58,439 nucleotides of DNA from a virus (taxonomy: Duplodnaviria > Caudoviricetes). Shown here piece by piece: positions 1 through 58,439 of this stretch. The notes beneath the pieces are model-generated. The model searched no databases, was not told the DNA's origin, and saw nothing but the letters and a program-made list of their open reading frames with translations. The stretch spans positions 1-58,439 of IMG/VR virus record IMGVR_UViG_3300034091_000288; one strand, given 5' to 3'. The translations under genes and the position numbers were made by a program. How positions within the stretch are numbered: position 1 is the stretch's first letter; the number at the start of each line of letters is the position of its first letter.

Positions 1-672
1 GTTTTCGAAGGAGAGCCGCAGCTTCGCCGCCGGGGTGGTGCTGACGCCGGAGGGGAGGGCCGCGTAATAGACGGTGTAGGTCGTCGGCCCGCTGCCGAAG
101 CTCAGCGTGTCGAGATAGACCGTCGCGCCGTAGGACGGCTGCCAGCGGTAGGAGCACGGCCAGTTGCGCCACTGCGCGTTGCTCGTGGGGTCCGGCCCCA
201 GGACCGCCTCATTCCAGCACGGGCAGGCATAGCTGCCGCTGCCCGAGGACGGGCTTCCCCCGTAGTCGTTGAAGGTGTAGCTGTAGTTGATGGTCTTGGT
301 GACGCCCACCACCGCGACGAAATTGGGGTCCGTGACGGTGACGCTTTGCGTCGCGTACGTCACCCCGAAGCTCTGCGACGTGAAGGTGAGCGGGTACTTC
401 GTGCTGTTCTGCCAGCACTGGAGAATGCCGAGGATGGGATTGTGTCCCAGGAGGAAGTCGATGTTCTCGATGTAGCTGGGCGGCCCGCCTTTCTTCGAGC
501 CCTTGCCCTTCTTGCCCGAGGGCCCTTCGCGAAGGTTCTGCGCCCAAATGGCGAGCAGCGGCGATTTCGTCCGCCCCATGATGAGCGGGATCGTGGCTCC
601 ATAGGTCGAAGCCTGCATCATCGAGCCCAGGGCCGTGGGTCGCGTCGCGGATTGGGACTTAGCGGCTCGCAT
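1..672 (-). CDS. Tail tip / central fibre protein (GTA megatron-like), N-terminal part, runs off window
   Basis: Not in ORF track. GGAGG then ATG at 672, reads MRAAKSQ...QASTYGATIPLIMGRTK; follows NlpC/P60 gene. Confidence 0.75.
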   Translation of the reverse strand, partial: MRAAKSQSATRPTALGSMMQASTYGATIPLIMGRTKSPLLAIWAQNLREGPSGKKGKGSKKGGPPSYIENIDFLLGHNPILGILQCWQNSTKYPLTFTSQSFGVTYATQSVTVTDPNFVAVVGVTKTINYSYTFNDYGGSPSSGSGSYACPCWNEAVLGPDPTSNAQWRNWPCSYRWQPSYGATVYLDTLSFGSGPTTYTVYYAALPSGVSTTPAAKLRLSFEN

Positions 673-1138
673 GGTCCTCCTTCCAAGGGCTGAACACCGC
701 CATCGCCCGGTGGGCCATGACCGCGTGGTTCGCGAGGTCGACTTCCTGCACCCGCTCTTCCAGGGCGTGAATGCCGCGTGGCCAGGCGGTCACGATGGCC
801 CCGTGGTTGAAGACCCGACTCTCCGCCACGCGGAACAGCACGAGGTCGCCGGGCCGGGCCGCCGGCGTGCCGATGCAGATGGCCTCGGCGATCTCCTGGG
901 CGTGGCGCAGCAAGCGGAACTTGTAGCGCTCCTCCGTGGTGTGGTGGAACCAGTCGGCGGCATAGACGGGCACCGGATCCCGTTGCTCTTCGTCCCGCGT
1001 CGCCGCGCCGATCTCGATGAGGTACTCGGCCAGCAGCATCGCGCAGTCCACCCCCGCGCCCTTGATGCGTCCCCCGAGGACGTAGGGCGTCCCAATCCAA
1101 CTGCGCGCGATCTCGACGGCTTCGGCTCGAGTTTTCAT
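659..1138 (-). CDS. NlpC/P60 tail-associated peptidase
   Basis: ARSWIGTPY...GVDC...HGAI...IHA catalytic motifs. Confidence 0.9.
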   Translation of the reverse strand: MKTRAEAVEIARSWIGTPYVLGGRIKGAGVDCAMLLAEYLIEIGAATRDEEQRDPVPVYAADWFHHTTEERYKFRLLRHAQEIAEAICIGTPAARPGDLVLFRVAESRVFNHGAIVTAWPRGIHALEERVQEVDLANHAVMAHRAMAVFSPWKEDHASR

Positions 1139-1167
1139 ATTAAAATATCAAAAATACAAAAATTCCC

Positions 1168-2088
1168 TCATCCCGCCGTCTCCGGGTCGGGCACGTACGG
1201 GAAGCCATAGTAGTCGCCGTCCGCCTGGTCGATGGGCGAGTGCGCCGAGACGTAGAACACGTCGCCGGGATTCGGCGTCCAGGGCATCGGCGAGAAAATC
1301 TGAAAAGCGTTGTGGTGGACGTGCGACGGGTCCTCGTAGTTGTAGTTCTGCGCGATGACGCTGTAGAGCCCGCCCAGCGTCGCATCCTTGCGGAACACGA
1401 GGTAGCCGTCCTGAAACGCATTGGTGCTGAAAATGTGGCTCACAAACCCCGGCGTCGTGCAGTCGCCATAGATGTCGTTGACGGTCGAGGCCGTCACCAC
1501 CGTGAAGGTGGGCAGGACCGACATGCCCGCCGGAGGCGTGCCGCCCGTGTAGCTCGCCAGCGGGTTCGTGACTTCGATCACCCCCGAGGGCACCTTCTGG
1601 TCGAGCACGTCGAGGTAGGAGTCCACGGTGAAGTGGATCTGCCCGCGCTCGACTTGCGTGTCGCCCACGTGCCCGCCGAACAGCTCGTAAGCGCCCCAGG
1701 TGTTCGCGTCGCCCTTGGTCGGCATGAGGCAGCGCCACATGCGCACCGGCCAGTGGTCGTAGTAGTGGAGCAGCGCGAGCCCGTAAGGGCTGGTGGTCTG
1801 CACCGAAGCGGTATAGGTGGGCGGCGGCGGCGACCAGGTGAGGTCCACGGACTTCGAATCCAGCCCGACTTCCGTGCTGATGCTGCTGTGCTTGATGACG
1901 GCGGGCTGAAACGTGCCCCAGTAGCTCCACAGCAGCGGGGACTCCCAATCGGTGAGCCAAAGCGCCGCCGGATCGTCCGGGGAGCCGATCAAATAGAGGT
2001 TGGCGAGGAGGATCTCCGAGCCCGCCCGTAGCGCCGCCTGGACCGTCGACGTCGTGTTCGTGCCCGTGCCGCTGAGGACTGTGCGCAT
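1168..2088 (-). CDS. Baseplate hub protein (DUF2163-like)
   Basis: Lies between Dit-like and NlpC genes; C-terminal YGFPYVPDPE. Confidence 0.75.
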   Translation of the reverse strand: MRTVLSGTGTNTTSTVQAALRAGSEILLANLYLIGSPDDPAALWLTDWESPLLWSYWGTFQPAVIKHSSISTEVGLDSKSVDLTWSPPPPTYTASVQTTSPYGLALLHYYDHWPVRMWRCLMPTKGDANTWGAYELFGGHVGDTQVERGQIHFTVDSYLDVLDQKVPSGVIEVTNPLASYTGGTPPAGMSVLPTFTVVTASTVNDIYGDCTTPGFVSHIFSTNAFQDGYLVFRKDATLGGLYSVIAQNYNYEDPSHVHHNAFQIFSPMPWTPNPGDVFYVSAHSPIDQADGDYYGFPYVPDPETAG

Positions 2089-2112
2089 CGAATTTCACGA
2101 ATTCATGAATTC

Positions 2113-2931
2113 TTAAAAACGGGCGCTCCGCAGCTCCAGGGTGCCCTTGCCGTTCTTCGCTTCCTGCCCGCCGATGGTCCACATCTGCGAGAGGAACTGC
2201 TCGAAGTCCTGGTCGTCGGTCGCAAACCGCACGCGGTAGTAATACTGAAACTGCGCGGTGATGGGAGCGGTGGGCGTGGCCACGTTGGTCCAGGCGATGT
2301 ATTTCCCCATGAAAGAAGCGCCCGGCAGAGCCAGGCCGGGGCCCGCGAGGGTGTAGTTGTACGGCGTCGCCATCTTCGTGCCGTTGGCATAGACGATGGG
2401 CGTGCTCACCACGTCCGTGATGTCGTCCTGAAAGAGCCCGCCCCAATTCAGTTGCAGCGGCGAGTAGTAGTTGCCGGCGCCGTCGTTCAGCAGTTGCAGC
2501 TGCGCGGGCCGGTAGGTCTGCGTGCCCGCCGTGTTGGGCGTGCCCGAGGCCGCCGCCGGGCTGTTGGGCAGCGTGGGCGGCGTGGTCGCCGCGAGCACCG
2601 TGATGGCGGGGCCGAAGTAGCAGACCAAGCCGCCGTTCAGGTCCGTGGGGTCGGGGAACAGGAAGGAATCGTACTGCCCCGCGCGCGCCAGGAAGAAACC
2701 CAGGAAGGTCTGGTAGTCGGTGTAGGGCGCGAAGGGCTGGGTGTTGTTGGCGCTCGGGAACTGGTCGTAGAGCCATTCGTAAATGAGCGTCCACTTGTAG
2801 ATGGGGTTCACCGTCTGCCGGATGCGCGTCTCGTATTCGTTGGCCCCGGTCTGGATGATGGTGTTGAAGGTGGGCGTTTTCAGCACGTCGATCTTCAGGC
2901 CCTTGATCGTGGGATAGACGGCGTTGCTCAT
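2113..2931 (-). CDS. Distal tail protein (DUF2460-like)
   Basis: Start reassigned to MSNAVYP; KTPTFNTIIQTG..E.R, FFLARAGQYDSFLFPDP, YYYRVRF; follows tape measure. Confidence 0.8.
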   Translation of the reverse strand: MSNAVYPTIKGLKIDVLKTPTFNTIIQTGANEYETRIRQTVNPIYKWTLIYEWLYDQFPSANNTQPFAPYTDYQTFLGFFLARAGQYDSFLFPDPTDLNGGLVCYFGPAITVLAATTPPTLPNSPAAASGTPNTAGTQTYRPAQLQLLNDGAGNYYSPLQLNWGGLFQDDITDVVSTPIVYANGTKMATPYNYTLAGPGLALPGASFMGKYIAWTNVATPTAPITAQFQYYYRVRFATDDQDFEQFLSQMWTIGGQEAKNGKGTLELRSARF

Positions 2932-5900
2932 AGCGAGGGCAAACCTCCCCGGCGCAGTTCGCGGCGCATCATTTGGGAGAGCTGGCGGGAGTGGCGGTGG
3001 GACGTGTCCTCCAGTTCGCGCTTGTTGGTGCCGCTGATCTGCGGCGCGTAGTTCAGGCGCAGGTTGCGCGTGTTCATGGTCGACGTCGGCGCGGTCAGGG
3101 GAGCGCTGGGCCGGAAGCTGGCCGGATTGAGGGCCGCCTGGAGCGGCGTCGAGATGTGCGCGGGCAGCACCATTTCGTGCGGGTGGAGGACGGCGACCAT
3201 TTCCTCTTTGGTGAGCGCGCCCGCCGCCGCGCTGCCGATGGAGATCGTCTGCGCCATCGCGGCCATCGCCATCGCGGGGGCCAGGGGCAGGTTCGCCGGG
3301 AAGGGCACCGCCATCATGACGTTCGCGTACTGCGCCGCGCCCGCCACGCCCGCTTCCGCCATCACGTTGGCCATCGCCGCGGATTTGTGCTGCGATATGC
3401 CCAAGATCGACTCGACGATCCAGGTTTCGATCATCTGCAAGATGTAGTTGATGACCGCCTTGGAGAGCGCCATCCACGACTGCATGATGGCCTTCGAGAA
3501 TTTCTCCTGGCCCATCGCCCAGGAGGTCACGGCGCTGTTGAACTCCGTGCTGAGCTGTTTGATCGAAAGCACGCCCTGCTGGGACATCGACAGCCAGAGG
3601 CGCGCGGACTGCGCCGCCAAGCCCTTGTGGCTGGCTTCCCAACGGGTGACGAAGGCGTCGAAGTCGCGGCTCGCGGTGTCCAAACTCTTCTTGGTATCGC
3701 GCTCGAACTGCCGGTTCACATCGGCTTCGTCCGCGATGCGCTTGCGCTCCAGCGCCTTCAGTTGGTTTTCGTAAGCGGTGTATTCGGCGGTCGCTTCCTT
3801 GTGCCACGCTTTGAGCAGGGCCATCTGCGCCGCGACGCCGGACTCTTCGACGCGGTACTCCTCGTCGATCGCGGCGAGCTGTTGCGCGCGCCGCTCGCTG
3901 GCGGAGAGCCGGTTCATCGCGTATTCCTGGTCGATGTCCCGGCGGCGGATGGAGAGCCGCTCCTTGGCCAGTTCATTGGCGTCCGCGACCTGGGCCGTGA
4001 GCGTGCGCTTCTCGTCCGCCTCGATGAGGTGGTTGCCTTCCTGCCGGGCCTTCGCCTGGTCGAGCGCGCCTTTGCGGATGATCTCGGTGATCTTGTCCTG
4101 GATCTCCTTGATCTTCGCCGCGTTGTCGCCGCCCGCCTTGATGGTCTCCGCCAGCTCCCCTTCCAGGGCCATCTTCTCGATGTCGGTGCGGCGGCGGGCG
4201 AAGTCTTGCAGCATCCGGGCGTAGGCGGCCGCGTTGATCTCGCGATTGGCGTACTGCTCCTTGGCGGTGAATTCATCGACGGCCAGCACATCCTCCGACG
4301 CGCGCTTCGCCTGCGCCACATCCTCGCGGGCCATGGCTTCGTCCTGCGCCTTGCGCTTCGCCGCCGTCTCCCCGCGCAGCTCCGCATCCTTGGCCGCCCA
4401 CTTTTCCTCGACGGCGGCGCGCTCGCCTTCGATACTCGTGAGGTCCGCCTTCTCGCCTTTGACGCCCGCCATCTTCTTCGCCAGGGCTTCCTTGCGGTTG
4501 TAATAGTCCTCCTCGTAGGTGAGCTTCATGTTGTTCAGCGTGCGGAGTTGAGTCAGCTCCTGCTCGCTGGTCGTTTCGCCCAGGGTGTGCGCGCGCTTGA
4601 TCGCGGCTTCCTGTGCGGTGAACTGCGCATCCCGGAGTTTCTTTTCCGCCGCCAGCGCTTCTTCGGCGCGCTTGGGGCCTTCGTCGGCCCGCAGCGCCTC
4701 GTGATACATCTTGTCGAGCGCGGCAGGCACTTCTTCGCCGAGGGCGAGATACTGGTTGCGCAGCACTTGGATGGCGGGAGTCATGGCGGCCAGCGTGGCC
4801 TTCACGTTCTCGCCGCGCGAGCTGGCTTCGCTCTCCGCGTGCTGCAAGACCGCCAACTGCTGCCCCAGCGCCTTGACAGCTTCGGCTTGCTTATCGACCT
4901 TGGCAGGCGTGTCGGCGTCGCCCAAAACCTTGTCGAACCAGTGCTCCAAGCCGACCAAGGGCCGCAGCACGAGCCCCAGGCCCTCGGCGAGCCGCTGGAG
5001 TCCGATGGCCACGGTGGCGGCGATGGGCGCGAAAATCATCCCCAGCTCGTTGGAGATGGCGTGCCAGGCTTCCTTGCTCTTCGCCAACTCACCGTTCACG
5101 TCCTCGCCCAGCTGGATGCCGAATTTGTCGATGACATCACCCGCCTTCTCGTGCTCGGCGCGGAATTCCGCAGCGGACTTGCCCGACTCCTTCTGCATTT
5201 CGGCTTCTTGCTTCAAGACTTCCACGAGCATCATGCCGCGCCGGCCGAGCAGTTCTTTCATTTCCGCCGCAGTCTTGTCTGCGGTGTTCTCGTCCATGAG
5301 CTTGCTGACCAGCACGTCGGCGGCTTCGCCCTCCTGCATCCCCGCGATGCCGAGCTTGCGCAGCATGTCCGCGTGGCGTCCGCCGCTTTCCAGGCCGCGG
5401 GTGAGTTCCATGTTCAGCATCAGCATCCCGTAGCGCCCGGCTTCCGCGCCCAGCCCCGCCCGTTCCGAGGCTTCCCCGAGCAACTGGTACTGGGTCGTGC
5501 TGATGCCCATGAGGTCGGCCTGCGTCGCGATCTGCCGTGCGTTCTGAGCGAAGGCCGCGCCCATTTCGTACGCGCCCACGGTCAGCGCCGCGCAGGCGGC
5601 AATGACAATGCCGATTTCCCCGCCCGTAGAGGCCAGGACGCTTTCAAACTCCCCGAAGGTCGAAGTGACTTGACCCACGGGCACGCCCACCTGCCCGCCG
5701 ATGCTGGTGCCCAGGCGCTCGAACAGGCCCATGAGGCTCGAGCTCGACTCGCCCGTCGCTTTCTGCGCGGCCGCGAGTTTTTCGTGGGCCCCGGCCGCAC
5801 CTTGCATCGCTTTGGCCAGGCGGGAGATGTTATCTTCGGTGGCTTCCTTCGTGGCGGCTTCCTGCGCGGCGCGGACTTCCTTGAGGGCGCTGGCGTACTC

Positions 5901-6128
5901 CAGGCTGGCCTCCGCCACGTCCTCCCACGCCGCGCGCGTGCGCACGCTCGCGTCAAACAACTCCTGGGTTTTCTTCACCACCTCGTCGAGCGCGCCCGAC
6001 GCGGCGTTTTGGGTGCTTTGCGCCTCGACCGCGAGATCGTGCAGCGCAGACTTCACTTCCGCGCAATGGCGCACGAGATCGGCGCTGCCGTCGGTCGAGA
6101 GTTGAAGGCGAAGCGGTTCAGCGCCCAC
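2928..6128 (-). CDS. Tape measure protein
   Basis: 1066 aa, Ala/Glu/Lys-rich helical, C-terminal LHPHEMVLPA; follows chaperone. Confidence 0.9.
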   Translation of the reverse strand: MGAEPLRLQLSTDGSADLVRHCAEVKSALHDLAVEAQSTQNAASGALDEVVKKTQELFDASVRTRAAWEDVAEASLEYASALKEVRAAQEAATKEATEDNISRLAKAMQGAAGAHEKLAAAQKATGESSSSLMGLFERLGTSIGGQVGVPVGQVTSTFGEFESVLASTGGEIGIVIAACAALTVGAYEMGAAFAQNARQIATQADLMGISTTQYQLLGEASERAGLGAEAGRYGMLMLNMELTRGLESGGRHADMLRKLGIAGMQEGEAADVLVSKLMDENTADKTAAEMKELLGRRGMMLVEVLKQEAEMQKESGKSAAEFRAEHEKAGDVIDKFGIQLGEDVNGELAKSKEAWHAISNELGMIFAPIAATVAIGLQRLAEGLGLVLRPLVGLEHWFDKVLGDADTPAKVDKQAEAVKALGQQLAVLQHAESEASSRGENVKATLAAMTPAIQVLRNQYLALGEEVPAALDKMYHEALRADEGPKRAEEALAAEKKLRDAQFTAQEAAIKRAHTLGETTSEQELTQLRTLNNMKLTYEEDYYNRKEALAKKMAGVKGEKADLTSIEGERAAVEEKWAAKDAELRGETAAKRKAQDEAMAREDVAQAKRASEDVLAVDEFTAKEQYANREINAAAYARMLQDFARRRTDIEKMALEGELAETIKAGGDNAAKIKEIQDKITEIIRKGALDQAKARQEGNHLIEADEKRTLTAQVADANELAKERLSIRRRDIDQEYAMNRLSASERRAQQLAAIDEEYRVEESGVAAQMALLKAWHKEATAEYTAYENQLKALERKRIADEADVNRQFERDTKKSLDTASRDFDAFVTRWEASHKGLAAQSARLWLSMSQQGVLSIKQLSTEFNSAVTSWAMGQEKFSKAIMQSWMALSKAVINYILQMIETWIVESILGISQHKSAAMANVMAEAGVAGAAQYANVMMAVPFPANLPLAPAMAMAAMAQTISIGSAAAGALTKEEMVAVLHPHEMVLPAHISTPLQAALNPASFRPSAPLTAPTSTMNTRNLRLNYAPQISGTNKRELEDTSHRHSRQLSQMMRRELRRGGLPSL

Positions 6129-6477
6129 GGCTGCTCCTTTCCCGCGCCAGCGCTTGCACGTCGGGCGGCAGGCCCGCGAAGGCTTTGGGGGGCAACTGAT
6201 GCATCAAGAGTTTCTCGGCGTCGCTGAGCTGCGGCGCGGGCGGGCGTCCCGGCGGTGGAGGTTCGTTGGTTTTAGCTCCGAGCGCGGCCGCGACCAGCCG
6301 CGTCAGTTGTTGCAGGGCGAGATGAGGGGGCGGGTACCGCCGAATGTAGTCGCACAATTCCAGCACCGTGGGAAATTCCAGGGCATTGATCGAGCCAACG
6401 CTCCCGCCTTCTACTCCCGCGAGGACGAAGCAACCCCGGATGTCGCGGAGGAGTCCGAGGTCGCGGGCGCTTCCCCC
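6118..6477 (-). CDS. Frameshift extension of tail chaperone (gpGT-like)
   Basis: Slippery GGGGGAA at 6477-6471; -1 frame reads GGSARDLGLL...YPPPH to stop at 6118. Confidence 0.7.
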   Translation of the reverse strand, partial: GGSARDLGLLRDIRGCFVLAGVEGGSVGSINALEFPTVLELCDYIRRYPPPHLALQQLTRLVAAALGAKTNEPPPPGRPPAPQLSDAEKLLMHQLPPKAFAGLPPDVQALARERSSRGR

Positions 6478-6797
6478 GGGGCACCCGAAGCCTCGCCCGG
6501 CTTGGGCTCGCGGAAGACGCCGGTGAACTTCAGAATGTCCACCGCCAGCAGGCGGAAGATGAGCATCGGGTCCATCTTGGCCCGCACGCTCGCATAGTCC
6601 CAGGGCTGGCCTTCGCCGTCGCGGGCGTTGTTCAAGGAAGGGGCCACCACGGTTTCGATGGTGTGCCGCAGCGCCCGGTCCTCCGGGGCCACGCCCTCTT
6701 GCGGGGCCGGCCCCTTCCAGTAGGCCTCGACTTGCTCCAGCGTCAGCGGCGTGATCGTGTAGCTGTCGCCGTCGTACGTCACGACTTTCTTGCGCAT
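6411..6797 (-). CDS. Tail assembly chaperone (gpG-like)
   Basis: MRKKVVTYDGDSYTITPLTL..., between tail tube and tape measure genes. Confidence 0.75.
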   Translation of the reverse strand: MRKKVVTYDGDSYTITPLTLEQVEAYWKGPAPQEGVAPEDRALRHTIETVVAPSLNNARDGEGQPWDYASVRAKMDPMLIFRLLAVDILKFTGVFREPKPGEASGAPGEAPATSDSSATSGVASSSRE

Positions 6798-6851
6798 CGG
6801 TTGCTCCTGACCGAGTGAAGTGCTGGGTTTTGTTAAAGGGGACCCAGCAAC

Positions 6852-6890
6852 CCCTCTTTCGTGTCCGTGGAGCGACGGGCACAAAAGAGG
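6852..6890 (-). terminator. Long hairpin downstream of tail tube genes
   Basis: CCTCTTTcGTGtCCGT...ACGGgCACaAAAGAGG inverted repeat; no clear U-tract. Confidence 0.4.
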
Positions 6891-6900
6891 TCGAACTTCG

Positions 6901-7890
6901 CTAGGCGCTGATCTGGAAAAAGTCCAGCACATTTCCAGCCGCGTTCGCATAGGCTTCAAACTCGAAGTCGGAGATCACGTAGTTGTCGCGCTTCAAAGGA
7001 TTCGACATCTTCGAAGCCCGCACCGCGTACAGGTGGACGCCATTGGTCCCCTGGTACGGCTCCAACAAGAAGAGTTCGAAGGTGGGCCCATAGCCCTGAA
7101 GGTGATTCATCACGGTGAGGGTGCGGCCGTCCGAGTTCGTGTACACGTAGCTGATGAGGACGGCGGTGCCCGCTTCCGTGGACTTGAAGGTATAGACGCC
7201 GTTGTAGGTCCCGGCCACGGAGTAGGTGCCCGCGACCGAAACGCTGGCGACCCGGATGAGCGGCTGGCCGGTGCTGGAATAGCGCGCGCCCAAGTCCACG
7301 GTGGCCAGGGTGGCATAGTTGACGGTGATCGTGTACGTCCCGGTCACCGTAATATCGACTTTGAGCCCGGTGCCCGAGCCGCCCGTGGTCGTGCAGCTCG
7401 ACGTGGTCGCGTAGCCCGTGCCGGGCACCCAAATCTGCACGGTGCTGACCGCGCCCAGCGCTCCGACCGTGAGGACCTTGCCGACGCCGCCCGTGCCGCC
7501 GCCGCCCGTGATGTTGAACAAGTCGCCCGCGACGTAGTTCGTTCCCAAGTTACCGGCGTGGGGGACCATGACCTCGATGCCGCTGGCGCCGGGGATCACA
7601 TGGTATTCATCGGGCGCGACGGCGCTGATGCCCGAGGCGATGCTCTCGGCGTAGAACAGCGAGTTGTAGATGTCGAGTTCGATGTTGGCGAACCCGCCCT
7701 TGCCCGTGACCTTCATGTCGGACGGGGCCACGTCGTCGGGAAATTTGTTCTGCCCGTAGAGCGGGACCAGCTTTTGGCTGATCTCCAGGTCCACGTTCTG
7801 CACGGTGCCAAAGCGCTGCGGCCACGAGGGCGTCGCCGCGTTGCCCCCCGTGGGGTTGCCGTACATTCCCCCGATTCCGAATTGCAACAT
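6901..7890 (-). CDS. Tail tube protein paralog 2 with Gly/Thr-rich insertion
   Basis: N- and C-termini nearly identical to 7915-8649; extra central segment. Confidence 0.8.
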   Translation of the reverse strand: MLQFGIGGMYGNPTGGNAATPSWPQRFGTVQNVDLEISQKLVPLYGQNKFPDDVAPSDMKVTGKGGFANIELDIYNSLFYAESIASGISAVAPDEYHVIPGASGIEVMVPHAGNLGTNYVAGDLFNITGGGGTGGVGKVLTVGALGAVSTVQIWVPGTGYATTSSCTTTGGSGTGLKVDITVTGTYTITVNYATLATVDLGARYSSTGQPLIRVASVSVAGTYSVAGTYNGVYTFKSTEAGTAVLISYVYTNSDGRTLTVMNHLQGYGPTFELFLLEPYQGTNGVHLYAVRASKMSNPLKRDNYVISDFEFEAYANAAGNVLDFFQISA

Positions 7891-7914
7891 TGGATAATAC
7901 CTCCACAGCGGTTA

Positions 7915-8649
7915 TTAGGCGCTGATCTGGAAGAAGTCGATCACGTTCCCGGCCGCGTTCGCGAAGCCCTCGAACTCGAAGTCGCTGATGACATAGTTGT
8001 CCCGCTTGAGCGGGTTGCTCATCTTGGAGGCGCGCACCGAATAGAGATGCACGCCGTTCGTGCCCTGGTAGGGCTCCAGGAGGAACAGCTCGAAGGTCGG
8101 GCCGTAGCCCTGGATATGGTTCGTGACGGTGAGCGTGCGCCCGGTCGTGAGCGTGTAGGTGTAGGAGATGAGCACCGGGAAGGCGCTGGCCACGTCCGTG
8201 GCGTTGAAGGAGTAAGCTGCTCCCGTGTTGTTGTACTGTCCGACCCCCACGCCCGCGTTCTTGATGAGGGGCTTGCCCGTCGTGCCGTTGACCACGCCCA
8301 GGTCTTCGCCGAAGGTGCCGCTGCTGGGCGGGACGACGGTGACGGTGCCGGCGATGGCATGGCTTTCCTCCGGGCTCACGGCGGTGATGCCCGTCGCCAC
8401 GGTGTCGCCGTAGAAGAGGGCGTTGTAAATGTCGATCTCGATATTCGCAAAGCCTCCCTTCCCGGTCACCTTCATGTCGCTGGGCGCGACATCATCCGGA
8501 AACTTGTTTTGCCCATAGAGGGGCACGAGCTTCTGGCTGATTTCGAGGTCCACATTCTGGACCGTGCCGAAACGCTGCGGCCACGAGGGCGTCGCCGCGT
8601 TGCCCCCCGTGGGGTTGCCGTACATTCCCCCGATTCCGAATTGGAGCAT
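7915..8649 (-). CDS. Major tail tube protein
   Basis: MLQFGIG...FGTVQNVDLEIS..LVPLYGQNKFP..VA; position; strong RBS. Confidence 0.8.
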   Translation of the reverse strand: MLQFGIGGMYGNPTGGNAATPSWPQRFGTVQNVDLEISQKLVPLYGQNKFPDDVAPSDMKVTGKGGFANIEIDIYNALFYGDTVATGITAVSPEESHAIAGTVTVVPPSSGTFGEDLGVVNGTTGKPLIKNAGVGVGQYNNTGAAYSFNATDVASAFPVLISYTYTLTTGRTLTVTNHIQGYGPTFELFLLEPYQGTNGVHLYSVRASKMSNPLKRDNYVISDFEFEGFANAAGNVIDFFQISA

Positions 8650-8717
8650 GAGCGTGACCTCCTGGTGAGAGACACGCGAGCCTCTGTCCTCTCGACGGTG
8701 GCTCGCGTTCCGAAAGA

Positions 8718-8746
8718 ACCGTAGCGGCCTAGATTTGAGTCTGCAA
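8718..8746 (-). promoter_or_regulatory. Putative late promoter
   Basis: TTGCAG-actcaaatctaggccgc(17)-TACGGT. Confidence 0.55.
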
Positions 8747-8762
8747 GCCGAAAGTTACGGGG

Positions 8763-9263
8763 CTAGTCGCCCGTGACGACATGGATGGGCAGTTCCATCG
8801 CGCACTGAACGTCCAAAACGCCCGCTTGGATGGTCACGGCACCGTCCATCCAGGCGTTTTCCACGAGCCCGCCGAGGGTCTGTTTTTCACCGTGCGGCTG
8901 CCAGGTGGCGGCCTGGGTGGGGTTGGTGGGCTTGCCGCGCACCGCGTTGAAGATCGCGAGCCCGGCCTGGTTGAGCAACTGCTGCGGGATGATCGGCGTG
9001 CCCGCAGGGTTGGGCGGGTAGCCCGCGGCATCCGCGCGCGTGTAGACGAGCACGACGTATTCCAGCTCGAAGCGGGTGATGCCGTAGGCTTGGGGCTGCG
9101 TGGGCACCCACCGCGTCGGCACCAGGAACAGGGCGGGCTGGTCCTTGGGGTCGATGTTGGGCCACACCTTGGGATGGCGGCTCTTGGTCACGAAGGGAAA
9201 CGCGCTGACCGCGTTGCAGACGAGGGTAAAGAGCGCGGCTTCTATGGCTTCGGGGTTAAACAT
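8763..9263 (-). CDS. Tail terminator-like protein
   Basis: QPALFL and QTLGGLVEN motifs; immediately before tail tube gene. Confidence 0.65.
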   Translation of the reverse strand: MFNPEAIEAALFTLVCNAVSAFPFVTKSRHPKVWPNIDPKDQPALFLVPTRWVPTQPQAYGITRFELEYVVLVYTRADAAGYPPNPAGTPIIPQQLLNQAGLAIFNAVRGKPTNPTQAATWQPHGEKQTLGGLVENAWMDGAVTIQAGVLDVQCAMELPIHVVTGD

Positions 9264-9280
9264 TCAAGTCTCCCTTGAAG

Positions 9281-9296
9281 GGTTCCACGTGGAACG
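9281..9296. promoter_or_regulatory. parS: parS-like palindrome
   Basis: gGTTCCACGTGGAACg matches chromosomal parS form TGTTCCACGTGGAACA at 14/16; intergenic. Confidence 0.65.
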
Positions 9297-9363
9297 TATC
9301 ACAAAATTGTGATACGGGAGGGACGGGAGGGACCGCTCATTTCAGACGTACGGGCCGCTCCCA

Positions 9364-9864
9364 TTAGGCCCCCAGGTTCGCCACGGCGTCCTGCATCTCG
9401 CTCACGATGAAGTCCCGCATCTCTTCCAGGCTGGCGCGCATGAAGCTGCGTTCCGGCATGACCACGGTGAACGCCTTCACCGCGAAGGTCTTGGCCCCCA
9501 GGACTTTGCCGCGCTTGTCGAGAGCCCGCCGCACGCCCTCGCGCGCGGGCACGGCCCAGGATCCCCCGAACTCATGCACGCGCCCGTACCAGGCCGGGCC
9601 GCCGGCGCCCTCCACGTAGCCGACCAGTCCGTCGCCGCTCACGGCGGTGGGGATCATCCGGATGGAGCCGATCAGCTTGCCGCTGCGCTGGTGGAGGAGT
9701 TTGGCGCTGAAACCGGCGGGCGCGGAAAGGTGCTCGGTCTGGATGTAGTTTTGCAGGCGCGCGAGCAGCTCGTCCATCTTGGCGCGCAGGGCGTCGTTGA
9801 TCTCGCCGGGCAGCGCATCGAGCCGGGCCGCGACTTCCGCTTCGTTCACCGTGATGCGAATCAC
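9364..9864 (-). CDS. Tail completion / neck protein (HK97 gp10-like)
   Basis: GTG start; RSGKLIGSI, YGRVHEFGG, MPERSFMR motifs. Confidence 0.75.
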   Translation of the reverse strand: MIRITVNEAEVAARLDALPGEINDALRAKMDELLARLQNYIQTEHLSAPAGFSAKLLHQRSGKLIGSIRMIPTAVSGDGLVGYVEGAGGPAWYGRVHEFGGSWAVPAREGVRRALDKRGKVLGAKTFAVKAFTVVMPERSFMRASLEEMRDFIVSEMQDAVANLGA

Positions 9865-10220
9865 GTTCCCACCTTGCTGCGGTCGTCGAGCCACACGAAT
9901 TCGCCGTGCTCGCCCACCGGAAAGTGCCCCCGGCAATGCACGCAGAACGTCCCGCCGTAGTAGTGGGGATCGCGCGCATAGGTCTCGGCGATGGCCTCGC
10001 TCATCGTCGTTTCCGTGCCGCACTTCAGGTGCTCATAGGTCCGCCGCACCGGGCGGATGAAGCCCTTCCTGCGCTCCGCTTCGGTGAGCACCCAATAAGC
10101 TCGGTGCTGCCCCGTGGCGGGATTGACGGGCTGGGGCGCGGCGGCGTGCTCGTGATCGGGTGCGGGCGGCTTGCCGTCGGTGGTCGTGCTCAGCGCACGC
10201 TTTTCCGGGTCCATGTTCAT
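9861..10220 (-). CDS. Phage protein, putative Zn-binding
   Basis: MNMDPEK...HLKCG...TFCVHC; RBS; overlaps next start. Confidence 0.6.
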   Translation of the reverse strand: MNMDPEKRALSTTTDGKPPAPDHEHAAAPQPVNPATGQHRAYWVLTEAERRKGFIRPVRRTYEHLKCGTETTMSEAIAETYARDPHYYGGTFCVHCRGHFPVGEHGEFVWLDDRSKVGT

Positions 10221-10225
10221 CCTCC

Positions 10226-11173
10226 CTAGGCCAGCGCCGTAAGCGTGTACGCGACCATGACGCGCTCGACTTCGGGCGGCAGCTCCCAATCGCGGAAGCT
10301 GATGGTGCCGGCGCCCGCTGCCATCGCCTGCGACCGCTGGTCGATCCAGTTGCGGCGCTTGTAATTCAAGGCGACCATCTGCGTGCAGGCGAGCTGGATG
10401 TCCGCGGGCGTGCCGTGAAAGCCCGCCGTGTACTGCACGTTGATGTTCAGGATGCCCTTGACGAAGCGCGGGCCGCCGAACGTCGACCACATGCCGAAGG
10501 CGTTCAGGTCGGCGAACCCGCCCGAGCCGGGCCGCAGTTGCAGGCTCTTGCCGTCGCCGGAGATCGCCCAGCCCATGACGCCGAAGGCCGTGGACTGGTT
10601 CATGGCCACGTTGCCGATGGTGAGCGCCTGGACCGACTGGATGGGCGTCTGCCGCAGGAACATCTGAAACGAGCCGTTGCCCGAGTACCATTCGTTGAAG
10701 GCGATGGGCACGACGAGCGGGGACTGCGTGGGGATGTCGCCGTTCGCGGGCAGCCGGCCCGTGCGCCACAGCCAGTAGAGCGAAGCCGCCGAGATGCAGG
10801 CCACGATGTTCTGGTCGTCATCCGTGCTGGTGATGCCGATCCAACTGCGCACCGCCGCGAGCGTGGTGAGGTTGAGCGGGTCCAGGATGGTGAGCAGGGA
10901 ATAGTCGGTAAAGGTGTGCCCGCCGACGGAAAGGATGACGGTCTCGAGGACGATGTACTCGCCCGCCGTGCCCCCGTGCAGCGTGAGGCTCACCTGCGTG
11001 GGCTGGGTGGCGATGGCCGAACTGACCACGACGGCGGCGGTGACGTTCGCCTGGGTCGTGGCGTCCGTGGCGGCGACGCTGGTGATGCTGGCGATGGTGT
11101 CCGGGCCGAGCTGCGCGGTGAAGTCGATGAGGACGGTGATCTGGTCGGAAGCCTGCTTGGTGAACTCGCTCAT
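10226..11173 (-). CDS. Head-tail adaptor with extra N-terminal beta domain
   Basis: LTTLAAVRSWIG, YTAGF..TPADIQLAC motifs in C-terminal two-thirds. Confidence 0.8.
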   Translation of the reverse strand: MSEFTKQASDQITVLIDFTAQLGPDTIASITSVAATDATTQANVTAAVVVSSAIATQPTQVSLTLHGGTAGEYIVLETVILSVGGHTFTDYSLLTILDPLNLTTLAAVRSWIGITSTDDDQNIVACISAASLYWLWRTGRLPANGDIPTQSPLVVPIAFNEWYSGNGSFQMFLRQTPIQSVQALTIGNVAMNQSTAFGVMGWAISGDGKSLQLRPGSGGFADLNAFGMWSTFGGPRFVKGILNINVQYTAGFHGTPADIQLACTQMVALNYKRRNWIDQRSQAMAAGAGTISFRDWELPPEVERVMVAYTLTALA

Positions 11174-11182
11174 GGCGAGACT

Positions 11183-11211
11183 ACTTTGCGCGGCAGGATT
11201 TGAACTTGCAA
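11183..11211 (-). promoter_or_regulatory. Putative late promoter, very short leader
   Basis: TTGCAA-gttcaaatcctgccgcg(17)-CAAAGT, 9 nt before ATG. Confidence 0.45.
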
Positions 11212-11212
11212 G

Positions 11213-11476
11213 TCAAAGGTTGCGCCCGTAGGTGGGAGGGTTGCCGCGCTTCACCAGGAGGTCCGGGTAGGCGGTGCGCAGGATGTCTTTGGCGGCCGCG
11301 TCGTGATCGTAGCCGTAAAACTTCAAAGTGGCCAACAGCCCGCGCGCGATGGAGTCCAGCCCGACGCGGCCAAAGCACGCCCACACCACGGCGCAGAAGA
11401 TCCAGCCCTTGATAAACCAAAAAGGCCGCACGAGGCGGCCTCTTGGGTCGAGTTTTTGGCCTACAGCTTTGCCCAT
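11213..11476 (-). CDS. Small hypothetical membrane protein
   Basis: Fills gap, co-oriented, one hydrophobic segment. Confidence 0.45.
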   Translation of the reverse strand: MGKAVGQKLDPRGRLVRPFWFIKGWIFCAVVWACFGRVGLDSIARGLLATLKFYGYDHDAAAKDILRTAYPDLLVKRGNPPTYGRNL

Positions 11477-11491
11477 TGATCGGCGAAGCTC

Positions 11492-12514
11492 CTAGCTCGG
11501 GGGCTGCATCGCCAGGACCTGAGACTGCACCGGCCCGGCCAGGTAAATCTGGCCCTGCGTGGTCAGGTCCGAGTAGATGGCCGAGATTCCGGTCGCTTGG
11601 CAGTTGTCGAGCAGAATTTCTCCGCCCGTCGCCGCGCCCAGCGTCGCCAAAGCTGCCAGCAACGCGCCGCCCGCCTCGGTCGCGGAATTAAGGAACCGGC
11701 ACCGCGTAAACAAGTTCCAGCGGTCCATCGTGTGCGTGGCTCCGGCGTAGATCATCAGGGCTGCCGTCCCCCCGCCGGTCACATAGATCGGGAAAATGCA
11801 GTCCTCGAAGATGTTGCGCACCGCGTAGCTCGCAAACTCCAGGGAAGCATTCAGCGCCGTGCGGGCCGTGGTGTCCACTCCGATCGTGGATTTCCGGAAA
11901 AGGTTCTCGCCCGTGCTTCCCGAAACCAGGAGGTTCCGGCTGCCGGTGTCGCCCGCGGCCGTCCCGCCGATCATCCCGGCGATGTGGCACCGGTCGAAGA
12001 CGTTGCGGCCGCCCGTCACCGTCATGCAAATTTCGGCGGCGGTTCCGGCGGAGAAGTCCGTGACGAATTCGAGGTTGCTGAAAAGGCAACCGTTGCCCGA
12101 GACCGTGAAGAAGTTGGCGAACGCGGTGGCGGTGGCGCTGGGTGCGATCCGCGCCCGCTGCGAGATTAAGCCCGGAGCGCAAGCGCCAACCATGTGCGCG
12201 GCGTCCTTGGCCCAAGTGAAGCCCGCCGTGAGACGTGCCGAGCCAGCCGCTAGGCCATTGCCGATCAGGACGAGCACATCGTTGTGCCCTTCGAGCAGCA
12301 GGGCATAGCCTGCGGCCAGCGTTTGCACGGCGGCCCCGGGCGAAGTGCCGCTGTTGGTGTCCGCGCCATTCACGGGGTCGAGGTAGTACACGTTCCCCGT
12401 GGTGATCCCGAGCCCGCCGGCCACGATCTGGTTGAGGATGGCCGTGGTCGACTCCAGGTTCGAGACGCGCTGGAAGAAATCAGTTTCCGTGTTCGGGTTG
12501 ATGGTCGGTGGCAT
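11492..12514 (-). CDS. Head spike/decoration protein with beta-helix domain
   Basis: YYLDPVNGAD.NSG..P..A.QTL start typical of parallel beta-helix proteins; N-terminal anchor shared with neighbours. Confidence 0.7.
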   Translation of the reverse strand: MPPTINPNTETDFFQRVSNLESTTAILNQIVAGGLGITTGNVYYLDPVNGADTNSGTSPGAAVQTLAAGYALLLEGHNDVLVLIGNGLAAGSARLTAGFTWAKDAAHMVGACAPGLISQRARIAPSATATAFANFFTVSGNGCLFSNLEFVTDFSAGTAAEICMTVTGGRNVFDRCHIAGMIGGTAAGDTGSRNLLVSGSTGENLFRKSTIGVDTTARTALNASLEFASYAVRNIFEDCIFPIYVTGGGTAALMIYAGATHTMDRWNLFTRCRFLNSATEAGGALLAALATLGAATGGEILLDNCQATGISAIYSDLTTQGQIYLAGPVQSQVLAMQPPS

Positions 12515-12578
12515 GATGAGCCTTCCTTTTTTCGAAGTTAGGCCCCGCCGCTCCGCAGGGTTCTTACGCGCTCAGAGC

Positions 12579-13028
12579 TTAGGCCGCCGCCAGCGTGCAG
12601 TGCAGCGGAGTGTCCACGACGTACCAGTAGCCGCCGTAAGCCTGGAGCGTGCAGCAGCCGCCAAGCTGCGCGGCAAACTGGAGCTGGTCCTTGGGCGTGC
12701 CGGTCCCGTCGAGGATCTTCCCCGACGCCGTGGTGACGGTGTTGAGCTGGGCGGCGCCGTTGAAGACGCGAAGCAGTTTGCCGTCATCCGTGCCGGGCGT
12801 GGGCGTCGCGAGCAGCGCGGCATCCACGTTGCCGGAGCGGGCCAGGATGGCCGTTCCGGGATAGGCGATCTGGTCGGCTGCCGCCGAGTACACGACGGGC
12901 GGAGTTTGCACGGTGCCTTGGAAGACCGGGCTCGCGGTGCCGTTGTTCAGGCCCGCCGCGAAGCAGGCCGCTTCGAGGTTCGCGAGCCGCGTGAAGAGAT
13001 CGGTTTCAACATTGGCATTGACGGACAT
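12579..13028 (-). CDS. Capsid decoration protein paralog 2
   Basis: Paralog of 13043-13489. Confidence 0.65.
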   Translation of the reverse strand: MSVNANVETDLFTRLANLEAACFAAGLNNGTASPVFQGTVQTPPVVYSAAADQIAYPGTAILARSGNVDAALLATPTPGTDDGKLLRVFNGAAQLNTVTTASGKILDGTGTPKDQLQFAAQLGGCCTLQAYGGYWYVVDTPLHCTLAAA

Positions 13029-13042
13029 TGCGGTCCTCCGGG

Positions 13043-13489
13043 TTAAGTCAGTCCAGCGTTCAACGGTGTGCCCCGCACGAGCCAGGTGCCGTTGTAAGCC
13101 TCCAGGGTGATGCAGCCGCCCTGGTCGGCGGCAAACGTGATGATGTGCTTGTTCGCGCCCGTGCCATCGACGATGCAGGTGCTCGCGGTCGTCACGGTGT
13201 TGGCATAGCCGTTGCCGTTGAAGATGCGGATCACCTTGCCGTCATCGGTCCCGGCCACGGGCGTGGCCAGGGTAGCCTGGTCCACCGCGCCCGAGTGCGC
13301 CAGCATCGCCGTGCCCGGATAAGCCAGGGCGTCGGTCGCGCCGGTATAGAGCGTGATGGCGTTCTGGACGCTGCCTTGAAAGGCCGGGGGCAGCGTGTTG
13401 TTGGCTTGCGGGAAGCACGCCGCTTCGAGGTAGCTGAGCCGCGCGAAAAAGTCCGTCTCGTTATTCGGGTTGACGGCAGGTCCAGACAC
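13043..13489 (-). CDS. Capsid decoration protein paralog 1
   Basis: Directly after capsid gene; LATPVAGTDDGK...ITLEAYNGTW. Confidence 0.65.
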   Translation of the reverse strand: MSGPAVNPNNETDFFARLSYLEAACFPQANNTLPPAFQGSVQNAITLYTGATDALAYPGTAMLAHSGAVDQATLATPVAGTDDGKVIRIFNGNGYANTVTTASTCIVDGTGANKHIITFAADQGGCITLEAYNGTWLVRGTPLNAGLT

Positions 13490-13554
13490 GGGAGTCTCCT
13501 AGCTCTGGGCCCCGCCCGAAGAGCGAGGCCCCGATCAAGGTTGCGAGCGTCCGC

Positions 13555-15102
13555 CTAGCTCGTGCGGACGGTGCTGCCGATCCCCGTCAGCACACCCAGC
13601 CCGAAGGGGATGTAGTGCTGCATGGTCTCGAAAGCATAGACGCCGACTTCGTGCTGCAAGCGACGATAGGGCCACTTGATCGAGAAGTGGTCTTCCAGGG
13701 TCGCGATGCGCCGCACCGCCGGAATGGCGTTTCCGGCAGCCGGGAAGGGGTTGTTGACCAGATCGGCCAGCAGGACGCCCTGGGGAATCCAGGGGTGAGT
13801 CTGCACGTCGAGCTGCTTCATCTGGCCGGGACCGAATTTCGAGCGGTAGGCGACGGCGAAGGAGCCGCCCACGACGCGCCCTGCGGTATCCTGCTCCAAG
13901 AAGACCCGCATGACGTTGTTGGACGCGCCCGAGCCCAGCACGGCTTTCGAGAACGAGTCGATGAGGTTGCCGCCCAGCCAGAGTTTGTCGGGCGTGATCT
14001 TGTAGCTGAGCCAGAAGAAGTCCATCATGGCTTCGATTTCCTTGATCGTCCCATCGCCGTTCGTCGTGAAGCCAAGTCCGCCCAGGTCCGCCCAGTAGGA
14101 CTTGCTCGGGCTCGCGGCCGAGTAGTTGGCCGCCCAAGTGAAGAGTCCGTCGAAGTCGAGCGTGTTGGCGGAGCAGTCATTCGTCAGAGCGCTCGTGTGG
14201 TTCGGCGAATCCAGCGCCTGGTTGGAGCTGACCGGCACCGTCGCGATGGTATAGGTGGGCGCCGAAGTGCTCGCCATGAAGTAGGCGTTGGCCGTGGTGG
14301 GTGTGGCGTTGACGGAACAATACCACGCATAGCCGAGTGCGCCCGCGACGGGCGTGACCGTGGCGACCGCCGAAGGGCTGCCGCTGCCCGCCATCGCCCC
14401 GCCGTTGCCGGAAGAGCCGATGGCCGACGTCCCGCCGTTGATGGTGTCCGTCGAGCCGTCCGCGTTCTGGCGGGTGTAGGGCAGTTGCACGCCCGTGGTC
14501 CCGCACATGAGCACGCCCCAGCCGGTGAGGGCGATACACCAAACCGTGGCGGTCAAACTTTGCAGGCCCGCCACTCCGCCCGTGGCGCTGTTCACCACGG
14601 TGGGCGTGGGCCCGGCTCCGAACTGGAAGCCGTTGCCGCTGGAGCCCGAGTTGCCGAAGAGGATGGCGCGCTCTTCGTCGTTGAGCAGCGCGTTCAGCAT
14701 GGAGATTTGGGCCAAACCAATATTATCTTCGAAGCCCAAACCCATCTGCTGCGCGGGGAAGGACACCTGGGTTTCTTTGCCGAGGAACTTGTAGTTCGCG
14801 GCATAGTCCTTCTCCTGGATTTTCATCACGGAGTTGCGGTTCCCTTCCGACGTGAAGGGGTACCCGCCGTTGTCGATGGCGATCACGGCCTTCCAGTTGA
14901 CCGCCGGACCTCCGACGACGACGCCGTTAAACGTAGGCTGGAAGCGCGGGATCGACGCGAGCAACGGGTAGAAAACAGGGTAGATCGTTTTTGCGGTGGG
15001 CTCCAGATAATAGAAATTGAGTTGAGTCCCCGAGGTAATACCGGTAGTCGTCGCGTCTTTGCGCAGCGCCTGAATGGTGTTGAGGATGTCTCCGAGTTGC
15101 AT
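13555..15102 (-). CDS. Major capsid protein with Ser/Thr/Gly-rich insertion domain
   Basis: Start reassigned to MQLGD; YYLEPTAKTIYPVFYPL..SIPR, DEERAILFGN, HPWIPQG; follows scaffold. Confidence 0.85.
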   Translation of the reverse strand: MQLGDILNTIQALRKDATTTGITSGTQLNFYYLEPTAKTIYPVFYPLLASIPRFQPTFNGVVVGGPAVNWKAVIAIDNGGYPFTSEGNRNSVMKIQEKDYAANYKFLGKETQVSFPAQQMGLGFEDNIGLAQISMLNALLNDEERAILFGNSGSSGNGFQFGAGPTPTVVNSATGGVAGLQSLTATVWCIALTGWGVLMCGTTGVQLPYTRQNADGSTDTINGGTSAIGSSGNGGAMAGSGSPSAVATVTPVAGALGYAWYCSVNATPTTANAYFMASTSAPTYTIATVPVSSNQALDSPNHTSALTNDCSANTLDFDGLFTWAANYSAASPSKSYWADLGGLGFTTNGDGTIKEIEAMMDFFWLSYKITPDKLWLGGNLIDSFSKAVLGSGASNNVMRVFLEQDTAGRVVGGSFAVAYRSKFGPGQMKQLDVQTHPWIPQGVLLADLVNNPFPAAGNAIPAVRRIATLEDHFSIKWPYRRLQHEVGVYAFETMQHYIPFGLGVLTGIGSTVRTS

Positions 15103-15190
15103 CGCAGTCTCTCCCTTTGTCTCAGGCGCGCGCTCCTCGCGCCCCAAAATTCAGAACCAAAAACCTAACGCACGCTGGCTTGAGGGAGCC

Positions 15191-17554
15191 CTAGCGGCCC
15201 CCTCCCATCTTTGCGAGCACGCCGTCGCCGCCCATCAAGTGCGAGGGGACGGGCGAAGACTTGATGCTGCGTGCCATCTTCAACAGCTCGGTGGGATCGC
15301 CCTGGCCGAGGGCTTTCTTCACGTCGGCCGCAGGCACCACCGCGGTGTTGTCCTTGTTCACGTCGCCTTCCTTCGGGCCGGCGGGCAAGGTCTGCTGAAT
15401 GCCCGTCTTGACCACCTGGTTGCGGTCGCCGATCCCGCCCGCAGGCTCGCCCTGGACCGAAGCCATGGGGTCGCCGCCCGCGAGCGCCACGGCGATCTTC
15501 ATCATGGTGTCGAGGTTGGCTTCGTTGGCTTTCTGGACGGCCTTCTCGACGCCTTCGTTGACGAGCTTGGCCACGTCTTCGAGCGTGAGGCTCTTTTCGT
15601 TCGGGTGCGGAGAGCCCGGGTAGTTGCCTTGCGTGGCGTCGACGGAAACCGAGGCGCTCGCCGGAGCGTCGGAGCGGCCCGTGCCGATGTCGCCGCTGGT
15701 GACGCTCGTCGCGCCCGCCGCCTTGAGGGCCTTGTCGATGGCCGCGCACGCGCCGTCGAGATGCCCTTTGTGGAGCATCGTGGCCTTGGCGTGAAAGGCG
15801 GTGTGCAGCGCCTTCAAACCGTTCAGGTGGTCACCGACGGACCGGGCTTTGGCCAGCAGGTCGTCCGCTGCTTTCTGAAGTTCTTCGGGGGTCATGGTCT
15901 TGTCTCCTTTTGCGGCCAAACTCGCCGCTTGATCTTGAAGTTCGCGGTTCTCTTCGGTGACCAGGGAGGTCACGGCCTTGAGGGCGTGGTCGAGCAAGGT
16001 GGGCAGGTCCTCCGGGCCGCCGTCTTCCTGGGCGGCCGCCTGCAAAGTGGTCACGGTCTGGACGACTTCCTGGAGCTGCTCGGCTTTCCACAGCCCCGCC
16101 TTTTGCACACCGAGGGGATCGGTGAGGAATTGCACGGCGCGCAAGAGCTTGCCGGCCTCGTCCGACACCTCGATGCCAAACTTCTTCGCGGCGCGCTTGA
16201 TGCGGGCCAGCACGGCGGCTTCCTGCGCCGCGGGAATGCCCTTGTGCTGTCCCCACCGCGCCAGCGCGTTGCGGGCGTGGTTCGCATCGTGCACCGGATA
16301 CTTCCACGTGCTCGGGTCGGTGCGGTCGCCCACGTAAGCGAAGGCGGACGCCGGCAGATCCTTGTCGCCCACGCGCTTCGTCTTCGCGTCCTTCTTGAGC
16401 CCGCCGCCGTGCGCCGCATCTTCCAGGTCGTCGACATCCGCGTCGCATTCGGGGCAGCGCTCATCGTCGTCATCCAGCTCAGCCCCGCATTCCGGACAGC
16501 GCCGCTTGCGCTTCTCGACCTTGCCGACCTCGACGTATTGCTGGCGCACTTCCACGGGCTCCGCGAAAGTGACTTCGCCGTTGTCCGCGAGCGTGTAGGG
16601 AACTTTCCAGGTTTTGTCCCCGTAGTCCACGATCACGTAATCGTCGGTGAAGTCGCGCACCCAGGCGTAGGTGCCGCTGCTCGGCGCGCCCAGGTCGCGC
16701 GGGGCCGTCGAGTACTTGTCGGTCACCGCGTTGCGCAGCACGCGCCCTCTTTCCTCGTTGGTGAGGTCCGCGGGCTGCTTCGCCTTGCTCACCAGCAGCG
16801 CCTTCACGGCGGCGGCGGCCGCTTTCTCCGCCATCGACCCGCCCACGATCTCCGCCTTGCAGGCCGCGCACAGCGTGTCGCCGCTGGCGCCCTTGAACGC
16901 CTTGCCGCACTTCGCGCACTTCATCTCCGTCGTGGCGGTGGGATCGACGGGAATTTTTTCGCCGCCCAGCGTCGTGTCGCCGTACGGGCCGGGCACCACC
17001 GCGCCGGGCTTGGGGTCCGGCGGCGTGGCCTTCACGAACTTGCGCATCTCCGTCGTGCCGTCCGCCTTCACGATCTGGAAGCGCGCGTCCTTGAGGCAGG
17101 GCGAATCGACGAGCGAAATCTCGCCGGGCTTCGCCGTGTAGTAGGTGTACTCCTGGGTCTTCTGCGTGGTGGGGTCCGTCCACAGGCCGCGCCAAGTCTT
17201 GACGTAGCTTCCGCCCTGCGAGAAGCCGGTGTAGACGCCTTCCAGCACTTTCTTCCAGGCGTTGTCATCGACGACCTTGAAGCCCATGCTGATGATCTTG
17301 GCGTCGGTGTCGAAGTCGATGTTCTTGCCCACGCCCACGGCGGAGAGCTGATGCATCTCGCGCAGCGGCGCGATGGACTTGCCATCCGTCGCCTTCGAGA
17401 ACTCTTCGCGCAGGTCTTCGTAGTAGGGCCGCGTCGAGGCGAAGTGGCAGATCTCGTCGTCGCGGTCAGGCCGCTCGGCGGTCACCATGCCATAGACGGT
17501 GTGCGTGGCTTCATCGACCTTGGTGAGTTGGAAGAATTTGCGGAAGTTGTTCGT
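15191..17554 (-). CDS. Prohead protease-scaffold fusion with Zn ribbons and DUF6582-like domain; start uncertain
   Basis: LREMH, GVYTGFSQGG, EISLVDSPC protease motifs; LPASAFAY..KYPVHD.NHARNALAR domain; frame open upstream of ATG 17488. Confidence 0.85.
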   Translation of the reverse strand, partial: TNNFRKFFQLTKVDEATHTVYGMVTAERPDRDDEICHFASTRPYYEDLREEFSKATDGKSIAPLREMHQLSAVGVGKNIDFDTDAKIISMGFKVVDDNAWKKVLEGVYTGFSQGGSYVKTWRGLWTDPTTQKTQEYTYYTAKPGEISLVDSPCLKDARFQIVKADGTTEMRKFVKATPPDPKPGAVVPGPYGDTTLGGEKIPVDPTATTEMKCAKCGKAFKGASGDTLCAACKAEIVGGSMAEKAAAAAVKALLVSKAKQPADLTNEERGRVLRNAVTDKYSTAPRDLGAPSSGTYAWVRDFTDDYVIVDYGDKTWKVPYTLADNGEVTFAEPVEVRQQYVEVGKVEKRKRRCPECGAELDDDDERCPECDADVDDLEDAAHGGGLKKDAKTKRVGDKDLPASAFAYVGDRTDPSTWKYPVHDANHARNALARWGQHKGIPAAQEAAVLARIKRAAKKFGIEVSDEAGKLLRAVQFLTDPLGVQKAGLWKAEQLQEVVQTVTTLQAAAQEDGGPEDLPTLLDHALKAVTSLVTEENRELQDQAASLAAKGDKTMTPEELQKAADDLLAKARSVGDHLNGLKALHTAFHAKATMLHKGHLDGACAAIDKALKAAGATSVTSGDIGTGRSDAPASASVSVDATQGNYPGSPHPNEKSLTLEDVAKLVNEGVEKAVQKANEANLDTMMKIAVALAGGDPMASVQGEPAGGIGDRNQVVKTGIQQTLPAGPKEGDVNKDNTAVVPAADVKKALGQGDPTELLKMARSIKSSPVPSHLMGGDGVLAKMGGGR

Positions 17555-17638
17555 GGTTCGTGTCGGCCGATTCTGTCTCGCGACGGTATCGGCCGCCCTC
17601 CGTCATCAGAACCCCAGCGCTCCTCTGGTACGAATGAA

Positions 17639-17667
17639 ACCCTAGTGGGCCACATTTGAGCGTGCAA
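17639..17667 (-). promoter_or_regulatory. Putative late promoter for protease-capsid operon
   Basis: TTGCAC-gctcaaatgtggcccac(17)-TAGGGT. Confidence 0.55.
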
Positions 17668-17697
17668 GAGAAAAATTTCGTGGTATAAATTTGAGGT

Positions 17698-17892
17698 ATG
17701 GACACCTACCCGGTGATTATCGCGCCGTGCCGAGGCTGTGCGGTCCACAAGACCGTCACGGACCAGTTCGACGGCACGCTTTGCGCCCCTTGCCGGTCGG
17801 AGCGCGGACTCCTGCGCCCGGAGGAAAGCCCTGTCGATTGGGTCGCTTACGAGACCTTGGCGAGCCTGCCGACCGTCGCCCGCATCCAGTAA
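17698..17892 (+). CDS. Small Zn-ribbon protein, moron-like, opposite strand
   Basis: TGgTATAAA -10-like box, GAGGT RBS, CRGC...CAPC; converges on stop at 17895. Confidence 0.65.
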   Translation: MDTYPVIIAPCRGCAVHKTVTDQFDGTLCAPCRSERGLLRPEESPVDWVAYETLASLPTVARIQ

Positions 17893-17894
17893 GG

Positions 17895-18185
17895 CTACTG
17901 ATGCGCCGGGCTGACGGGCGCGGGAGGCTCGATCGGAATGTCGAAATAGAGCGTGCTGCTCTGCCGTTGCCGGGGCAGCCACTCGAACCAGGTGGGGCCG
18001 TCGCTGTCAGCGGTGAGCCGTCGGCCCTCGACCAGCACGGACTCTCCCACCAGCCGTTGCATCCACTCTTCGTTGCCGGGAGTCGCGGTGAACGCGATCT
18101 TTCCCGCCTCGTCCAGCGTGATCGTTCCGCCCTGCACATAGCCGTCCTGGTCGCGGTCGTAGATCATCACGTCGTAAGTTTTCAT
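17895..18185 (-). CDS. Small acidic protein, candidate immunity protein
   Basis: MKTYDV start overlaps MuF-kinase stop (ATGA). Confidence 0.6.
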   Translation of the reverse strand: MKTYDVMIYDRDQDGYVQGGTITLDEAGKIAFTATPGNEEWMQRLVGESVLVEGRRLTADSDGPTWFEWLPRQRQSSTLYFDIPIEPPAPVSPAHQ

Positions 18186-21100
18186 CGCTTCTTCCCCCAC
18201 AGGTGCCCTTGGTAATCACTCACGCCCGGCAAGTCGGCCCAGCGGTCCGCCTTCCCCAAATTCGCAATGCGTTCCTTCACGCCCTTGATGGAGCCCGCCG
18301 GCAAGCCCGCCTCGCGCATCGCGCGCACCACTTTCGTCAGGTTCTTCTCGTACACCGTGGCGAAGTACTTGGGCGCGCCCACGCCGCGACCCCGGCCCTG
18401 TTCCTTCATGGCGCGGGAGAGCATGGCCTGGCGCTCCGAATTGTAGTAGTCGCCCTGGTCGGGAAACGCGCCGCCGTGGTCGATGAGCCGGATCTTGTCG
18501 TGCGCGTCCGTATGCACGAGCCAGTTGCCGCCGTTGCGGTCCGTGTTGCCGATCACGTAATCGAAGGCCGCACAGCGGCCCAGGTCCTTGAGCCCGTCGT
18601 AAGGATCGCGCACGGCGTCCGCCGCCTTGCCGTCCTCGAACTCCAAAATCGCGCAGCGCGTCGGCACGCCGGGGCCGCCGATCTCGCCCGCGCCCAGAGC
18701 GGCGTGACGCCGGTCGAGCGTCGTCTTGGGGAAATCGTTCACGGTGACTTCGGCGACCGGAGCCACGAGATCGTCCATGCCCACCGCCTTCGCCACGAGC
18801 CAGGCTCCGCGTTCGCGCTCCGTCTGGTAGCCGTTGCTCAGCACGTGGTCGCGGAAGCGCGACATGTCGCCTTCGCCGTCCTGCGGCTTCATGACGCCCC
18901 GCGTGCCGTCCGGCAGCGTGACGAGCTGCGTCACCGCGACGTGGTGGTTGCCCAACGGCGCGTAACTCACGACGCCCGCTTCCACCTGCTTTTCCAAGTG
19001 GTACTCGCGGGCGCAGGCGCGATGCTGCCAGCCCACGGCGTCCTCTTCCTCGCCGTGGCCGGGCTCGTGCCGCGCGTAGAATTCTTCCTCGGGCTGGATC
19101 GTCCCGCCGCAGTGCTCGCACCAGCCTTTGTACGGACTGTCGGACAGGACCAGCGTGTTGCCCTTTTCGTCCTGGTACTTTTCGCCCAGGGCGCCGTAGC
19201 GATGTCCCACAAACTTCGGCGGGCTCGGAGCCTGGGCAGGTTCGGCCACGCCCGCGCTCGTGCCGAAGCGCCCGCCGCCCGGCGTTCCCGCTGGCACCCG
19301 GGGATGCTTCGCTTCGTCCCACGGGCCGCCCTTGGCCACTTTCCCGAACACCGCGAGCACCGCGCAGTTGCAGTTGGGGTGCGCGGGAGGCACGCGGTCG
19401 CCGGAGGGAAAGGGCTCGCCCAGGGGCACGATCTCGCCGTCGTTCAAGTCGCAGTCGCAGCCTTCGACGTGATCCGCGCCCACCTGCCAGGTCACGCTCT
19501 TCACGATCCCGGTGTCCTGCCACACGTTGTAATTCGACGTGCTCTGCGCGAAGGACACTTCCGTGCGCGCAATCATCTCGGCGCGCGAGTCGGAGAACGC
19601 GCCCGCGTCCTGAATGTTCGCGACGAGCTGAGGCAAGGGCGTCTCCTGCGCGAAGCCGTTCGACACGATGCGCCGCAGATCGTCCCGCGTGGTGTCGCTG
19701 ATGGCCCACTTCGGGTTGGGGTTCTCGACCAGGGAGCCATCCGGCTGCCGCCGCATCCCCACCATCTCGGCCGCCCGGTTCTGCGCCCAATCGCGCGCGC
19801 GGGCATTGAGGCTGGAAATCAGGTCGCGGCTGCCGATCTCCAGTTCCTTGATCCCTTTCGCGGTCCCGGCCAGGCTCGCGGTATAGAGCGGCTCCATCGC
19901 GTCTTCCACCACGGGCTCGAACAGCTCGCGCAGGGTGAGGTAGATTTCGTCGGCCAGCTCGTTCGAGTCCGAGGGCGTGGGCCCGTCCTTCAAGAGCTGC
20001 GCCATCTGCGCCTTGTCGCCCGTGAAGGGAATGGTGCGGATGCGGTCGAAGTCCTCCGGGTCCGCCTGCCGCGCCCGGTAGCTGGTTTCGGTTTCGTCCA
20101 GCTCCGTCTTGTAGTCGTGCGCCTTGAGCCACTCTTTCACCGCCGCTTCCGTCCAGGCGTCCTTCGGGGTGAAGATCAAGCTCTGCACTTCGGTGCGCCC
20201 GCCCTGCGGGCCTTTCTCATCTTTCGAGCGCACGCCCACCGTGGCCTGGATGCGCCGCGCGGCCTTGTCGATCCCCCACTTCGCGAAGTGATAGTCGACG
20301 TAAACCTTCTCGACTTTCCCGTGCAGCTTGAGCAGCCGCCCGGCTTCCTCCTTGGCCCGGTCGCGCTGCCGGCGAAAGACGCGTTGCAGCGTCAGCATCA
20401 AGTCCCGCTCGGCACGCTGGCTGTCGCGGGTGCGGTACCCTGGGACGATCCTCGGGGCGAGATGCGCGTGCGGGTTGATCGGCTCGATGACCGCCTTGCC
20501 CACCGCCCGCTCCGTGCCCAGGTAGGGGAAGCCGCGGAACTCTTCGCAGCAAGCGCCCGCCTCGACCACCTTGGTCTTGTGCAGCGCGTCGGCCCACGGC
20601 ATCTCGGGGTCTTCCAGAATCTCCGGATGCTCGCAGCGCCCGTGATGCACGAGCGTCAAGTGCGGCTCCGCTTCGCCCTGGTCGGGCTTGCGGTCCTCAA
20701 ACCAGATGCAGTGGTCGCAGCGGAAGGGGCCTTCCTTGGACGCCGAATATTTCGTGCGCTTCGTGCCCGTGGGCGCGGGGTTGCGCGGGTCGTCCGTCTT
20801 CAAAATGGCGAGCACGCGCGTGCCGCGTGTGGCTTTCCAGTAAGGCTGGAAGGTGCGCACCGCCTGCACGAAGCTCGGCGACCACTCGCCCATGAAGCGG
20901 GTGTTGCGGTCATCGACGAACTCCACCGCCTCCTGGGGCTTCTGGTTCGTCACATCCGTGATGTACGCCGTCGCGCCGTGCTCCTGCAAGAATTTCCAGA
21001 TGGGCTCGAAGTCGTCGCGCGCCGTGAGGATCACGAGGTCGAAGTCCGAAGCCAGGTCACGCAGGGCTTCAATCGCGCCCTTGGTCGGCTCGCCGATGGC

Positions 21101-21553
21101 CAGGGGGTCTTGGCCCGTGGGATCGCCCACTTGCAGCGTGGCGTCGAAGTCGATGCAGAGGACCGGCTTGCGCAGGAGCTCGTCCAGCGCTTTCAAGACT
21201 TCGCCTTCGATGCCCTTGGCGGTGGGCAGAAAGAAGCCCTTCTCGGCGTCGTCCTCTTCGTCCTCGTCGCCTTCGATCAGCAGGTCATCGGAAAGAATGG
21301 CGAAGCCGTCCACTTTGCCGAGCAGGTCGGCGAGGTTCGTCGCGACGTGCAGCACGTCCGCGCTCAAGCCGGGGCGCTGCGCGAAGGCGAGCACGGCCTG
21401 GCGCAAGTCCTCGGGTTTCTCGGTGCAGCCTTCTTTGCAGAACGTGCCCAACTCCGTGGGGTCCGCGTCGCCCACGGCGGCGAGAAACTCCCACCAGCCG
21501 GGCCCGGACGCCACCGCGCCCACATAGTCGTCACCGTAGAGCGAGAGTGCCAT
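18182..21553 (-). CDS. Multidomain MuF minor head protein: HAD-like, Cys cluster, MuF, Zn finger, PI3/4K-HipA-like kinase
   Basis: CIDFDATL; CDHC..C..CC; RAEMIARTE...PPAHPNCNC; WDEAKHPR..GGRF; VMKP..ERE..FDYVIGNTDRNGGN..LIDHG. Confidence 0.85.
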   Translation of the reverse strand: MALSLYGDDYVGAVASGPGWWEFLAAVGDADPTELGTFCKEGCTEKPEDLRQAVLAFAQRPGLSADVLHVATNLADLLGKVDGFAILSDDLLIEGDEDEEDDAEKGFFLPTAKGIEGEVLKALDELLRKPVLCIDFDATLQVGDPTGQDPLAIGEPTKGAIEALRDLASDFDLVILTARDDFEPIWKFLQEHGATAYITDVTNQKPQEAVEFVDDRNTRFMGEWSPSFVQAVRTFQPYWKATRGTRVLAILKTDDPRNPAPTGTKRTKYSASKEGPFRCDHCIWFEDRKPDQGEAEPHLTLVHHGRCEHPEILEDPEMPWADALHKTKVVEAGACCEEFRGFPYLGTERAVGKAVIEPINPHAHLAPRIVPGYRTRDSQRAERDLMLTLQRVFRRQRDRAKEEAGRLLKLHGKVEKVYVDYHFAKWGIDKAARRIQATVGVRSKDEKGPQGGRTEVQSLIFTPKDAWTEAAVKEWLKAHDYKTELDETETSYRARQADPEDFDRIRTIPFTGDKAQMAQLLKDGPTPSDSNELADEIYLTLRELFEPVVEDAMEPLYTASLAGTAKGIKELEIGSRDLISSLNARARDWAQNRAAEMVGMRRQPDGSLVENPNPKWAISDTTRDDLRRIVSNGFAQETPLPQLVANIQDAGAFSDSRAEMIARTEVSFAQSTSNYNVWQDTGIVKSVTWQVGADHVEGCDCDLNDGEIVPLGEPFPSGDRVPPAHPNCNCAVLAVFGKVAKGGPWDEAKHPRVPAGTPGGGRFGTSAGVAEPAQAPSPPKFVGHRYGALGEKYQDEKGNTLVLSDSPYKGWCEHCGGTIQPEEEFYARHEPGHGEEEDAVGWQHRACAREYHLEKQVEAGVVSYAPLGNHHVAVTQLVTLPDGTRGVMKPQDGEGDMSRFRDHVLSNGYQTERERGAWLVAKAVGMDDLVAPVAEVTVNDFPKTTLDRRHAALGAGEIGGPGVPTRCAILEFEDGKAADAVRDPYDGLKDLGRCAAFDYVIGNTDRNGGNWLVHTDAHDKIRLIDHGGAFPDQGDYYNSERQAMLSRAMKEQGRGRGVGAPKYFATVYEKNLTKVVRAMREAGLPAGSIKGVKERIANLGKADRWADLPGVSDYQGHLWGKKR

Positions 21554-22877
21554 AGCCGTCCTCCTGGGCCTTGCGCCGCAGGTCGGCGGCGCTCACCTTG
21601 CGGATGTAGGCGCGCAACTGGCTGAGGCTCTTGAGCCGGGTCATCGTGCCCATGCGGAACGCGCCCATGCCCGCGCGCACGTAGACGCGCTCCGGGCCGC
21701 TGCCGCGCTGGTCGATCAACACGCAAAAGCCCTTCGCCTTGAGCCGCTGCAACTCCGCCACTTTGCGCGCCAGGCATTCGGGCCGCATGTTGATGCGCAG
21801 GTTGGTCTCGCCGGCGCCCACGAGCGTTTTGACTTCCAGCGCGAGGCGCGGCTTCGTCACCAGCACGTCGAGCGGCTTCAGGTCGCCCGTGAGTTGGCCG
21901 CCCACGGCCTTGGCGACGCGCGCTTCGTTCGCGTGCGCGATGCGCTGACTGTTCCGGTCGGCGGGCTTGAAGTTTTTCTTCGCCGCCGCCACGCGGTCGT
22001 AGGCGCGCTGTCCCACCATGCGCGCGGGCCCGCGCTCGATGACGCCCTGGTCGTTGATGAACACATGCGCGCCGGAGATCGTCACCCAGCCCTTGCTTAC
22101 GGCGATGCCGAAGCGCTGGCCGATCACGTTGCGCCGCCCGATGAGCGTGGAAAGGGCCGCCAGTGGATCCCCGTAGCCGTGCAGCTCATCCATCCAGCCC
22201 GCCAGCCCGGAGGCTTGCACGAGGTCGCGCAGCCGGTCATCGGGCAGGGTCTCGACCAGGTGCGCGGCCTGCGCCTTCAGCTCCTCCTCCGTGAGCGACT
22301 GAAACACCGGGTTCGCGGCGCGCAGGCTGTCGATCTGCGGCACCGCGTCGGCCGCGAAGTCTTTCAGCTGGCCTTGCGCCCGGAACACCATGGTGCTGCC
22401 GTTGTCGATGCGGTAGTCGTGGCCATCCTGGGCGCGCAGGATGTTGCGCCCGGTCGTGCCGATCACGTCATGGTTCGCGAGGAAAGCGTCCGCGACGAAA
22501 CCGTTGCGCACGTCCGCGCTCGCCGCCCATTCTTCCGGCGTGAGCGGTCGGCCCTCGATGTAGCGATTCGCAATGCCCAGGTGTCCACATTCGCCATAGC
22601 CCACGTTGCCCCACACGAGCTGGCTCTCGGGCGCGGGAATGCCCAGGGCGCGATAGAGGCTGTTGGCCAGCAACTCGCAGCGCGGCTGCTGTTCGTCGCT
22701 CTGCGAAAACTTGACGTACCAGCGCCCGCCGTCCGGGTCTTCGAACACGCCGCCCGGGTTGGAGCCGCGCGCCTCGCCCACCTTCGTCCAGGCGTCCAGC
22801 AGGGTCACGCCATGCGGGCCGGGTTCGAGCGGCTCGAGTTTTCCGAGCGTGCCGCAGAAGAGGCTGCCGAGGTTCAT
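21531..22877 (-). CDS. HipA/PI3K-like kinase fused to PD-(D/E)xK nuclease-like domain
   Basis: GSNPGG..YVK..E.LAN..DAFLANHDVIG..N..RIDNG; WVTISGAHV linker; E..PLDV..LEVKT. Confidence 0.75.
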   Translation of the reverse strand: MNLGSLFCGTLGKLEPLEPGPHGVTLLDAWTKVGEARGSNPGGVFEDPDGGRWYVKFSQSDEQQPRCELLANSLYRALGIPAPESQLVWGNVGYGECGHLGIANRYIEGRPLTPEEWAASADVRNGFVADAFLANHDVIGTTGRNILRAQDGHDYRIDNGSTMVFRAQGQLKDFAADAVPQIDSLRAANPVFQSLTEEELKAQAAHLVETLPDDRLRDLVQASGLAGWMDELHGYGDPLAALSTLIGRRNVIGQRFGIAVSKGWVTISGAHVFINDQGVIERGPARMVGQRAYDRVAAAKKNFKPADRNSQRIAHANEARVAKAVGGQLTGDLKPLDVLVTKPRLALEVKTLVGAGETNLRINMRPECLARKVAELQRLKAKGFCVLIDQRGSGPERVYVRAGMGAFRMGTMTRLKSLSQLRAYIRKVSAADLRRKAQEDGYGTLALR

Positions 22878-22928
22878 CCGAAGTCCCTGTCGTAACTAAG
22901 CCATTCTTATGGCCTAACAATGGCCATC

Positions 22929-23141
22929 TTATCCGTGCGCCAAGTGCAGCGGTTGGACGGGGTGCAACAGCGTGAGATACTTTCCGCCGCCCGCCTTGCG
23001 GACGGCGACGGCGTGCGGGTCGCAGAGGTTCAGCTCGTTCGCATAGATGTACTTCGACGCCTGGCCGCATTCCTCGTCCCAGGGATGCTCGCGCGCCTGG
23101 CAGACGCCGTGGTCGATCCCGCACTCGGAACACACCGCCAT
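22929..23141 (-). CDS. Small Cys/His-rich protein
   Basis: ATG abuts stop of Nudix-ART gene; CSEC. Confidence 0.55.
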   Translation of the reverse strand: MAVCSECGIDHGVCQAREHPWDEECGQASKYIYANELNLCDPHAVAVRKAGGGKYLTLLHPVQPLHLAHG

Positions 23142-23142
23142 C

Positions 23143-24486
23143 TCAGTACACCTTCTGCTGCCGCAGGGTGATCGTCACCCGCTCCACCGGGATCGTCAGC
23201 CCGGAGCGCCGGCGCCACGTCGCCGCCTCGCGCTCGACCTTCTCCACCTGGAACACGCCGTCCGTGACAAACTCTTTCTGGTCGCGGTCGGCCAGCGCAT
23301 CGAGCGCCACGCCCTTCGCCTTGCCCACCAGCCGGAACAGATACTCGTGATTGAGGGACGGCGCGCGCTCCGCGAACTGCAACGCCAGGGTGCGGTCGCC
23401 GGAAAAAGACGCGAGGCGATCGACTTCCAGCGTTTCGCCCGGTGCGAGCTTCTCCAGCGCCGGGATGGGATCTTGCGCGTGCAAGCCGCGCCACACGTCG
23501 ACGTCGCGCTCGGGAGCCAGGCGGATGTGCTCGACGAGGCGCACGGCCGCGCGCGCGCTCACTTCCGGGTTGTTGGCAAAGGGCTCCGCGTCGAGCCGGG
23601 TTTCCTTGGGCTCGTAATCGAAGTGATACTCCCGGTTGAGCCAGCGGGCGCCCTGCTGCCATTCCGCGAGCTGCTCCTGCCCGCCGATGATGTAGCTGTG
23701 GGAAGCGTCGCTCACCGCCTTGCCCCACTGGATGAACTTCGAGTAGGCGCTGGCGGCTTCGAAGTCCGCCTGCACGTCCGGCGCGTAGCTCTGCGCAATG
23801 AGTTGGACGCTTTTCTGCCAGCGCTCCTCGGGCGTGGCGTCGAGGCGCAGATCGTGGATGGAGTAGGGTTTATAGGCCCGCAGCGCCGCGAGCACGGCGT
23901 GGTCGGGCGTGGCCTGGCCGTCGAGATCGAGCAACATCTGGTCGAGGGTCGGCCCGTCGAGGGGCACCAGACTGACGCGCTCCGTCTCCGCCGTCTGCAT
24001 GGCCCAGGGCGCGCCGGCCACGCGATGCCCGAGATAGTAGCGCACGTCCGCTTCCGCTTCCCCGCGATGCCGGTGGAAGTCGCCGAGCAGCGCGTCAATC
24101 GCCGCCACGAGGCCCGTCTCTTCCCAGGTCTCCCGGATAGCCGCGTGCTGCGCCGTCTCGCCCGCCTGCAAGGTGCCTTTCGGAAACGTGTTCCGGTACC
24201 CGCCGAACTGATGCGTGGGGGAAGTCACCCACACCTGGTTCGCCGGCTCGAGCACGAGAATCCCCGCCGCGCGCACCGGCGTGTCGGGCTCCGTCAGCGT
24301 GTCGTTGATGAGCAGGGAGTAGATCGGGGTGTCGGCCGAGAGGACGAGCCCGTTGAGCACCGTGGGCCTGCGGTCCTGGGCGCGCCAGCTTTGCACGCCG
24401 CCATAGCCCAGCAGTTCCTTGCGCAGCGTGAGGCAAAACGCTTCTCGGACGGCGCGGGCTTTGAGTTGGAGGATCTCCGGGGTCAC
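23143..24486 (-). CDS. Nudix hydrolase fused to ADP-ribosyltransferase
   Basis: GTG overlapping portal stop; full Nudix box G-TLQAG-E-TAQHAAI-RETWEETGL; R-S-E ART motifs VWRG, ASFS, QKE. Confidence 0.8.
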   Translation of the reverse strand: MTPEILQLKARAVREAFCLTLRKELLGYGGVQSWRAQDRRPTVLNGLVLSADTPIYSLLINDTLTEPDTPVRAAGILVLEPANQVWVTSPTHQFGGYRNTFPKGTLQAGETAQHAAIRETWEETGLVAAIDALLGDFHRHRGEAEADVRYYLGHRVAGAPWAMQTAETERVSLVPLDGPTLDQMLLDLDGQATPDHAVLAALRAYKPYSIHDLRLDATPEERWQKSVQLIAQSYAPDVQADFEAASAYSKFIQWGKAVSDASHSYIIGGQEQLAEWQQGARWLNREYHFDYEPKETRLDAEPFANNPEVSARAAVRLVEHIRLAPERDVDVWRGLHAQDPIPALEKLAPGETLEVDRLASFSGDRTLALQFAERAPSLNHEYLFRLVGKAKGVALDALADRDQKEFVTDGVFQVEKVEREAATWRRRSGLTIPVERVTITLRQQKVY

Positions 24487-26315
24487 GTCTCGACGAGTTC
24501 TTCGGCGTACTCCGCCTCGACCCGGTGCAGCTCCAGCAGGGCGCAGCGGAAACAGCCGTCGATGTATTCCGCGTGGTCGCCACAATGGTGCGGCTGCTCC
24601 GTGAGGACTTTTTTGGCTGCGGGCTTCTTCGCGGGCTTGCCCGGAGGCGTGGCCGGGCCAGCGGCAGCCGGGGCTCCGGGAGCGGCGGGAAGCAGAGCGG
24701 GAGGCTTCTTTTCCGCCAGCTCGACCTGGCGCTGATGGTTCTGCTCGCTTTGGGCTTGCTGCTTCGCGTCCGTCTCGGCTTGGTGCTGCTCGATGTTGGC
24801 GTGCATTTCCTTGGCCGCCGGGCCTTGTCCGGAACCGAGCGCGCCCGCTTCCTGCGTCACCATGCCGCCCGTGAGCGGCACGAAGCCGTTCTGCGTCATG
24901 ACGCCGGGCTCCTGCGCTTCGGGATAAGGGAAGGGATCGTCGCCCAGGCGCTCGCGGATCTCGTTGATCGTCTTGACGCCGATGGACACGTAGGTCTTGT
25001 CCACGGTCGCCTGCTTGTCGATGTCCACTTCGGTCTGCTGGGCCCAGGCGAACTCGATGTCCGCGAACTGCATGTGGCGCTGGATGACCAGGTTCATCTG
25101 GTCCTGAATCCAGCCCAGCTTGGGCAGCAAGCCTTCCTCTTCGCTCGACTCGGCCGACTGCTGCGCCGTGGCGCGGTTCATCATGCGGAGCATGGCCTGG
25201 GGCGTCGTGCCCAGCGCGTAGGCCACGGCCTGGAACAGCCATTCGTCCATGGCGTCCTTGAGCAAGACTTCTTTCGGGAAGACGATGTTGGGCCGCGCGC
25301 CTTCCTTGTTCGTGCCGTAGCCGGGCAGGAAGGTGAGCCGGCGCCGCTTCGCCAAGTCGCCCGCCAAGATCGAGTCGAACCATTCCTGGGTTTCCTTGAC
25401 GCGCTGCAACGGCAAGTCCTGGGGCATGAACACGAGGGCTTCCGGCATGTTGCCCGACGTGTAGTAGTCGAGCTGAAACTTCTGGCGGTTCAAGCCGATG
25501 GCGATGGTGACCATGATCTGCTCGACCGGCGAGAGCCCGTAGCGGCGGTTGGTCCGCGGGTTGCGCATCGCGTAGAGCAGATCGTTCACCGTCAGGTCGA
25601 AGGCGGGCATCCCGTAGAGCACCTGCTGATAGGCAACTTGCGGGAACGGCGGGGTGAAGCCCTGGTCGGTCAACATGCGCCCGATGGTGCCGCCGTCGAT
25701 GACGCGCAGGTTGGCGATGCGCCGCTTCACGTCGCGCTCCAGGTAGATCGAGGCGGCGTCGATCACGAGCATGTCCTCCAGGAACGGGCGCACCCAGGTT
25801 TTCCAGGGCGTCATGCCGTCCGGATACTTGAAGAACTGCGTGAGCTTTTGCAGGCGGGGATCGCTGCCCGAGCGCGACTTGTACCCCTTCTGGTCTTCGC
25901 CCTTCTTGCGGACCAGGCGGATTTCCCAGTCCGCTTCGCACAGCCGGTCCTTCACGGTTTCGATGACAATGCGGAGCATGTCCCAGGCGACGGAGAATTC
26001 CCGCAGCAGCAGGAACCCGGGCCCCTGCCCTTCGATCTCGCTCTTGGGCGTCCAGACGATGTTCGCGCCCGGCTGGATCTCGTACTGCCGCACGCGCTGC
26101 CCCGCCGGAGCCATGGGCTTGATCGGCTGCAAGGCCGAGAACCAGTAGCCCGCCACTACGTCCGTGATGACGTGCGAGCCGCCCGTGGGCATGACCTGGG
26201 GGATGTTGAGGATTTGCGCGCCCGCCGGAAGCGCGAAGCTGCTGGGAGCCTGCTTCGCCAGGGCTTGCGTGCCGTTGCCGTTGCCGTTGCGCTTGCCCCG
26301 ATCAAAAAGACCCAT
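24483..26315 (-). CDS. Portal protein
   Basis: LEDMLVIDA, IDGGTI, YGLSPVEQ, GNMPE, TINEIRERLG. Confidence 0.92.
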   Translation of the reverse strand: MGLFDRGKRNGNGNGTQALAKQAPSSFALPAGAQILNIPQVMPTGGSHVITDVVAGYWFSALQPIKPMAPAGQRVRQYEIQPGANIVWTPKSEIEGQGPGFLLLREFSVAWDMLRIVIETVKDRLCEADWEIRLVRKKGEDQKGYKSRSGSDPRLQKLTQFFKYPDGMTPWKTWVRPFLEDMLVIDAASIYLERDVKRRIANLRVIDGGTIGRMLTDQGFTPPFPQVAYQQVLYGMPAFDLTVNDLLYAMRNPRTNRRYGLSPVEQIMVTIAIGLNRQKFQLDYYTSGNMPEALVFMPQDLPLQRVKETQEWFDSILAGDLAKRRRLTFLPGYGTNKEGARPNIVFPKEVLLKDAMDEWLFQAVAYALGTTPQAMLRMMNRATAQQSAESSEEEGLLPKLGWIQDQMNLVIQRHMQFADIEFAWAQQTEVDIDKQATVDKTYVSIGVKTINEIRERLGDDPFPYPEAQEPGVMTQNGFVPLTGGMVTQEAGALGSGQGPAAKEMHANIEQHQAETDAKQQAQSEQNHQRQVELAEKKPPALLPAAPGAPAAAGPATPPGKPAKKPAAKKVLTEQPHHCGDHAEYIDGCFRCALLELHRVEAEYAEELVET

Positions 26316-26319
26316 CGCG

Positions 26320-26661
26320 TTAGTCCTTCGGGAGTTCGGGAATTTCGATGGCCCACTTCGCAGCCGGAACCAAGGGCTTCTTGAACCAGGGCGCTTTGCA
26401 GATGTGGCACTGATGGACGACCGCGCCCTTGCTGCCGTCTTGCAGTTCCAAGCCCGCCGCCCAGCGGATCTCGCCCTCGCGATGCCCGCAGGCCGGGCAC
26501 TTGCCGTTGGGGTCCTCGCGCGCCAGCAAGTCCTCGGGGCTGCCCGCGCGGGTGGCTCGCGCGTCCCGCCACGCCTGCCGCAGCCTCCGCCCGATCATCG
26601 CGTCGGCCAACGGTTCATAAAGGGCGCGGAGATGGTCGAGCAACCAGGAGAGCACGTTCAA
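26320..26661 (-). CDS. Zn-ribbon protein
   Basis: CPACG...CHICK. Confidence 0.55.
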   Translation of the reverse strand: MNVLSWLLDHLRALYEPLADAMIGRRLRQAWRDARATRAGSPEDLLAREDPNGKCPACGHREGEIRWAAGLELQDGSKGAVVHQCHICKAPWFKKPLVPAAKWAIEIPELPKD

Positions 26662-26701
26662 GCCTATACCCTAAAAGTTTTGAAGGGGAAAGGAGTTTGC
26701 C

Positions 26702-27190
26702 TTACGGCTGAAAGTCGTGGTCCATGCCCACGTCGCCGCGCGCCGCTTCGGCAGTGTGCGCGGACTGGGGCTTCCCGCAGACGAAACCGCCCTCGGCGTT
26801 GGTGCAGAGAAGCTCGGGCACGACGTCGACCGGGAAGGGCGAATCCGGTCCATGCAACTCCTTGAGCGTGGGCCAAGAGGGCGACTCCGGTCCATGCAAC
26901 TGCTGGATCGGCAACGGCCCGTCCGACTCCACCACTTCCTTGAGCATCTGCCTGAGCGTGGGGTCTTTGCCGCCCGGCTGCCGCTCGTGGAACTTGAGGT
27001 TGAGCACCGTCATCGTGTAGTTCTCAATCTGGGCTTGCGTGTACACGCCGCCGGACTGGAGCACGAACGTGCCTTGCTCGATGGCGTCCGCCAGGTCGCG
27101 CAGGAAAGCCGCGGTGCCCTTGCTGTCCATGCCGAAGCTGTGGCCGCCTTCGGGACTCGTGAGCCGGGCCAGATCGTAAGCGCTGAGCAT
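26702..27190 (-). CDS. Hypothetical protein with short internal duplication
   Basis: GAGGAGG RBS; QLHGPESP / ELHGPDSP. Confidence 0.7.
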   Translation of the reverse strand: MLSAYDLARLTSPEGGHSFGMDSKGTAAFLRDLADAIEQGTFVLQSGGVYTQAQIENYTMTVLNLKFHERQPGGKDPTLRQMLKEVVESDGPLPIQQLHGPESPSWPTLKELHGPDSPFPVDVVPELLCTNAEGGFVCGKPQSAHTAEAARGDVGMDHDFQP

Positions 27191-27212
27191 GATGCCTCCT
27201 CGGGAAAGAGTT

Positions 27213-27289
27213 TGGAGCTGCTGAGTGGACTCGAACCACCGACCCCCTGCTTACGAGGCAGGCGCTCTAACCGACTGAGCTACAGCAGC
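27213..27289 (-). tRNA. tRNA-Thr(CGT)
   Basis: Full cloverleaf: GCTGCTG/CAGCAGC acceptor, loop CTCGTAA, TTCGAGT T-loop, encoded CCA. Confidence 0.97.
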
Positions 27290-27314
27290 CCAGGTTGACT
27301 TATATCGCTACGGA

Positions 27315-27914
27315 TCAACACGGATCAACACACCTGCCGTAATGCGACACGCGAAACCAGCATTGACATCTGGCACAAAGATGCTTCCCGGCGCTCGCCT
27401 CGTATTTTGCCTGACAGTGCGGACATCGAACGATGAACCCGGGCCCGCCACAAGTGGCCGCGAAAACCAAGGCTCCCATCAAGAAAAGACCGGCAATTAT
27501 AAATATCATCGCTGTCGCTACAGTTCGAGCCGGTCGAGCAAGTTGTGGGCAAAGGCCAGGATTGCCTCGAACTTGTTGTTCTGCTCCTGGAGCTTTTGCG
27601 CCAAGGGCGCGGGCGCATCCACACTGCACCTTGCCCGTTTCGCCCAACACGGACTTATAACAGTACCCGTCGTTGGCCTCAGCATAGACGACCTTGGACT
27701 TCACCATCTCGATACAGGTGCGCTTCGCCAGGGCGAGGGTGGGAAACTTCTCGCTGCCGCCGGTGCCAAGCACCTTGAAGGCCGCCCTCACCTGATAACT
27801 CGGAAAGCGGCGCAGGGTTTCGAACCAGGAGCCCTCGACGGTCTCCGCGATGTGCGCCAGCGGGTAGGCGTCCACCAGGGCGCGGAACGCGTCATGGAAT
27901 TCACCCTGCGTCAC
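27315..27914 (-). CDS. Initiator partner (helicase loader/inhibitor-like N-terminus) with TM + Zn-ribbon tail
   Basis: Overlaps initiator stop; W...L..F...V..A...KFPT pattern. Confidence 0.5.
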   Translation of the reverse strand: MTQGEFHDAFRALVDAYPLAHIAETVEGSWFETLRRFPSYQVRAAFKVLGTGGSEKFPTLALAKRTCIEMVKSKVVYAEANDGYCYKSVLGETGKVQCGCARALGAKAPGAEQQVRGNPGLCPQLARPARTVATAMIFIIAGLFLMGALVFAATCGGPGFIVRCPHCQAKYEASAGKHLCARCQCWFRVSHYGRCVDPC

Positions 27915-28723
27915 TGGATCACCTTGGCGTCTTCCTCGGCATAGCGCTCCAGGCGCTTGGCGTAGGCTTCGAGTTTCGCCTTCGGGCTCACCACTTCCAG
28001 GATGGCCGGATCAAACTTGTCGAAGTTCGCGCAGAAGTACCGCAGGGAACCGCCTTGCTTCAAGTGGAACGGATCGTCCGTCGTGACGTATCCGTCCCAG
28101 TGCGTGCAGAAAGTTTCGATGGACAGATCACCTTTGCGGCGGAACAGAGCGGCGAGCTGGACGAAGTCGGCTTGCGTCCAATTCGGTTTCTGCCCGCCGT
28201 GCTGGTCCTGGTACCTCGAAAAAGCATAGTCGCGGCAAACCACCAGCGGGCTTGCGCTGCTCGGTTTGTGAGCAGCGCCTTCTTGTTCTTCTAAGTACTT
28301 TTCTTCTTTATAGCGGCCACTTTGGTCCGCGCTTTTTGGCCACTTTGGTCCGCTTTCGCGGCCACTTTGGTCCGCTGTGGCCACTTTGGTCCGCTGGCCA
28401 CTTTGGTCCGCAGCCCAGCGCTCATAGTCCTTCTGCAACCCCAACCGCGGGCATTCTCCGGGCGGCCCGGTGCGCTCCACGATCTGGGCGTCGATCAGGG
28501 CTTTAAGTTCCCGGCGCAGCGTTCGCGGGACTAACCCCGTGAGCCGAGCTAGGTCGTGGGCAGAGAGCGGCGCTGTTTTCCGTCCGCCATTGCGGCCATA
28601 GCATTCGCGGATCACCACCAGCAAGATTCGAAATTGGGCGCCGTTCAGCGGCATCCGGGCCAGGGCTTCGAGCAATTCATTCGCGATGCGCGAGAAACCG
28701 TGTTCAAGCTGGACATCGGCCAT
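27911..28723 (-). CDS. Replication initiator (lambda O-like N-terminus)
   Basis: GFSRIANELLEALARMPLNGAQFRILLVVIRECYG; internal iterons; GGAGG RBS. Confidence 0.88.
   Translation of the reverse strand: MADVQLEHGFSRIANELLEALARMPLNGAQFRILLVVIRECYGRNGGRKTAPLSAHDLARLTGLVPRTLRRELKALIDAQIVERTGPPGECPRLGLQKDYERWAADQSGQRTKVATADQSGRESGPKWPKSADQSGRYKEEKYLEEQEGAAHKPSSASPLVVCRDYAFSRYQDQHGGQKPNWTQADFVQLAALFRRKGDLSIETFCTHWDGYVTTDDPFHLKQGGSLRYFCANFDKFDPAILEVVSPKAKLEAYAKRLERYAEEDAKVIQ
28315..28411. repeat. Five 16-bp iterons, putative origin
   Basis: GGCCACTTTGGTCCGC at 28315, 28338, 28360, 28379, 28396; AT-rich tract 28281-28312 adjacent. Confidence 0.9.
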
Positions 28724-28776
28724 CTCAGCCTCCAAGTCTCAAAGTGGAAAACTCTACTTGTGCGTGAGGGAATGCC

Positions 28777-28805
28777 TTGACAAGCTTAGCGGCGAATGGT
28801 AAGAA
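28777..28805 (+). promoter_or_regulatory. Antisense promoter in initiator leader
   Basis: TTGACA-17-TAAGAA with extended TG. Confidence 0.55.
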
Positions 28806-28886
28806 GGGACTGCATAGACGTACATGGCTTCTCAAAGCCTCTCAAGGCGGCCCGGGGATCGACCGGGCCGCCTGCTCACACCCGCC

Positions 28887-28914
28887 AGCCTACTACTCGC
28901 AGAAACCCTGTCAA
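28887..28914 (-). promoter_or_regulatory. Initiator gene promoter
   Basis: TTGACA-16-TAGGCT. Confidence 0.6.
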
Positions 28915-29044
28915 CGCGTAGATTTTTGCGTGAAATTCCTACGCCGTAGGAATTAACCCGGACACTTATGTAGCCCAGGTGCGCCGCAGGCGCATGAACA
29001 TTTGGTGAAATGGATGTGTATCCGTAGGAATTAGGCCCGGAAAG

Positions 29045-29575
29045 TCACAGCCGGTTGTCTCGGATGAAAGCGCGTAGACGGCTGTAGGCGGTCTCCAGCC
29101 TCACGCCCGGATACGCTTCGCGGGCGATCTGCCGCTGGCTCACGCCCTCGGCGAGCCGGCGCTTCACCAACTCGACGCGCTTCTGCTTGGGCTGCGGGCC
29201 GGGCTGCGCGGGCACGTCGATGTAATCGGCGACGGCAGCGGGCGGCTTGCGCGCGCAGCTCGCGTGGTAGGCTTTGAGCGCCTGGGCCTTGTCCTTCACG
29301 ATGCGCAGATCGGGCGCGCCCGGATCAAGCGGCTGCCGGCAACCCCCGCATTGCAGCTTCACGCACAGCGTGGGCGTGGGATGCGTGAGCCGCAGGACGC
29401 GCTGATAGTAGCTGCCGCCTTCCTGCGCCAGCGTGTCGAACTCCACGCGCTCCACTTGCATGAGCCGGTAAGGCGCGCCGGTCTTAAACCACACGTCCAG
29501 CGTGCGGTGCTCGGGGTGATAGCACGCGCGGCTCAGCGTCGTGCTGTGCGGGAACTGCGCTTCCAGATCGTTCAT
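29045..29575 (-). CDS. KTSC domain - Zn finger - HTH protein
   Basis: STTL..ACY.PE.RTLDVWFKTG.PY; CGGC..HASC; GVSQRQIARE. Confidence 0.65.
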   Translation of the reverse strand: MNDLEAQFPHSTTLSRACYHPEHRTLDVWFKTGAPYRLMQVERVEFDTLAQEGGSYYQRVLRLTHPTPTLCVKLQCGGCRQPLDPGAPDLRIVKDKAQALKAYHASCARKPPAAVADYIDVPAQPGPQPKQKRVELVKRRLAEGVSQRQIAREAYPGVRLETAYSRLRAFIRDNRL

Positions 29576-29799
29576 AGTCGCTCCTTGAGAGCCCGCCAGA
29601 TGGCCCAGCAGGTGACGGGCACCCCGACCAGCATACAGAGTGCGGCCAGCGTCAGCCGATACGTGCGCAGGGGCAAGAGTGAGGGCAGATCGGCGTAGGG
29701 GACCTCTTTGCGCATTTCCTTTCGGTCCACCGTGAGGAAGACGCGCAGGCCGAACAGCAGATAGAGCCAGAAGCCGAAGAGGACGACCGCAGGTCTCAC
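29572..29799 (-). CDS. Two-TM membrane protein
   Basis: Two hydrophobic segments; overlapping start/stop. Confidence 0.6.
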   Translation of the reverse strand: MRPAVVLFGFWLYLLFGLRVFLTVDRKEMRKEVPYADLPSLLPLRTYRLTLAALCMLVGVPVTCWAIWRALKERL

Positions 29800-30041
29800 G
29801 GTTCTTTCCCTCCCGCGCTGACGGCGGTCTTGGTGCGCGACGACAGCGCTCCCAGCAGCGCGCCCGCCACGCCGCTCAGGAGATGGCTGAAGATGCTGCC
29901 CAGGGAAGAATTGGGCGTCGTGACGGGATGATAGGTGACGTACAGCGCCACGGCGCTGAACAGCAGCGTCAGGAAGACCAGCAGGAAGATCGCGCCGCCT
30001 GCCGTGTTGAGCGAGTCGAGGAAGTTATCCCACCTACTCAT
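29796..30041 (-). CDS. Two-TM membrane protein, holin candidate
   Basis: MSRWDNFLDSL..., two TMs, basic tail. Confidence 0.5.
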   Translation of the reverse strand: MSRWDNFLDSLNTAGGAIFLLVFLTLLFSAVALYVTYHPVTTPNSSLGSIFSHLLSGVAGALLGALSSRTKTAVSAGGKEP

Positions 30042-30292
30042 GCGCGCCTCCAGGTTGCCGTGAGAAAGACTTGGCCCCACACCCGGTCTTCGTTCACCTC
30101 CACGACGATCAAAGGCAGCACTTGGCCGGGAAAGGGCGTGCTGCCCACATGCGCCTGCGCGCCCAGCGGCCACTGGCCCGCGTCGATGCGCTCCCGGATG
30201 CTGCGCGAATCCGTGCGCCGCCGCTGAATCTGTTCCACGTCCGCGTTCGTCAGCTTGTAGTGGACGATGCGCCCAACCGAGATCATTTCCAT
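30038..30292 (-). CDS. Phage hypothetical protein
   Basis: GAGGAG RBS; SVGRIVHY motif. Confidence 0.7.
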   Translation of the reverse strand: MEMISVGRIVHYKLTNADVEQIQRRRTDSRSIRERIDAGQWPLGAQAHVGSTPFPGQVLPLIVVEVNEDRVWGQVFLTATWRRA

Positions 30293-30303
30293 GGTGTCGC
30301 TCC

Positions 30304-30534
30304 TCAGATGCGAAATTTACGAACAGCTTGGTTGGGTTGCGTGCCCCGGCGTGCGCGGCCATCGTTCGCGGCGAGGGCGAAGCAATCGCACGCGCCGATC
30401 ACGCTGGGATGATAGTCCGCAACGTGCGCGGGCCCCCGCTGCCGATGAATCGCGAAGGCCCGGTCGGAGAGTTGGTTCTGCTCCCGCAAGAACAACCGTT
30501 CGAACTGGCGAGAAGCTCGATAGGCGTCGTTCAT
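30304..30534 (-). CDS. Hypothetical protein
   Basis: Co-oriented, ATGA overlap. Confidence 0.45.
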   Translation of the reverse strand: MNDAYRASRQFERLFLREQNQLSDRAFAIHRQRGPAHVADYHPSVIGACDCFALAANDGRARRGTQPNQAVRKFRI

Positions 30535-30849
30535 TTCAGTCGTCGGCTCAGCGATTGCGCAACGCCGCGCCCGCCGATGATTCCAATGTTGGGCGGGCCC
30601 GGCTCAGCGGCCTCCTTCGTCTCCTGGGCTCGCTGCACTAGGTCGCGGATCTTCGCCCGCATCTCGCGAATGTCCCGCCGCGCCGCCAGCTTCGCCATGT
30701 CGCGCAACTGCGGACGGGTGTGCTCGCGGTGCAGGAGCGGACGTCCCGCGTGATCGCGCACCGCGACGAAGCCGCCGGGGAAGTCGATCTGCTTGATGCG
30801 GTTCCAGTGCCGAAGGAAGAGTTCGCGGTACAAGGCGGGTTTGCCCATG
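30531..30849 (-). CDS. Basic hypothetical protein
   Basis: GGAG then MGKPALY. Confidence 0.5.
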
Positions 30850-30930
30850 TCGCTCCAGAAAGGCGGGGCCACGATCTTCCGTGGCCCCTGTTTGCATCGT
30901 TGCGCCCTTGGCGCGTGATGAACTTTGAAC

Positions 30931-31461
30931 TTATTTGACCAAGCGCGGGTCGAGACGACCGTACGCGGACTTGAACTGCTCCGCACCCCAGCCTCGCGCG
31001 TTGCCGTGACTCTTGAGCACGAGCTTGGCCGAGACGTGGGTCGCCGACGGGTAGTCCGCTGCGATTTGCGCCAGGGCGTCTGCGAACACCCCGGCCAGCT
31101 CCGTGATGAGCGCGGCCTCGCCGGGATTCTTGACAAACACTTCGAAGGCGGCAATCTCCTGGTCCGCCTGCGTGATAGCGGCGGAGATGGCCGCGAGGTT
31201 GCCCGCGGACTGATTCTTTAGATACGCTTGCGCCGCATCTTCGACAGCCTGGAACACGCCCGCGACCTTCTGGACTTCTTGCGCGTCAGCGGGCGCCAGC
31301 AGTTGCGTGGCGGCTTGGGCGGCCACCACGGTGACCTTGGCAATGTCGAGGACCGTCTGCGCCCACGCCACCTGGCTGGGCGTGCAGGAAAAGTGCAGGC
31401 CGGCCGCTCCCAACGTGAGCGCCAGCGCGACGACCAGTAAAGACTTCCGGTGATCGGTCAT
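30931..31461 (-). CDS. Predicted lipoprotein
   Basis: Signal peptide ending LHFSC; AGGAG RBS. Confidence 0.65.
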   Translation of the reverse strand: MTDHRKSLLVVALALTLGAAGLHFSCTPSQVAWAQTVLDIAKVTVVAAQAATQLLAPADAQEVQKVAGVFQAVEDAAQAYLKNQSAGNLAAISAAITQADQEIAAFEVFVKNPGEAALITELAGVFADALAQIAADYPSATHVSAKLVLKSHGNARGWGAEQFKSAYGRLDPRLVK

Positions 31462-31473
31462 GGTGTGTCTCCT

Positions 31474-31845
31474 CTAGAGGGTGCCTTCCACGGCGCTCGA
31501 CCGCTCGACGATTTCGAGCGCCTCCAAACTTTGCCGCAACGTCTTGAGCCGCTGAAGGTTGGCCCCGACTTCCGACTCCAGGTATTTTTGCCGCAGCTCG
31601 CGGCGGTTCACTTCTTTGCGCAAGCCCGCGATGACGGCAGCCAGGCCTGCGTCGTTCGCCTGCGCCGGGGTGAGCTTGCGCGCCTGGGCTTCCTGGAGCT
31701 GTGCCTTGCGATGCCCGCGCACGTAGACGAACTTGCCCGCCGCAGGCAGCAAGTGCTTACAGCCGCACGCGCAAAACTTGAAGCCTGGGGGCGGGCTGGT
31801 GACGGTCAAGTCGACGTCCGGCATTCCGACGGAGTGCGTGCTCAT
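31474..31845 (-). CDS. CxCGC-motif coiled-coil protein
   Basis: CACGC...GH; upstream GTGACA-17-TAGCAT. Confidence 0.6.
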   Translation of the reverse strand: MSTHSVGMPDVDLTVTSPPPGFKFCACGCKHLLPAAGKFVYVRGHRKAQLQEAQARKLTPAQANDAGLAAVIAGLRKEVNRRELRQKYLESEVGANLQRLKTLRQSLEALEIVERSSAVEGTL

Positions 31846-31903
31846 GGTGTGGGCGTCATGCTACACCAGAAAGCCCTGCTTGTCACAAGGTTTTCCGGCG
31901 CGC

Positions 31904-32425
31904 TCAATGGACCGTGTACGTCAGGGTCCCGGGCGGCTGCACCGCCGGGGGCGACGCGCTCGACACGTTCGTGAAAGGGCCGAGGAGGAAGGTCTGCGAT
32001 TGGGCGGCGAGCCCCAGCGACGCCGGGGCATACACCATCACGCCGGTCGTGGGGGTATAGATGGCCCAAACCTGCGGCGGGCTTCCCGGCCCGAGATAGA
32101 GCCAGTCCATCACTTCCATGGACTTGAGCAGGCCGTCCTGGATCTTGACCTGCATGTAGCCGCCCTTGATGGCCGTGGCGCTCCAGGTCGAGCCGCTCCC
32201 CTTCGCGGCCAGGAAAGCATCGTAGCGCGCCGCCGCCGGAGTCGAGGGCGGAGCCGTCCCCATGCTGAAGTACGCGTCATAGGGACCAGCGGGGCCGGGC
32301 GTCAGCGTGACGGTCACCGGCGTGTAGGTGAGGAGGATCGGCGCGGGTTGCGGGGTGGGCGTCCCCAGCATGGCCGAGCCGAACACAACGGCCCACAGCA
32401 GGCCGAGCCCAAAACGGCGTTTCAT
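31904..32425 (-). CDS. Secreted beta-rich protein
   Basis: Signal peptide; GAGG RBS. Confidence 0.65.
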   Translation of the reverse strand: MKRRFGLGLLWAVVFGSAMLGTPTPQPAPILLTYTPVTVTLTPGPAGPYDAYFSMGTAPPSTPAAARYDAFLAAKGSGSTWSATAIKGGYMQVKIQDGLLKSMEVMDWLYLGPGSPPQVWAIYTPTTGVMVYAPASLGLAAQSQTFLLGPFTNVSSASPPAVQPPGTLTYTVH

Positions 32426-32428
32426 GTT

Positions 32429-32674
32429 TCACCTCGCGACGTGGCGTGCCTTCCGCTTGCGGTAGCGCACGATCATGTCGATGCGGTCGTGCACATCCAG
32501 CTTCTCGAAGATCACGCGCAGCTGATTCTTGACGCTCTGCACTTGCATGAACAGGGCGTCCGCAATCTGTTTGTTCGGGTACCCGTCGAGCACATAATCG
32601 GCGATGGCCCGCTGGCGGGGAGTCAACGCCTTGAACTTGGGGCCTTTCAAGCTCTTAGTTTCGTGCCACACCAC
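32429..32674 (-). CDS. LuxR/GerE-type HTH protein
   Basis: LTPRQRAI...GYPNKQIADAL...SVKNQL..IFEKLDV..R. Confidence 0.88.
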   Translation of the reverse strand: MVWHETKSLKGPKFKALTPRQRAIADYVLDGYPNKQIADALFMQVQSVKNQLRVIFEKLDVHDRIDMIVRYRKRKARHVAR

Positions 32675-34445
32675 TGGAGCGCATTCCTTTCCACCCGCAG
32701 CCCCGGCAGACCGCCACTTCGCCGTACACGCTGACGGCCTGATGGCATTGCGGGCACAAGTTGGGTTTGGGTTGGGGACGCGGCGCGACCACCGCCCCCG
32801 GGTCGGTGAGAAAACGGTCGGCCCCGAAGATGCCGCGCTGCTGCGCGAGGTTGGCCTGCGCCGTGGCGAGATCGACGCCGACCGGCACGGTCTCCGCCAG
32901 ATGCTGGGCCTCGATCTCCCGTTGCTTGACTTGCTGGCCCCACAGTTGCACGAGGGGATGCACGGCACACCCGCTTTCCGCCGAGATCGCGAGGCACCAG
33001 GCCCACCAGTGGTCCGCATGGCCATACTTCTCGTCGTGGTCCGCATCGAAGCGCGCCTGGCCCGTGGCGGTCACGGTTTTCTTCACACTGCGGAAGGAGT
33101 TGCGCACCATCGGCGTGTCCGGAATGCGCACGCGCCGCTCTTCCATGCGCCGCTTGGCCTCGACCGCCATCGCCTCTTTGGCTTGCAGCGTGAAAGTTAC
33201 ACCTTCCACCTGCCCGCTGCCAAACTCTTTTTGCAGGACTTCAAAGATCGTGAGCCCCATCGAGCCCGTGTCGATGGCCATGCGGTAGACCAGCGGCGGC
33301 GTGGGCGGTCCCCCTTCGAACCTGGGCGGGCCGGGCGCCAGCACGCGCCGCGCTTCTTCGATCTGTTCGGGCGTCGGGCGCTTGGACAGCTCCAGGATGC
33401 CGCGGCATACCGTGATGTCGCCCACCACTTCATTGAACCAGATCACCGACAAGTCCTTGTGGCGCGCTATGTCCCAGCCCGCGTAGAGGTTGCGGTACTG
33501 GTCGCGGGACGGCGGGTTGTTCCCGAGCTGCCCCAGCTCTTGGGTCACGAGCGTGTCGATGTTGGGCGCGTCCATCAGCTCGGGCGGAATCCACTGCTGC
33601 GCCGTGCTGATAAACTGACAGAGAAATTCCTGGAGCCAAGTGTCTTCGTCCCCCGTGCTGCTCATGGCCCCCTGGCGGATCTCGTCCGCATCCACCGGGA
33701 AACCTTCCGCGATGGCGCGGTGGATGTCCACCCAATGCAGCGACCAGCCGTCCTTCACGTACCGCGCACCCTTGAGCCGCGCTTCGCGCACCGACGTGGG
33801 CTCGTGCCCGTCCGCCAACCCGAACTTCTTCGCCATGTCGTAGAAGCGCCCTTGCTGCCCGTTGGGCGTCGACAGAATCCGCATCTTGTATCCCAGCGTG
33901 ATCTGCCGGTAAGCCGCTTTGAAGATTTCTTCCGACTGCGGATGGAAGGCGTATTCGTCGAGCACCACGTCGCCCGTGTAGCCGCGCGCCGTCTCGGGGT
34001 TCGACGAGAGCGCGATGATGCGGGAATTGTTGGGGAAGCGAATGTAGTGCTCCAGCATGAGCGTGTCTTTGAAGAAGCCGTGATCGAGATGGGCTTCCAC
34101 GCCCTTCAGCTTTTGCACCAACATCTTGGCCTTGCGCGCCAGCTCTTTGGCCTGGGGCTCCGTGCGGGAAAGGATGATGACCAGGTGGTTGTCGCGGGCA
34201 ATGCACTCGCCCACCGCCCACGCCGCGCTCGCCGTCGACATCCCGATCTGCGCGCCCTTCACGCAGAAGATGAGCCGGCCCGGATCGTTGATGTAGTCCG
34301 CCTGAAACGGACGCCAGGGAATCGTCGGGTCAAACTTGGGCGCCGCCACCTGCACCGTTTCCACCACTTTGCGCTTCGGGTAGGGCCGCCCGCGAGACTT
34401 GCGAGATGACTTCGGCTTCGATGACTTGCGGGGGTCGGTTGACAA
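32655..34445 (-). CDS. terL: Terminase large subunit (Mu gp28-like)
   Basis: KGAQIGMS, ARGYTGDVVLDEYAF, ILSTPNG, GWDIARHKD, GHAD; start uncertain. Confidence 0.9.
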   Translation of the reverse strand: MSTDPRKSSKPKSSRKSRGRPYPKRKVVETVQVAAPKFDPTIPWRPFQADYINDPGRLIFCVKGAQIGMSTASAAWAVGECIARDNHLVIILSRTEPQAKELARKAKMLVQKLKGVEAHLDHGFFKDTLMLEHYIRFPNNSRIIALSSNPETARGYTGDVVLDEYAFHPQSEEIFKAAYRQITLGYKMRILSTPNGQQGRFYDMAKKFGLADGHEPTSVREARLKGARYVKDGWSLHWVDIHRAIAEGFPVDADEIRQGAMSSTGDEDTWLQEFLCQFISTAQQWIPPELMDAPNIDTLVTQELGQLGNNPPSRDQYRNLYAGWDIARHKDLSVIWFNEVVGDITVCRGILELSKRPTPEQIEEARRVLAPGPPRFEGGPPTPPLVYRMAIDTGSMGLTIFEVLQKEFGSGQVEGVTFTLQAKEAMAVEAKRRMEERRVRIPDTPMVRNSFRSVKKTVTATGQARFDADHDEKYGHADHWWAWCLAISAESGCAVHPLVQLWGQQVKQREIEAQHLAETVPVGVDLATAQANLAQQRGIFGADRFLTDPGAVVAPRPQPKPNLCPQCHQAVSVYGEVAVCRGCGWKGMRSSGVARN

Positions 34446-34914
34446 AGCCCAATGCCTCCCTCACCGCGAGGATGAAGTCCGCACGGTCCGGGGGCAACGG
34501 CGTCCCGCCCGGCCCGCTCAACTCCGTCCGCTCCACCTTCGCAAAGTTTTCCGGCCAGCGGCGCTCCAGCAGCCACGCGGCCGCCGTCCACTGCCCGTTC
34601 TTCGCCGCAATCAGGATGATCGACGTGAGCCCCTGGATCAATTTCGAGTTCGCCTGCTTTATCGCCATGCACAGCGCGTTTCTCTTCTTCATGGCGCGCG
34701 TGAGCGTGGACTCGTCAATACCCGCCAAGTGACAGGCGTGGGCCTGGGGGACGCCGATGGCGATAGCATCGGTGATGATCTTGACGCGCTTGGGCGTGAC
34801 GAGCGAAGCGCCGGGCTTGCGGCTGTAGGTGCGGGGGCGGCGCAGGCGGCGCAAGCGTGGGGTGCGGAGCTTTTTCTTGCCGGGGGTGGAACGGGATTTA
34901 GGAGAGGCCGCCAT
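34330..34914 (-). CDS. terS: Terminase small subunit
   Basis: HTH, WTAAAWLLERRWPE, ELSGPGG; upstream of terL. Confidence 0.8.
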   Translation of the reverse strand: MAASPKSRSTPGKKKLRTPRLRRLRRPRTYSRKPGASLVTPKRVKIITDAIAIGVPQAHACHLAGIDESTLTRAMKKRNALCMAIKQANSKLIQGLTSIILIAAKNGQWTAAAWLLERRWPENFAKVERTELSGPGGTPLPPDRADFILAVREALGFVNRPPQVIEAEVISQVSRAALPEAQSGGNGAGGGAQV

Positions 34915-34922
34915 CGGGATGC

Positions 34923-34952
34923 ATTATAAGCACCGAGGGCGCTGAAAGTCAC
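34923..34952 (-). promoter_or_regulatory. terS promoter, probably leaderless
   Basis: GTGACT-18-TATAAT, 8 nt before ATG, no RBS. Confidence 0.55.
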
Positions 34953-34982
34953 CGGAAGAGTTTCTCTCAGCACCCCCAGCAC

Positions 34983-35123
34983 TTATCCCGAGGGAGCGTT
35001 ACTTCCGCGCCGTGCTTTCTTGGGCTTTGCGGGTGGCTTTCCGGCCCGAACCCGCCGAGGCCGTGCCGTCGCCGTGGTGACGCCGCGTCCGGTACCACGA
35101 GTGGTGAGTCGTTCTCCAGGCAT
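34983..35123 (-). CDS. 46-aa Arg/Lys-rich peptide (not in ORF track)
   Basis: AGGAGG RBS; MPGERLTTRGTGRGVTTATARPRRVRAGKPPAKPKKARRGSNAPSG. Confidence 0.7.
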   Translation of the reverse strand: MPGERLTTRGTGRGVTTATARPRRVRAGKPPAKPKKARRGSNAPSG

Positions 35124-35202
35124 ATAGAAACCCTCCTGCCTAATTAGGCAAACAAAACATAGAAGGTGGAATGTGAGGCGTCAAACGGAAAGTTGCGAAG
35201 GG

Positions 35203-35592
35203 TCACTCGTCAATGCGGAACTTGCGCACCGGAGCGATGGGCAGGGAAGGAGGCTTGTCCCCCCGCGCCTGCGGCGCGGGATCGACCGGACGCCACATCC
35301 CCTCCGTGCTCGCCACCGTGAGACTTTCCCCTGGGTTCAAAATCACGGTCAGCGGGCTCGCCGGGTCCAAAGGAGCATCTGGCCCGCGCCACGCGGAATA
35401 ATCCGGCTCCAATTCTCTCGTGAGATCGGCCTCCTCCCCTCGTGCCGCCTGCGCCAAGCGCTGGCGGTCGATCTCCAAGCCCATGCGCTCGCGGTATTCC
35501 TTCATCGAAATCAAGCCCTGGCGTACTAGACGGAGCAGCGTGGGTTGTTCGTCCGTGAGGATGCGCTCCTCGTCCCGCCGCTGCTGCTCCAT
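35203..35592 (-). CDS. Hypothetical protein
   Basis: GAGG RBS, co-oriented. Confidence 0.55.
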   Translation of the reverse strand: MEQQRRDEERILTDEQPTLLRLVRQGLISMKEYRERMGLEIDRQRLAQAARGEEADLTRELEPDYSAWRGPDAPLDPASPLTVILNPGESLTVASTEGMWRPVDPAPQARGDKPPSLPIAPVRKFRIDE

Positions 35593-35801
35593 CGGCGTGC
35601 CTCGGCCGCCAGCCGCACCAACTCCGCCCAGCGCGCCACTTGGTCCCGCACTTTCTGCCGCTTGAGCTTCTGCAAGGCGTTGCTCTCCAGCACGCGCACC
35701 CGATCAATCGTGAGCCGCATCTGCCGGGCCACGGTCTCGAAACTGCAAGCGCGGTGCTCCGGGTCAAAGTCCGTGCCGAGACGGCGGGGCTGTCGCTTCA
35801 T
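35526..35801 (-). CDS. Stand-alone sigma70 region 4 HTH protein
   Basis: SFETVARQMRLTIDRVRVLESNALQKLK. Confidence 0.75.
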   Translation of the reverse strand: MKRQPRRLGTDFDPEHRACSFETVARQMRLTIDRVRVLESNALQKLKRQKVRDQVARWAELVRLAAEARRWSSSGGTRSASSRTNNPRCSV

Positions 35802-36682
35802 GGGCGCTTCGCTTTCTTCTTGGCTTTCTCCTGCCGGCGCCGCGCTGCCCACTCATGCAGCTCGTGCGCTTCTTCCAGCGTGAGCGCCAGCGCCGCCAGT
35901 TCGGGGTGCGGCTTCACCGTGCTCGGCGGCATCTTCATCTCGGGCAAGGCGATCCCCAACTTCGCCGCCAGCGCCATGCCGTCGATGAACCGCTGCCGCC
36001 ACACGGGGACGCCGGGCCACACCGCCTTCAAAAAGAAGTCGCATTGCTCCGGGCTCGCAAAACAGACGCAGCACCAGAAGTCCCAATCCAGCACGATGTT
36101 GAAAAACTCTTTGCGCTTCGCGGCGGCCTCGAACACCGTGGTCCGCGCGGGCGGTTTCGTCGCCGTCACCGTCGCCACGGCGGGCTTCGGCGGTGGAACA
36201 ATCAGGCCGTCGCCAAAGTTCACCGTGATGCCTTCGACCAGGTGATCGGTCACGTAGGCGAGGATCTCCTCGTCGTCCGCTTCCGCCTTCTTCGTCCGCA
36301 CCGTGGCCTTGGGCAGCTTGAGCCCGAGCTGCTTCGCCAGCTCCACCCCGTCGATGTACTTGTCCGCATCCTCGAAGGTCTTGGGCCACAGCTTCTCCAG
36401 GAAGAGGTTCTTCTGCTCCTGGCGATCGAAGATGAGACAGAACCAGTAGGGCGAGTCGGGAATGGTGAAGGCTCGAGTCGCGCCCGCCTTGCGCGCCGCG
36501 TCGATCTTCACTTCCAGCGCCGCAAAGGCTTCCCGGCCTTTCGCCAGCCACTCGTCGGGCTGGTACCGCTTGTCGAGCGCGACGGACCCCGAGTCTTGCA
36601 GCAGGTCAGTGAGATAGTCCAGGGGGTTCGGGCCCGCCGCTGCGGCCTTCTCGCCGCGCTTGCGCGAACTCGTGTCGGGCAA
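35798..36682 (-). CDS. Two-repeat protein partnered with PAPS-reductase-like gene
   Basis: TTG after GGAGG; duplicated D..[YF]W.C..F...EQ...FL...IDG..LA..LG. Confidence 0.7.
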   Translation of the reverse strand: MPDTSSRKRGEKAAAAGPNPLDYLTDLLQDSGSVALDKRYQPDEWLAKGREAFAALEVKIDAARKAGATRAFTIPDSPYWFCLIFDRQEQKNLFLEKLWPKTFEDADKYIDGVELAKQLGLKLPKATVRTKKAEADDEEILAYVTDHLVEGITVNFGDGLIVPPPKPAVATVTATKPPARTTVFEAAAKRKEFFNIVLDWDFWCCVCFASPEQCDFFLKAVWPGVPVWRQRFIDGMALAAKLGIALPEMKMPPSTVKPHPELAALALTLEEAHELHEWAARRRQEKAKKKAKRP

Positions 36683-37361
36683 AGTCAGCCTCCAGCAAGG
36701 GAAAAAACTTCGCAATGCGCTCGTAGTCGGCGGGGAAGTACTGCTCGATCAACCGCATGTACTTGTAATCCCAATCCTCCCAGGAGCGGTCCATCAGACG
36801 ATAGTCCACGGGCAGCTTGAGCCCCGAGTCGCGGATGACCTGACAGACCCGCGTCAGCTTCCAGTCCCACACCGGCTTGAATTCGTGGCGCTCCGTGGAG
36901 ATCGGCCCCCACTTGCGCAGCACAAACTTGCGCAACTGCGAGTCCTCCACCCGGATGCCGAAGCCGGACCACGCCGTCGCCGGCAGCTTCAACTGCTTTT
37001 TCAGCTCCGACTGCGCCCGCTGATACCAGTAGTGCTTCGGCCAGTTGTGGGCCCACACCACCGCCGAGGATTCCGGCGTCTGGTAAATCAGGTCGTTGAG
37101 ATCGTGGATGGTGTTGGGGTTGAGCACGCGGATGATCTCCGCGCCCAGCTTGTCTTCGAGATAGTCGAGATAGTCCTCGCACCAGCCGAGGCCCGGCAAG
37201 GGCTGCATGTGCACCGGGACGATGCGCTTAAAGAAGGGCTTGCAGGCCAGCCACATGGCCAGGGAGTCCTTGCCCCGGCTGACGCTGAGCAGCACGGTGT
37301 CGGTCTGCTTCGCGACGATCTGAATGGTTTCATCCCCGGTCGGCCAGTTGATCTGTTCCAC
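36606..37361 (-). CDS. PAPS reductase / PP-loop family protein
   Basis: SVSRGKDSLA, GIRVEDS..R, PVWDW. Confidence 0.8.
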   Translation of the reverse strand: MEQINWPTGDETIQIVAKQTDTVLLSVSRGKDSLAMWLACKPFFKRIVPVHMQPLPGLGWCEDYLDYLEDKLGAEIIRVLNPNTIHDLNDLIYQTPESSAVVWAHNWPKHYWYQRAQSELKKQLKLPATAWSGFGIRVEDSQLRKFVLRKWGPISTERHEFKPVWDWKLTRVCQVIRDSGLKLPVDYRLMDRSWEDWDYKYMRLIEQYFPADYERIAKFFPLLEADFARHEFAQARREGRSGGPEPPGLSH

Positions 37362-37370
37362 GCGCGCTCC

Positions 37371-37547
37371 TCACGTCACCTTGAAAGGCGTTAAACACTT
37401 GCACGACGGACACGCAATGATGATGATCCTCCCTGCGAGTTGCGCCTTGGCCGTCTCGGGAAAAGGCGCGCCGCAGTGGAAGCACTTCGGCGGTTTGTCC
37501 CAGGTGCAATCTCCCAGCTTCAGCACGCGGGGTTTGGGCCTGTTCAT
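37371..37547 (-). CDS. Small Zn-ribbon protein
   Basis: CFHCG...CPSC. Confidence 0.55.
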   Translation of the reverse strand: MNRPKPRVLKLGDCTWDKPPKCFHCGAPFPETAKAQLAGRIIIIACPSCKCLTPFKVT

Positions 37548-37954
37548 AGGGTCACCTTCCGCTGCGTGTTGGGGATGAACTGGCCTTTCATGGTCCACTC
37601 CGCCCACTCCGCGACGCGCCCTCCGAGATTCCCGCTGCCCCAGGTGAGGGGCCGCGTCTTTAGCTCGGTCACGAGGCTGTCCACTTCATAGACCACGCGG
37701 CGCCCGCTCTGCGCGACGAGCATCAGCGTCAGGCGCACCGGGCGCACCCGCTCCTGCTCGACCAACTCCCGCAGGTCCCACATCGTGCCCTCTTGCAGCG
37801 CCGAGCCGGGCGCGAGCACGATCTGCGGAGCCTTCACGATCTCCGCTTCCGCGCCCCACTCCGGGCCGCCGCCGATGATCGGGACCACGCGGGCTCCCGG
37901 ACCCATCAGGTCCGCGATCTCGTCGATGCGAAACTTCCGCTGCGGCCAATTCAC
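37544..37954 (-). CDS. Hypothetical protein
   Basis: Overlapping start/stop chain. Confidence 0.55.
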   Translation of the reverse strand: MNWPQRKFRIDEIADLMGPGARVVPIIGGGPEWGAEAEIVKAPQIVLAPGSALQEGTMWDLRELVEQERVRPVRLTLMLVAQSGRRVVYEVDSLVTELKTRPLTWGSGNLGGRVAEWAEWTMKGQFIPNTQRKVTL

Positions 37955-38079
37955 TCCAGCAGTCCCTTTTTAATCAGAATCCGGCGCGCGTCGTTCGCCG
38001 TGATCTCCCCCTGGGCGAGCCGTTTGCGCAGATGGCGACGCCAGTACCAGCAACGGACCCAACGCCACAGTGTTTTCAT
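37951..38079 (-). CDS. 42-aa basic Trp-rich peptide (not in ORF track)
   Basis: AGGAGG RBS; MKTLWRWVRCWYWRRHLRKRL... Confidence 0.6.
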   Translation of the reverse strand: MKTLWRWVRCWYWRRHLRKRLAQGEITANDARRILIKKGLLE

Positions 38080-38135
38080 GCGGCCTCCTGGACTAATGCC
38101 ACTCACTAGCCTCACCCTATCCAGCGCAATGCGCC

Positions 38136-38163
38136 ATTATACCCGCTTGCCGTCCGCCGTCAA
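38136..38163 (-). promoter_or_regulatory. Leftward sigma70 promoter
   Basis: TTGACG-16-TATAAT. Confidence 0.75.
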
Positions 38164-38171
38164 GTTTTATC

Positions 38172-38218
38172 TTGACAATCCCGCTCACATATAGCCATAC
38201 TATAGCCGTAGTATAGCC
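38172..38218 (+). promoter_or_regulatory. Rightward promoter with three phased TAGCC boxes
   Basis: TTGACA-18-CATACT; TAGCC at 38192, 38203, 38214. Confidence 0.75.
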
Positions 38219-38239
38219 ACAATGTTAGGAGGTAGTAGG

Positions 38240-39022
38240 ATGCAGCCTACTCTGACTTTTCCCGCCCGCCTGTCCGAACGCTGGCGCGGTCACCAGCTCC
38301 GCGACTTCATCGGCTTGGTGCGGCCCAAGGCGGTCTTGACGAACTTTCTGCGCGCCCCCTGGCCGGAAGCCTTCCTGTTTCTCGGCCCGACCGGGGTGGG
38401 TAAAACCACGATGGCCCTGGCGCTGGCGGAGTTGCTGCCCGCCGAACTGCGCCAAATCCCCTCCCGGTCCTGCGACCTGGAGACGCTCGATCAGGCCGTG
38501 CGCGGCTGCCATCACGTCCCCTGGAACGCCCGCTTCCACATGCTCCTGGTGGACGAAGCCGAACAGATCACCCGCGATGCGCAGGCGCGTTTCCTTTCCC
38601 TGCTGGACGCCACGGCGTGGCCGCCCGCCACGATCTTCATCTTTACCGCCAACCGCACCGACACCTTCGAGCCCCGCTTCTTGTCCCGGCTCAAGACCCT
38701 GCCCTTCACCACCGAAGAGGTTTCCCGCGCTTTGCCCGCCTTCCTGCGCCGCGTGGCGCGCCGGGAGCATTATCACGCCATCGACATCCGTAAGTGTATC
38801 CCTGAAAACGGCAACGTGCGCGACGCGCTGAACCGCCTGGAAATGGAAGCCCTGGCGGAAGGCGTCGTGGACGCCCATCCCGCCGTGGAGTGGGAGCGCT
38901 ACAAGTCCGCCCACCTGTGGCACTGCTGTGTCTGCGCCGGGTCGATCAAGCCCGGCACCACTTTCCTGATCGCCGGCGAGCAAGCCTGCCATACCGCCTG
39001 CAAACCCAAAGGAGGATCTTAG
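38240..39022 (+). CDS. Clamp-loader-like AAA+ ATPase with C-terminal Zn finger
   Basis: GPTGVGKTT, LVDEAE, FTAN, LSRL, GNVRDALNRLE. Confidence 0.85.
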   Translation: MQPTLTFPARLSERWRGHQLRDFIGLVRPKAVLTNFLRAPWPEAFLFLGPTGVGKTTMALALAELLPAELRQIPSRSCDLETLDQAVRGCHHVPWNARFHMLLVDEAEQITRDAQARFLSLLDATAWPPATIFIFTANRTDTFEPRFLSRLKTLPFTTEEVSRALPAFLRRVARREHYHAIDIRKCIPENGNVRDALNRLEMEALAEGVVDAHPAVEWERYKSAHLWHCCVCAGSIKPGTTFLIAGEQACHTACKPKGGS

Positions 39023-39024
39023 TC

Positions 39025-40251
39025 ATGCCCGAACCCGAAGAAGTAAAAGTCAATCCGACCACCCCGCCCCCGGAACCCGTCAAGACCGTGGGCCCGCCCC
39101 CGGAGCCTAAACCCACGCCCTTCGAACTGACCGTGGACCGCGACGCTTTCCTCGACGAATTGGGGCTCGCCGCATGGTGCGCGGAGAAGAGGGCCACGCA
39201 GCCCATTCTTTCCGCCGTGCTGCTCACCCTGCAACCGCAAGAGAAGAAGAAGTGGCTGGCGCTCCAGACCACCGATCTCGAAGTCGCCTTTGCCACAAGG
39301 CTCCCGATCACCGCCTCCACCGGCAGTGGCCGCGTGGCCGTGGACGCCCAACTCCTGCTGAGCGCCTGCAATGCCGTCACGTCCGACACCCTGCGCCTCA
39401 CCTTCTCGGGGACCGCCTTCACCCTGGACGCCGGCAACGCCCACTTCGAATTGCCCACGTTCAACCCCGCCAACTTTCCCGTGCTGCCCGAGCGTCCCGG
39501 CGGCGCGGTCGCCCTGGCGGCCGAGCCGCTCGTCGCCGCCATCGAACACACCCGCTACGGCGTGTCCGCGGAACCCAACCGCTACACCATGAACGGAGCG
39601 TTGCTGGTGATCGGCGCCGCTACCAACAAACTCAAGATGGTCGCCACGGACGGCCATCGGATGCCGATCTACGAGCACCCGGTCAAGATCGACAAGAAGG
39701 CTCCGGATCTCCAACTCATCGTGCCCGTCCCCATGCTCTCGCTCTTGCCCTCGGCCCTGGCGGACGCCAGCACGGTTGCGCTCGCCTACAACGAAGCCCA
39801 TCTGTTTTTCAGCGCAGGCAAGCGGCAGATGGCCGTGCGCCGCATGATGGGGCAGTTCCCGCAGTACGAGCACGTCCTGCCCACCGACTTGCCCGTGCGC
39901 ATGGAGTGCGACCGCAAGGAACTGGTCGCCTGCCTGCGCCGCGTCGCCCTGGTCGCCGACGAACGCTCGAACGGGGTGAGGCTCGAGTTTCACCCGAAAT
40001 CGCTTGTCATCACCACGCACAGCGACGCGGGAAGCTCGACGGATAAACTCGCCGCTGCCACCACGGGGCTGACAGAGCCGCTCATGGTGGGATTCGATCT
40101 GCGCTATCTGCTGGATTTTGTCACGAGCGCGCGCACGTCCCGCGTGGCCCTCTCGGTGAAAGCAAAGGATCTGGCGTGCCGCTTCGACATCGTGCCCGAG
40201 GAAGGAGTGGACTACCAGTTGTTGTGCGTCATCATGCCGCTCAGGTATTGA
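39025..40251 (+). CDS. dnaN: DNA polymerase III beta sliding clamp
   Basis: TTDLE, MVATDGHRM, GQFPQYEHVLP, GFDLRYLLD, VIMPLR. Confidence 0.95.
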   Translation: MPEPEEVKVNPTTPPPEPVKTVGPPPEPKPTPFELTVDRDAFLDELGLAAWCAEKRATQPILSAVLLTLQPQEKKKWLALQTTDLEVAFATRLPITASTGSGRVAVDAQLLLSACNAVTSDTLRLTFSGTAFTLDAGNAHFELPTFNPANFPVLPERPGGAVALAAEPLVAAIEHTRYGVSAEPNRYTMNGALLVIGAATNKLKMVATDGHRMPIYEHPVKIDKKAPDLQLIVPVPMLSLLPSALADASTVALAYNEAHLFFSAGKRQMAVRRMMGQFPQYEHVLPTDLPVRMECDRKELVACLRRVALVADERSNGVRLEFHPKSLVITTHSDAGSSTDKLAAATTGLTEPLMVGFDLRYLLDFVTSARTSRVALSVKAKDLACRFDIVPEEGVDYQLLCVIMPLRY

Positions 40252-40276
40252 CCCGTGGCTAGAGAGTGGCTATAGT
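40248..40276 (+). promoter_or_regulatory. Promoter of RHH gene with two inverted TAGCC boxes
   Basis: TTGACC-17-TATAGT; GGCTA at 40257 and 40268. Confidence 0.75.
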
Positions 40277-40313
40277 GTGTGGGCCGGAACCCCGGCCCAC
40301 CAAGGAGGTTGCT

Positions 40314-40541
40314 GTGAGAGAGAAACGCAAGAAGATCGCCCGGACGGCGCCGCAGAGCGCCTACATCCGCTTCATGCCGGAAGAGTGGACGCTCATCCAG
40401 GATGTGCTCGCCCGCCGCATGGAGGAATGGCGCAAGGACCCGCGCAACACGCCCAAGCCGAGCCTGACCAGTTTCGTGGCGGTGGCTGCCGTCGAAGCCG
40501 CGAAGCGGGCGTTGGGCCATCCGGTGGAAGTCCATGCCTAG
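40314..40541 (+). CDS. Ribbon-helix-helix regulator (TacA/DUF1778-like pattern)
   Basis: AAGGAGG-GTG; strand SAYIRF, helix PEEWTLIQ, helix SLTSFVAVAAVEAAKRAL. Confidence 0.7.
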   Translation: MREKRKKIARTAPQSAYIRFMPEEWTLIQDVLARRMEEWRKDPRNTPKPSLTSFVAVAAVEAAKRALGHPVEVHA

Positions 40542-40647
40542 CTCGCGGGGCGGCGCTGCCACGCCGCCCTGGGGCACCGTAACGCTGGAGTCGCCTGTCC
40601 CGCCCCCACCCATGTAGCCTACTGTAGCCTATTGCTAACTCCTTTGT

Positions 40648-40702
40648 TTTCAACACGTTAGTATAGCCGCAATCCCCTAAAAGTACCCGTAAGTTATTGA
40701 AA
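40648..40702. promoter_or_regulatory. Two inverted IHF-like sites
   Basis: TTTCAACACGTTA (+) and TTTCAATAACTTA (-) vs WATCAANNNNTTR. Confidence 0.45.
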
Positions 40703-40720
40703 ACAAAGCACTTTTAGTGC

Positions 40721-40777
40721 TTGCAATCCGTCCCGTCTATAGCTATACTATAGCCTCATGCTATCCACTATATAGCA
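40721..40777 (+). promoter_or_regulatory. Major early promoter with four phased boxes
   Basis: TTGCAA-17-TATACT; TAGCT 40740, TAGCC 40751, TATCC 40762, TAGCA 40773. Confidence 0.8.
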
Positions 40778-41515
40778 TGTATGTTCTTTGACAAACGAAC
40801 GGGACGGCAGGACACCGAGGGACCATCTGAGTACGCCTGAAAAACCCGTAAACCCGGGATGGCGGAGGGCGATCTAACCCAGTGAAACGCGCCGTTCAGT
40901 TCCAAGTTTCCAGCCAGTCGCACAATCCCCATAGCCTTGATGGTAGGGGATGAGCCGCTCGCCGCGTTGCAAGTGTGCTAAGCCCACACTTCATGTCCGC
41001 CGCCTAGCCTCATGGTAGCGGGAAAGGACGGCAACCCCAGGTTGCATTGAACGCTTGAGTGCCGCGACTGTCGCTTGGAGAGCCACCCCGAATCTGCTGT
41101 GCGTAGCCTTAATGGTAGCGCGGCACACGTCGGGGGGGTTCCGTTCCATACAAAACTGAGTAAGCGCGAAACCTAATCCGCATCGCGTCCACGCGCAAGC
41201 GAACCGCTCTGCCCTAGCCTTATGGTAGGCAACGGTAGGCCAGATGCGCAACGGGGTTTCGAGTGACCGCTGAAAAGTGTCGATCACCGTCCGCCGTCGC
41301 GGGTTTGTCCGAGCCTCCATCGAGGGCCTGTTCAACGCGACGCTCCGAACGCGCACAATTTTACCCCTTATGCTTTCCGTCGTCCGCAGGCAACGTCTGC
41401 GCGGCTGTAGTACCGGCAGGTCTCCAACGCAGCCTGACCGCACTGTGACCCGTTGCAAACTGGCAAGCGGAAAGAACGAGGGGATCTCGCACGCGCCGCC
41501 CTCGCCCGGGCGGAG
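40756..41515 (+). ncRNA. Large multi-domain structured RNA with four conserved hairpin caps
   Basis: No credible ORF; many nested helices, some with G-U pairs; repeated TAGCCT-N1-2-ATGGTA caps. Confidence 0.7.
40782..40794 (+). promoter_or_regulatory. rrn-type boxA antitermination site
   Basis: TGTTCTTTGACAA vs TGCTCTTTAACA; preceded by hairpin CATGCTAT/ATAGCATG. Confidence 0.65.
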
Positions 41516-41521
41516 CTGTGC

Positions 41522-41818
41522 CTACCCGACACGGTTGTCGCCCGCCGCCTGGCGCTGGGCAATCGAACCGCCGATCTCGCGACTCCGCAGAAATGTTTCG
41601 ATGGATTCCCGTCTATAATAAACGGCTCGCCCGAGCTTGATGAACGGGAGTCCACGATCGGGCTCCCCCTCCCTCACGAGGCGCCGCATCTTGCGAAGAT
41701 AGGCCACGGTGAACGGGTACTCGCGTTGCACGTCGCGCTCCCGGAGCAACCCCTTGGGCTGACTCTCCTGCACAGCCCCGCAGGGGCTGGCCTTCGGGAT
41801 GTTCTTGTGTCTCGTCAT
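41522..41818 (-). CDS. Xis/AlpA-like HTH protein
   Basis: GGAGG RBS; LLRERDV...YLRKMR..GLPFIKLGRAVYYRRESIETFL. Confidence 0.8.
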   Translation of the reverse strand: MTRHKNIPKASPCGAVQESQPKGLLRERDVQREYPFTVAYLRKMRRLVREGEPDRGLPFIKLGRAVYYRRESIETFLRSREIGGSIAQRQAAGDNRVG

Positions 41819-41870
41819 TGTGTGCCTCCGTAGAGCGGCATCATCAAGGGTCAACTTTGAGCCGTCAAGA

Positions 41871-41928
41871 CGCACGAGTTTCGGGCGTTAATACGTGCGC
41901 GCACGAGTTTCGGGCCTTATCTCGTGCG
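41871..41928. repeat. Tandem 29-bp repeats with palindromic ends
   Basis: CGCACGAGTTTCGGGCgTTAataCGTGCG / CGCACGAGTTTCGGGCcTTAtctCGTGCG. Confidence 0.85.
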
Positions 41929-42129
41929 CGTTATCAATGTGTAAACATCAGTGCAGGGTTAGCGGAGACTCTTCGGGTTCAAGTGGTGACGGGAGACAAA
42001 AGACCTCAATTGGTTGTAGGGGATCTCGAGATGGCGCGCGATCTGCCCCTGTTTCCAGCCTTGCGCCAGCAGACCGCGGACGGTTTCCAGGAGGCGCCGG
42101 TTCGTCTGATTCCAAAAAGGAGTCCAACC

Positions 42130-42420
42130 GTGAAAACCAGAGGTTCTGCGCGCACCGCGCCCGCCGATCTCAAGCGCATCAACTCCATGTTCAACGCCAT
42201 GTCAGACCTGCTCGGCTATCTGCACGCCCGCTGGCAGGACGAGTCCGAGTACGAGAACATCGCTGAGTACGCCAAGGCCGTTCGCAAGAATCTGCCCAAA
42301 GGTTTCAAGCTGCTCCGCATGATGAAGCGCCCCTTTGGCTTCCAGTTCTCGATTGGCACGCCTGCCGTCTACCGCATGACCGCCACGAACAACGCCGCCG
42401 AATGGCTCCGCCTCTTCTAG
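42130..42420 (+). CDS. Phage hypothetical protein
   Basis: AAGGAG-GTG; RWQDESEYE..MKRPFGF. Confidence 0.7.
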   Translation: MKTRGSARTAPADLKRINSMFNAMSDLLGYLHARWQDESEYENIAEYAKAVRKNLPKGFKLLRMMKRPFGFQFSIGTPAVYRMTATNNAAEWLRLF

Positions 42421-42516
42421 TTCGCACTTTCCAAACACCTGCCCGTCTGTTTCGCAAGTAGTCAACTGCCACCAGCAGGAACGTCGCCGTCAAATTCAAA
42501 ACAAAGGAGTCCCACC

Positions 42517-42762
42517 GTGGAAAACCAACAACACGCCCAACTCCCGAATGCCTTGAGCCTGCGCGATTGCGCGTGGAAGGCTCTGGACATCTACAACCAG
42601 CATGAGAACGCCGCCGAAATCGACATGATCTTCGGGGCCGGCCCCTGGGCCAGCGAAAGCCATGCGCGGCTGGCGGACAGGGAAATTAAAGCCCTGGCCG
42701 AAGCCAACGGGTTCACGTTCGAGGAAGTGGACCTGGAAATGGCCATCGCGGTCGTGAACTGA
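42517..42762 (+). CDS. Hypothetical protein
   Basis: AAGGAG-GTG. Confidence 0.7.
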   Translation: MENQQHAQLPNALSLRDCAWKALDIYNQHENAAEIDMIFGAGPWASESHARLADREIKALAEANGFTFEEVDLEMAIAVVN

Positions 42763-42771
42763 GGAGGCGCC

Positions 42772-42990
42772 ATGACGAAACCGCAGACCTGCCGCCACTG
42801 CAAAAAGACGTTCATCCCGCAGCCGGGCAAGCCGGGGTTCATCAATGAATGCCCTGACTGCCTGCGACCGCCCGATCTGCCTACACCTGCGCCGGTTGCG
42901 CAAGTGCGCAAGCGCCGCACGCCGATGGACCGGGAATTGCGCCGGTTCCTCCGCGATCTGCGCATCATTCTCGGAGGGCGCCATGCGTAA
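42772..42990 (+). CDS. Small Zn-ribbon protein
   Basis: CRHC...CPDC; GAGGAGG. Confidence 0.7.
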   Translation: MTKPQTCRHCKKTFIPQPGKPGFINECPDCLRPPDLPTPAPVAQVRKRRTPMDRELRRFLRDLRIILGGRHA

Positions 42991-43447
42991 ATCCGTCCGT
43001 GCTGAATTGCACTTGCTCCGCGAAATTGCCCACGATCTGCTGCGGGGCAAGACCTGCTACTTCTGCCATGAGCCGCTGGTCGCCGACGTGGACAGCCGCT
43101 TTGGGAACAAAGACAACTCCCCGCTCCACGTCGAACTGACGGTTCACCATTTGAATGACAATCACGAAGATAACCGCCCGGCCAACCGCCGCTGGACCCA
43201 CGCCGCCGGGCACCGCGCCTATCACGCGCAGCGCACCTTTCACAAGCGCAGCGCGGCCCAGGCCCGCAGGCTCGCCGGGGCTCGCTGCATGAGCCTCGAT
43301 CTCTCGCAGTTCCACCGCTACCGTTGCGGCACCGCCAAGCGCTGCGAAGCCTGCGGGGGCACCATCCCACCCCGCACCGTCTATTACTACTCCCGCAAAG
43401 GCCGCACGATCTGCGCGGGCTGCAAGCAAGCTGCCACCAGTAACTAA
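42983..43447 (+). CDS. HNH-like nuclease with C-terminal Zn finger
   Basis: CYFC...VHHLNDNHEDNRPAN...H..YH. Confidence 0.65.
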   Translation: MRKSVRAELHLLREIAHDLLRGKTCYFCHEPLVADVDSRFGNKDNSPLHVELTVHHLNDNHEDNRPANRRWTHAAGHRAYHAQRTFHKRSAAQARRLAGARCMSLDLSQFHRYRCGTAKRCEACGGTIPPRTVYYYSRKGRTICAGCKQAATSN

Positions 43448-43469
43448 ATCCATAATAGGAGGAATTCCC

Positions 43470-43910
43470 GTGAACCCTGCTAACAAACGCATGATACGCA
43501 AGTTTGTCATCGTCATCGCCGTGATGGCCGTGGTGATGCTCGGCGGTCCCATCCTTTGCATGTATCTCAACTTCCGCGCCCAGGAACAAGCCCTCGCGGA
43601 CCCCGTGATACTGGCGCGGGCCGCCTTCGCCGACCAGTCCACCCTCTGCCGCTCCCTCGCCCAATACGGCGGGTGCGCCTACGACCCGATGGCCCCGAAC
43701 CGCATCACCATCACCCTGGGCGGGATGAAGCCGCAGTTCCGTTTCCACTTCGTCTATGAATTGCTCGGCACCCGAGACTTCGCTCCCAAGCTCCAGGCCC
43801 AGGGCTTCCGCCAACTGACTTTCGACAGCGCGGACGCCAAGGGCAACGAAGTCAACATCGACCTCACCACCGACCCGCCTTCCGTCATGGAAGGCGACTA
43901 CACCCCGTAG
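43470..43910 (+). CDS. Membrane-anchored protein
   Basis: N-terminal TM; AGGAGG. Confidence 0.7.
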   Translation: MNPANKRMIRKFVIVIAVMAVVMLGGPILCMYLNFRAQEQALADPVILARAAFADQSTLCRSLAQYGGCAYDPMAPNRITITLGGMKPQFRFHFVYELLGTRDFAPKLQAQGFRQLTFDSADAKGNEVNIDLTTDPPSVMEGDYTP

Positions 43911-43923
43911 GAGGCGACCGCCC

Positions 43924-44106
43924 ATGCGCAACCCTGAGCACGAAAAGATCGTGGCAGCGACCGGCTGCAAGTACCTCGGGACTTCGGACGGGCTGGTGTG
44001 GTTCGACGCGCCAAGCCATTCCACCCTGGTCGTTCCGGAACCCCAATTCTCATTAGAGGCTGTCCAGCAGCGCCTCGCAGAGCACGCGCTCGCTATGGCA
44101 GCCTGA
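43924..44106 (+). CDS. Hypothetical protein
   Basis: AGGAGG-ATG. Confidence 0.65.
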   Translation: MRNPEHEKIVAATGCKYLGTSDGLVWFDAPSHSTLVVPEPQFSLEAVQQRLAEHALAMAA

Positions 44107-44119
44107 AAGGAGAGAGCCC

Positions 44120-44233
44120 TTGGACTTCAAGCCTTCCCTCAAGCTGCGCTGGCCCGATTACGCGCTGGCCTTCGTCCTCGCCATTTGGGTCGTGGCCGCC
44201 GCGCTGGCCATCCGCCACTCCCTCATGCGTTAG
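44120..44233 (+). CDS. 37-aa single-TM peptide (not in ORF track)
   Basis: AAGGAG-TTG; YALAFVLAIWVVAAALAI. Confidence 0.55.
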   Translation: MDFKPSLKLRWPDYALAFVLAIWVVAAALAIRHSLMR

Positions 44234-44351
44234 CCAAACAGTCCCGGCCCTGCGCCGGGGCTGCGCACTGCCCAGGGACCGAAGTCCTTATCCGACTTCG
44301 ACAGAGCGCCCTGGACGGTGCGCAGTCCAAATCCACTCAAAGGAGAATTCC

Positions 44352-44975
44352 GTGAACACAAACCAAACCGTCCATCTGGCCTGCCAGGAAGGCAAGAGCG
44401 ACAAGGTTTACGATCTCTCGCTGGTTCAGAAAAACGGCGGGTGGGTCGTCAACTTTGCTTACGGTCGCCGTGGCTCCACGCTCCGGCCCGGGACCAAAAC
44501 CGCAACCCCGCTGCCTCACGAGTCTGCCCTGAAAGTGTACGAAAAGACGTTGGCCGAAAAACTCGGTGAGGTTCCGCCCTACCACGTCGTCAAGAATGGC
44601 GAGGAAGCGAAAGCGCCGAACGGCGAAGTGAAAGCCCAGGCTGAGAAGAAGTCGAAGCCCAAGCCCAAGCCGGAAAAGAAAGCGCCGGCCGCGAAGAAAA
44701 CCGTGAAGCCCAAACCGAAGAAGGCTCCGAAGAAAACCCACGCCAACGCTCGCAGCAGCAAGCCCCGCTGGAGCCCGGCGACCAGCGCCTACGTGTGGCC
44801 GTGCGAACTGTGCCGTAAAGCCATCCCGAAGGAAACCGTATTCTACCTGCGGGCCGACGGCCAAGTCGCGCATCACAAGGGCTGCCACCAGGGGGCGCAC
44901 AAACCCGCGAAGCGTGTTGCCAAACCCGCCGCGAAGCACGCCAAGGCCGCGCAACGCAAGCGCACGGGACGCTAA
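44352..44975 (+). CDS. WGR domain + Lys/Pro/Ala-rich linker + Zn finger
   Basis: EGKSDKVY...WVVNFAYGRRG. Confidence 0.8.
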   Translation: MNTNQTVHLACQEGKSDKVYDLSLVQKNGGWVVNFAYGRRGSTLRPGTKTATPLPHESALKVYEKTLAEKLGEVPPYHVVKNGEEAKAPNGEVKAQAEKKSKPKPKPEKKAPAAKKTVKPKPKKAPKKTHANARSSKPRWSPATSAYVWPCELCRKAIPKETVFYLRADGQVAHHKGCHQGAHKPAKRVAKPAAKHAKAAQRKRTGR

Positions 44976-45052
44976 CTGCATGAAACTGCATAACCCGCCG
45001 GGGGCGCTTCCCGCCCTCGGCCCAACCCCATTCTCACGAAAGGAGAATTCCC

Positions 45053-46606
45053 TTGCTAACCTTCACACAGCAATTCCTCGCCGCACGCGGGGCCAGCACG
45101 CCGCTGGTTGACGTGCGCACGTTCGACCCGGCCGCGACGATCTCCACGATCATGGAATCGCTCAACGGGAGCCGGACGCCCATCCTGTCCTATGACTTCA
45201 TACGCGGGATGCGCGGCTGCAACGACAAGGGCAGCGACATGCTCGCCGCCCTCTTCGCCGATGGCCCGGACCCCAAGGAACTCACCACCGTCGCCGAAAA
45301 CTTGCAGATCATCGACGCGCGGGCCGACCGGCTCCAGGATGCCGTGATCTTCTTCCACAACGCGCACCGCTACCTTTCCGACGCGGGGGTCATCCAGGCC
45401 GTCTGGAATCTCCGTGACGTGTTCAAAACCACTCGGTCCATGCTCGTGATGCTCACCACGTCCGGCGCAGTGCTTCCGCCCGAACTGACCGAGGATGTCA
45501 CGATTCTCGATCATCCCCTGCCCAACCGCCAGGAACTCGTCACCCTGCTGGACGTGACCTACCAGAGCTACGCGGACACCCTGAAAAGCAAAAAGCGTTC
45601 CGTGCCGAAGTGGGATAAAGAGAAAACCGCCGACGCCCTGGCGGGCCTCTCCGCCTACTCCGCCGAACAAAACTTCTCCATGTGCCTGGACCTGGAGGGC
45701 AAGAATTCACCCAACCTGGACGCCCTGTGGGAGCGCAAACGCAAAACCATCGAACAGACTCCGGGCCTGTCCGTGTGGCGCGGCACCGAAAAGTTCGACG
45801 ACCTGGGCGGACTCGACAACATCAAGAATTTCCTCCGCCGCGTGATCGCTTCGCAACGGCTCTCGCCGCGGTGCTTCCTCTTCATCGACGAAGTGGAAAA
45901 GGCCGTGGCGGGCGCGGGCTCCGACCTGTCGGGAACCAAAACCGATATGTTGGGCACCCTGCTCTCCTGGTTCGAGAACCGCAAAGCCAAAGGTGCCCTG
46001 CTGTTCGGCGTGCCCGGTACCGGCAAGTCCGCCATCGCCAAAGCGGCGGGGAATGAAGCCAACGTCCCGACTATCGTATTCGACTTCGCCGGGATGCAGG
46101 CTTCCCTGGTCGGCGAGTCCGGAGCGCGCCTGCGCGCGGCCCTGGGCGTCGTCGATGCCGTGGCGGAAGGGCAGGTGTTCGTCCTCGCAACCTGCAACTC
46201 CATGCAAGCCCTTCCCCCGGAACTGCGCCGCCGGTTCAAGCAGGGGATCTTCTTCTACGATCTCCCCACCGACGACGAACGCAAACCCATCTGGAAGATC
46301 TACCGCGCGAAGTATGAAATCGACGCGAAAGACAAAGCCCCTGGCGACGATGGCTGGACGGGCGCAGAGATCGAACAGAACTGCCTGCTCGCCAACTCGC
46401 TCGGCGTCACCCTGGCCGAAGCCGCACAGTACGTGGTGCCCGTGTCCATTTCGGCGCGGGAACAGATCGAACTGATTCGCCAGCAAGCCGCTGGCCGGTT
46501 TATCTCCGCCTCACGCCCGGGCATCTATCAGCCGCAGCGCGTGAAGGTGCAAGTCCCCGGCGAGCGCCGGTTCATCACGATGTCGGCGAAAGGGGGTACC
46601 GCCTAG
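45053..46606 (+). CDS. Ycf46-like AAA ATPase
   Basis: DLGGLDNIK, GVPGTGKS, SLVGES, LPPELRRRF, WTGAEIEQ. Confidence 0.88.
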   Translation: MLTFTQQFLAARGASTPLVDVRTFDPAATISTIMESLNGSRTPILSYDFIRGMRGCNDKGSDMLAALFADGPDPKELTTVAENLQIIDARADRLQDAVIFFHNAHRYLSDAGVIQAVWNLRDVFKTTRSMLVMLTTSGAVLPPELTEDVTILDHPLPNRQELVTLLDVTYQSYADTLKSKKRSVPKWDKEKTADALAGLSAYSAEQNFSMCLDLEGKNSPNLDALWERKRKTIEQTPGLSVWRGTEKFDDLGGLDNIKNFLRRVIASQRLSPRCFLFIDEVEKAVAGAGSDLSGTKTDMLGTLLSWFENRKAKGALLFGVPGTGKSAIAKAAGNEANVPTIVFDFAGMQASLVGESGARLRAALGVVDAVAEGQVFVLATCNSMQALPPELRRRFKQGIFFYDLPTDDERKPIWKIYRAKYEIDAKDKAPGDDGWTGAEIEQNCLLANSLGVTLAEAAQYVVPVSISAREQIELIRQQAAGRFISASRPGIYQPQRVKVQVPGERRFITMSAKGGTA

Positions 46607-46882
46607 ATGGACCACCAACCCATCACGATCAGCCAGCTTGCCGATTTCATCCTCGGCAAGCCTGCGGAGACGGGGCAGGACTTTCAAGATTTGGGCCTGC
46701 CCATGCTCGGCGGGTGCGAAGTCTGCCACGCCAGCATCGCCTGTTACAATGCCTGCCCGAGCAAGACCGGGTACCTGCGCTGCCGCCAGTGCATCGGCAA
46801 CCTGGGCTACGCAACCCTGGAAGAGGCGAAAGCCGATCTCTTCCCCGAAGTGGAGCCGGCTCCACAGAAAGCGAGCGCCTGA
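46607..46882 (+). CDS. Cys-rich hypothetical protein
   Basis: CEVC..C..C..CRQC. Confidence 0.6.
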   Translation: MDHQPITISQLADFILGKPAETGQDFQDLGLPMLGGCEVCHASIACYNACPSKTGYLRCRQCIGNLGYATLEEAKADLFPEVEPAPQKASA

Positions 46883-46883
46883 C

Positions 46884-47216
46884 ATGCCTTGCTGGACCAT
46901 CGTGCAGACCCAGGTGCAGTTTCTCGAAAAGTCCACCAACCTGGACTTGCTCAAAGCCGCGCTGGAAGCGATCGGCTTCACCGTTCAGAGCGTCTCACAG
47001 CGCGGCCTGACGTTTGCCGGGATGGGAATCGCGGGAACCTACGACAAACGCACGGGCTCGATCACCACGCGGGGCACTGTCGACATCAACCTCGTGAAGC
47101 GCCAGTACGCCAAGCAAGTCGCCATCAGCCAAGCCAAAAAGCACGGCTGGAGTTTGAAGTGGTCCACCAACGCGGCGGGCAATGAAGTCGCGGAAGTCAT
47201 CAAAAGGAGGTTTTAA
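46884..47216 (+). CDS. DUF1257-like protein
   Basis: LLKAALEAIGF...RQYA...AKKHGW; linked to Ycf46-like AAA. Confidence 0.6.
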   Translation: MPCWTIVQTQVQFLEKSTNLDLLKAALEAIGFTVQSVSQRGLTFAGMGIAGTYDKRTGSITTRGTVDINLVKRQYAKQVAISQAKKHGWSLKWSTNAAGNEVAEVIKRRF

Positions 47217-47218
47217 CC

Positions 47219-47446
47219 GTGAGCAACCTTGACCGCATGACCATCGAAATCCTGCCGGACGGCACGCTCAAGACCGTGGCCGATGGCGTCAGCAAACCGA
47301 ACCACGCCAACGCCGAAAGGTTCCTGCGGGCGATGGCGGAACTCGCCGGGGGCGAAACCACCACCGAAAAGCGGAATGACCCGGAAGCCTTGAAGCACCG
47401 CCACGAGCACGAGCACGCCGAGGAACGCCATCACCTGAAACACTAA
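47219..47446 (+). CDS. DUF2997-like protein
   Basis: IEILPDGTLK..ADG; His-rich tail. Confidence 0.55.
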   Translation: MSNLDRMTIEILPDGTLKTVADGVSKPNHANAERFLRAMAELAGGETTTEKRNDPEALKHRHEHEHAEERHHLKH

Positions 47447-47470
47447 ATCCAAACCGAAAGGAGAATCCCT

Positions 47471-48541
47471 GTGGCTCGATACAAGCTGTCCATCAGTCCC
47501 GACAAATTCGAGTGCAAAATCTGCGGGAAAACCATCCCGCCCGAAACCGAATTCTACCTGCGCGGCAAAGACGATGCCCGGTGCAAGCGTTGCCGGGAAG
47601 CGTTGGCCTGGGCGCCGCCGCGCTTCGCTGCCACCGAAGAAACCCTGGCGAAGATCAACAGCAAAACGAAGAAGATCGAGGAGCGCGTCGTGTTCCTGAT
47701 CGTCCACTTTCACGCCCTGGGCAACCAGCGCAAGGTGGAGACGGAAGAGATCGAAGTCGAGCGCGCCGACAAAGACCGCCTGTCCGTCGCCAAGCGCCTG
47801 CTGGCGTCGCCCGAGTACGAAGTCATCAAGGGCTTCGATTCCATGATCGTGAAATACCTGAACGAGATATGCTCGGGGAACTATGACCCCGCCGTGCGCG
47901 TCCTTTCTCTCGCGATGGTGGAGCAGGCCGAAAGCGCGCTGCGCTCCGCCGTCGAGAAACGGGCCGTCCTGGTCGAGCGGTTTGTCGAAGCCTATCCGAA
48001 ACTGAAAGAGGAAGCGCGCAAGGCCCTGGGCAAGCTGTTCGAAGAAAAAGACTACCCGCCTGTCGATCAAGTCGCGGCCAGCTTCCGCATGGACTGGTCC
48101 TATCTCACCTTCGCCACGCCGGGCAACCTCAGCCTCGTCAACCCGGAGATGTTCAGCCAGGAACGCAAGAAGATCGCGGCCAAAATGGAAGAGACCTTCA
48201 AGGAAATCCGCGACACCATGCGGCTCGGCCTGCTGGAGCTCGTCACCCGCCTCAACGATGCCCTCAAGCCCGGCGAGGATGGCAAGCAGAAAAAACTCAC
48301 GGCGGCTTCCGTCGAGAAGCTGCAAGACTTTCTCCAAACGTCGCCCTTCCGCAACGTCACCGGGGACGCCGACCTGGAGAGACTCACCGCCGAACTGCGC
48401 AAGATCATGTCCGGCCTGGACCGCGACAAACTCGCGGAGAACGAAGGGCTGCAAGAGCGCGTCCAGAAAACCATGGCGTCCGTCGCCGTGAAGCTGGAAG
48501 TGATGACCAAGGGCGCGCGCAAATTCCGCATTGAGACCTAG
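47471..48541 (+). CDS. Zn finger + helical domain protein (DUF3150-like)
   Basis: FVEAYP...LGKLFEEKDYP..F..RNVTGDADL. Confidence 0.55.
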   Translation: MARYKLSISPDKFECKICGKTIPPETEFYLRGKDDARCKRCREALAWAPPRFAATEETLAKINSKTKKIEERVVFLIVHFHALGNQRKVETEEIEVERADKDRLSVAKRLLASPEYEVIKGFDSMIVKYLNEICSGNYDPAVRVLSLAMVEQAESALRSAVEKRAVLVERFVEAYPKLKEEARKALGKLFEEKDYPPVDQVAASFRMDWSYLTFATPGNLSLVNPEMFSQERKKIAAKMEETFKEIRDTMRLGLLELVTRLNDALKPGEDGKQKKLTAASVEKLQDFLQTSPFRNVTGDADLERLTAELRKIMSGLDRDKLAENEGLQERVQKTMASVAVKLEVMTKGARKFRIET

Positions 48542-48557
48542 CGAAAGGAGAATCCCC

Positions 48558-48929
48558 GTGCAAGTCAACGGCAAACTCGAAGGCACAAAGCAGTGGGTGG
48601 AACGGTACGGGGTGACGGGCGACAGCGGCACCGAGTACGTCGTGTCGAAAAAGGCCGACGGCACCTGGGGCTGCTCTTGCCCGGCGTGGAAGTTTCATCC
48701 CGCGCCCAAGGCCGACTGCAAACACATCCAGCGCGTCCAATACGACCTGAACTTTGCCCGCGTGATCGACGGCGCGTTCGCACGCCAAGCCGCGCCGCCT
48801 GCCACCACGCGGGCCGACCCGCGTACCGCCGAATTCGAAAAACAACGCGCCATCCCCCGGCAGGAGCGGCCCGCGCCTCTCCCGCCCCAACTTGCCAGCC
48901 TGCGTGTGCGGCAATTCCGCATCGCCTAA
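48558..48929 (+). CDS. SWIM Zn-finger protein
   Basis: YVV....GTWGCSCPAW...CKHI. Confidence 0.8.
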   Translation: MQVNGKLEGTKQWVERYGVTGDSGTEYVVSKKADGTWGCSCPAWKFHPAPKADCKHIQRVQYDLNFARVIDGAFARQAAPPATTRADPRTAEFEKQRAIPRQERPAPLPPQLASLRVRQFRIA

Positions 48930-48952
48930 TCCACAACCGAAAGGAGAATTCC

Positions 48953-49330
48953 GTGAACCCCACCCTCACCCGTCTGCGCACTTTTCTGCGCGTATGGTGG
49001 TACCACGTGAGCGGCGACTACCAGCGCGCCGCGGTTCGCCGCTATGCGCAGATGCGCCACATCACGACCGACCGGGCCGCCCTCGAATTGGAATATGGCG
49101 CGGCCGTCTCCACCGTCATGCACGCCGCCCGCAAGCTGGGGCTGCGCGCCTCCATCACCCTCAAGGGCCCGGACCTGCCCGACTTTGACGCGCCCCTCCA
49201 CACTTGCGCGTGCGGCAGGCCCACGCCCTCTGCGGGTCCGTGCTCCAAATGCCTTTCCGAAACCTACGAACGCGACCGCGAGAACGAAGCGGTCGGAAGG
49301 GAGGAATCGTGCGACCCCACGACAAACTAG
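48953..49330 (+). CDS. Hypothetical protein
   Basis: AAAGGAGAATTCC-GTG. Confidence 0.65.
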   Translation: MNPTLTRLRTFLRVWWYHVSGDYQRAAVRRYAQMRHITTDRAALELEYGAAVSTVMHAARKLGLRASITLKGPDLPDFDAPLHTCACGRPTPSAGPCSKCLSETYERDRENEAVGREESCDPTTN

Positions 49331-49884
49331 CCGCCAAGCTGACGGCCTATCTGTCCGCACATCCGGGCGCGGACTTGTCCGAAGTCCAACGCGCCCACCA
49401 CTGGACTCGACACACCGCCATGCGCGCCGAGGATGTCCTGGTCCGCCGCCGTGAGATCGTGCAGCGCGGCGTCGGACTCTGGCTCCGCGAGGACAAGCGC
49501 AGCCCTTACTACAAACAAGACCACGCCCCACTCAAGATGCCGAACCTGCGTGAGTTGCTGCTGGAAAAAGTCCGCTACACGGAAAGCGAGGGTTCGATGC
49601 ACAGCCGGTACCTCGACGAACTGCGCGCCCTGCCGACCCGCGAACGCACCCCTGGACAGCAACGCGACTTGGACCTTGCCGCACACCGCGTCCGCGTCCA
49701 CGAAGCCCTGGTCGAATTCACCGAAAGCCTGCTCCGCAAGGCTGCACGGGTGGAACGGTTGGAGGCGTTGAGAGCGGCAGTTCTGACCGAGCACACCGGA
49801 AAGTTAAGCGGGTGCGAAGTATGCAAAGCCGTCGTGGCCTGCGAAGCGCAGGAAGAACAGGAGCCTTGTGAAAACAAGAATTAA
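49309..49884 (+). CDS. Hypothetical protein
   Basis: GAGG-GTG, overlapping chain. Confidence 0.55.
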
Positions 49885-50179
49885 GAAGCTGGTCCTTTGT
49901 CCCGACTGCGGCGTGGCCCCCGGCAAGCCGCACGCGGTCGGCTGCGATGTCGAACGCTGTTCCGTCTGCGGCCTGCAACGCCTGGGCTGCGCATGTGAAG
50001 GCCACGACCGGGCCTTCGCCCGCTGGACCGGCATCTGGCCGGGCTCGATCGAGGCCACCTACCTCAGCCTCGACCTTAACCAGTTCTACGCCCAGGGCCT
50101 CCATCAAGTGTTTTTCGTGAAGCCCTCGCCACTGCCCATTGAGTTGCACACCATCAAAAGTGAAAGGAGGAAACCGTGA
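49868..50179 (+). CDS. Cys-rich phage protein
   Basis: [23 protein letters not shown]. Confidence 0.75.
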
Positions 50180-50376
50180 GTCGAATGAAAGACCTGTACT
50201 GCATCAGTCGCGGGGAGCCCACGCTGCACGACGTGTGCAAGCTGCTCGGCTTACCGCATGACCCTGACCGCACCACCGAAGCCATCGTGAAGAAGCACCC
50301 GTCGCGTTGCTCCGCCTGTGGCCTGCCCTGGAAGCGCTGCAAAGGCCACGGTCGAGCCAGCGAACGGAAGCTGTAA
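50176..50376 (+). CDS. Small Cys-containing protein
   Basis: AGGAGG-GTG. Confidence 0.6.
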
Positions 50377-50477
50377 AACAAAGAGCCGCCGGTCGTCGGA
50401 TTCGGCGGCTCCCTGCCCCGGCTCTCGAACCTTTCCACGGGTAACGCCAGCCGGGTTTCGAAATTGGAGACAAGTAT

Positions 50478-51275
50478 ATGTCCAAAGTCTGGAAAGGCAC
50501 ACTCACTTTTGGTTTGATCTCGTTTCCCTGCTACTTCGAAACCGGAGCCCGCGAAGAGGGCATCGGCCTGCACCTGTATCACGCGAAATGCAAAGGCCCG
50601 GTCAAGCGGCCCAACTTCTGCCCGGAATGCAACCGCCAGCCGGAAAGCGAAGAAGTCGAGAAGGGTTACGAACTGGACACCGGCGGCTACCTGCCGATCA
50701 CCAAGGAGGATCTCGACTCCATCGCCGTCGAAAACGAGAAGGTCATCGAAGTCATCGCCACGGTTCCGGCCAAAGACGTCGACCCCGTTTATTTCAACGA
50801 AAGCTACTGGCTCCTGCCGGACAAGCCCGGTCGGAATGCCTACGGCGTGCTGCTGGCCGGGCTCATCAAGGACAAGTCCATCGCCATCGCCCGCCTCACC
50901 AAAAACCAGCGCGAGCACGTCCTGGCCCTGCGGCCTTCCGGCAAAGGCATCTGCATCCACTACCTCTATTACGGTGCGGAAGTCACCCTGCCCCCGGACT
51001 ACGAAGCGCTGCAACTGCCCGCCGTCAAGCCCGAAGAAGCGGAACTGGCTCGCCAGCTACTCGAAAACATGCGCACCAAATTCGAGCCCGACAAATTCGA
51101 GGATGGCTACCAGAAGCGCCTCGCCGCCTTGATCGAACAAAAGATGAAAGGCGGCAAGCCCAAGAAGGCCGCGCCGGCGAAACCCAAAGCGCAACCTGCG
51201 CCCGACATGCTCGCGGCCCTGCAAGCCAGCCTTGCGGCCAATAAGCGGAAATTCCGCGTGGAAGAAAGGGGGTGA
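50478..51275 (+). CDS. ku: Ku DNA end-binding protein
   Basis: VWKGTLTFGLI, KGYE, VDPVYFNESYWL, FEPDKFEDGY, DMLAALQASL. Confidence 0.95.
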   Translation: MSKVWKGTLTFGLISFPCYFETGAREEGIGLHLYHAKCKGPVKRPNFCPECNRQPESEEVEKGYELDTGGYLPITKEDLDSIAVENEKVIEVIATVPAKDVDPVYFNESYWLLPDKPGRNAYGVLLAGLIKDKSIAIARLTKNQREHVLALRPSGKGICIHYLYYGAEVTLPPDYEALQLPAVKPEEAELARQLLENMRTKFEPDKFEDGYQKRLAALIEQKMKGGKPKKAAPAKPKAQPAPDMLAALQASLAANKRKFRVEERG

Positions 51276-51278
51276 GTC

Positions 51279-51440
51279 ATGGAAGGCGTCCGGAGGTTCA
51301 AGAATTTCGACGAATACATCGACTACGTGATCGCCCACCTGGAAGCCGCGAAAACGCCGACGCAGAAAGCCTACTGGCAGAAGCAGGTCGACCACGTCTA
51401 CGAGCGTCTGCAACACTTTCAAAAGAGGAAGCAAACCTAA
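51279..51440 (+). CDS. 53-aa hypothetical protein (not in ORF track)
   Basis: MEGVRRFKNFDEYIDYV...; fills gap after Ku. Confidence 0.6.
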   Translation: MEGVRRFKNFDEYIDYVIAHLEAAKTPTQKAYWQKQVDHVYERLQHFQKRKQT

Positions 51441-51491
51441 CCCTGCGGGCGCACCGGCGTGCGCCCGCTATCTCTCTCCCAGGAGGAAACC

Positions 51492-51851
51492 GTGACTTCC
51501 CTCATTTATCAGGTGCCCCGCGCCAGCGTGGCCTTCACCAACCCCGAGATCGAACTGCTCATGGCCTGCTCCGCCGCGCACTACGACTGGCTCTGCAAGG
51601 CGGCGGGAAAACCCGGACCGGACGGGTTCTTGTGGGGGCTGCATTGGAACGGGAAAGGCGACCTGTGGAGCCGCGAAGTCGATCTGCTGCTCAAAATTCT
51701 CGAACAGGCCGCGCTCCTATACGCCGACGACCCGATCAAGCTGCGGGCCGCCATCGCGTTGCGGGCTGAACTGGTCAAGCTGTTCCACACCTTTGCCGAT
51801 AAGGAGGAACCCCTTGCGCAAAACCCACGCTCCGCGTCTGGTCGTCGGTGA
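51492..51851 (+). CDS. Hypothetical protein
   Basis: AGGAGG-GTG. Confidence 0.6.
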   Translation: MTSLIYQVPRASVAFTNPEIELLMACSAAHYDWLCKAAGKPGPDGFLWGLHWNGKGDLWSREVDLLLKILEQAALLYADDPIKLRAAIALRAELVKLFHTFADKEEPLAQNPRSASGRR

Positions 51852-52296
51852 CGCCGGGTGGGCCGCCGATCTGCCCGAGTGGCTGCTCAACGCCGTCGCC
51901 CTGGAACGCCTGATCGACAGCATGATCGGGCTAATGCATCCCGAAAAACTCCGCGAGGAAGTCGGGGACGCCGAAGTCGTTTGCTACCTCATGACGGCCT
52001 CGCTCCGCGCCCCCATCCCGTCGGACTTGGTGGAAATCTACGAGTGGGTCTGTGCCTGCCTGCTCAAAAACCACAAGCGCGAACTCACGCCGGAAATGAA
52101 GAAGAAACTCAAGGACGGCCTCAGCGAATGGCAGCAGTCGGAACTGCGCGATCTGCGGCACCATCTGTGGACCCTGCGCGGAGGCCACTTCGTTCACCCC
52201 CTCGTGCAGATGCTCCAAGACCTGCGCGACCATCCGCCCAGCCCGCAACTCTCGCTGGCACTGGAAGGAGAGCCCCGTGAAGAAACCGAAACGTAA
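51814..52296 (+). CDS. Hypothetical protein
   Basis: AAGGAGG-TTG. Confidence 0.65.
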   Translation: MRKTHAPRLVVGDAGWAADLPEWLLNAVALERLIDSMIGLMHPEKLREEVGDAEVVCYLMTASLRAPIPSDLVEIYEWVCACLLKNHKRELTPEMKKKLKDGLSEWQQSELRDLRHHLWTLRGGHFVHPLVQMLQDLRDHPPSPQLSLALEGEPREETET

Positions 52297-52498
52297 GACC
52301 ATTCTCTTCTCCGAACTCAAGCGGCTGTCGATTGTCAATAGGCCGCCGAGTCCGGTGGACGCCCTGGGCCATCGCATGACTTGGGTCGGCTTCACCTGGG
52401 TGGACGAAGGCGAGGCTCATGGGGACGAAGTGCTCGTGGTGGATGACCCGGTACCGGAAAGGAGGAAGAACCGTGCGATACACCGTAACCGAAAGTGA
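52277..52498 (+). CDS. Hypothetical protein
   Basis: AAGGAG-GTG; WVGFTWVDEG. Confidence 0.6.
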   Translation: MKKPKRKTILFSELKRLSIVNRPPSPVDALGHRMTWVGFTWVDEGEAHGDEVLVVDDPVPERRKNRAIHRNRK

Positions 52499-53540
52499 GC
52501 CGTTCACGGTCATGGACAGCGACACGCCCGTCATCAGCTATCCCGACCGCGCCGACGCTGAACGCTTTGCGGCCCGGCTCAACCGCAAAGTGCAGAAGGT
52601 TGCCGACGTGCTCCCGGCCATGCCCACCGCCGCCGCCTTGCGCATGGCCGACGAAATTGACCGGCAGCGCAGCGCCCCACCCGAAATCAACATTCCCGAC
52701 TGCGAATTGCTCGAAGAGATCGACCGGCCCCGGGCTGAGCGCCTGCTCGCCAACGACGCCTACTGGCTGCAACTCAAGGCCAATGGCAAACGCTGCCGCA
52801 TCCTCAAGGCCCAGGGAAAGATCACGGGGCTCAATAAACGGGGCGAGCGCATCGCCCTGCCACCAGCCCTGGCCGCCTTCACCCAAGCCCTGCCCTTCGC
52901 CAGCCTCTTGATCGACGGCGAACTGATGCCGGGCGGCCACTACATCGCCTACGAACTGCTGGCCCAAAGCGGCATCGAGGATCTCCCCACCCGCGCTTAC
53001 TCGTTCCGCTTTTACGAGTTGCTCACCCTGCTCAAGGACGCGCCGGCCGAAGTGATCGAGCCCATCCAGACCTGGTTCACGGAGGGCGCGAAGAAGGAAG
53101 GGCTCGCTGAACTGGAAGCCGCCAAGGTCGAGGGCGCCGTGTTCAAGAAAGCCGATGCGCCGTTCCGCCCCGGCCGCAACGGCCAGCATTTGAAGTACAA
53201 ATTCGTCAAAAGCCTCACCGCGAAGATCATCCCGAAAAACGCGAAGGATGAAGCCAAGGGGCATGAGTCCGCCGCCCTGGGGCTCTCGAACGGCAATGGG
53301 AAGTGGGTGGAAGTCGCCCACGCCTCGCTCATCGGCAAGATCAAACTCGTGCCCGCTGCGCAGCGCTCCGGCTGGCAGTGGCTCGGGAAGCACGTCGAAG
53401 TCGAATACCTGATGGGCTACGGCACGAAGGCCGCGCCGCGGCTTGTGCAACCTCGCATCGTCGCCGTGCGCGACGATACGACCGACCGGGACTGCGCGCT
53501 TGCCCAGGTGCAGTTCCACCAGGGACAGGGGGAAAAATGA
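52473..53540 (+). CDS. ATP-dependent DNA ligase
   Basis: Motifs KANGKR, IDGEL, YIAYELL, EGAVFK, LKYK; C-terminal VEVEY..P...VRDD. Confidence 0.85.
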   Translation: MRYTVTESEPFTVMDSDTPVISYPDRADAERFAARLNRKVQKVADVLPAMPTAAALRMADEIDRQRSAPPEINIPDCELLEEIDRPRAERLLANDAYWLQLKANGKRCRILKAQGKITGLNKRGERIALPPALAAFTQALPFASLLIDGELMPGGHYIAYELLAQSGIEDLPTRAYSFRFYELLTLLKDAPAEVIEPIQTWFTEGAKKEGLAELEAAKVEGAVFKKADAPFRPGRNGQHLKYKFVKSLTAKIIPKNAKDEAKGHESAALGLSNGNGKWVEVAHASLIGKIKLVPAAQRSGWQWLGKHVEVEYLMGYGTKAAPRLVQPRIVAVRDDTTDRDCALAQVQFHQGQGEK

Positions 53541-53881
53541 AAGACAAAGAGAACCCGAAAGACTACCTATACGTGGACATCGTGGAAGCGAAACCCAACC
53601 CGCTGTTCACCGAAGAACAGCGCCAGTCGGTTCGCTTCCTTCGCTATAACCGCTCCATCCCGTGCGCCGAATGCGGCAAGCGGCGGCGCATCATGTGGAC
53701 GTTGCTCGTCAGCTTTCACGCCCAAAGCCTGACGAGTTTCGGTACGCCCTCCGTCATGGGGGCTCACCCGCCCCTCACCCCGGTCTGCGGCGACCATCCC
53801 CTCTCGGCCGCGCCGCTGCCTCCCGAGAAACCCAAACGAAAGGAGAAGCCCCGTGAATCCGACGCTCTACCACGGCTTTGA
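53537..53881 (+). CDS. Hypothetical Zn-binding protein
   Basis: CAECG...VCGDH. Confidence 0.55.
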   Translation: MKDKENPKDYLYVDIVEAKPNPLFTEEQRQSVRFLRYNRSIPCAECGKRRRIMWTLLVSFHAQSLTSFGTPSVMGAHPPLTPVCGDHPLSAAPLPPEKPKRKEKPRESDALPRL

Positions 53882-54092
53882 AATCTGGAGAACCACGGAG
53901 CACTTCTACGCCCACCAGGGCGGCATGTCCAGCCGCCCTTACTATGACTTGGCGTGCCTCTACGCGGACATCGACCAGAAACACGTCAAGCTAACCAGCG
54001 CCGACTGCGCCATGGGCGACCACGCCTCCTGCGACCAGGAGAAGTGCGCGTGCGACTGTCACGCTGCCATCCCCGCCGGGAGGCTCCCATGA
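53853..54092 (+). CDS. Small Cys-rich protein
   Basis: AAGGAG-GTG; CACDCH. Confidence 0.6.
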   Translation: MNPTLYHGFEIWRTTEHFYAHQGGMSSRPYYDLACLYADIDQKHVKLTSADCAMGDHASCDQEKCACDCHAAIPAGRLP

Positions 54093-54574
54093 AAGTCAGA
54101 ACCGAATTTGGTCTCGCGCGCACTGAATGTGCGTGCCCGCACTGCACACAGTTTTGCCTTTTCATGCCGGGCTTCCTCGTCCCGTCTGACTTGGAACGCA
54201 TGGTCCCGGCCGGGGCAGACCCGCTCGCCTGGGCAGAGACGAACCTGCTGGCTTCGCCTGGGGCCCTGGTCATGCAGGGTCGCCATTTATTCCGAATCCC
54301 CACGCTCGTTCCGGCGGTTCGGGCAGACGGCTCTTGCATTAACTTCGACGGCGCTTGCACCATCCATGCCATAGCGCCCTTCGGCTGCGCTTTCCCGTCG
54401 TGCTCGGACCCGCCAGAGTTTGAGGCGGCAGCCGCAGAGGCTTTGCGGACCATCCTGTGCGAACACTCCGATCACGCCACGCTTTACGCACGGGTCTGGA
54501 ACCACCTGTGGGACATCGGCCGACGCCAACTCCCACCGGAAGAGCTACGCAAGCGGGAAAGGACACAACCTTGA
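54089..54574 (+). CDS. YkgJ-like Cys-cluster protein
   Basis: C.CPHC..FC...CINF.GACTIH..APFGC. Confidence 0.65.
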   Translation: MKVRTEFGLARTECACPHCTQFCLFMPGFLVPSDLERMVPAGADPLAWAETNLLASPGALVMQGRHLFRIPTLVPAVRADGSCINFDGACTIHAIAPFGCAFPSCSDPPEFEAAAAEALRTILCEHSDHATLYARVWNHLWDIGRRQLPPEELRKRERTQP

Positions 54575-55065
54575 AAGTCATCTTCCTCGACATCGACGGC
54601 GTGCTGAACAACGCCGCTTGTTTTCTCACCGGACCGGGCGGCCTTCGGGCGAGGCCGGACCCGCTGTGCATCCAGGCCCTCAACCGCATCCTGCGCGCCA
54701 CGCGGGCCAAGATCGTCATCAGCAGCGCGTGGCGGAAGCACCTGACTGAACACCAACTCGCGGCCTTGCTCGCCAAGTGGAAAGTCGCCGGGCGCCTGAT
54801 CGGCACCACGCCCTGGGTCATCTGCGCGCCCCGTGGAGCCGAAATCCGGGCGTGGCTCGAGCAGCATCCGCGCGTCCGCCAGTTCGTCATCCTCGACGAC
54901 GATGCGGACATGGAGGATCTGCACCCCCACCTAGTCCTCACCCGCTTTGCCCGTGGCCTCACCGAAGCCCAGGCGACGCGGGCCATCCAAATCTTAGAAA
55001 GGAGGAACTATGCCCCAAGTCATCGAAATGCACGCGGGGTCCAACGCCGTTTGCGATTTCTGTAG
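54571..55065 (+). CDS. HAD-domain phosphatase (RNA-repair-associated type)
   Basis: KVIFLDIDGVLN, IVISSAWR, RGAEIRAWL, FVILDD. Confidence 0.88.
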   Translation: MKVIFLDIDGVLNNAACFLTGPGGLRARPDPLCIQALNRILRATRAKIVISSAWRKHLTEHQLAALLAKWKVAGRLIGTTPWVICAPRGAEIRAWLEQHPRVRQFVILDDDADMEDLHPHLVLTRFARGLTEAQATRAIQILERRNYAPSHRNARGVQRRLRFL

Positions 55066-55303
55066 GCAGCCGCACCCGGTCAAGTGCTACCGCGCCACGT
55101 CGTTCATCCTGCCCGCCTACCGCTTTATCTCGGAAGGCGATTGGGCCGCTTGCGCTTCCTGCCACAGCCTGCTGCAAGCCGGGAAATACCGGGACCTTGT
55201 GGCCCGGATGGCCAACCCTTACGACTGTCCCGCCGACATCATGAAGGAGTTGCTCGACGCCTTCCTTGCCGCCTGGACGGGCCAAGTCCTGGAAGTCGCC
55301 TAA
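55010..55303 (+). CDS. Zn-binding hypothetical protein
   Basis: CDFC...WAACASC. Confidence 0.7.
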   Translation: MPQVIEMHAGSNAVCDFCRQPHPVKCYRATSFILPAYRFISEGDWAACASCHSLLQAGKYRDLVARMANPYDCPADIMKELLDAFLAAWTGQVLEVA

Positions 55304-55370
55304 CCCGCAACTTCTTGCTTGACAAGCCCAACCGAACCCGTTAAAAAGTAAGCAACCAGAGAGGTTAGCC

Positions 55371-55640
55371 ATGGAAACGACTAAACCCGTGGACCACCCG
55401 GAGATCGGCCGGGAACTGAAAGTCTCGGAGTTGAAACCCCGCACCGTCGTCGTCACGCACGCCGATCACTCGCCGGAATTCTACGCGACGATGTGGGTGC
55501 GGCACATCACCGCGACCTGGGTTCTCCTGGAAGCGAACGTCATCGGCATGGAACTCCTTCTTCTCGTGCAGCCCGACGACACGCTCCAGGATGGCAAAGG
55601 CCACCCCATCCACGTTTACGAGTATCTTGGAAAGGTCTAG
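55371..55640 (+). CDS. Hypothetical protein
   Basis: GAGG-ATG; upstream TTGACA-17-TAAAAA at 55319. Confidence 0.65.
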   Translation: METTKPVDHPEIGRELKVSELKPRTVVVTHADHSPEFYATMWVRHITATWVLLEANVIGMELLLLVQPDDTLQDGKGHPIHVYEYLGKV

Positions 55641-55642
55641 CC

Positions 55643-55906
55643 ATGCAGATCATTACCGTCAAGCTGGTCAAAAATTCGCTCTGCGAGTGCGGGCATCCGT
55701 TGCTCGACGAGAGCATTCCCCTGGGCACCGAGTACCGCGCCGACCGCGACTCCATCCGCCAGGACGGGTGGGGCTTCGTCTGCGGCGGATGCCAGAGAGT
55801 GCATTACAACTTGCGCACCATCGACGTGTCCTCGGCCCTCAACCCTTCCGCTCCCTTGAAACCTTTGCCTGTCGAAATCTTCGACCTGGGAGCGAGCCAC
55901 GCGTAA
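55643..55906 (+). CDS. Small Zn-binding protein
   Basis: CECG...CGGC. Confidence 0.6.
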   Translation: MQIITVKLVKNSLCECGHPLLDESIPLGTEYRADRDSIRQDGWGFVCGGCQRVHYNLRTIDVSSALNPSAPLKPLPVEIFDLGASHA

Positions 55907-55939
55907 CCGCATATCCCAATCCGAAAGGAGAAATTCTTT

Positions 55940-57838
55940 ATGGAGACTCACGATCTCCGTCTTGCTGACATCACCTTAGACAAAGAGAACCCCCGGCAAC
56001 ATGACCGCGAGCGCGGTCTGGACGATCTCGCCGCCAACATCAAGGCCAAGGGCGTCCTCCAGCCCATCCTGGTGCGCCCCCACAAAAACGGCGGCAAGCA
56101 ACCCTACCAACTGGTCTACGGCGAGCGCCGCTACCGCGCCTCGAAGCTGGCCGGTCTGGAAACCATTCCCGCCATCGTGCGGGAAATGACCGACGCCGAA
56201 GCCCTGGAAGCCCGCATCATCGAAAACCTCCAGCGCAACGATGTCCACTTCCTCGACGAAGCCGCCGGATTCCAACGCCTGCTCGACACCGGCCTGACGC
56301 CCCAGGAAGTGTCCGACCGCGTGGGCAAGCCCCCGGTTTACATCCACACCCGGCTGGCCCTGAACAACCTCATCCCCGAATTCCACAAGCCCGCCTACGA
56401 GGGGCTGCTGACGGTCGGCCCGGCCATGCTGCTCGCCCGGCACACGCCGGGAATCCAAAAACGCTTCTTCCAGGATGTGAAGCCGCGTCTCAAGTGGGGC
56501 ATCAGTAGCACCGCCGTGCAGGAATTCGTCGACCGCCAAGCGTTCGTCCCGCTCACCGAGGCTCCCTTCGACACCGCGGACGCGAACCTCGTGCCCAAAG
56601 CCGGAGCCTGCCTCAACTGCCCCAAGCGCACCGGCGCCTCCCCCCTGCTCTTTCCCGACATCAAGGCGAAGGACACCTGCTCGGACCCCGACTGCTTCCA
56701 GTCCAAATGCCTCGCCGTGATCGAAGCCCGCAAGAAGGAATTCCCCAAAGCCATCCAAATCGCCGCCGAACGCGCCGGTTACGGGAAGGCTGACCTCAAA
56801 GACGTGTACTATCTCGACCCCGGATGGAACGACGGCGGCAAACATGCCTACTGGCAGAGAAGCAACCCCGGAGACTGCGACTCCACCCAGGACGCCATCA
56901 TTGTCGTGGGACCGCCGCGCGAGTTGGGCAAGCACACCTACGCCTGCGTCGATGCGAAGTGCCCGGTCCACTTCATCGGCCGACGCTCCGGCCCTCCCCT
57001 CCCGCACAAACCGGGCGTCATCAGCGAAGAGAAGAAGCAACAAGTCGAAGAACTCTGGCAGCGGCGCACCGGCAAAGCCTGCCGGCTCGCTCTCCACGCC
57101 GCCATCCGCGAGCGCCAGGAGCAACTCGCCGCCAAGTCGAAGGAGAACACCGTCGTGCCCCTCGAAGCCTTGCGCGCGGCGGTCCGGAAAGCCTGTGCGT
57201 CCCTGCACCCGAGCCAGGACGGCGCGGAGTACCTTGCCTCCCTCTGGTTCAGCGAGAAAGAGCGCCAGAAAGGCAGCGGGTACCACGGCGAGCGCCTGCT
57301 CCCCTTGATCGACAAAGCCGACCAGCACACCTGCCTGCGCCTGCTGCTGGACTTCGCCATTGCGGAGGAAGTCTCCAGCAAGTACAGCCGCGCGCATGGC
57401 CTGGAAGTCATCCCCGCTGCCTACAAGCTGGACGCCAAAGCCGTCGTCGCGCCCGTCGAGAAAGCGTGGAACGAAAAGAAGGCCGCGAGCTACAAGAAGC
57501 GCGACGAGCGGCTGAAAAAGGAACGGGCGAAGGCGGAGGCGAAAAAAGCGAAAAAAGAAAAAAAGAAGAAGCCCAGCCCTTGGGTAGAGGTCCCTCCAGT
57601 CGAGAAGCCCGAACAGGCCAAGCACGTCCACGCCCTGCACACCGGCAACTGCTGCAAGTTCTGCGGCTGCACCGAAGCCGCCGCCTGCGTCACCGACCAG
57701 GGGCCGTGCTCCTGGCTGGTGAAACCGAGAAAACTCCGGGGCAAGAAGGAATACCGGGCCGGGGTTTGCTCCAACCCGAAGTGCGTCCTCGCCCTCGATC
57801 AAGAAAAGAAGGAGGCCAAGCGTGCCGCCAAAACCTAA
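55940..57838 (+). CDS. ParB/Srx-domain protein with HTH and Cys clusters
   Basis: NPR, GVLQPILVRP, GERRYRA, ENLQRND, HTH, CLNCPKRT. Confidence 0.9.
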   Translation: METHDLRLADITLDKENPRQHDRERGLDDLAANIKAKGVLQPILVRPHKNGGKQPYQLVYGERRYRASKLAGLETIPAIVREMTDAEALEARIIENLQRNDVHFLDEAAGFQRLLDTGLTPQEVSDRVGKPPVYIHTRLALNNLIPEFHKPAYEGLLTVGPAMLLARHTPGIQKRFFQDVKPRLKWGISSTAVQEFVDRQAFVPLTEAPFDTADANLVPKAGACLNCPKRTGASPLLFPDIKAKDTCSDPDCFQSKCLAVIEARKKEFPKAIQIAAERAGYGKADLKDVYYLDPGWNDGGKHAYWQRSNPGDCDSTQDAIIVVGPPRELGKHTYACVDAKCPVHFIGRRSGPPLPHKPGVISEEKKQQVEELWQRRTGKACRLALHAAIRERQEQLAAKSKENTVVPLEALRAAVRKACASLHPSQDGAEYLASLWFSEKERQKGSGYHGERLLPLIDKADQHTCLRLLLDFAIAEEVSSKYSRAHGLEVIPAAYKLDAKAVVAPVEKAWNEKKAASYKKRDERLKKERAKAEAKKAKKEKKKKPSPWVEVPPVEKPEQAKHVHALHTGNCCKFCGCTEAAACVTDQGPCSWLVKPRKLRGKKEYRAGVCSNPKCVLALDQEKKEAKRAAKT

Positions 57839-58010
57839 CATCGTGGGCGACACCGTGCAGTGCGGCCACAAGCACGGCGGCTGTAAGTGCCTCGACAAGG
57901 CCATCGCGCTCTACGAGCGCACGGGCAAGCCCGCTTTCATTGCCACAAACTCAGGGAAGCTGAAAATTGCGCCCAACCCCACGGGCGGGCTCACCCTGAC
58001 CGCGGTCTGA
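57822..58010 (+). CDS. Hypothetical protein
   Basis: AAGGAGG-GTG. Confidence 0.6.
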   Translation: MPPKPNIVGDTVQCGHKHGGCKCLDKAIALYERTGKPAFIATNSGKLKIAPNPTGGLTLTAV

Positions 58011-58137
58011 GCAAGTTTCGGCGGCAAGTGAACGGGGCGTGGTCAGAGACTCGTTTCACGCCTAGCAACGCCGCGTCCGGCCAGACAGAAGGAGCGCTGG
58101 CAGCCGCCGATCACCATGCGACTTGAGGAGGTTGAAT

Positions 58138-58347
58138 ATGGCGAACCGACTTAATCTCGACCTGACAGGGAAACGGGTGGTGCTCGTGGGCCCCGGTCCT
58201 GAGAAAGACCGAACGGTTCTTTGTCAGGGAGGCTTCGGATGCCAGTCGTTTACGATGGGCACAAAAATCTATGGTGTCGATGCGCGCGGAGAGACGGTTT
58301 CCTTCCGAGGCGACGACGTAGAAAAACTTGCTGAGGAGGGATCGTGA
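58138..58347 (+). CDS. Phage hypothetical protein
   Basis: GAGGAGG-ATG; CQGGFGC. Confidence 0.7.
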   Translation: MANRLNLDLTGKRVVLVGPGPEKDRTVLCQGGFGCQSFTMGTKIYGVDARGETVSFRGDDVEKLAEEGS

Positions 58348-58439
58348 AAAAGCCAACCCGCAACACCCCCGTCCCGGCCCGCGCGAAGAAGTATCGCGGG
58401 TTCAAGAACACCCGGCGCATCGTCGTGCCGAGAAAGGTC

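What the first reader, a model, noticed from the sequence alone, without database searches (positions are those of the whole stretch)
40756..41515. ~750-nt ornate ncRNA at the head of the early operon
Seen: in a gene-dense genome this stretch has no RBS-led ORF but has nested long-range helices: GACGGC(40803)/GCCGTT(40891), TCCAAG(40901)/CTTGGA(41074), CAGTCGC(40915)/GCGACTG(41064), CCCCGA/TCGGGG around cap 3, CGAAACCT(41167)/GGGTTTCG(41254), CGCATC(41179)/GATGCG(41243), CGTCGCG/CGCGACG (41295-41342), CTTTCCG(41373)/CGGAAAG(41468). G-U pairs favour a + strand RNA. Established: large ornate RNAs such as GOLLD and ROOL occur in phages. I do not recognise this one as a known family. Alternative roles are a cis-acting antiterminator or a scaffold.
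Basis: partly seen in the sequence, partly recalled or inferred. Interest (0 to 1): 0.82.

Follow-up and report, generated by a model that had tools for sequence, protein, structure and literature searches.

The report
Candidate four-hairpin phage noncoding RNA
A roughly 1-kb gene-free stretch of a peat-soil phage (probable host: Acidobacteriota) looks like it makes a large folded RNA carrying four copies of one hairpin tip, but no relative or transcript was found, so it remains an unproven candidate.

Summary
The observation largely holds. Window 40441-41520 is the longest stretch of the window without codon periodicity. It holds no ORF with a family match. A sigma-70-like promoter (40721-49) points into it.

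Its core, 40850-41306, folds far better than shuffles as + strand RNA (z -4.9, 0 of 150). The - strand gives z -1.8, and DNA parameters give -2.3. A 25-nt closing helix (21 of 25 complementary) encloses the core.

The strongest evidence is internal. Four hairpins (40932, 41005, 41104, 41215) share one cap, NUA-GCC-(4-5 nt)-GGU-A. Their stems have different sequences but are all paired (26 of 26 cells).

No Rfam family matches, even at E<=10. I found no homolog in phage, plasmid, IMG/VR, JGI-metagenome or 401 Acidobacteriota-genome searches. The population in four peat metagenomes shows no difference from the window in this stretch. Covariation between genomes and transcription are therefore untested.

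The element lies between convergent genes, not at the head of the early operon. Its 3' third (41307-41515) is not unusually stable on the + strand, and 2 of the 8 listed helices are not in the predicted ensemble.

Best reading (about 0.5): an orphan, new kind of large phage ncRNA with four equivalent binding or assembly modules.

The parts
40613..40632 (+). Two tandem 10-bp repeats, TGTAGCCTAC and TGTAGCCTAT, in the AT-rich region upstream. They carry the same TAGCCT hexamer as the caps. They may be a DNA-level protein site.
   Evidence: (D11).
40640..40709 (.). Perfect 12-bp inverted repeat, CTTTGTTTTCAA ... TTGAAAACAAAG, 46 bp apart. It is the core of the 24-nt arms of repeat I2. Operator-like or a large hairpin.
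   Evidence: I2.
40721..40749 (+). Sigma-70-like promoter, TTGCAA-17 nt-TATACT (9 of 12 matches). It implies a start near 40756-40758. A degenerate motif copy, TAGCCTCATGCTA (40751-40763), overlaps the start.
   Evidence: Consensus match only; not shown to be active.
40757..40779 (+). 8-bp hairpin at the predicted 5' end, followed by a weak U-run. It is either a 5'-terminal stabilising hairpin or the terminator of the upstream operon.
   Evidence: pair probability 0.97.
40850..41306 (+). Structured core. The closing helix 40854-40874 / 41282-41302 encloses three sub-domains that carry the four cap hairpins.
   Evidence: I1: 25 nt, 84% complementary; z -4.88; closing helix probability 0.99-1.0; 21 of 25 matches; 0 of 200 shuffles reach it, maximum 19.
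40925..40951 (+). Cap hairpin 1: stem AUCCCC/GGGGAU; cap AUA-GCC-UUGAU-GGU-A.
   Evidence: probability 0.96-0.97.
40995..41029 (+). Cap hairpin 2: stems GUCC/GGAC and CCGC/GCGG; cap CUA-GCC-UCAU-GGU-A.
   Evidence: probability 0.77-0.98.
41080..41141 (+). Cap hairpin 3 on a long arm: GAGCC/GGUUC, CCCCGA/UCGGGG, and UGCUGUGC/GCGCGGCA with two U-G pairs; cap GUA-GCC-UUAAU-GGU-A.
   Evidence: probability 0.95-0.99.
41168..41260 (+). Sub-domain holding a small hairpin and cap hairpin 4 (41203-41236: ACCG/CGGU, UGCC/GGCA; cap CUA-GCC-UUAU-GGU-A).
   Evidence: outer helices 0.97-0.98; hairpin 4 itself 0.53-0.59.
41364..41483 (.). Long hairpin, CCCCUU..CUUUCCGU / GCGGAAAG..GAGGGG. This part is no more stable than shuffles on the + strand but is on the - strand, so it may belong to the 3' end of the HTH_17 transcript.
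   Evidence: I4; 41307-41520: + z -0.24; - z -2.53.
40266..40541 (+). Upstream flanking gene. A 91-aa ORF with a likely GTG start at 40314 behind AGGAGG. Last gene of the clamp-loader/DnaN operon. No family match.
41522..41821 (-). Downstream flanking gene, convergent with the element. HTH_17 / excisionase-like regulator, with GGAGG before its ATG.
   Evidence: HTH_17 E 1.2e-4, below Pfam's cut-off; phrog_66 E 0.0016.

Best explanation
The stretch encodes a + strand, non-coding, highly folded RNA of at least about 550 nt. It is probably started at the sigma-70-like promoter at 40721-49. Its 457-nt core is closed by a long-range helix.

The core displays four copies of one structural module at the tips of four arms. 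Each module is a stem of free sequence, a 3x1 internal loop (NUA opposite A), a 3-bp helix (GCC with GGU, including a kept G-U pair) and a 4-5-nt loop (U..AU).

The stems differ completely while the cap is kept. I therefore infer that the cap is the functional unit. It would be a repeated docking site for one ligand, either an oligomeric RNA-binding protein of phage or host, or another copy of the RNA. The RNA would then work as a multivalent scaffold, sponge or self-assembling particle.

Shown here:
- absence of coding signal;
- the motif statistics;
- stem complementarity with compensatory differences among the four copies;
- strand-specific excess thermodynamic stability.

Inferred:
- that the stretch is transcribed;
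- where the RNA ends;
- that the caps bind something, and what that is.
For: - Non-coding.
- Promoter-like site directly upstream, in an AT-rich region.
- Core fold as RNA: + strand z -4.88 (0 of 150 shuffles), - strand z -1.84. The four-hairpin part alone gives + z -2.95 (1 of 150) and - z +0.12.
- With DNA parameters the four-hairpin part is not unusual on either strand (z -0.88 and -0.48). The core drops to z -2.28.
- Most core helices have pair probability above 0.9.
- The long-range 25-nt helix has 21 of 25 matches. None of 200 shuffles reached this; the maximum was 19.
- The cap motif TAGCCTN{1,3}ATGGTA occurs 4 times, all on the + strand, and 0 times in 100 shuffles.
- Each copy is flanked by at least 4 bp of stem. 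The chance of that is about 0.022 per site in this window.
- In the alignment of the four hairpins, 26 of 26 cells pair. Three of the 4 outer-stem pairs change on both sides. Only 2 of 500 shuffles reach the covariation score, and slid registers give 23-58% paired.
- The middle of the apical loop varies (UG, C, UA, U) while its flanks are fixed. This argues for selection on the cap rather than recent duplication.
- A lambda-type replication origin lies elsewhere in the phage.
Against: - No evidence of transcription. None of the 6 listed runs that hold the stretch is an RNA run.
- No homolog was found, so there is no covariation between genomes.
- Contigs of the four peat metagenomes laid show no difference from the window in the element.
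- The paired-cell test was run on a structure derived from the same four sequences, which favours it (caveat).
- No intrinsic terminator was found on the + strand, so the 3' end is undefined.
- The hairpin at the predicted start is itself terminator-like.
- Seven of the window's ten + strand TAGCCT hexamers lie in 40615-41215. Three of them are upstream of, or at, the promoter and outside any hairpin. This also fits a DNA-binding protein.
- Raw G-U counts do not separate the strands.
- No RNA-binding protein was identified nearby.
Confidence: 0.5

Rival explanations
1. It is a DNA-level (or single-stranded-DNA) element. On this reading it is an array of same-orientation binding sites (TAGCCT..ATGSTA) for a phage DNA-binding protein, such as the adjacent 91-aa protein or the HTH_17 protein. 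It would serve regulation, a secondary or single-strand initiation site, packaging or partition. The hairpins would form in single-stranded DNA or as cruciforms.
For: - Seven of ten + strand TAGCCT hexamers cluster in 600 bp, against 1 on the - strand of the whole window.
- Two copies are tandem at a 10-bp spacing in an AT-rich region. One overlaps the -10/+1 of the predicted promoter.
- Replication genes lie directly upstream, and a ParB-domain protein is encoded in the window.
- The core is still more stable than shuffles with DNA parameters (z -2.28, 2 of 100).
Against: - A double-stranded binding site gives no reason for a different inverted repeat around each of four sites.
- With DNA parameters the four-hairpin part is ordinary on both strands. 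As RNA, the - strand of that part is ordinary (z +0.12), which argues against cruciforms.
- Site spacings of 73, 99 and 111 nt are irregular.
- A lambda-type origin already exists at 28.3 kb: five iterons inside a Phage_rep_O gene next to an AT-rich run.
- There is no DnaA-box cluster: 25 matches against 28.8 expected.
Confidence: 0.15
2. It is a cis-acting leader. A + strand transcript from 40721-49 folds into an RNA that modifies the polymerase that made it (processive antitermination). That polymerase then reads antisense through the HTH_17 gene and on into the long + strand operon from about 42150 to beyond 57800.
For: - The promoter points that way, and no + strand terminator-like site was found between 40780 and 42600.
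- All genes from 42517 onward are on the + strand.
- Convergent transcription could also silence the HTH_17 regulator.
Against: - A complete, oppositely oriented gene with its own promoter-like site and a repeat-bearing control region lies between the element and the operon.
- As far as I recall, known RNA-only antiterminators such as HK022 put are about 70 nt with two stem-loops, not four repeated caps in about 460 nt.
- Nothing here tests polymerase binding.
Confidence: 0.1
3. The functional transcript is the minus strand. The region would be the long 3' UTR of the HTH_17 mRNA, or an antisense RNA, ending at the terminator-like hairpin at 40722-40706.
For: - A minus-strand terminator-like site (AAGCACTAAAAGTGCTT followed by a T-run) lies at 40722-40706.
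- The 41307-41520 part is unusually stable only on the - strand (z -2.53, 1 of 150).
Against: - The core is much less unusual on the - strand (z -1.84), and the four-hairpin part not at all (z +0.12).
- The kept G-U pair of all four caps, and the two U-G pairs of hairpin 3, become C-A mismatches on the - strand.
Confidence: 0.07
4. It has no function. On this reading it is decayed or junk spacer DNA whose GC-rich sequence folds well by accident, and the four motif copies are leftovers of local duplications.
For: - It is a singleton with no homolog and no expression data.
- Long predicted structures are common in GC-rich DNA.
- The whole-region z-score is only -2.3.
Against: - Duplication leftovers would keep the stems as well as the caps. 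Here the stems are unrelated in sequence yet all paired.
- 0 of 150 shuffles match the core's stability, and 0 of 200 reach the closing helix.
- The phage is otherwise tightly packed, and this is its longest non-coding stretch in the window.
Confidence: 0.1

Closest known systems
GOLLD and ROOL, the large ornate RNAs of phages and prophages
   Same: Both are several hundred nucleotides of non-coding, elaborately folded RNA, encoded by a phage, with no known protein partner. From passages of bioRxiv 10.1101/2024.12.08.627333: both families are encoded in phages and prophages. They assemble into multimeric cages through repeated kissing-loop and A-minor contacts. Four identical caps could serve such contacts.
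   Different: No match to any Rfam model, even at E<=10. The element is not next to tRNA genes; the only tRNA is about 13.5 kb away. GOLLD and ROOL are often near tRNA islands. It has no family of homologs and no covariation. Repeated identical hairpin caps are not, to my recollection, a described feature of either family.
CsrB/RsmZ-type protein-sponge RNAs (recalled, not tested against a model)
   Same: The architecture matches: many hairpins whose stems differ but whose loops carry one short motif, so that the RNA binds several copies of one protein.
   Different: The defining GGA loop motif is absent. Here the GG is paired inside the cap, and the exposed bases are NUA/A and U..AU. The four caps are also set in a closed 457-nt fold rather than strung as beads. 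No CsrA-like gene was seen in the window.
tRNA D-arm (the phage's own tRNA-Thr, 27213-27289)
   Same: The caps read UAGC-N4-5-UGGUAG. The tRNA-Thr D-arm region reads UAGC-N5-CGGUUAG. Eight columns are invariant in the five-sequence alignment.
   Different: The pairing differs. In the caps, GCC pairs with the GG-U that is loop sequence in a tRNA, and the outer stems pair with sequence 5' of UA. ARAGORN and Rfam find no tRNA or tRNA-like gene here. The likeness was noticed after the fact and may be chance.
Iteron-type phage origin (lambda ori in gene O)
   Same: Repeated same-orientation motif copies, an AT-rich neighbourhood and nearby replication genes.
   Different: The spacing is irregular and long, and each copy has its own flanking inverted repeat. 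A textbook lambda-type origin, with five tandem iterons inside a Phage_rep_O gene, is present elsewhere in this phage.

Membership tests
Any Rfam 15 family (4227 models) | Score at or above the family's gathering threshold against its covariance model. | tested here: not met
   the only hit in the window is the tRNA at 27216-27289; no match at E<=10 in 40400-42000 on either strand.
GOLLD / ROOL | Location beside tRNA genes or islands in phages and prophages. The source paper says this is frequent, not obligatory. | tested here: not met
   the single tRNA-Thr is at 27213-27289, about 13.5 kb away. Passages of 10.1101/2024.12.08.627333.
GOLLD / ROOL (and any bona fide structured ncRNA class) | Secondary structure supported by covariation across homologs. 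| not testable with these tools
   No homolog found. The population shows no difference in the element. Only paralogous covariation among the four internal hairpins could be counted.
CsrB/RsmZ-type sponge RNA | Several hairpins with one shared loop motif and differing stems. | tested here: met
CsrB/RsmZ-type sponge RNA | GGA (A/U-GGA) exposed in the loops. The motif is recalled, not taken from a call. | tested here: not met
   the loops are UUGAU, UCAU, UUAAU and UUAU, and the GG is paired with CC.
Iteron-type replication origin | Tandem, regularly spaced direct repeats next to an AT-rich stretch and an initiator gene. | tested here: not met
   The caps are spaced 73, 99 and 111 nt. TRF finds only 1.9 copies of a 10-mer at 40613-40631. 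A true origin of this type is at 28313-28411 inside Phage_rep_O.
tRNA / tRNA-like RNA | Cloverleaf detectable by ARAGORN or the Rfam tRNA model. | tested here: not met
   Only a partial D-arm sequence likeness was seen.
Type III toxin-antitoxin RNA | Tandem near-identical repeats directly upstream of a toxin gene on the same strand. | tested here: not met
   no tandem array in 40633-41600; the next gene is on the opposite strand.
Independent sRNA/ncRNA gene | Its own promoter and terminator. | tested here: inconclusive
   A promoter-like site is at 40721-49. No + strand terminator-like site lies downstream of 40780. These are consensus scans only.

The most novel reading that the evidence does not exclude
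A previously unknown class of large phage RNA. Its closed 457-nt fold presents four identical, tRNA-D-arm-like caps as a multivalent platform. It would either trap an oligomeric host or phage factor that normally reads that part of tRNA, or let the RNA assemble with itself into a higher-order particle as GOLLD and ROOL do.
Probability: 0.12. Interest if true: 0.8.

Novelty: new variant of a known kind. Interest (0 to 1): 0.52.

Why it matters
Large ornate RNAs of phages are few. As far as I recall, the known ones come mainly from Firmicutes, rumen and marine samples. Their function is still unknown (passages of 10.1101/2024.12.08.627333).

A new, unrelated example from a phage of Acidobacteriota, a dominant but poorly studied soil phylum, would widen that class. 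It has an unusually simple and testable design: four equivalent caps on arms of free sequence. That design gives a direct handle for finding the partner by pull-down, or for testing self-assembly by cryo-EM.

If it is instead a DNA-level site array, it marks a control region of a phage lineage with no cultured relative.

Tried and rejected
Homolog hunts that found nothing usable:
- blastn of the element against 50,697 phage records and 72,556 plasmids: no match.
The only record with two matches, L010, is a CRESS-like Rep and capsid virus with tandem iterons and no protein likeness to the window.
- Two-cap pattern in IMG/VR: 5 stretches, each with one full motif, GC 0.31-0.46.
- Two-cap pattern in JGI metagenome contigs: 34 stretches. 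Thirty have a single copy of the looser cap pattern. Three (L137, L138, L150) have extra degenerate copies only. L136, with three full copies, is a 21-nt tandem repeat.
- Neighbouring proteins as single queries in IMG/VR: none.
- DnaN alignment A1 in IMG/VR: 68 loci, all <=33% identity.
- Clamp-loader alignment A2: 80 viral loci, and 51 genome loci of which 18 at 39-50% identity are 17 Acidobacteriota MAGs and one Verrucomicrobiia MAG. The best is 51% identity.
- Of the 55 best loci, 0 have a DnaN relative next door and 0 match the element by blastn or nhmmer.
- Repeats seen downstream of the clamp loader in L227 and L249 are repeated gene leaders, not cap hairpins.

Searches of Acidobacteriota genomes:
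- DNA query in 401 genomes of the phylum: 25 genomes, with 20-45-nt matches only.
- Two 28-nt matches to 41036-41071 lie in unrelated contexts: a glycosyltransferase-like gene, and just upstream of an ORF I read by eye as LigD-like.
- Cap pattern in 401 genomes of the class: 79 genomes with a match, and among the 86 matches listed at most 3 per genome, on separate contigs. This is the level of the reversed-pattern control.
- Clamp loader in 401 class genomes: 12 genomes, <=54% identity.

Closest relatives that I could not fetch:
- P0122 (69%) and P0002 (DnaN, 44%) lie on an 8.4-kb metagenome contig. P0123 (62%) lies on a 96.6-kb contig.

Expression and population:
- No RNA holder is listed among the 6 runs.
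- Contigs of 4 peat metagenomes show 2 differences in 39000-43000, both outside the element.

Other ideas dropped:
- A target complementary to the caps elsewhere in the window: none beyond a few chance 9-10-mers.
- A DnaA-box cluster: none.
- A hidden protein gene.
- A tRNA-like fold.

Literature:
- Listings for 'Acidobacteria / prophage / structured RNA' and 'phage-encoded / noncoding RNA / stem-loops / sponge / conserved loop' showed nothing like this. I saw titles and the starts of abstracts only.
- Supplements were not consulted.

Full report
**Context.** The window is one IMG/VR virus record of 58,439 bases, estimated 58% complete, with about 64% GC. The same sequence is held by peat-metagenome runs. 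Its clamp-loader protein also occurs on a contig of 102,680 bases.
- Genes from 659 to 37954 are on the minus strand. They include terminase, portal and a Mu-F-like protein.
- A short + strand operon follows: a clamp-loader AAA+ protein (38222-39022), DnaN (39025-40251) and a 91-aa ORF (40266-40541).
- Then comes the stretch in question, and after it a minus-strand HTH_17/excisionase-like gene (41522-41821).
- Beyond a control region with direct repeats lie + strand genes up to 57838. They include an AAA+ protein, Ku, a ligase and a ParB-domain protein.
- Relatives of the clamp loader sit in 17 MAGs labelled Acidobacteriota, Terriglobia, Acidobacteriaceae, Acidiferrum or Angelobacter, and one Verrucomicrobiia MAG, at 39-50% identity. 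The nearest cellular DnaN proteins are from Terriglobia at about 33%. The host is therefore probably an acidobacterium.
- No cultured phage is close: DnaN <=29% and terminase <=33% identity.

- The stretch has no codon-position GC periodicity. The spread is <=0.13 between 40540 and 41500, against 0.28-0.37 in the flanking genes. It is the longest such stretch in the window, 40441-41520.
- The ORFs inside it match no Pfam or PHROG family. The longest, 155 aa on the minus strand, has one marginal hit (E 5.4e-4) among 1.84 billion representatives.
Six are in the predicted fold with mean pair probability 0.63-0.99. Two have probability 0.0.
- The full 760 nt fold only modestly better than shuffles: + z -2.30, 1 of 20; - z -1.34, 3 of 20.
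- The signal is concentrated in a 457-nt core, 40850-41306. The + strand gives z -4.88 (0 of 150) and the - strand z -1.84 (6 of 150).
- The 3' third, 41307-41520, is ordinary on the + strand (z -0.24) and unusual on the - strand (z -2.53). It may belong to the convergent HTH_17 transcript.

**Anatomy.**
- A 25-nt long-range helix (40850-40874 with 41282-41306, 21 of 25 complementary) closes the core. Its pair probability is 0.99-1.0. None of 200 shuffles reached 21 matches; the maximum was 19.
- Inside are three sub-domains with mostly high-probability helices.
- The motif TAGCCT-N1-2-ATGGTA occurs four times (40932, 41005, 41104, 41215). All are on the + strand and nowhere else in the window, and 0 of 100 shuffles had any.
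- Each copy is the tip of a hairpin. The order is: stem, 3-nt bulge NUA opposite a single A, a 3-bp helix GCC/GGU with a G-U pair, and a loop of 4-5 nt.
- The stems are unrelated in sequence (CCCC/GGGG, CCGC/GCGG, GUGC/GCGC, UGCC/GGCA for the inner four pairs), yet 26 of 26 cells pair. Three of four outer-stem pairs differ on both sides. Only 2 of 500 shuffles reach the observed score, and slid registers pair in 23-58% of cells.
- The structure was read from these same sequences, which favours it. An independent figure: a random site in this window has at least 4 flanking pairs with probability about 0.022.
- The centre of the apical loop varies while its edges do not. Kept caps on free stems are what selection on a single-stranded structural module produces. 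Recent duplication would not produce this.

**RNA or DNA, and which strand?**
- With DNA energy parameters the four-hairpin part is ordinary on both strands (z -0.88, 15 of 100; z -0.48, 30 of 100). The core falls to z -2.28 (2 of 100).
- As RNA, the minus strand of the four-hairpin part is ordinary (z +0.12).
- The G-U pair kept in all four caps, and the two U-G pairs in hairpin 3, would be C-A mismatches on the other strand.
- Raw G-U counts in the two strand-specific folds are alike (15 of 150 against 14 of 156).
- A sigma-70-like site (TTGCAA-17-TATACT, 40721-49) lies in an AT-rich region just upstream. It would start the RNA at an 8-bp hairpin, 40757-79. That hairpin with its weak U-run could equally be the terminator of the DnaN operon.
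- No + strand terminator-like site follows the core, so the 3' end is unknown.

**Evidence that pulls the other way.**
- Seven of the ten + strand TAGCCT hexamers of the window lie in 40615-41215. Three of them are outside any hairpin: two tandem 10-mers at 40613-32, and a one-mismatch motif copy over the -10/+1 of the promoter. This is what a DNA-binding protein site would look like, so a DNA-level role, or a protein that reads both, cannot be excluded.
- An origin of replication is less likely. The phage has a lambda-type origin elsewhere, with five iterons at 28313-28411 inside a Phage_rep_O gene (E 7.4e-15) beside an AT-rich run. There is no DnaA-box cluster either.

**Homologs and expression.**
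- None found. The searches are listed under Tried and rejected: phage and plasmid records, IMG/VR, JGI metagenome contigs, loci around relatives of the neighbouring genes, and 401 + 401 sampled Acidobacteriota genomes.
- Clamp-loader relatives are common in acidobacterial prophages but are at most 54% identical. In the 55 best loci they have neither a DnaN neighbour nor the element.
- The closer relatives seen as proteins (69% and 62% clamp loader, 44% DnaN) lie on metagenome contigs that I could not fetch.
- The population in four peat metagenomes shows no difference from the window in the element.
- No RNA run holds the stretch.

**Comparison with known things.**
- No Rfam family matches at the gathering score, or even at E<=10.
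- In kind, the element resembles the large ornate phage RNAs GOLLD and ROOL. Those are phage-encoded, of unknown function, and self-assemble through repeated loop contacts (passages of bioRxiv 10.1101/2024.12.08.627333). It is not a member of either family, and it is not near tRNA genes.
- In design, it resembles sponge RNAs of the CsrB/RsmZ type, with many hairpins sharing one loop motif, but it lacks their GGA motif. That comparison is recalled from memory.
- The caps share UAGC...GGU(U)AG with the D-arm of the phage's own tRNA-Thr, with 8 invariant columns. The pairing differs and I noticed the likeness after the fact, so I keep it as a lead only.

**Verdict.**
- This is a real and statistically unusual feature. 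It is most likely (about 0.5) an orphan, + strand, large structured ncRNA whose four identical caps are docking or assembly modules.
- Rivals: a DNA-level site array (0.15), a cis-acting leader or antiterminator (0.1), a minus-strand UTR (0.07) and no function (0.1).
- It would be a new variant of a known kind. Transcription, ends, partner and conservation are all unshown.

Noticed in passing
window 27911-28735 (-) and 28262-28411: A lambda-type replication origin. A Phage_rep_O gene (Pfam E 7.4e-15) carries five roughly 19-nt iterons (GGCCACTTTGGTCCGC) inside its coding sequence at 28313-28411. They encode repeated DQSG peptides and lie next to an AT-rich run.
   Followed up: yes
window 54457-55065 (+): A protein with the HAD_SAK_2 domain of 'Swiss Army Knife' RNA-repair proteins (E 8e-32). 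It lies in the same + strand block as Ku (50478-51275) and an ATP-dependent ligase-like protein (52419-53540). This may be an RNA/DNA repair module.
   Followed up: no
window about 41869-41915: Two direct repeats, CGCACGAGTTTCGGGC. They lie between the promoter-like site of the minus-strand HTH_17 gene (41868-41840) and the + strand early genes. They are probably operators of a divergent switch.
   Followed up: no
window 40613-40632 and 40640-40709: Tandem TGTAGCCTAC/TGTAGCCTAT, and a perfect 12-bp inverted repeat CTTTGTTTTCAA / TTGAAAACAAAG. Both are in the AT-rich region between the 91-aa ORF and the predicted promoter. They are probably protein-binding sites.
   Followed up: partly
L010 (IMG/VR contig of 2163 bases), about 1735-1850: A CRESS-like virus (Rep with HUH/helicase motifs by eye, and an Arg-rich capsid) whose tandem iterons contain CCTAGCCTGATGGTAGG. 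This is the same 15-mer as the caps. There is no protein likeness to the window, so I take it as a coincidence of the pattern scan.
   Followed up: partly
L227 880-1620 and L249 6650-7620: In distant relatives, a 60-75-nt sequence is repeated in front of each of several small genes directly downstream of the clamp-loader gene. These are repeated promoter or leader units, not cap hairpins.
   Followed up: partly
window 38222-40251; loci L225-L260, L305-L323: The small phage clamp loader is widespread in acidobacterial prophages and peat or soil viral contigs (141 proteins at E<=1e-5). In 0 of the 55 relatives' loci examined is it followed by a DnaN gene as it is here.
   Followed up: partly
window 27213-27289 (-): The phage carries one tRNA-Thr (CGT), next to the replication-origin region.
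   Followed up: no

What the first reader, a model, noticed from the sequence alone, without database searches (positions are those of the whole stretch)
40925..41235. Candidate new system: RNA hairpins that mimic the phage repressor's DNA operator
Seen: four hairpins with unrelated stems (ATCCCC/GGGGAT, CCGC/GCGG, TGCTGTGC/GCGCGGCA with two G-U pairs, TGCC/GGCA) enclose the same cap N-TAGCC-T(TG|C|TA|T)-ATGGTA, starting at 40932, 41005, 41104 and 41215. The cap can fold so that UAGCC pairs with GG-UA, which is the duplex TAGCC:GGCTA with one C missing and the G bulged. The same TAGCC forms phased arrays at the early promoters, and cap 2 (TAGCCTCATGGTA) differs by one base from the box at this RNA's own start (TAGCCTCATGCTA, 40751). 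Established: RHH proteins insert a beta-ribbon into the major groove, bulges open the narrow A-form groove, and CsrB-type RNAs titrate proteins with repeated hairpins. Inference: the RNA is a multivalent decoy for the adjacent RHH repressor (40314-40541), giving a positive-feedback switch with an RNA antirepressor.
Basis: partly seen in the sequence, partly recalled or inferred. Interest (0 to 1): 0.92.

Follow-up and report, generated by a model that had tools for sequence, protein, structure and literature searches.

The report
Four-hairpin structured phage RNA candidate
A peat-soil phage carries a tightly folded, roughly 460-base non-coding RNA candidate whose four hairpins all display the same short sequence, probably a repeated docking site for one regulator, but its partner and its role have not been tested.

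Summary
Four hairpins on the + strand (40925-41231) enclose the same 13-14-nt cap on stems of unrelated sequence. The cap occurs nowhere else in the 58-kb record, and no shuffle produced it. The hairpins sit inside a 465-nt domain closed by a 25-nt long-range helix. This domain folds far better than shuffles as + strand RNA (z -5.23) but not as - strand RNA (z -1.38). No Rfam family matches.

The neighbouring 75-aa protein has no Pfam hit, but it models as a symmetric dimer of ribbon-helix-helix type. TATAGC(C) boxes mark three promoter-like sites. One box is 12/13 identical to cap 2.

The decoy idea is untested, and several results weigh against it:
- The only relative found keeps the protein and a promoter box cluster but lacks the hairpins and the whole segment.
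- The repeated box unit shares only TAGCC with the cap.
- The cap string also equals a tRNA D-arm.
- No RNA data exist.

Best reading: a new multivalent protein-docking phage RNA with an unknown partner. The RHH-like protein is the first candidate. Only one lineage carries it, so interest is moderate.

The parts
40925..40951 (+). Hairpin 1: stem ATCCCC/GGGGAT, unpaired A, cap TAGCCTTGATGGTA (40932-40945)
   Evidence: model R2 41.3 bits
40995..41029 (+). Hairpin 2: inner stem CCGC/GCGG, outer GUCC/GGAC across a 1x4 internal loop, unpaired C, cap TAGCCTCATGGTA (41005-41017)
   Evidence: R2 35.8 bits
41095..41125 (+). Hairpin 3: stem TGCTGTGC/GCGCGGCA with two G-U pairs (+ strand only), unpaired G, cap TAGCCTTAATGGTA (41104-41117)
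   Evidence: R2 44.3 bits
41210..41231 (+). Hairpin 4: stem TGCC/GGCA, unpaired C, cap TAGCCTTATGGTA (41215-41227)
   Evidence: R2 29.9 bits
40850..40874 (+). 5' arm of the long-range closing helix of the structured domain
   Evidence: Inverted repeat I1, 25 nt, 84% complementary to 41282-41306; kept in the MFE and centroid folds
41282..41306 (+). 3' arm of the closing helix; the domain 40846-41310 encloses all four hairpins
   Evidence: (RNA + strand -203 kcal/mol, z -5.23, 0 of 100 shuffles as good) against (- strand z -1.38, 9 of 100)
40721..40749 (+). Promoter-like site P3 (TTGCAA-17-TATACT) that would start the rightward RNA near 40756; overlapped by TATAGC boxes
   Evidence: not shown to be active
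40749..40763 (+). Box TATAGCCTCATGCTA: a promoter box whose last 13 nt are 12/13 identical to cap 2, not enclosed by a stem of its own
   Evidence: families D1, D2
40767..40794 (-). Leftward promoter-like site P4 (TTGTCA-16-TATAGT) facing P3, with a leftward terminator-like hairpin at 40722-40706
40613..40637 (+). Boxes TGTAGCCTAC / TGTAGCCTATTGCTA in the AT-rich stretch (GC 0.425); the second is a 13-mer of cap type with TGCTA in place of TGGTA
40314..40541 (+). 75-aa basic protein modelled as a ribbon-helix-helix-type dimer; candidate partner. Its promoter-like site 40248-40276 carries two GGCTA boxes
38190..38218 (+). Three TATAGCC boxes 11 bp apart over the -10 region of the promoter-like site of the clamp-loader / sliding-clamp operon

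Best explanation
The four hairpins belong to one structured non-coding RNA domain of about 460 nt (about 40849-41307, + strand). It lies in a 980-nt gene-free gap between the RHH-like gene and a convergent HTH gene, downstream of a face-to-face promoter pair in the AT-rich control region.

Each hairpin offers the same 13-14-nt cap on a stem of different sequence and length, and the 1-2 nt at the tip of the cap vary. This is the signature of a site read in folded single-stranded form by one sequence-specific partner.

The most likely working is a multivalent docking RNA that holds up to four copies or dimers of a nucleic-acid-binding protein and so changes how much of it is free or where it sits. 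The caps are related to boxes at the phage's own promoters. The partner is therefore probably a phage regulator that also reads those boxes, and the neighbouring RHH-like dimer is the first candidate.

Shown: the hairpins, their compensatory stems, their uniqueness, the strand bias of folding, the closing helix, and the relation to the 40751 box.

Inferred: that the region is transcribed from P3, that a protein binds, which protein it is, and the regulatory outcome.
For: - Cap: 4 of 4 matches on the + strand; 0 of 100 shuffles give any match.
- Pairing: 95.2% of 42 pair cells paired, against 27.8-63.2% for slid partners; 4 of 12 pairs with two-sided changes.
- The two G-U pairs in hairpin 3 exist only on the + strand.
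- Domain 40846-41310 as + strand RNA: z -5.23, 0 of 100 shuffles as stable. As - strand RNA: z -1.38, 9 of 100. With DNA energies: -2.19 and -0.91.
- A 25-nt closing helix spans 407 nt.
- Seven promoter-like sites were found in 37500-43000 against 0.9 expected, including P3 just upstream.
- No convincing ORF lies in the gap. The only ORFs fail the GC3 test that recovers the flanking genes.
- The variable spacing between the TAGCC and GGTA halves (4 or 5 nt) suits a loop, not a rigid duplex site.
- Cap-like 13-mers occur at 40751 (1 mismatch) and 40625 (3 mismatches) in the promoter region.
- The probable replication origin is elsewhere: five iterons inside a Phage_rep_O gene.
- Precedent: phage regulators Aca2 and Aca1 bind both a promoter DNA repeat and RNA hairpins (PMC13551039 / bioRxiv 10.64898/2026.07.27.740549, passages read).
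Against: - There is no expression evidence.
- No + strand terminator-like site was found between 40800 and 41520.
- The element is known from one phage lineage only. Contigs from four further peat runs show no differing base across 40542-41521, though cover is patchy in two, so there is no natural variation to test.
- G001, the one relative found, shares structural genes at 31-76% identity. It has the RHH-like gene but no cap hairpin and no counterpart of window 40.5-54.4 kb.
- The inner cap pairing has no covariation.
- The cap string is also what tRNA positions 8-21 look like, so another kind of partner is possible.
Confidence: 0.45

Rival explanations
1. First reader's reading, a special case of the best explanation. 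The caps imitate the RHH repressor's DNA operator. The RNA titrates the repressor in trans and, being made from a repressed promoter, gives positive feedback (an RNA antirepressor).
For: - The RHH-type dimer model passes: score 0.61, best of 3 controls 0.00. The mark was reached by 20 of 30 proteins solved as pairs of one chain and 1 of 23 solved as single chains. Runs agree in at least 96% of contacts and partner pLDDT is at least 75. The interface is 14-22, 24-34 and 51-69, with a 17:17 contact.
- TATAGC(C) boxes overlap the -10 regions of three promoter-like sites at 10-11 bp phasing.
- A TATAGCC / ATAGCT / AGCTATA cluster sits at the homologous promoter of G001, which also keeps the protein.
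- Cap 2 is 12/13 identical to the P3 box.
- Aca2 and Aca1 are a precedent for dual DNA and RNA binding.
Against: - The protein has no Pfam or PHROG family, no PDB fold match for the monomer model and no PDB sequence match of RHH type.
- The repeated operator unit A(C/G)TATAGCC shares only 5 nt with the cap, and that 5-mer is not enriched.
- The invariant ATGGTA half is absent from the phased boxes.
- G001 has the protein without the hairpins.
- I know of no RHH protein that binds RNA (recalled). The 7 papers listed for RHH + RNA-binding + hairpin + phage show none by title, abstract start or the passages read.
Confidence: 0.12
2. Cis-acting regulatory RNA rather than a trans decoy. The domain may be a long 3' UTR of the clamp-loader / clamp / RHH operon, or a leader made from P3. 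Protein bound to the hairpins would control the stability, processing or read-through of that same transcript, by Aca2-like autoregulation or nut-like loading of a factor onto RNA polymerase. This includes read-through antisense to the convergent HTH gene.
For: - The domain has the same strand as, and lies directly downstream of, the RHH gene, with no terminator-like site between them.
- A convergent HTH_17-like gene ends at 41522.
- Aca-type architectures place a DNA motif at the promoter and RNA hairpins downstream of the start site.
Against: - The hairpins begin about 170 nt after the predicted P3 start, and no + strand gene or ribosome-binding site follows them.
- The next + strand genes (from about 42130) have their own upstream repeats of a different sequence.
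- Four copies are more than known nut or Aca sites use (recalled; describes one or two hairpins).
Confidence: 0.15
3. The caps are targets of a small antisense RNA. The leftward promoter-like site P4, with the leftward terminator-like hairpin at 40722-40706, would give an RNA of about 60 nt. This RNA carries the complement of the 40751 box, which could kiss the four loops. Recalled analogues are the phage P1 c4 and P4 CI immunity RNAs, which act on repeated target sequences.
For: - P4 matches 10 of 12 consensus positions, and a leftward terminator-like site lies about 40-60 nt downstream.
- The complement of the box would pair with 12 of 13 cap-2 positions.
- Three of the four best duplex sites in 40780-41320 are caps, at -25.9, -23.4 and -21.2 kcal/mol.
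Against: - These energies are not beyond the best site of shuffled probes (mean -19.4, sd 2.5, minimum -27.3 over 200 shuffles). Cap 1 reaches only -16.5.
- All four caps carry the same G where pairing would need C, and their central bases differ.
- The predicted start near 40760 would cut off part of the complementary stretch.
- No Rfam match, c4-type families included.
Confidence: 0.06
4. The hairpins act as single-stranded DNA. They could be priming or initiation signals, hairpin promoters, or nicking sites with a conserved loop, exposed during replication or packaging.
For: - Variable stems with a conserved loop also mark hairpin origins of rolling-circle replicons and N4-type hairpin promoters (recalled).
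- The region follows replication genes: clamp loader and sliding clamp.
- The + strand also folds somewhat better than shuffles with DNA energies (z -2.19, 6 of 100).
Against: - The excess stability is much larger with RNA energies (z -5.23).
- A 407-nt-range closing helix and G-U pairs fit RNA better.
- A lambda-type origin is present elsewhere: five 16-nt iterons at 28315-28411 inside the Phage_rep_O gene.
- No HUH or Rep nuclease domain was found among the 40 window proteins scanned against Pfam.
Confidence: 0.07
5. tRNA-related element. The cap reproduces tRNA positions 8-21 (5' strand of the D stem plus the D loop). The hairpins are then either mimics that engage a tRNA-binding factor or a T-loop-like receptor, or remnants of a decayed tRNA array. 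Cap spacing of 73, 99 and 111 nt fits a tRNA array.
For: - Exact cap strings lie inside tRNA-His genes of two unrelated phage contigs, L069 and L235.
- A lone stem-N-cap-stem hairpin with cap 2's exact sequence lies in a gap of the tRNA array of six large phage contigs: L227, L228, L231, L232, L234 and L236.
Against: - ARAGORN and the Rfam tRNA model find no tRNA in 40500-42550.
- The base after GGTA pairs with the 5' flank, not with GCC, so no D stem forms.
- Among 92 distinct cap contexts from 143 loci, stems of 5 bp or more in the exact design occur in 3 contexts (2 families). About 0.7 are expected from 0.375 per pair, so the outside hairpins may be chance.
Confidence: 0.07

Closest known systems
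CsrB / RsmY / RsmZ-type protein-titrating RNAs (recalled)
   Same: A non-coding RNA that repeats one short motif at the top of several hairpins with unrelated stems, suited to holding several copies of one protein.
   Different: Those RNAs show GGA in small loops for CsrA/RsmA. Here the repeated unit is a 13-14-nt cap without GGA. There are only four copies inside a closed 465-nt domain, the context is a phage, and the partner is unknown. No Rfam family matches.
Aca2 / Aca1 anti-CRISPR-associated regulators with dual DNA and RNA binding (PMC13551039, also bioRxiv 10.64898/2026.07.27.740549; passages read)
   Same: A small phage regulator binds a repeat overlapping its promoter and also conserved RNA hairpins made from the same locus. 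The DNA and RNA sites are related.
   Different: Aca2 and Aca1 are HTH proteins. Their one or two hairpins lie directly after the start site in the 5' UTR and block translation in cis. Here the candidate is RHH-like, and there are four hairpins about 170-480 nt from the predicted start with no gene behind them. Binding is untested. The same paper's RHH regulator Aca14 is described as binding DNA repeats only.
6S RNA (recalled)
   Same: An RNA whose fold imitates a DNA target of the transcription machinery and sequesters the protein.
   Different: 6S RNA imitates an open promoter and binds RNA polymerase holoenzyme once. Here a short duplex-like cap is repeated four times, and the supposed target is a repressor. 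No Rfam 6S match.
Coat-protein operator hairpins of MS2 / PP7 and the lambda N-boxB hairpin (recalled)
   Same: A protein reads a short stem with a bulged purine and a small loop. Stem sequence is free if pairing is kept.
   Different: Those sites are single, lie at a ribosome-binding site or a nut site, and have other sequences. Here there are four copies inside a larger fold.
Antisense immunity RNAs of phages P1 (c4) and P4 (CI) (recalled)
   Same: A repeated short sequence in an early transcript lies near a candidate small RNA made from the same control region.
   Different: Complementarity here is imperfect and not better than shuffled controls. No small RNA has been shown, and there is no Rfam match.

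Membership tests
Ribbon-helix-helix (Arc/MetJ/CopG) DNA-binding proteins (for the 75-aa neighbour) | Match to a curated RHH family profile | tested here: not met
   0 Pfam and 0 PHROG families at E <= 0.01. A profile of 3 homologues finds no RHH chain in the PDB. The Atlas gives only unnamed clusters and DUF3950 at 0.91 with 139 shared features.
Ribbon-helix-helix (Arc/MetJ/CopG) DNA-binding proteins (for the 75-aa neighbour) | Strand-helix-helix order in a domain of about 45 residues | tested here: inconclusive
   The monomer model has helices 22-41 and 51-66 after an extended N-terminal part, mean pLDDT 71.2. Foldseek finds no PDB match with E <= 0.001. In the alignment of 3 homologues, R19 and F20 are invariant before helix 1.
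Ribbon-helix-helix (Arc/MetJ/CopG) DNA-binding proteins (for the 75-aa neighbour) | Intertwined homodimer whose two N-terminal strands pair into an antiparallel ribbon | tested here: met
   Model only: score 0.61, best of 3 controls 0.00. The mark was reached by 20 of 30 proteins solved as pairs of one chain and 1 of 23 solved as single chains. Runs agree in at least 96% of contacts and partner pLDDT is at least 75. Residues 14-22 of both copies touch, including 17 with 17. The pass may reflect likeness to solved RHH dimers.
Ribbon-helix-helix (Arc/MetJ/CopG) DNA-binding proteins (for the 75-aa neighbour) | Binds repeated operator subsites about one helical turn apart | not testable with these tools
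   Boxes at 10-11 bp phasing exist, but nothing links them to this protein except proximity and co-occurrence in G001.
Protein-titrating (sponge) RNAs of CsrB/RsmZ type | Several hairpins presenting the same motif | tested here: met
   Four hairpins with one cap, on stems with two-sided changes in 4 of 12 pairs.
Protein-titrating (sponge) RNAs of CsrB/RsmZ type | The motif is the GGA site of CsrA/RsmA | tested here: not met
   The caps contain no GGA (sequence). No Rfam CsrB/Rsm match.
Protein-titrating (sponge) RNAs of CsrB/RsmZ type | Independent transcript with its own promoter and terminator that acts in trans | tested here: inconclusive
   Promoter-like site P3 lies upstream, and no + strand terminator-like site was found downstream. 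No RNA holder is listed.
Aca2-type dual DNA/RNA-binding phage regulators | DNA repeat overlapping the promoter of the regulator's own operon | tested here: met
   Two GGCTA boxes lie inside the TTGACC-17-TATAGT site before the RHH-like gene. Binding has not been shown.
Aca2-type dual DNA/RNA-binding phage regulators | RNA hairpins directly after the start site in the 5' UTR, next to the regulated start codon | tested here: not met
   The hairpins lie downstream of the regulator gene, about 170-480 nt from the predicted P3 start, and no gene follows.
Aca2-type dual DNA/RNA-binding phage regulators | HTH DNA-binding domain | tested here: not met
   No HTH family was found. The model is of RHH type.
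tRNA / tRNA-like RNA | Cloverleaf recognised by ARAGORN or the Rfam tRNA model | tested here: not met
   The only tRNA in the window is tRNA-Thr at 27213-27289. There are no matches at E <= 5 in 40500-42550.
Any described RNA family (Rfam 15) | Covariance-model match | tested here: not met
   The gathering-threshold scan of the window finds only the tRNA. A permissive scan of 40500-42550 gives 0 matches at E <= 5.

The most novel reading that the evidence does not exclude
A phage makes a folded RNA whose four identical caps imitate the duplex operator of its own ribbon-helix-helix repressor. The RNA soaks the repressor up, so that firing of the promoter derepresses the early promoters. This would be an RNA antirepressor working by nucleic-acid mimicry, and the first RNA-binding RHH protein.
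Probability: 0.12. Interest if true: 0.85.

Novelty: new variant of a known kind. Interest (0 to 1): 0.55.

Why it matters
Structured non-coding RNAs of phages are few, and most have no known function. This is a clean candidate. It has internal covariation from four paralogous hairpins, a strong strand-specific folding signal, no Rfam family and a clear experimental handle in the cap. It comes from a phage of a poorly studied host group: the nearest cellular sliding clamps that carry a name are named Terriglobia or Acidiferrales by their sources.

If the partner proves to be the neighbouring repressor-like protein, dual DNA/RNA reading by phage regulators, known so far for HTH Aca proteins, would extend to the RHH fold and to a trans-acting, multivalent form. 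If the partner is a tRNA-handling factor, the element would be a new kind of tRNA-part mimic. Either result can be tested with one transcript and one 75-aa protein.

Tried and rejected
Expression and natural variation
- No RNA holder is listed for 40200-42000: all 6 listed runs are peat DNA.
- Contigs from 4 further peat runs show no differing base in 40542-41521. Only two single-contig differences appear, at 41586 and 42056, so there is no natural variation to use.

Searches for relatives
- Viral-contig searches with the RHH-like protein, the clamp, the HTH gene and P0003 gave no relative.
- The phages collection gave no DNA match.
- TerL tblastn gave only distant phages, all under 60% identity.
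- The ATPase led to Tunturiibacter phage Tunturi_3, which shares just 3 of 52 window proteins. It has no significant cap hit; the best is 12.3 bits, E 2.1.
- The single metagenome scan returned only loci at 30-34% identity to the clamp, the range of cellular clamps. It missed the contigs of P0003 and P0004.
- RHH and TerL profiles in viral contigs each found only G001.

Pattern scans
I examined all 112: one recurrent sequence shared by many large contigs (context not examined), chance sites, one tRNA and one iteron array (L017).
- The two-cap pattern gave 21 stretches in genome contigs and 11 in viral contigs. No array of capped hairpins appeared.

Other checks
- The de novo search for hairpin arrays with shared loops found the window's array as positive control. 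It found nothing convincing in G001 or Tunturi_3. It is noisy: 1, 0 and 5 arrays in three shuffles. An earlier 7-mer version was too noisy to use.
- MAFFT misplaced the cap indel, so the alignment was made through a first model from hairpins 1 and 3.
- The best G001 hit of model R2 (14.8 bits) lies inside a coding-looking stretch and is not a hairpin array.
- The origin-of-replication reading was rejected because an O-type gene with iterons lies at 27911-28735.
- Literature: no paper describing an RNA decoy of a phage repressor's operator was found; 8 papers hold all terms, 7 listed; 1 paper; 25 papers hold 3 of 4 terms, 8 listed. These were judged by titles and abstract starts only. Supplementary files were not consulted.
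Full report
**What the window is.** The 58,439-base window is a whole IMG/VR virus record, estimated 58% complete. Near-identical DNA is held in six peat metagenome runs. It encodes:
- a large terminase, a portal and a Mu-F-like protein;
- a clamp loader and a sliding clamp;
- a lambda-O-type initiator;
- Ku, a ligase-like protein, a HAD_SAK_2 protein and a ParB-like protein;
- one tRNA-Thr.

The nearest cellular clamps that carry a name are named Terriglobia or Acidiferrales by their sources, at about 33% identity. Genes left of about 38,000 run leftward. The clamp loader, the clamp and a 75-aa gene (40314-40541) run rightward. A 980-nt gap without a convincing ORF follows (40542-41521). Then comes a convergent 117-aa gene with a sub-threshold HTH_17 match (22.7 bits against a cut-off of 27). 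The rightward genes resume from about 42130.

**The observation.** TAGCCT-N(0-4)-ATGGTA occurs four times, only on the + strand, at 40932, 41005, 41104 and 41215. No match arose in 100 shuffles. Each cap is preceded by one unpaired base and flanked by complementary arms of 6, 4 (+4), 8 and 4 bp with unrelated sequences. On the alignment of the four, 95.2% of 42 pair cells are standard pairs, against 27.8-63.2% for slid partners. Four of 12 pairs change on both sides. The two G-U pairs of hairpin 3 would be C-A mismatches on the other strand. Four paralogues give limited statistics, and the inner cap pairs never vary, so the proposed bulged-G mini-helix is only one possible fold. The energy model pairs GCC with GGU instead.

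**A larger fold.** A 25-nt inverted repeat (40850-40874 with 41282-41306, 84% complementary) encloses all four hairpins. It is kept in the minimum-energy and centroid structures. The folding signal of domain 40846-41310 is:

| Strand and energy model | Result |
|---|---|
| + strand, RNA | -203 kcal/mol against -172.2 +/- 5.9 for shuffles; z -5.23; 0 of 100 as stable |
| - strand, RNA | z -1.38; 9 of 100 |
| + strand, DNA | z -2.19 |
| - strand, DNA | z -0.91 |

A + strand RNA is therefore the best-supported form. No Rfam family matches, at gathering thresholds for the window or at E <= 5 for 40500-42550.

**The control region.**
- Just upstream lies the only AT-rich stretch of the neighbourhood (GC 0.425 at 40600-40799).
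- It holds a rightward promoter-like site P3 (40721-40749) and a leftward one P4 (40794-40767). They face each other with predicted starts a few bases apart. A leftward terminator-like hairpin sits at 40722-40706.
- TATAGC is enriched: 11 found against 2.9 expected. Nine of the 11 lie at three promoter-like sites. Three TATAGCC boxes 11 bp apart cover the -10 region before the clamp-loader operon. Two GGCTA boxes 11 bp apart lie within the site before the 75-aa gene. Several boxes lie around P3.
- Read, the recurrent unit is A(C/G)TATAGCC. TAGCC alone is not enriched.
- Two sites are cap-like 13-mers without a stem of their own: TAGCCTCATGCTA at 40751 (1 mismatch to cap 2) and TAGCCTATTGCTA at 40625 (3 mismatches). 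A 13-mer within one mismatch of a cap, inside the same 1-kb gap, is unlikely by chance (my estimate: well under 0.1 expected in the whole window). The caps and at least this box are therefore related.

**The neighbouring protein.**
- It has no Pfam or PHROG match.
- It is alone in the word-indexed protein search.
- An exhaustive search found four matches. One is the protein's own cluster (P0001, 99%). Two are short homologues at 38% and 43% identity. The fourth is a 1179-aa repeat protein, which I dropped.
- The monomer model shows two helices after an extended N-terminus and has no PDB fold match.
- Two copies, given the 3-row alignment, model as a symmetric dimer. The score is 0.61 and the best of 3 controls is 0.00. 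The mark was reached by 20 of 30 proteins solved as pairs of one chain and 1 of 23 solved as single chains. Runs agree in at least 96% of contacts and partner pLDDT is at least 75. Residues 14-22 of the two copies touch, including 17 with 17, as in a ribbon-helix-helix dimer.
- This supports the fold assignment by likeness. It does not show binding to anything.

**Relatives.** Only one relative was reachable, G001 (IMGVR_UViG_3300033977_000098, 74.6 kb, 73% complete).
- Its left arm is collinear with the window at 31-76% amino-acid identity.
- It keeps the RHH-like gene (45% identity).
- At the homologous divergent promoter it has a TATAGCC / ATAGCT / AGCTATA cluster.
- It has no counterpart of window 40.5-54.4 kb.
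- It has no cap hairpin. The best hit of model R2 is 14.8 bits inside a coding-looking stretch, against 29.9-44.3 bits for the window's four.
- It has no other convincing hairpin array.

The box-protein pairing therefore seems conserved, while the RNA is an accessory of this lineage, or lies in the missing part of G001. Tunturiibacter phage Tunturi_3 shares only three proteins with the window.

**Wider scans.** Two-cap patterns gave 21 stretches in genome contigs and 11 in viral contigs. None revealed another array.

These scans did show that the cap string equals tRNA positions 8-21. It lies inside tRNA-His genes in L069 and L235. A lone hairpin of the same stem-N-cap-stem design sits in a gap of the tRNA array of six related large phage contigs. 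Among 92 distinct cap contexts from 143 loci, such stems of 5 bp or more occur in 3 contexts (2 families). About 0.7 are expected, so chance is not excluded. No tRNA is detectable in the gap itself.

**How it most likely works.** The variable stems, the variable tip and the variable length between the two invariant halves argue that the cap is read in folded form, not as a rigid duplex. Four copies in one closed domain argue for a multivalent docking RNA. The kinship with the P3 box points to a phage regulator that reads both. The RHH-like dimer is the nearest candidate. HTH regulators Aca2 and Aca1 are a published precedent for dual promoter-DNA and RNA-hairpin binding (PMC13551039, passages read).

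I put 0.45 on the general docking-RNA reading and 0.12 on the specific decoy with positive feedback. The other readings are:

| Reading | Probability | Main result bearing on it |
|---|---|---|
| Cis-acting UTR or leader | 0.15 | Same strand as the RHH gene, with no terminator-like site between them |
| Antisense targets of a leftward small RNA | 0.06 | Duplex energies -16.5 to -25.9, against -19.4 +/- 2.5 for shuffled probes |
| Single-stranded DNA signals | 0.07 | A lambda-type origin lies elsewhere: five iterons at 28315-28411 inside the O-type gene |
| tRNA-part mimic or remnant | 0.07 | Cap equals tRNA positions 8-21, but no tRNA is detectable in the gap |

**Limits.**
- There is no expression evidence.
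- There is no variation among the peat populations.
- The evidence rests on one lineage.
- The contexts of three informative homologues (P0003, P0004, P0122) could not be fetched.
- Paper supplements were not consulted.
- I found no paper describing an RNA decoy of a phage repressor's operator (searches, judged from listings, and from passages of one paper).

**Verdict.** This is a real, well-structured, previously undescribed phage RNA candidate.

Noticed in passing
window 27911-28735 (-), repeats at 28315-28411: A Phage_rep_O-type initiator gene (Pfam E 7.4e-15) carries five direct copies of the 16-nt unit GGCCACTTTGGTCCGC inside its coding sequence. This is the lambda arrangement of an origin within the O gene, so this is probably the phage's replication origin.
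   Followed up: partly
window 40721-40794 and 40706-40722: Rightward and leftward promoter-like sites face each other with predicted starts only a few bases apart. A leftward terminator-like hairpin lies about 40-60 nt further on. This would give mutually exclusive promoters and possibly a leftward RNA of about 60 nt that carries the complement of the cap-like box.
   Followed up: partly
L069 1579-1652, L235 9416-9489; L227/L228/L231/L232/L234/L236 (e.g. L228 5293-5324): The cap string is the 5' D-stem strand plus the D-loop of phage tRNA-His genes. Six related large phage contigs hold a lone stem-N-cap-stem hairpin, with cap 2's exact sequence, in a gap of about 330 nt in their tRNA array between tRNA-Gln and tRNA-Trp, where ARAGORN calls no tRNA.
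   Followed up: partly
L199 5590-5660 (G001 38943-39013): The relative G001 has TATAGCC, ATAGCT and AGCTATA within 30 nt at the promoter region homologous to window 38170-38220. The box type is therefore conserved between two phages whose RHH-like proteins are 45% identical.
   Followed up: partly
L199 6174-8270 and L203 14760-15710: By eye and not tested: where the window has the hairpin gap, G001 has a Gp37/Gp68-like gene and a TnpB-like gene. Elsewhere it has an IS-type transposase. The region looks like a hotspot for insertions.
   Followed up: no
window 40693-40709; L197 29788-29804 (-): The 17-mer GTTATTGAAAACAAAGC in the AT-rich region recurs with one change in the 1.66-kb gene-free, repeat-rich region of Tunturiibacter phage Tunturi_3, which shares only 3 proteins with the window. 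It may be a host-factor or promoter element common to phages of these hosts.
   Followed up: no
window 41871-41886 and 41900-41915: Two direct copies of CGCACGAGTTTCGGGC, each followed by a partial inverted copy, lie between the divergent HTH_17-like gene and the rightward genes from about 42130. They look like the operator of that HTH protein and are unrelated to the TATAGCC boxes.
   Followed up: no
window 50478-51275, 52419-53540, 54457-55065, 55940-57838: Ku (E 1e-30), a ligase-like protein (sub-threshold), a HAD_SAK_2 RNA-repair-type domain (E 8e-32) and a 632-aa ParB-like protein. This is an end-joining plus partition set, which suggests a linear or plasmid-like lifestyle.
   Followed up: no
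window 18182-21553 (-): The 1123-aa Mu-F-like protein also matches a PI3/PI4-kinase domain at residues 988-1038 (E 1.7e-6, 28.6 bits against a cut-off of 27.1). This is unusual for a head-morphogenesis protein.
   Followed up: no
window 40972-40990: Between hairpins 1 and 2 a 7-bp hairpin AGUGUGC..., read as AAGTGTG / CACACTT, carries the loop CTAAGCC, which resembles a cap half (TAGCC with an extra A). It may be a degenerate fifth site.
   Followed up: no
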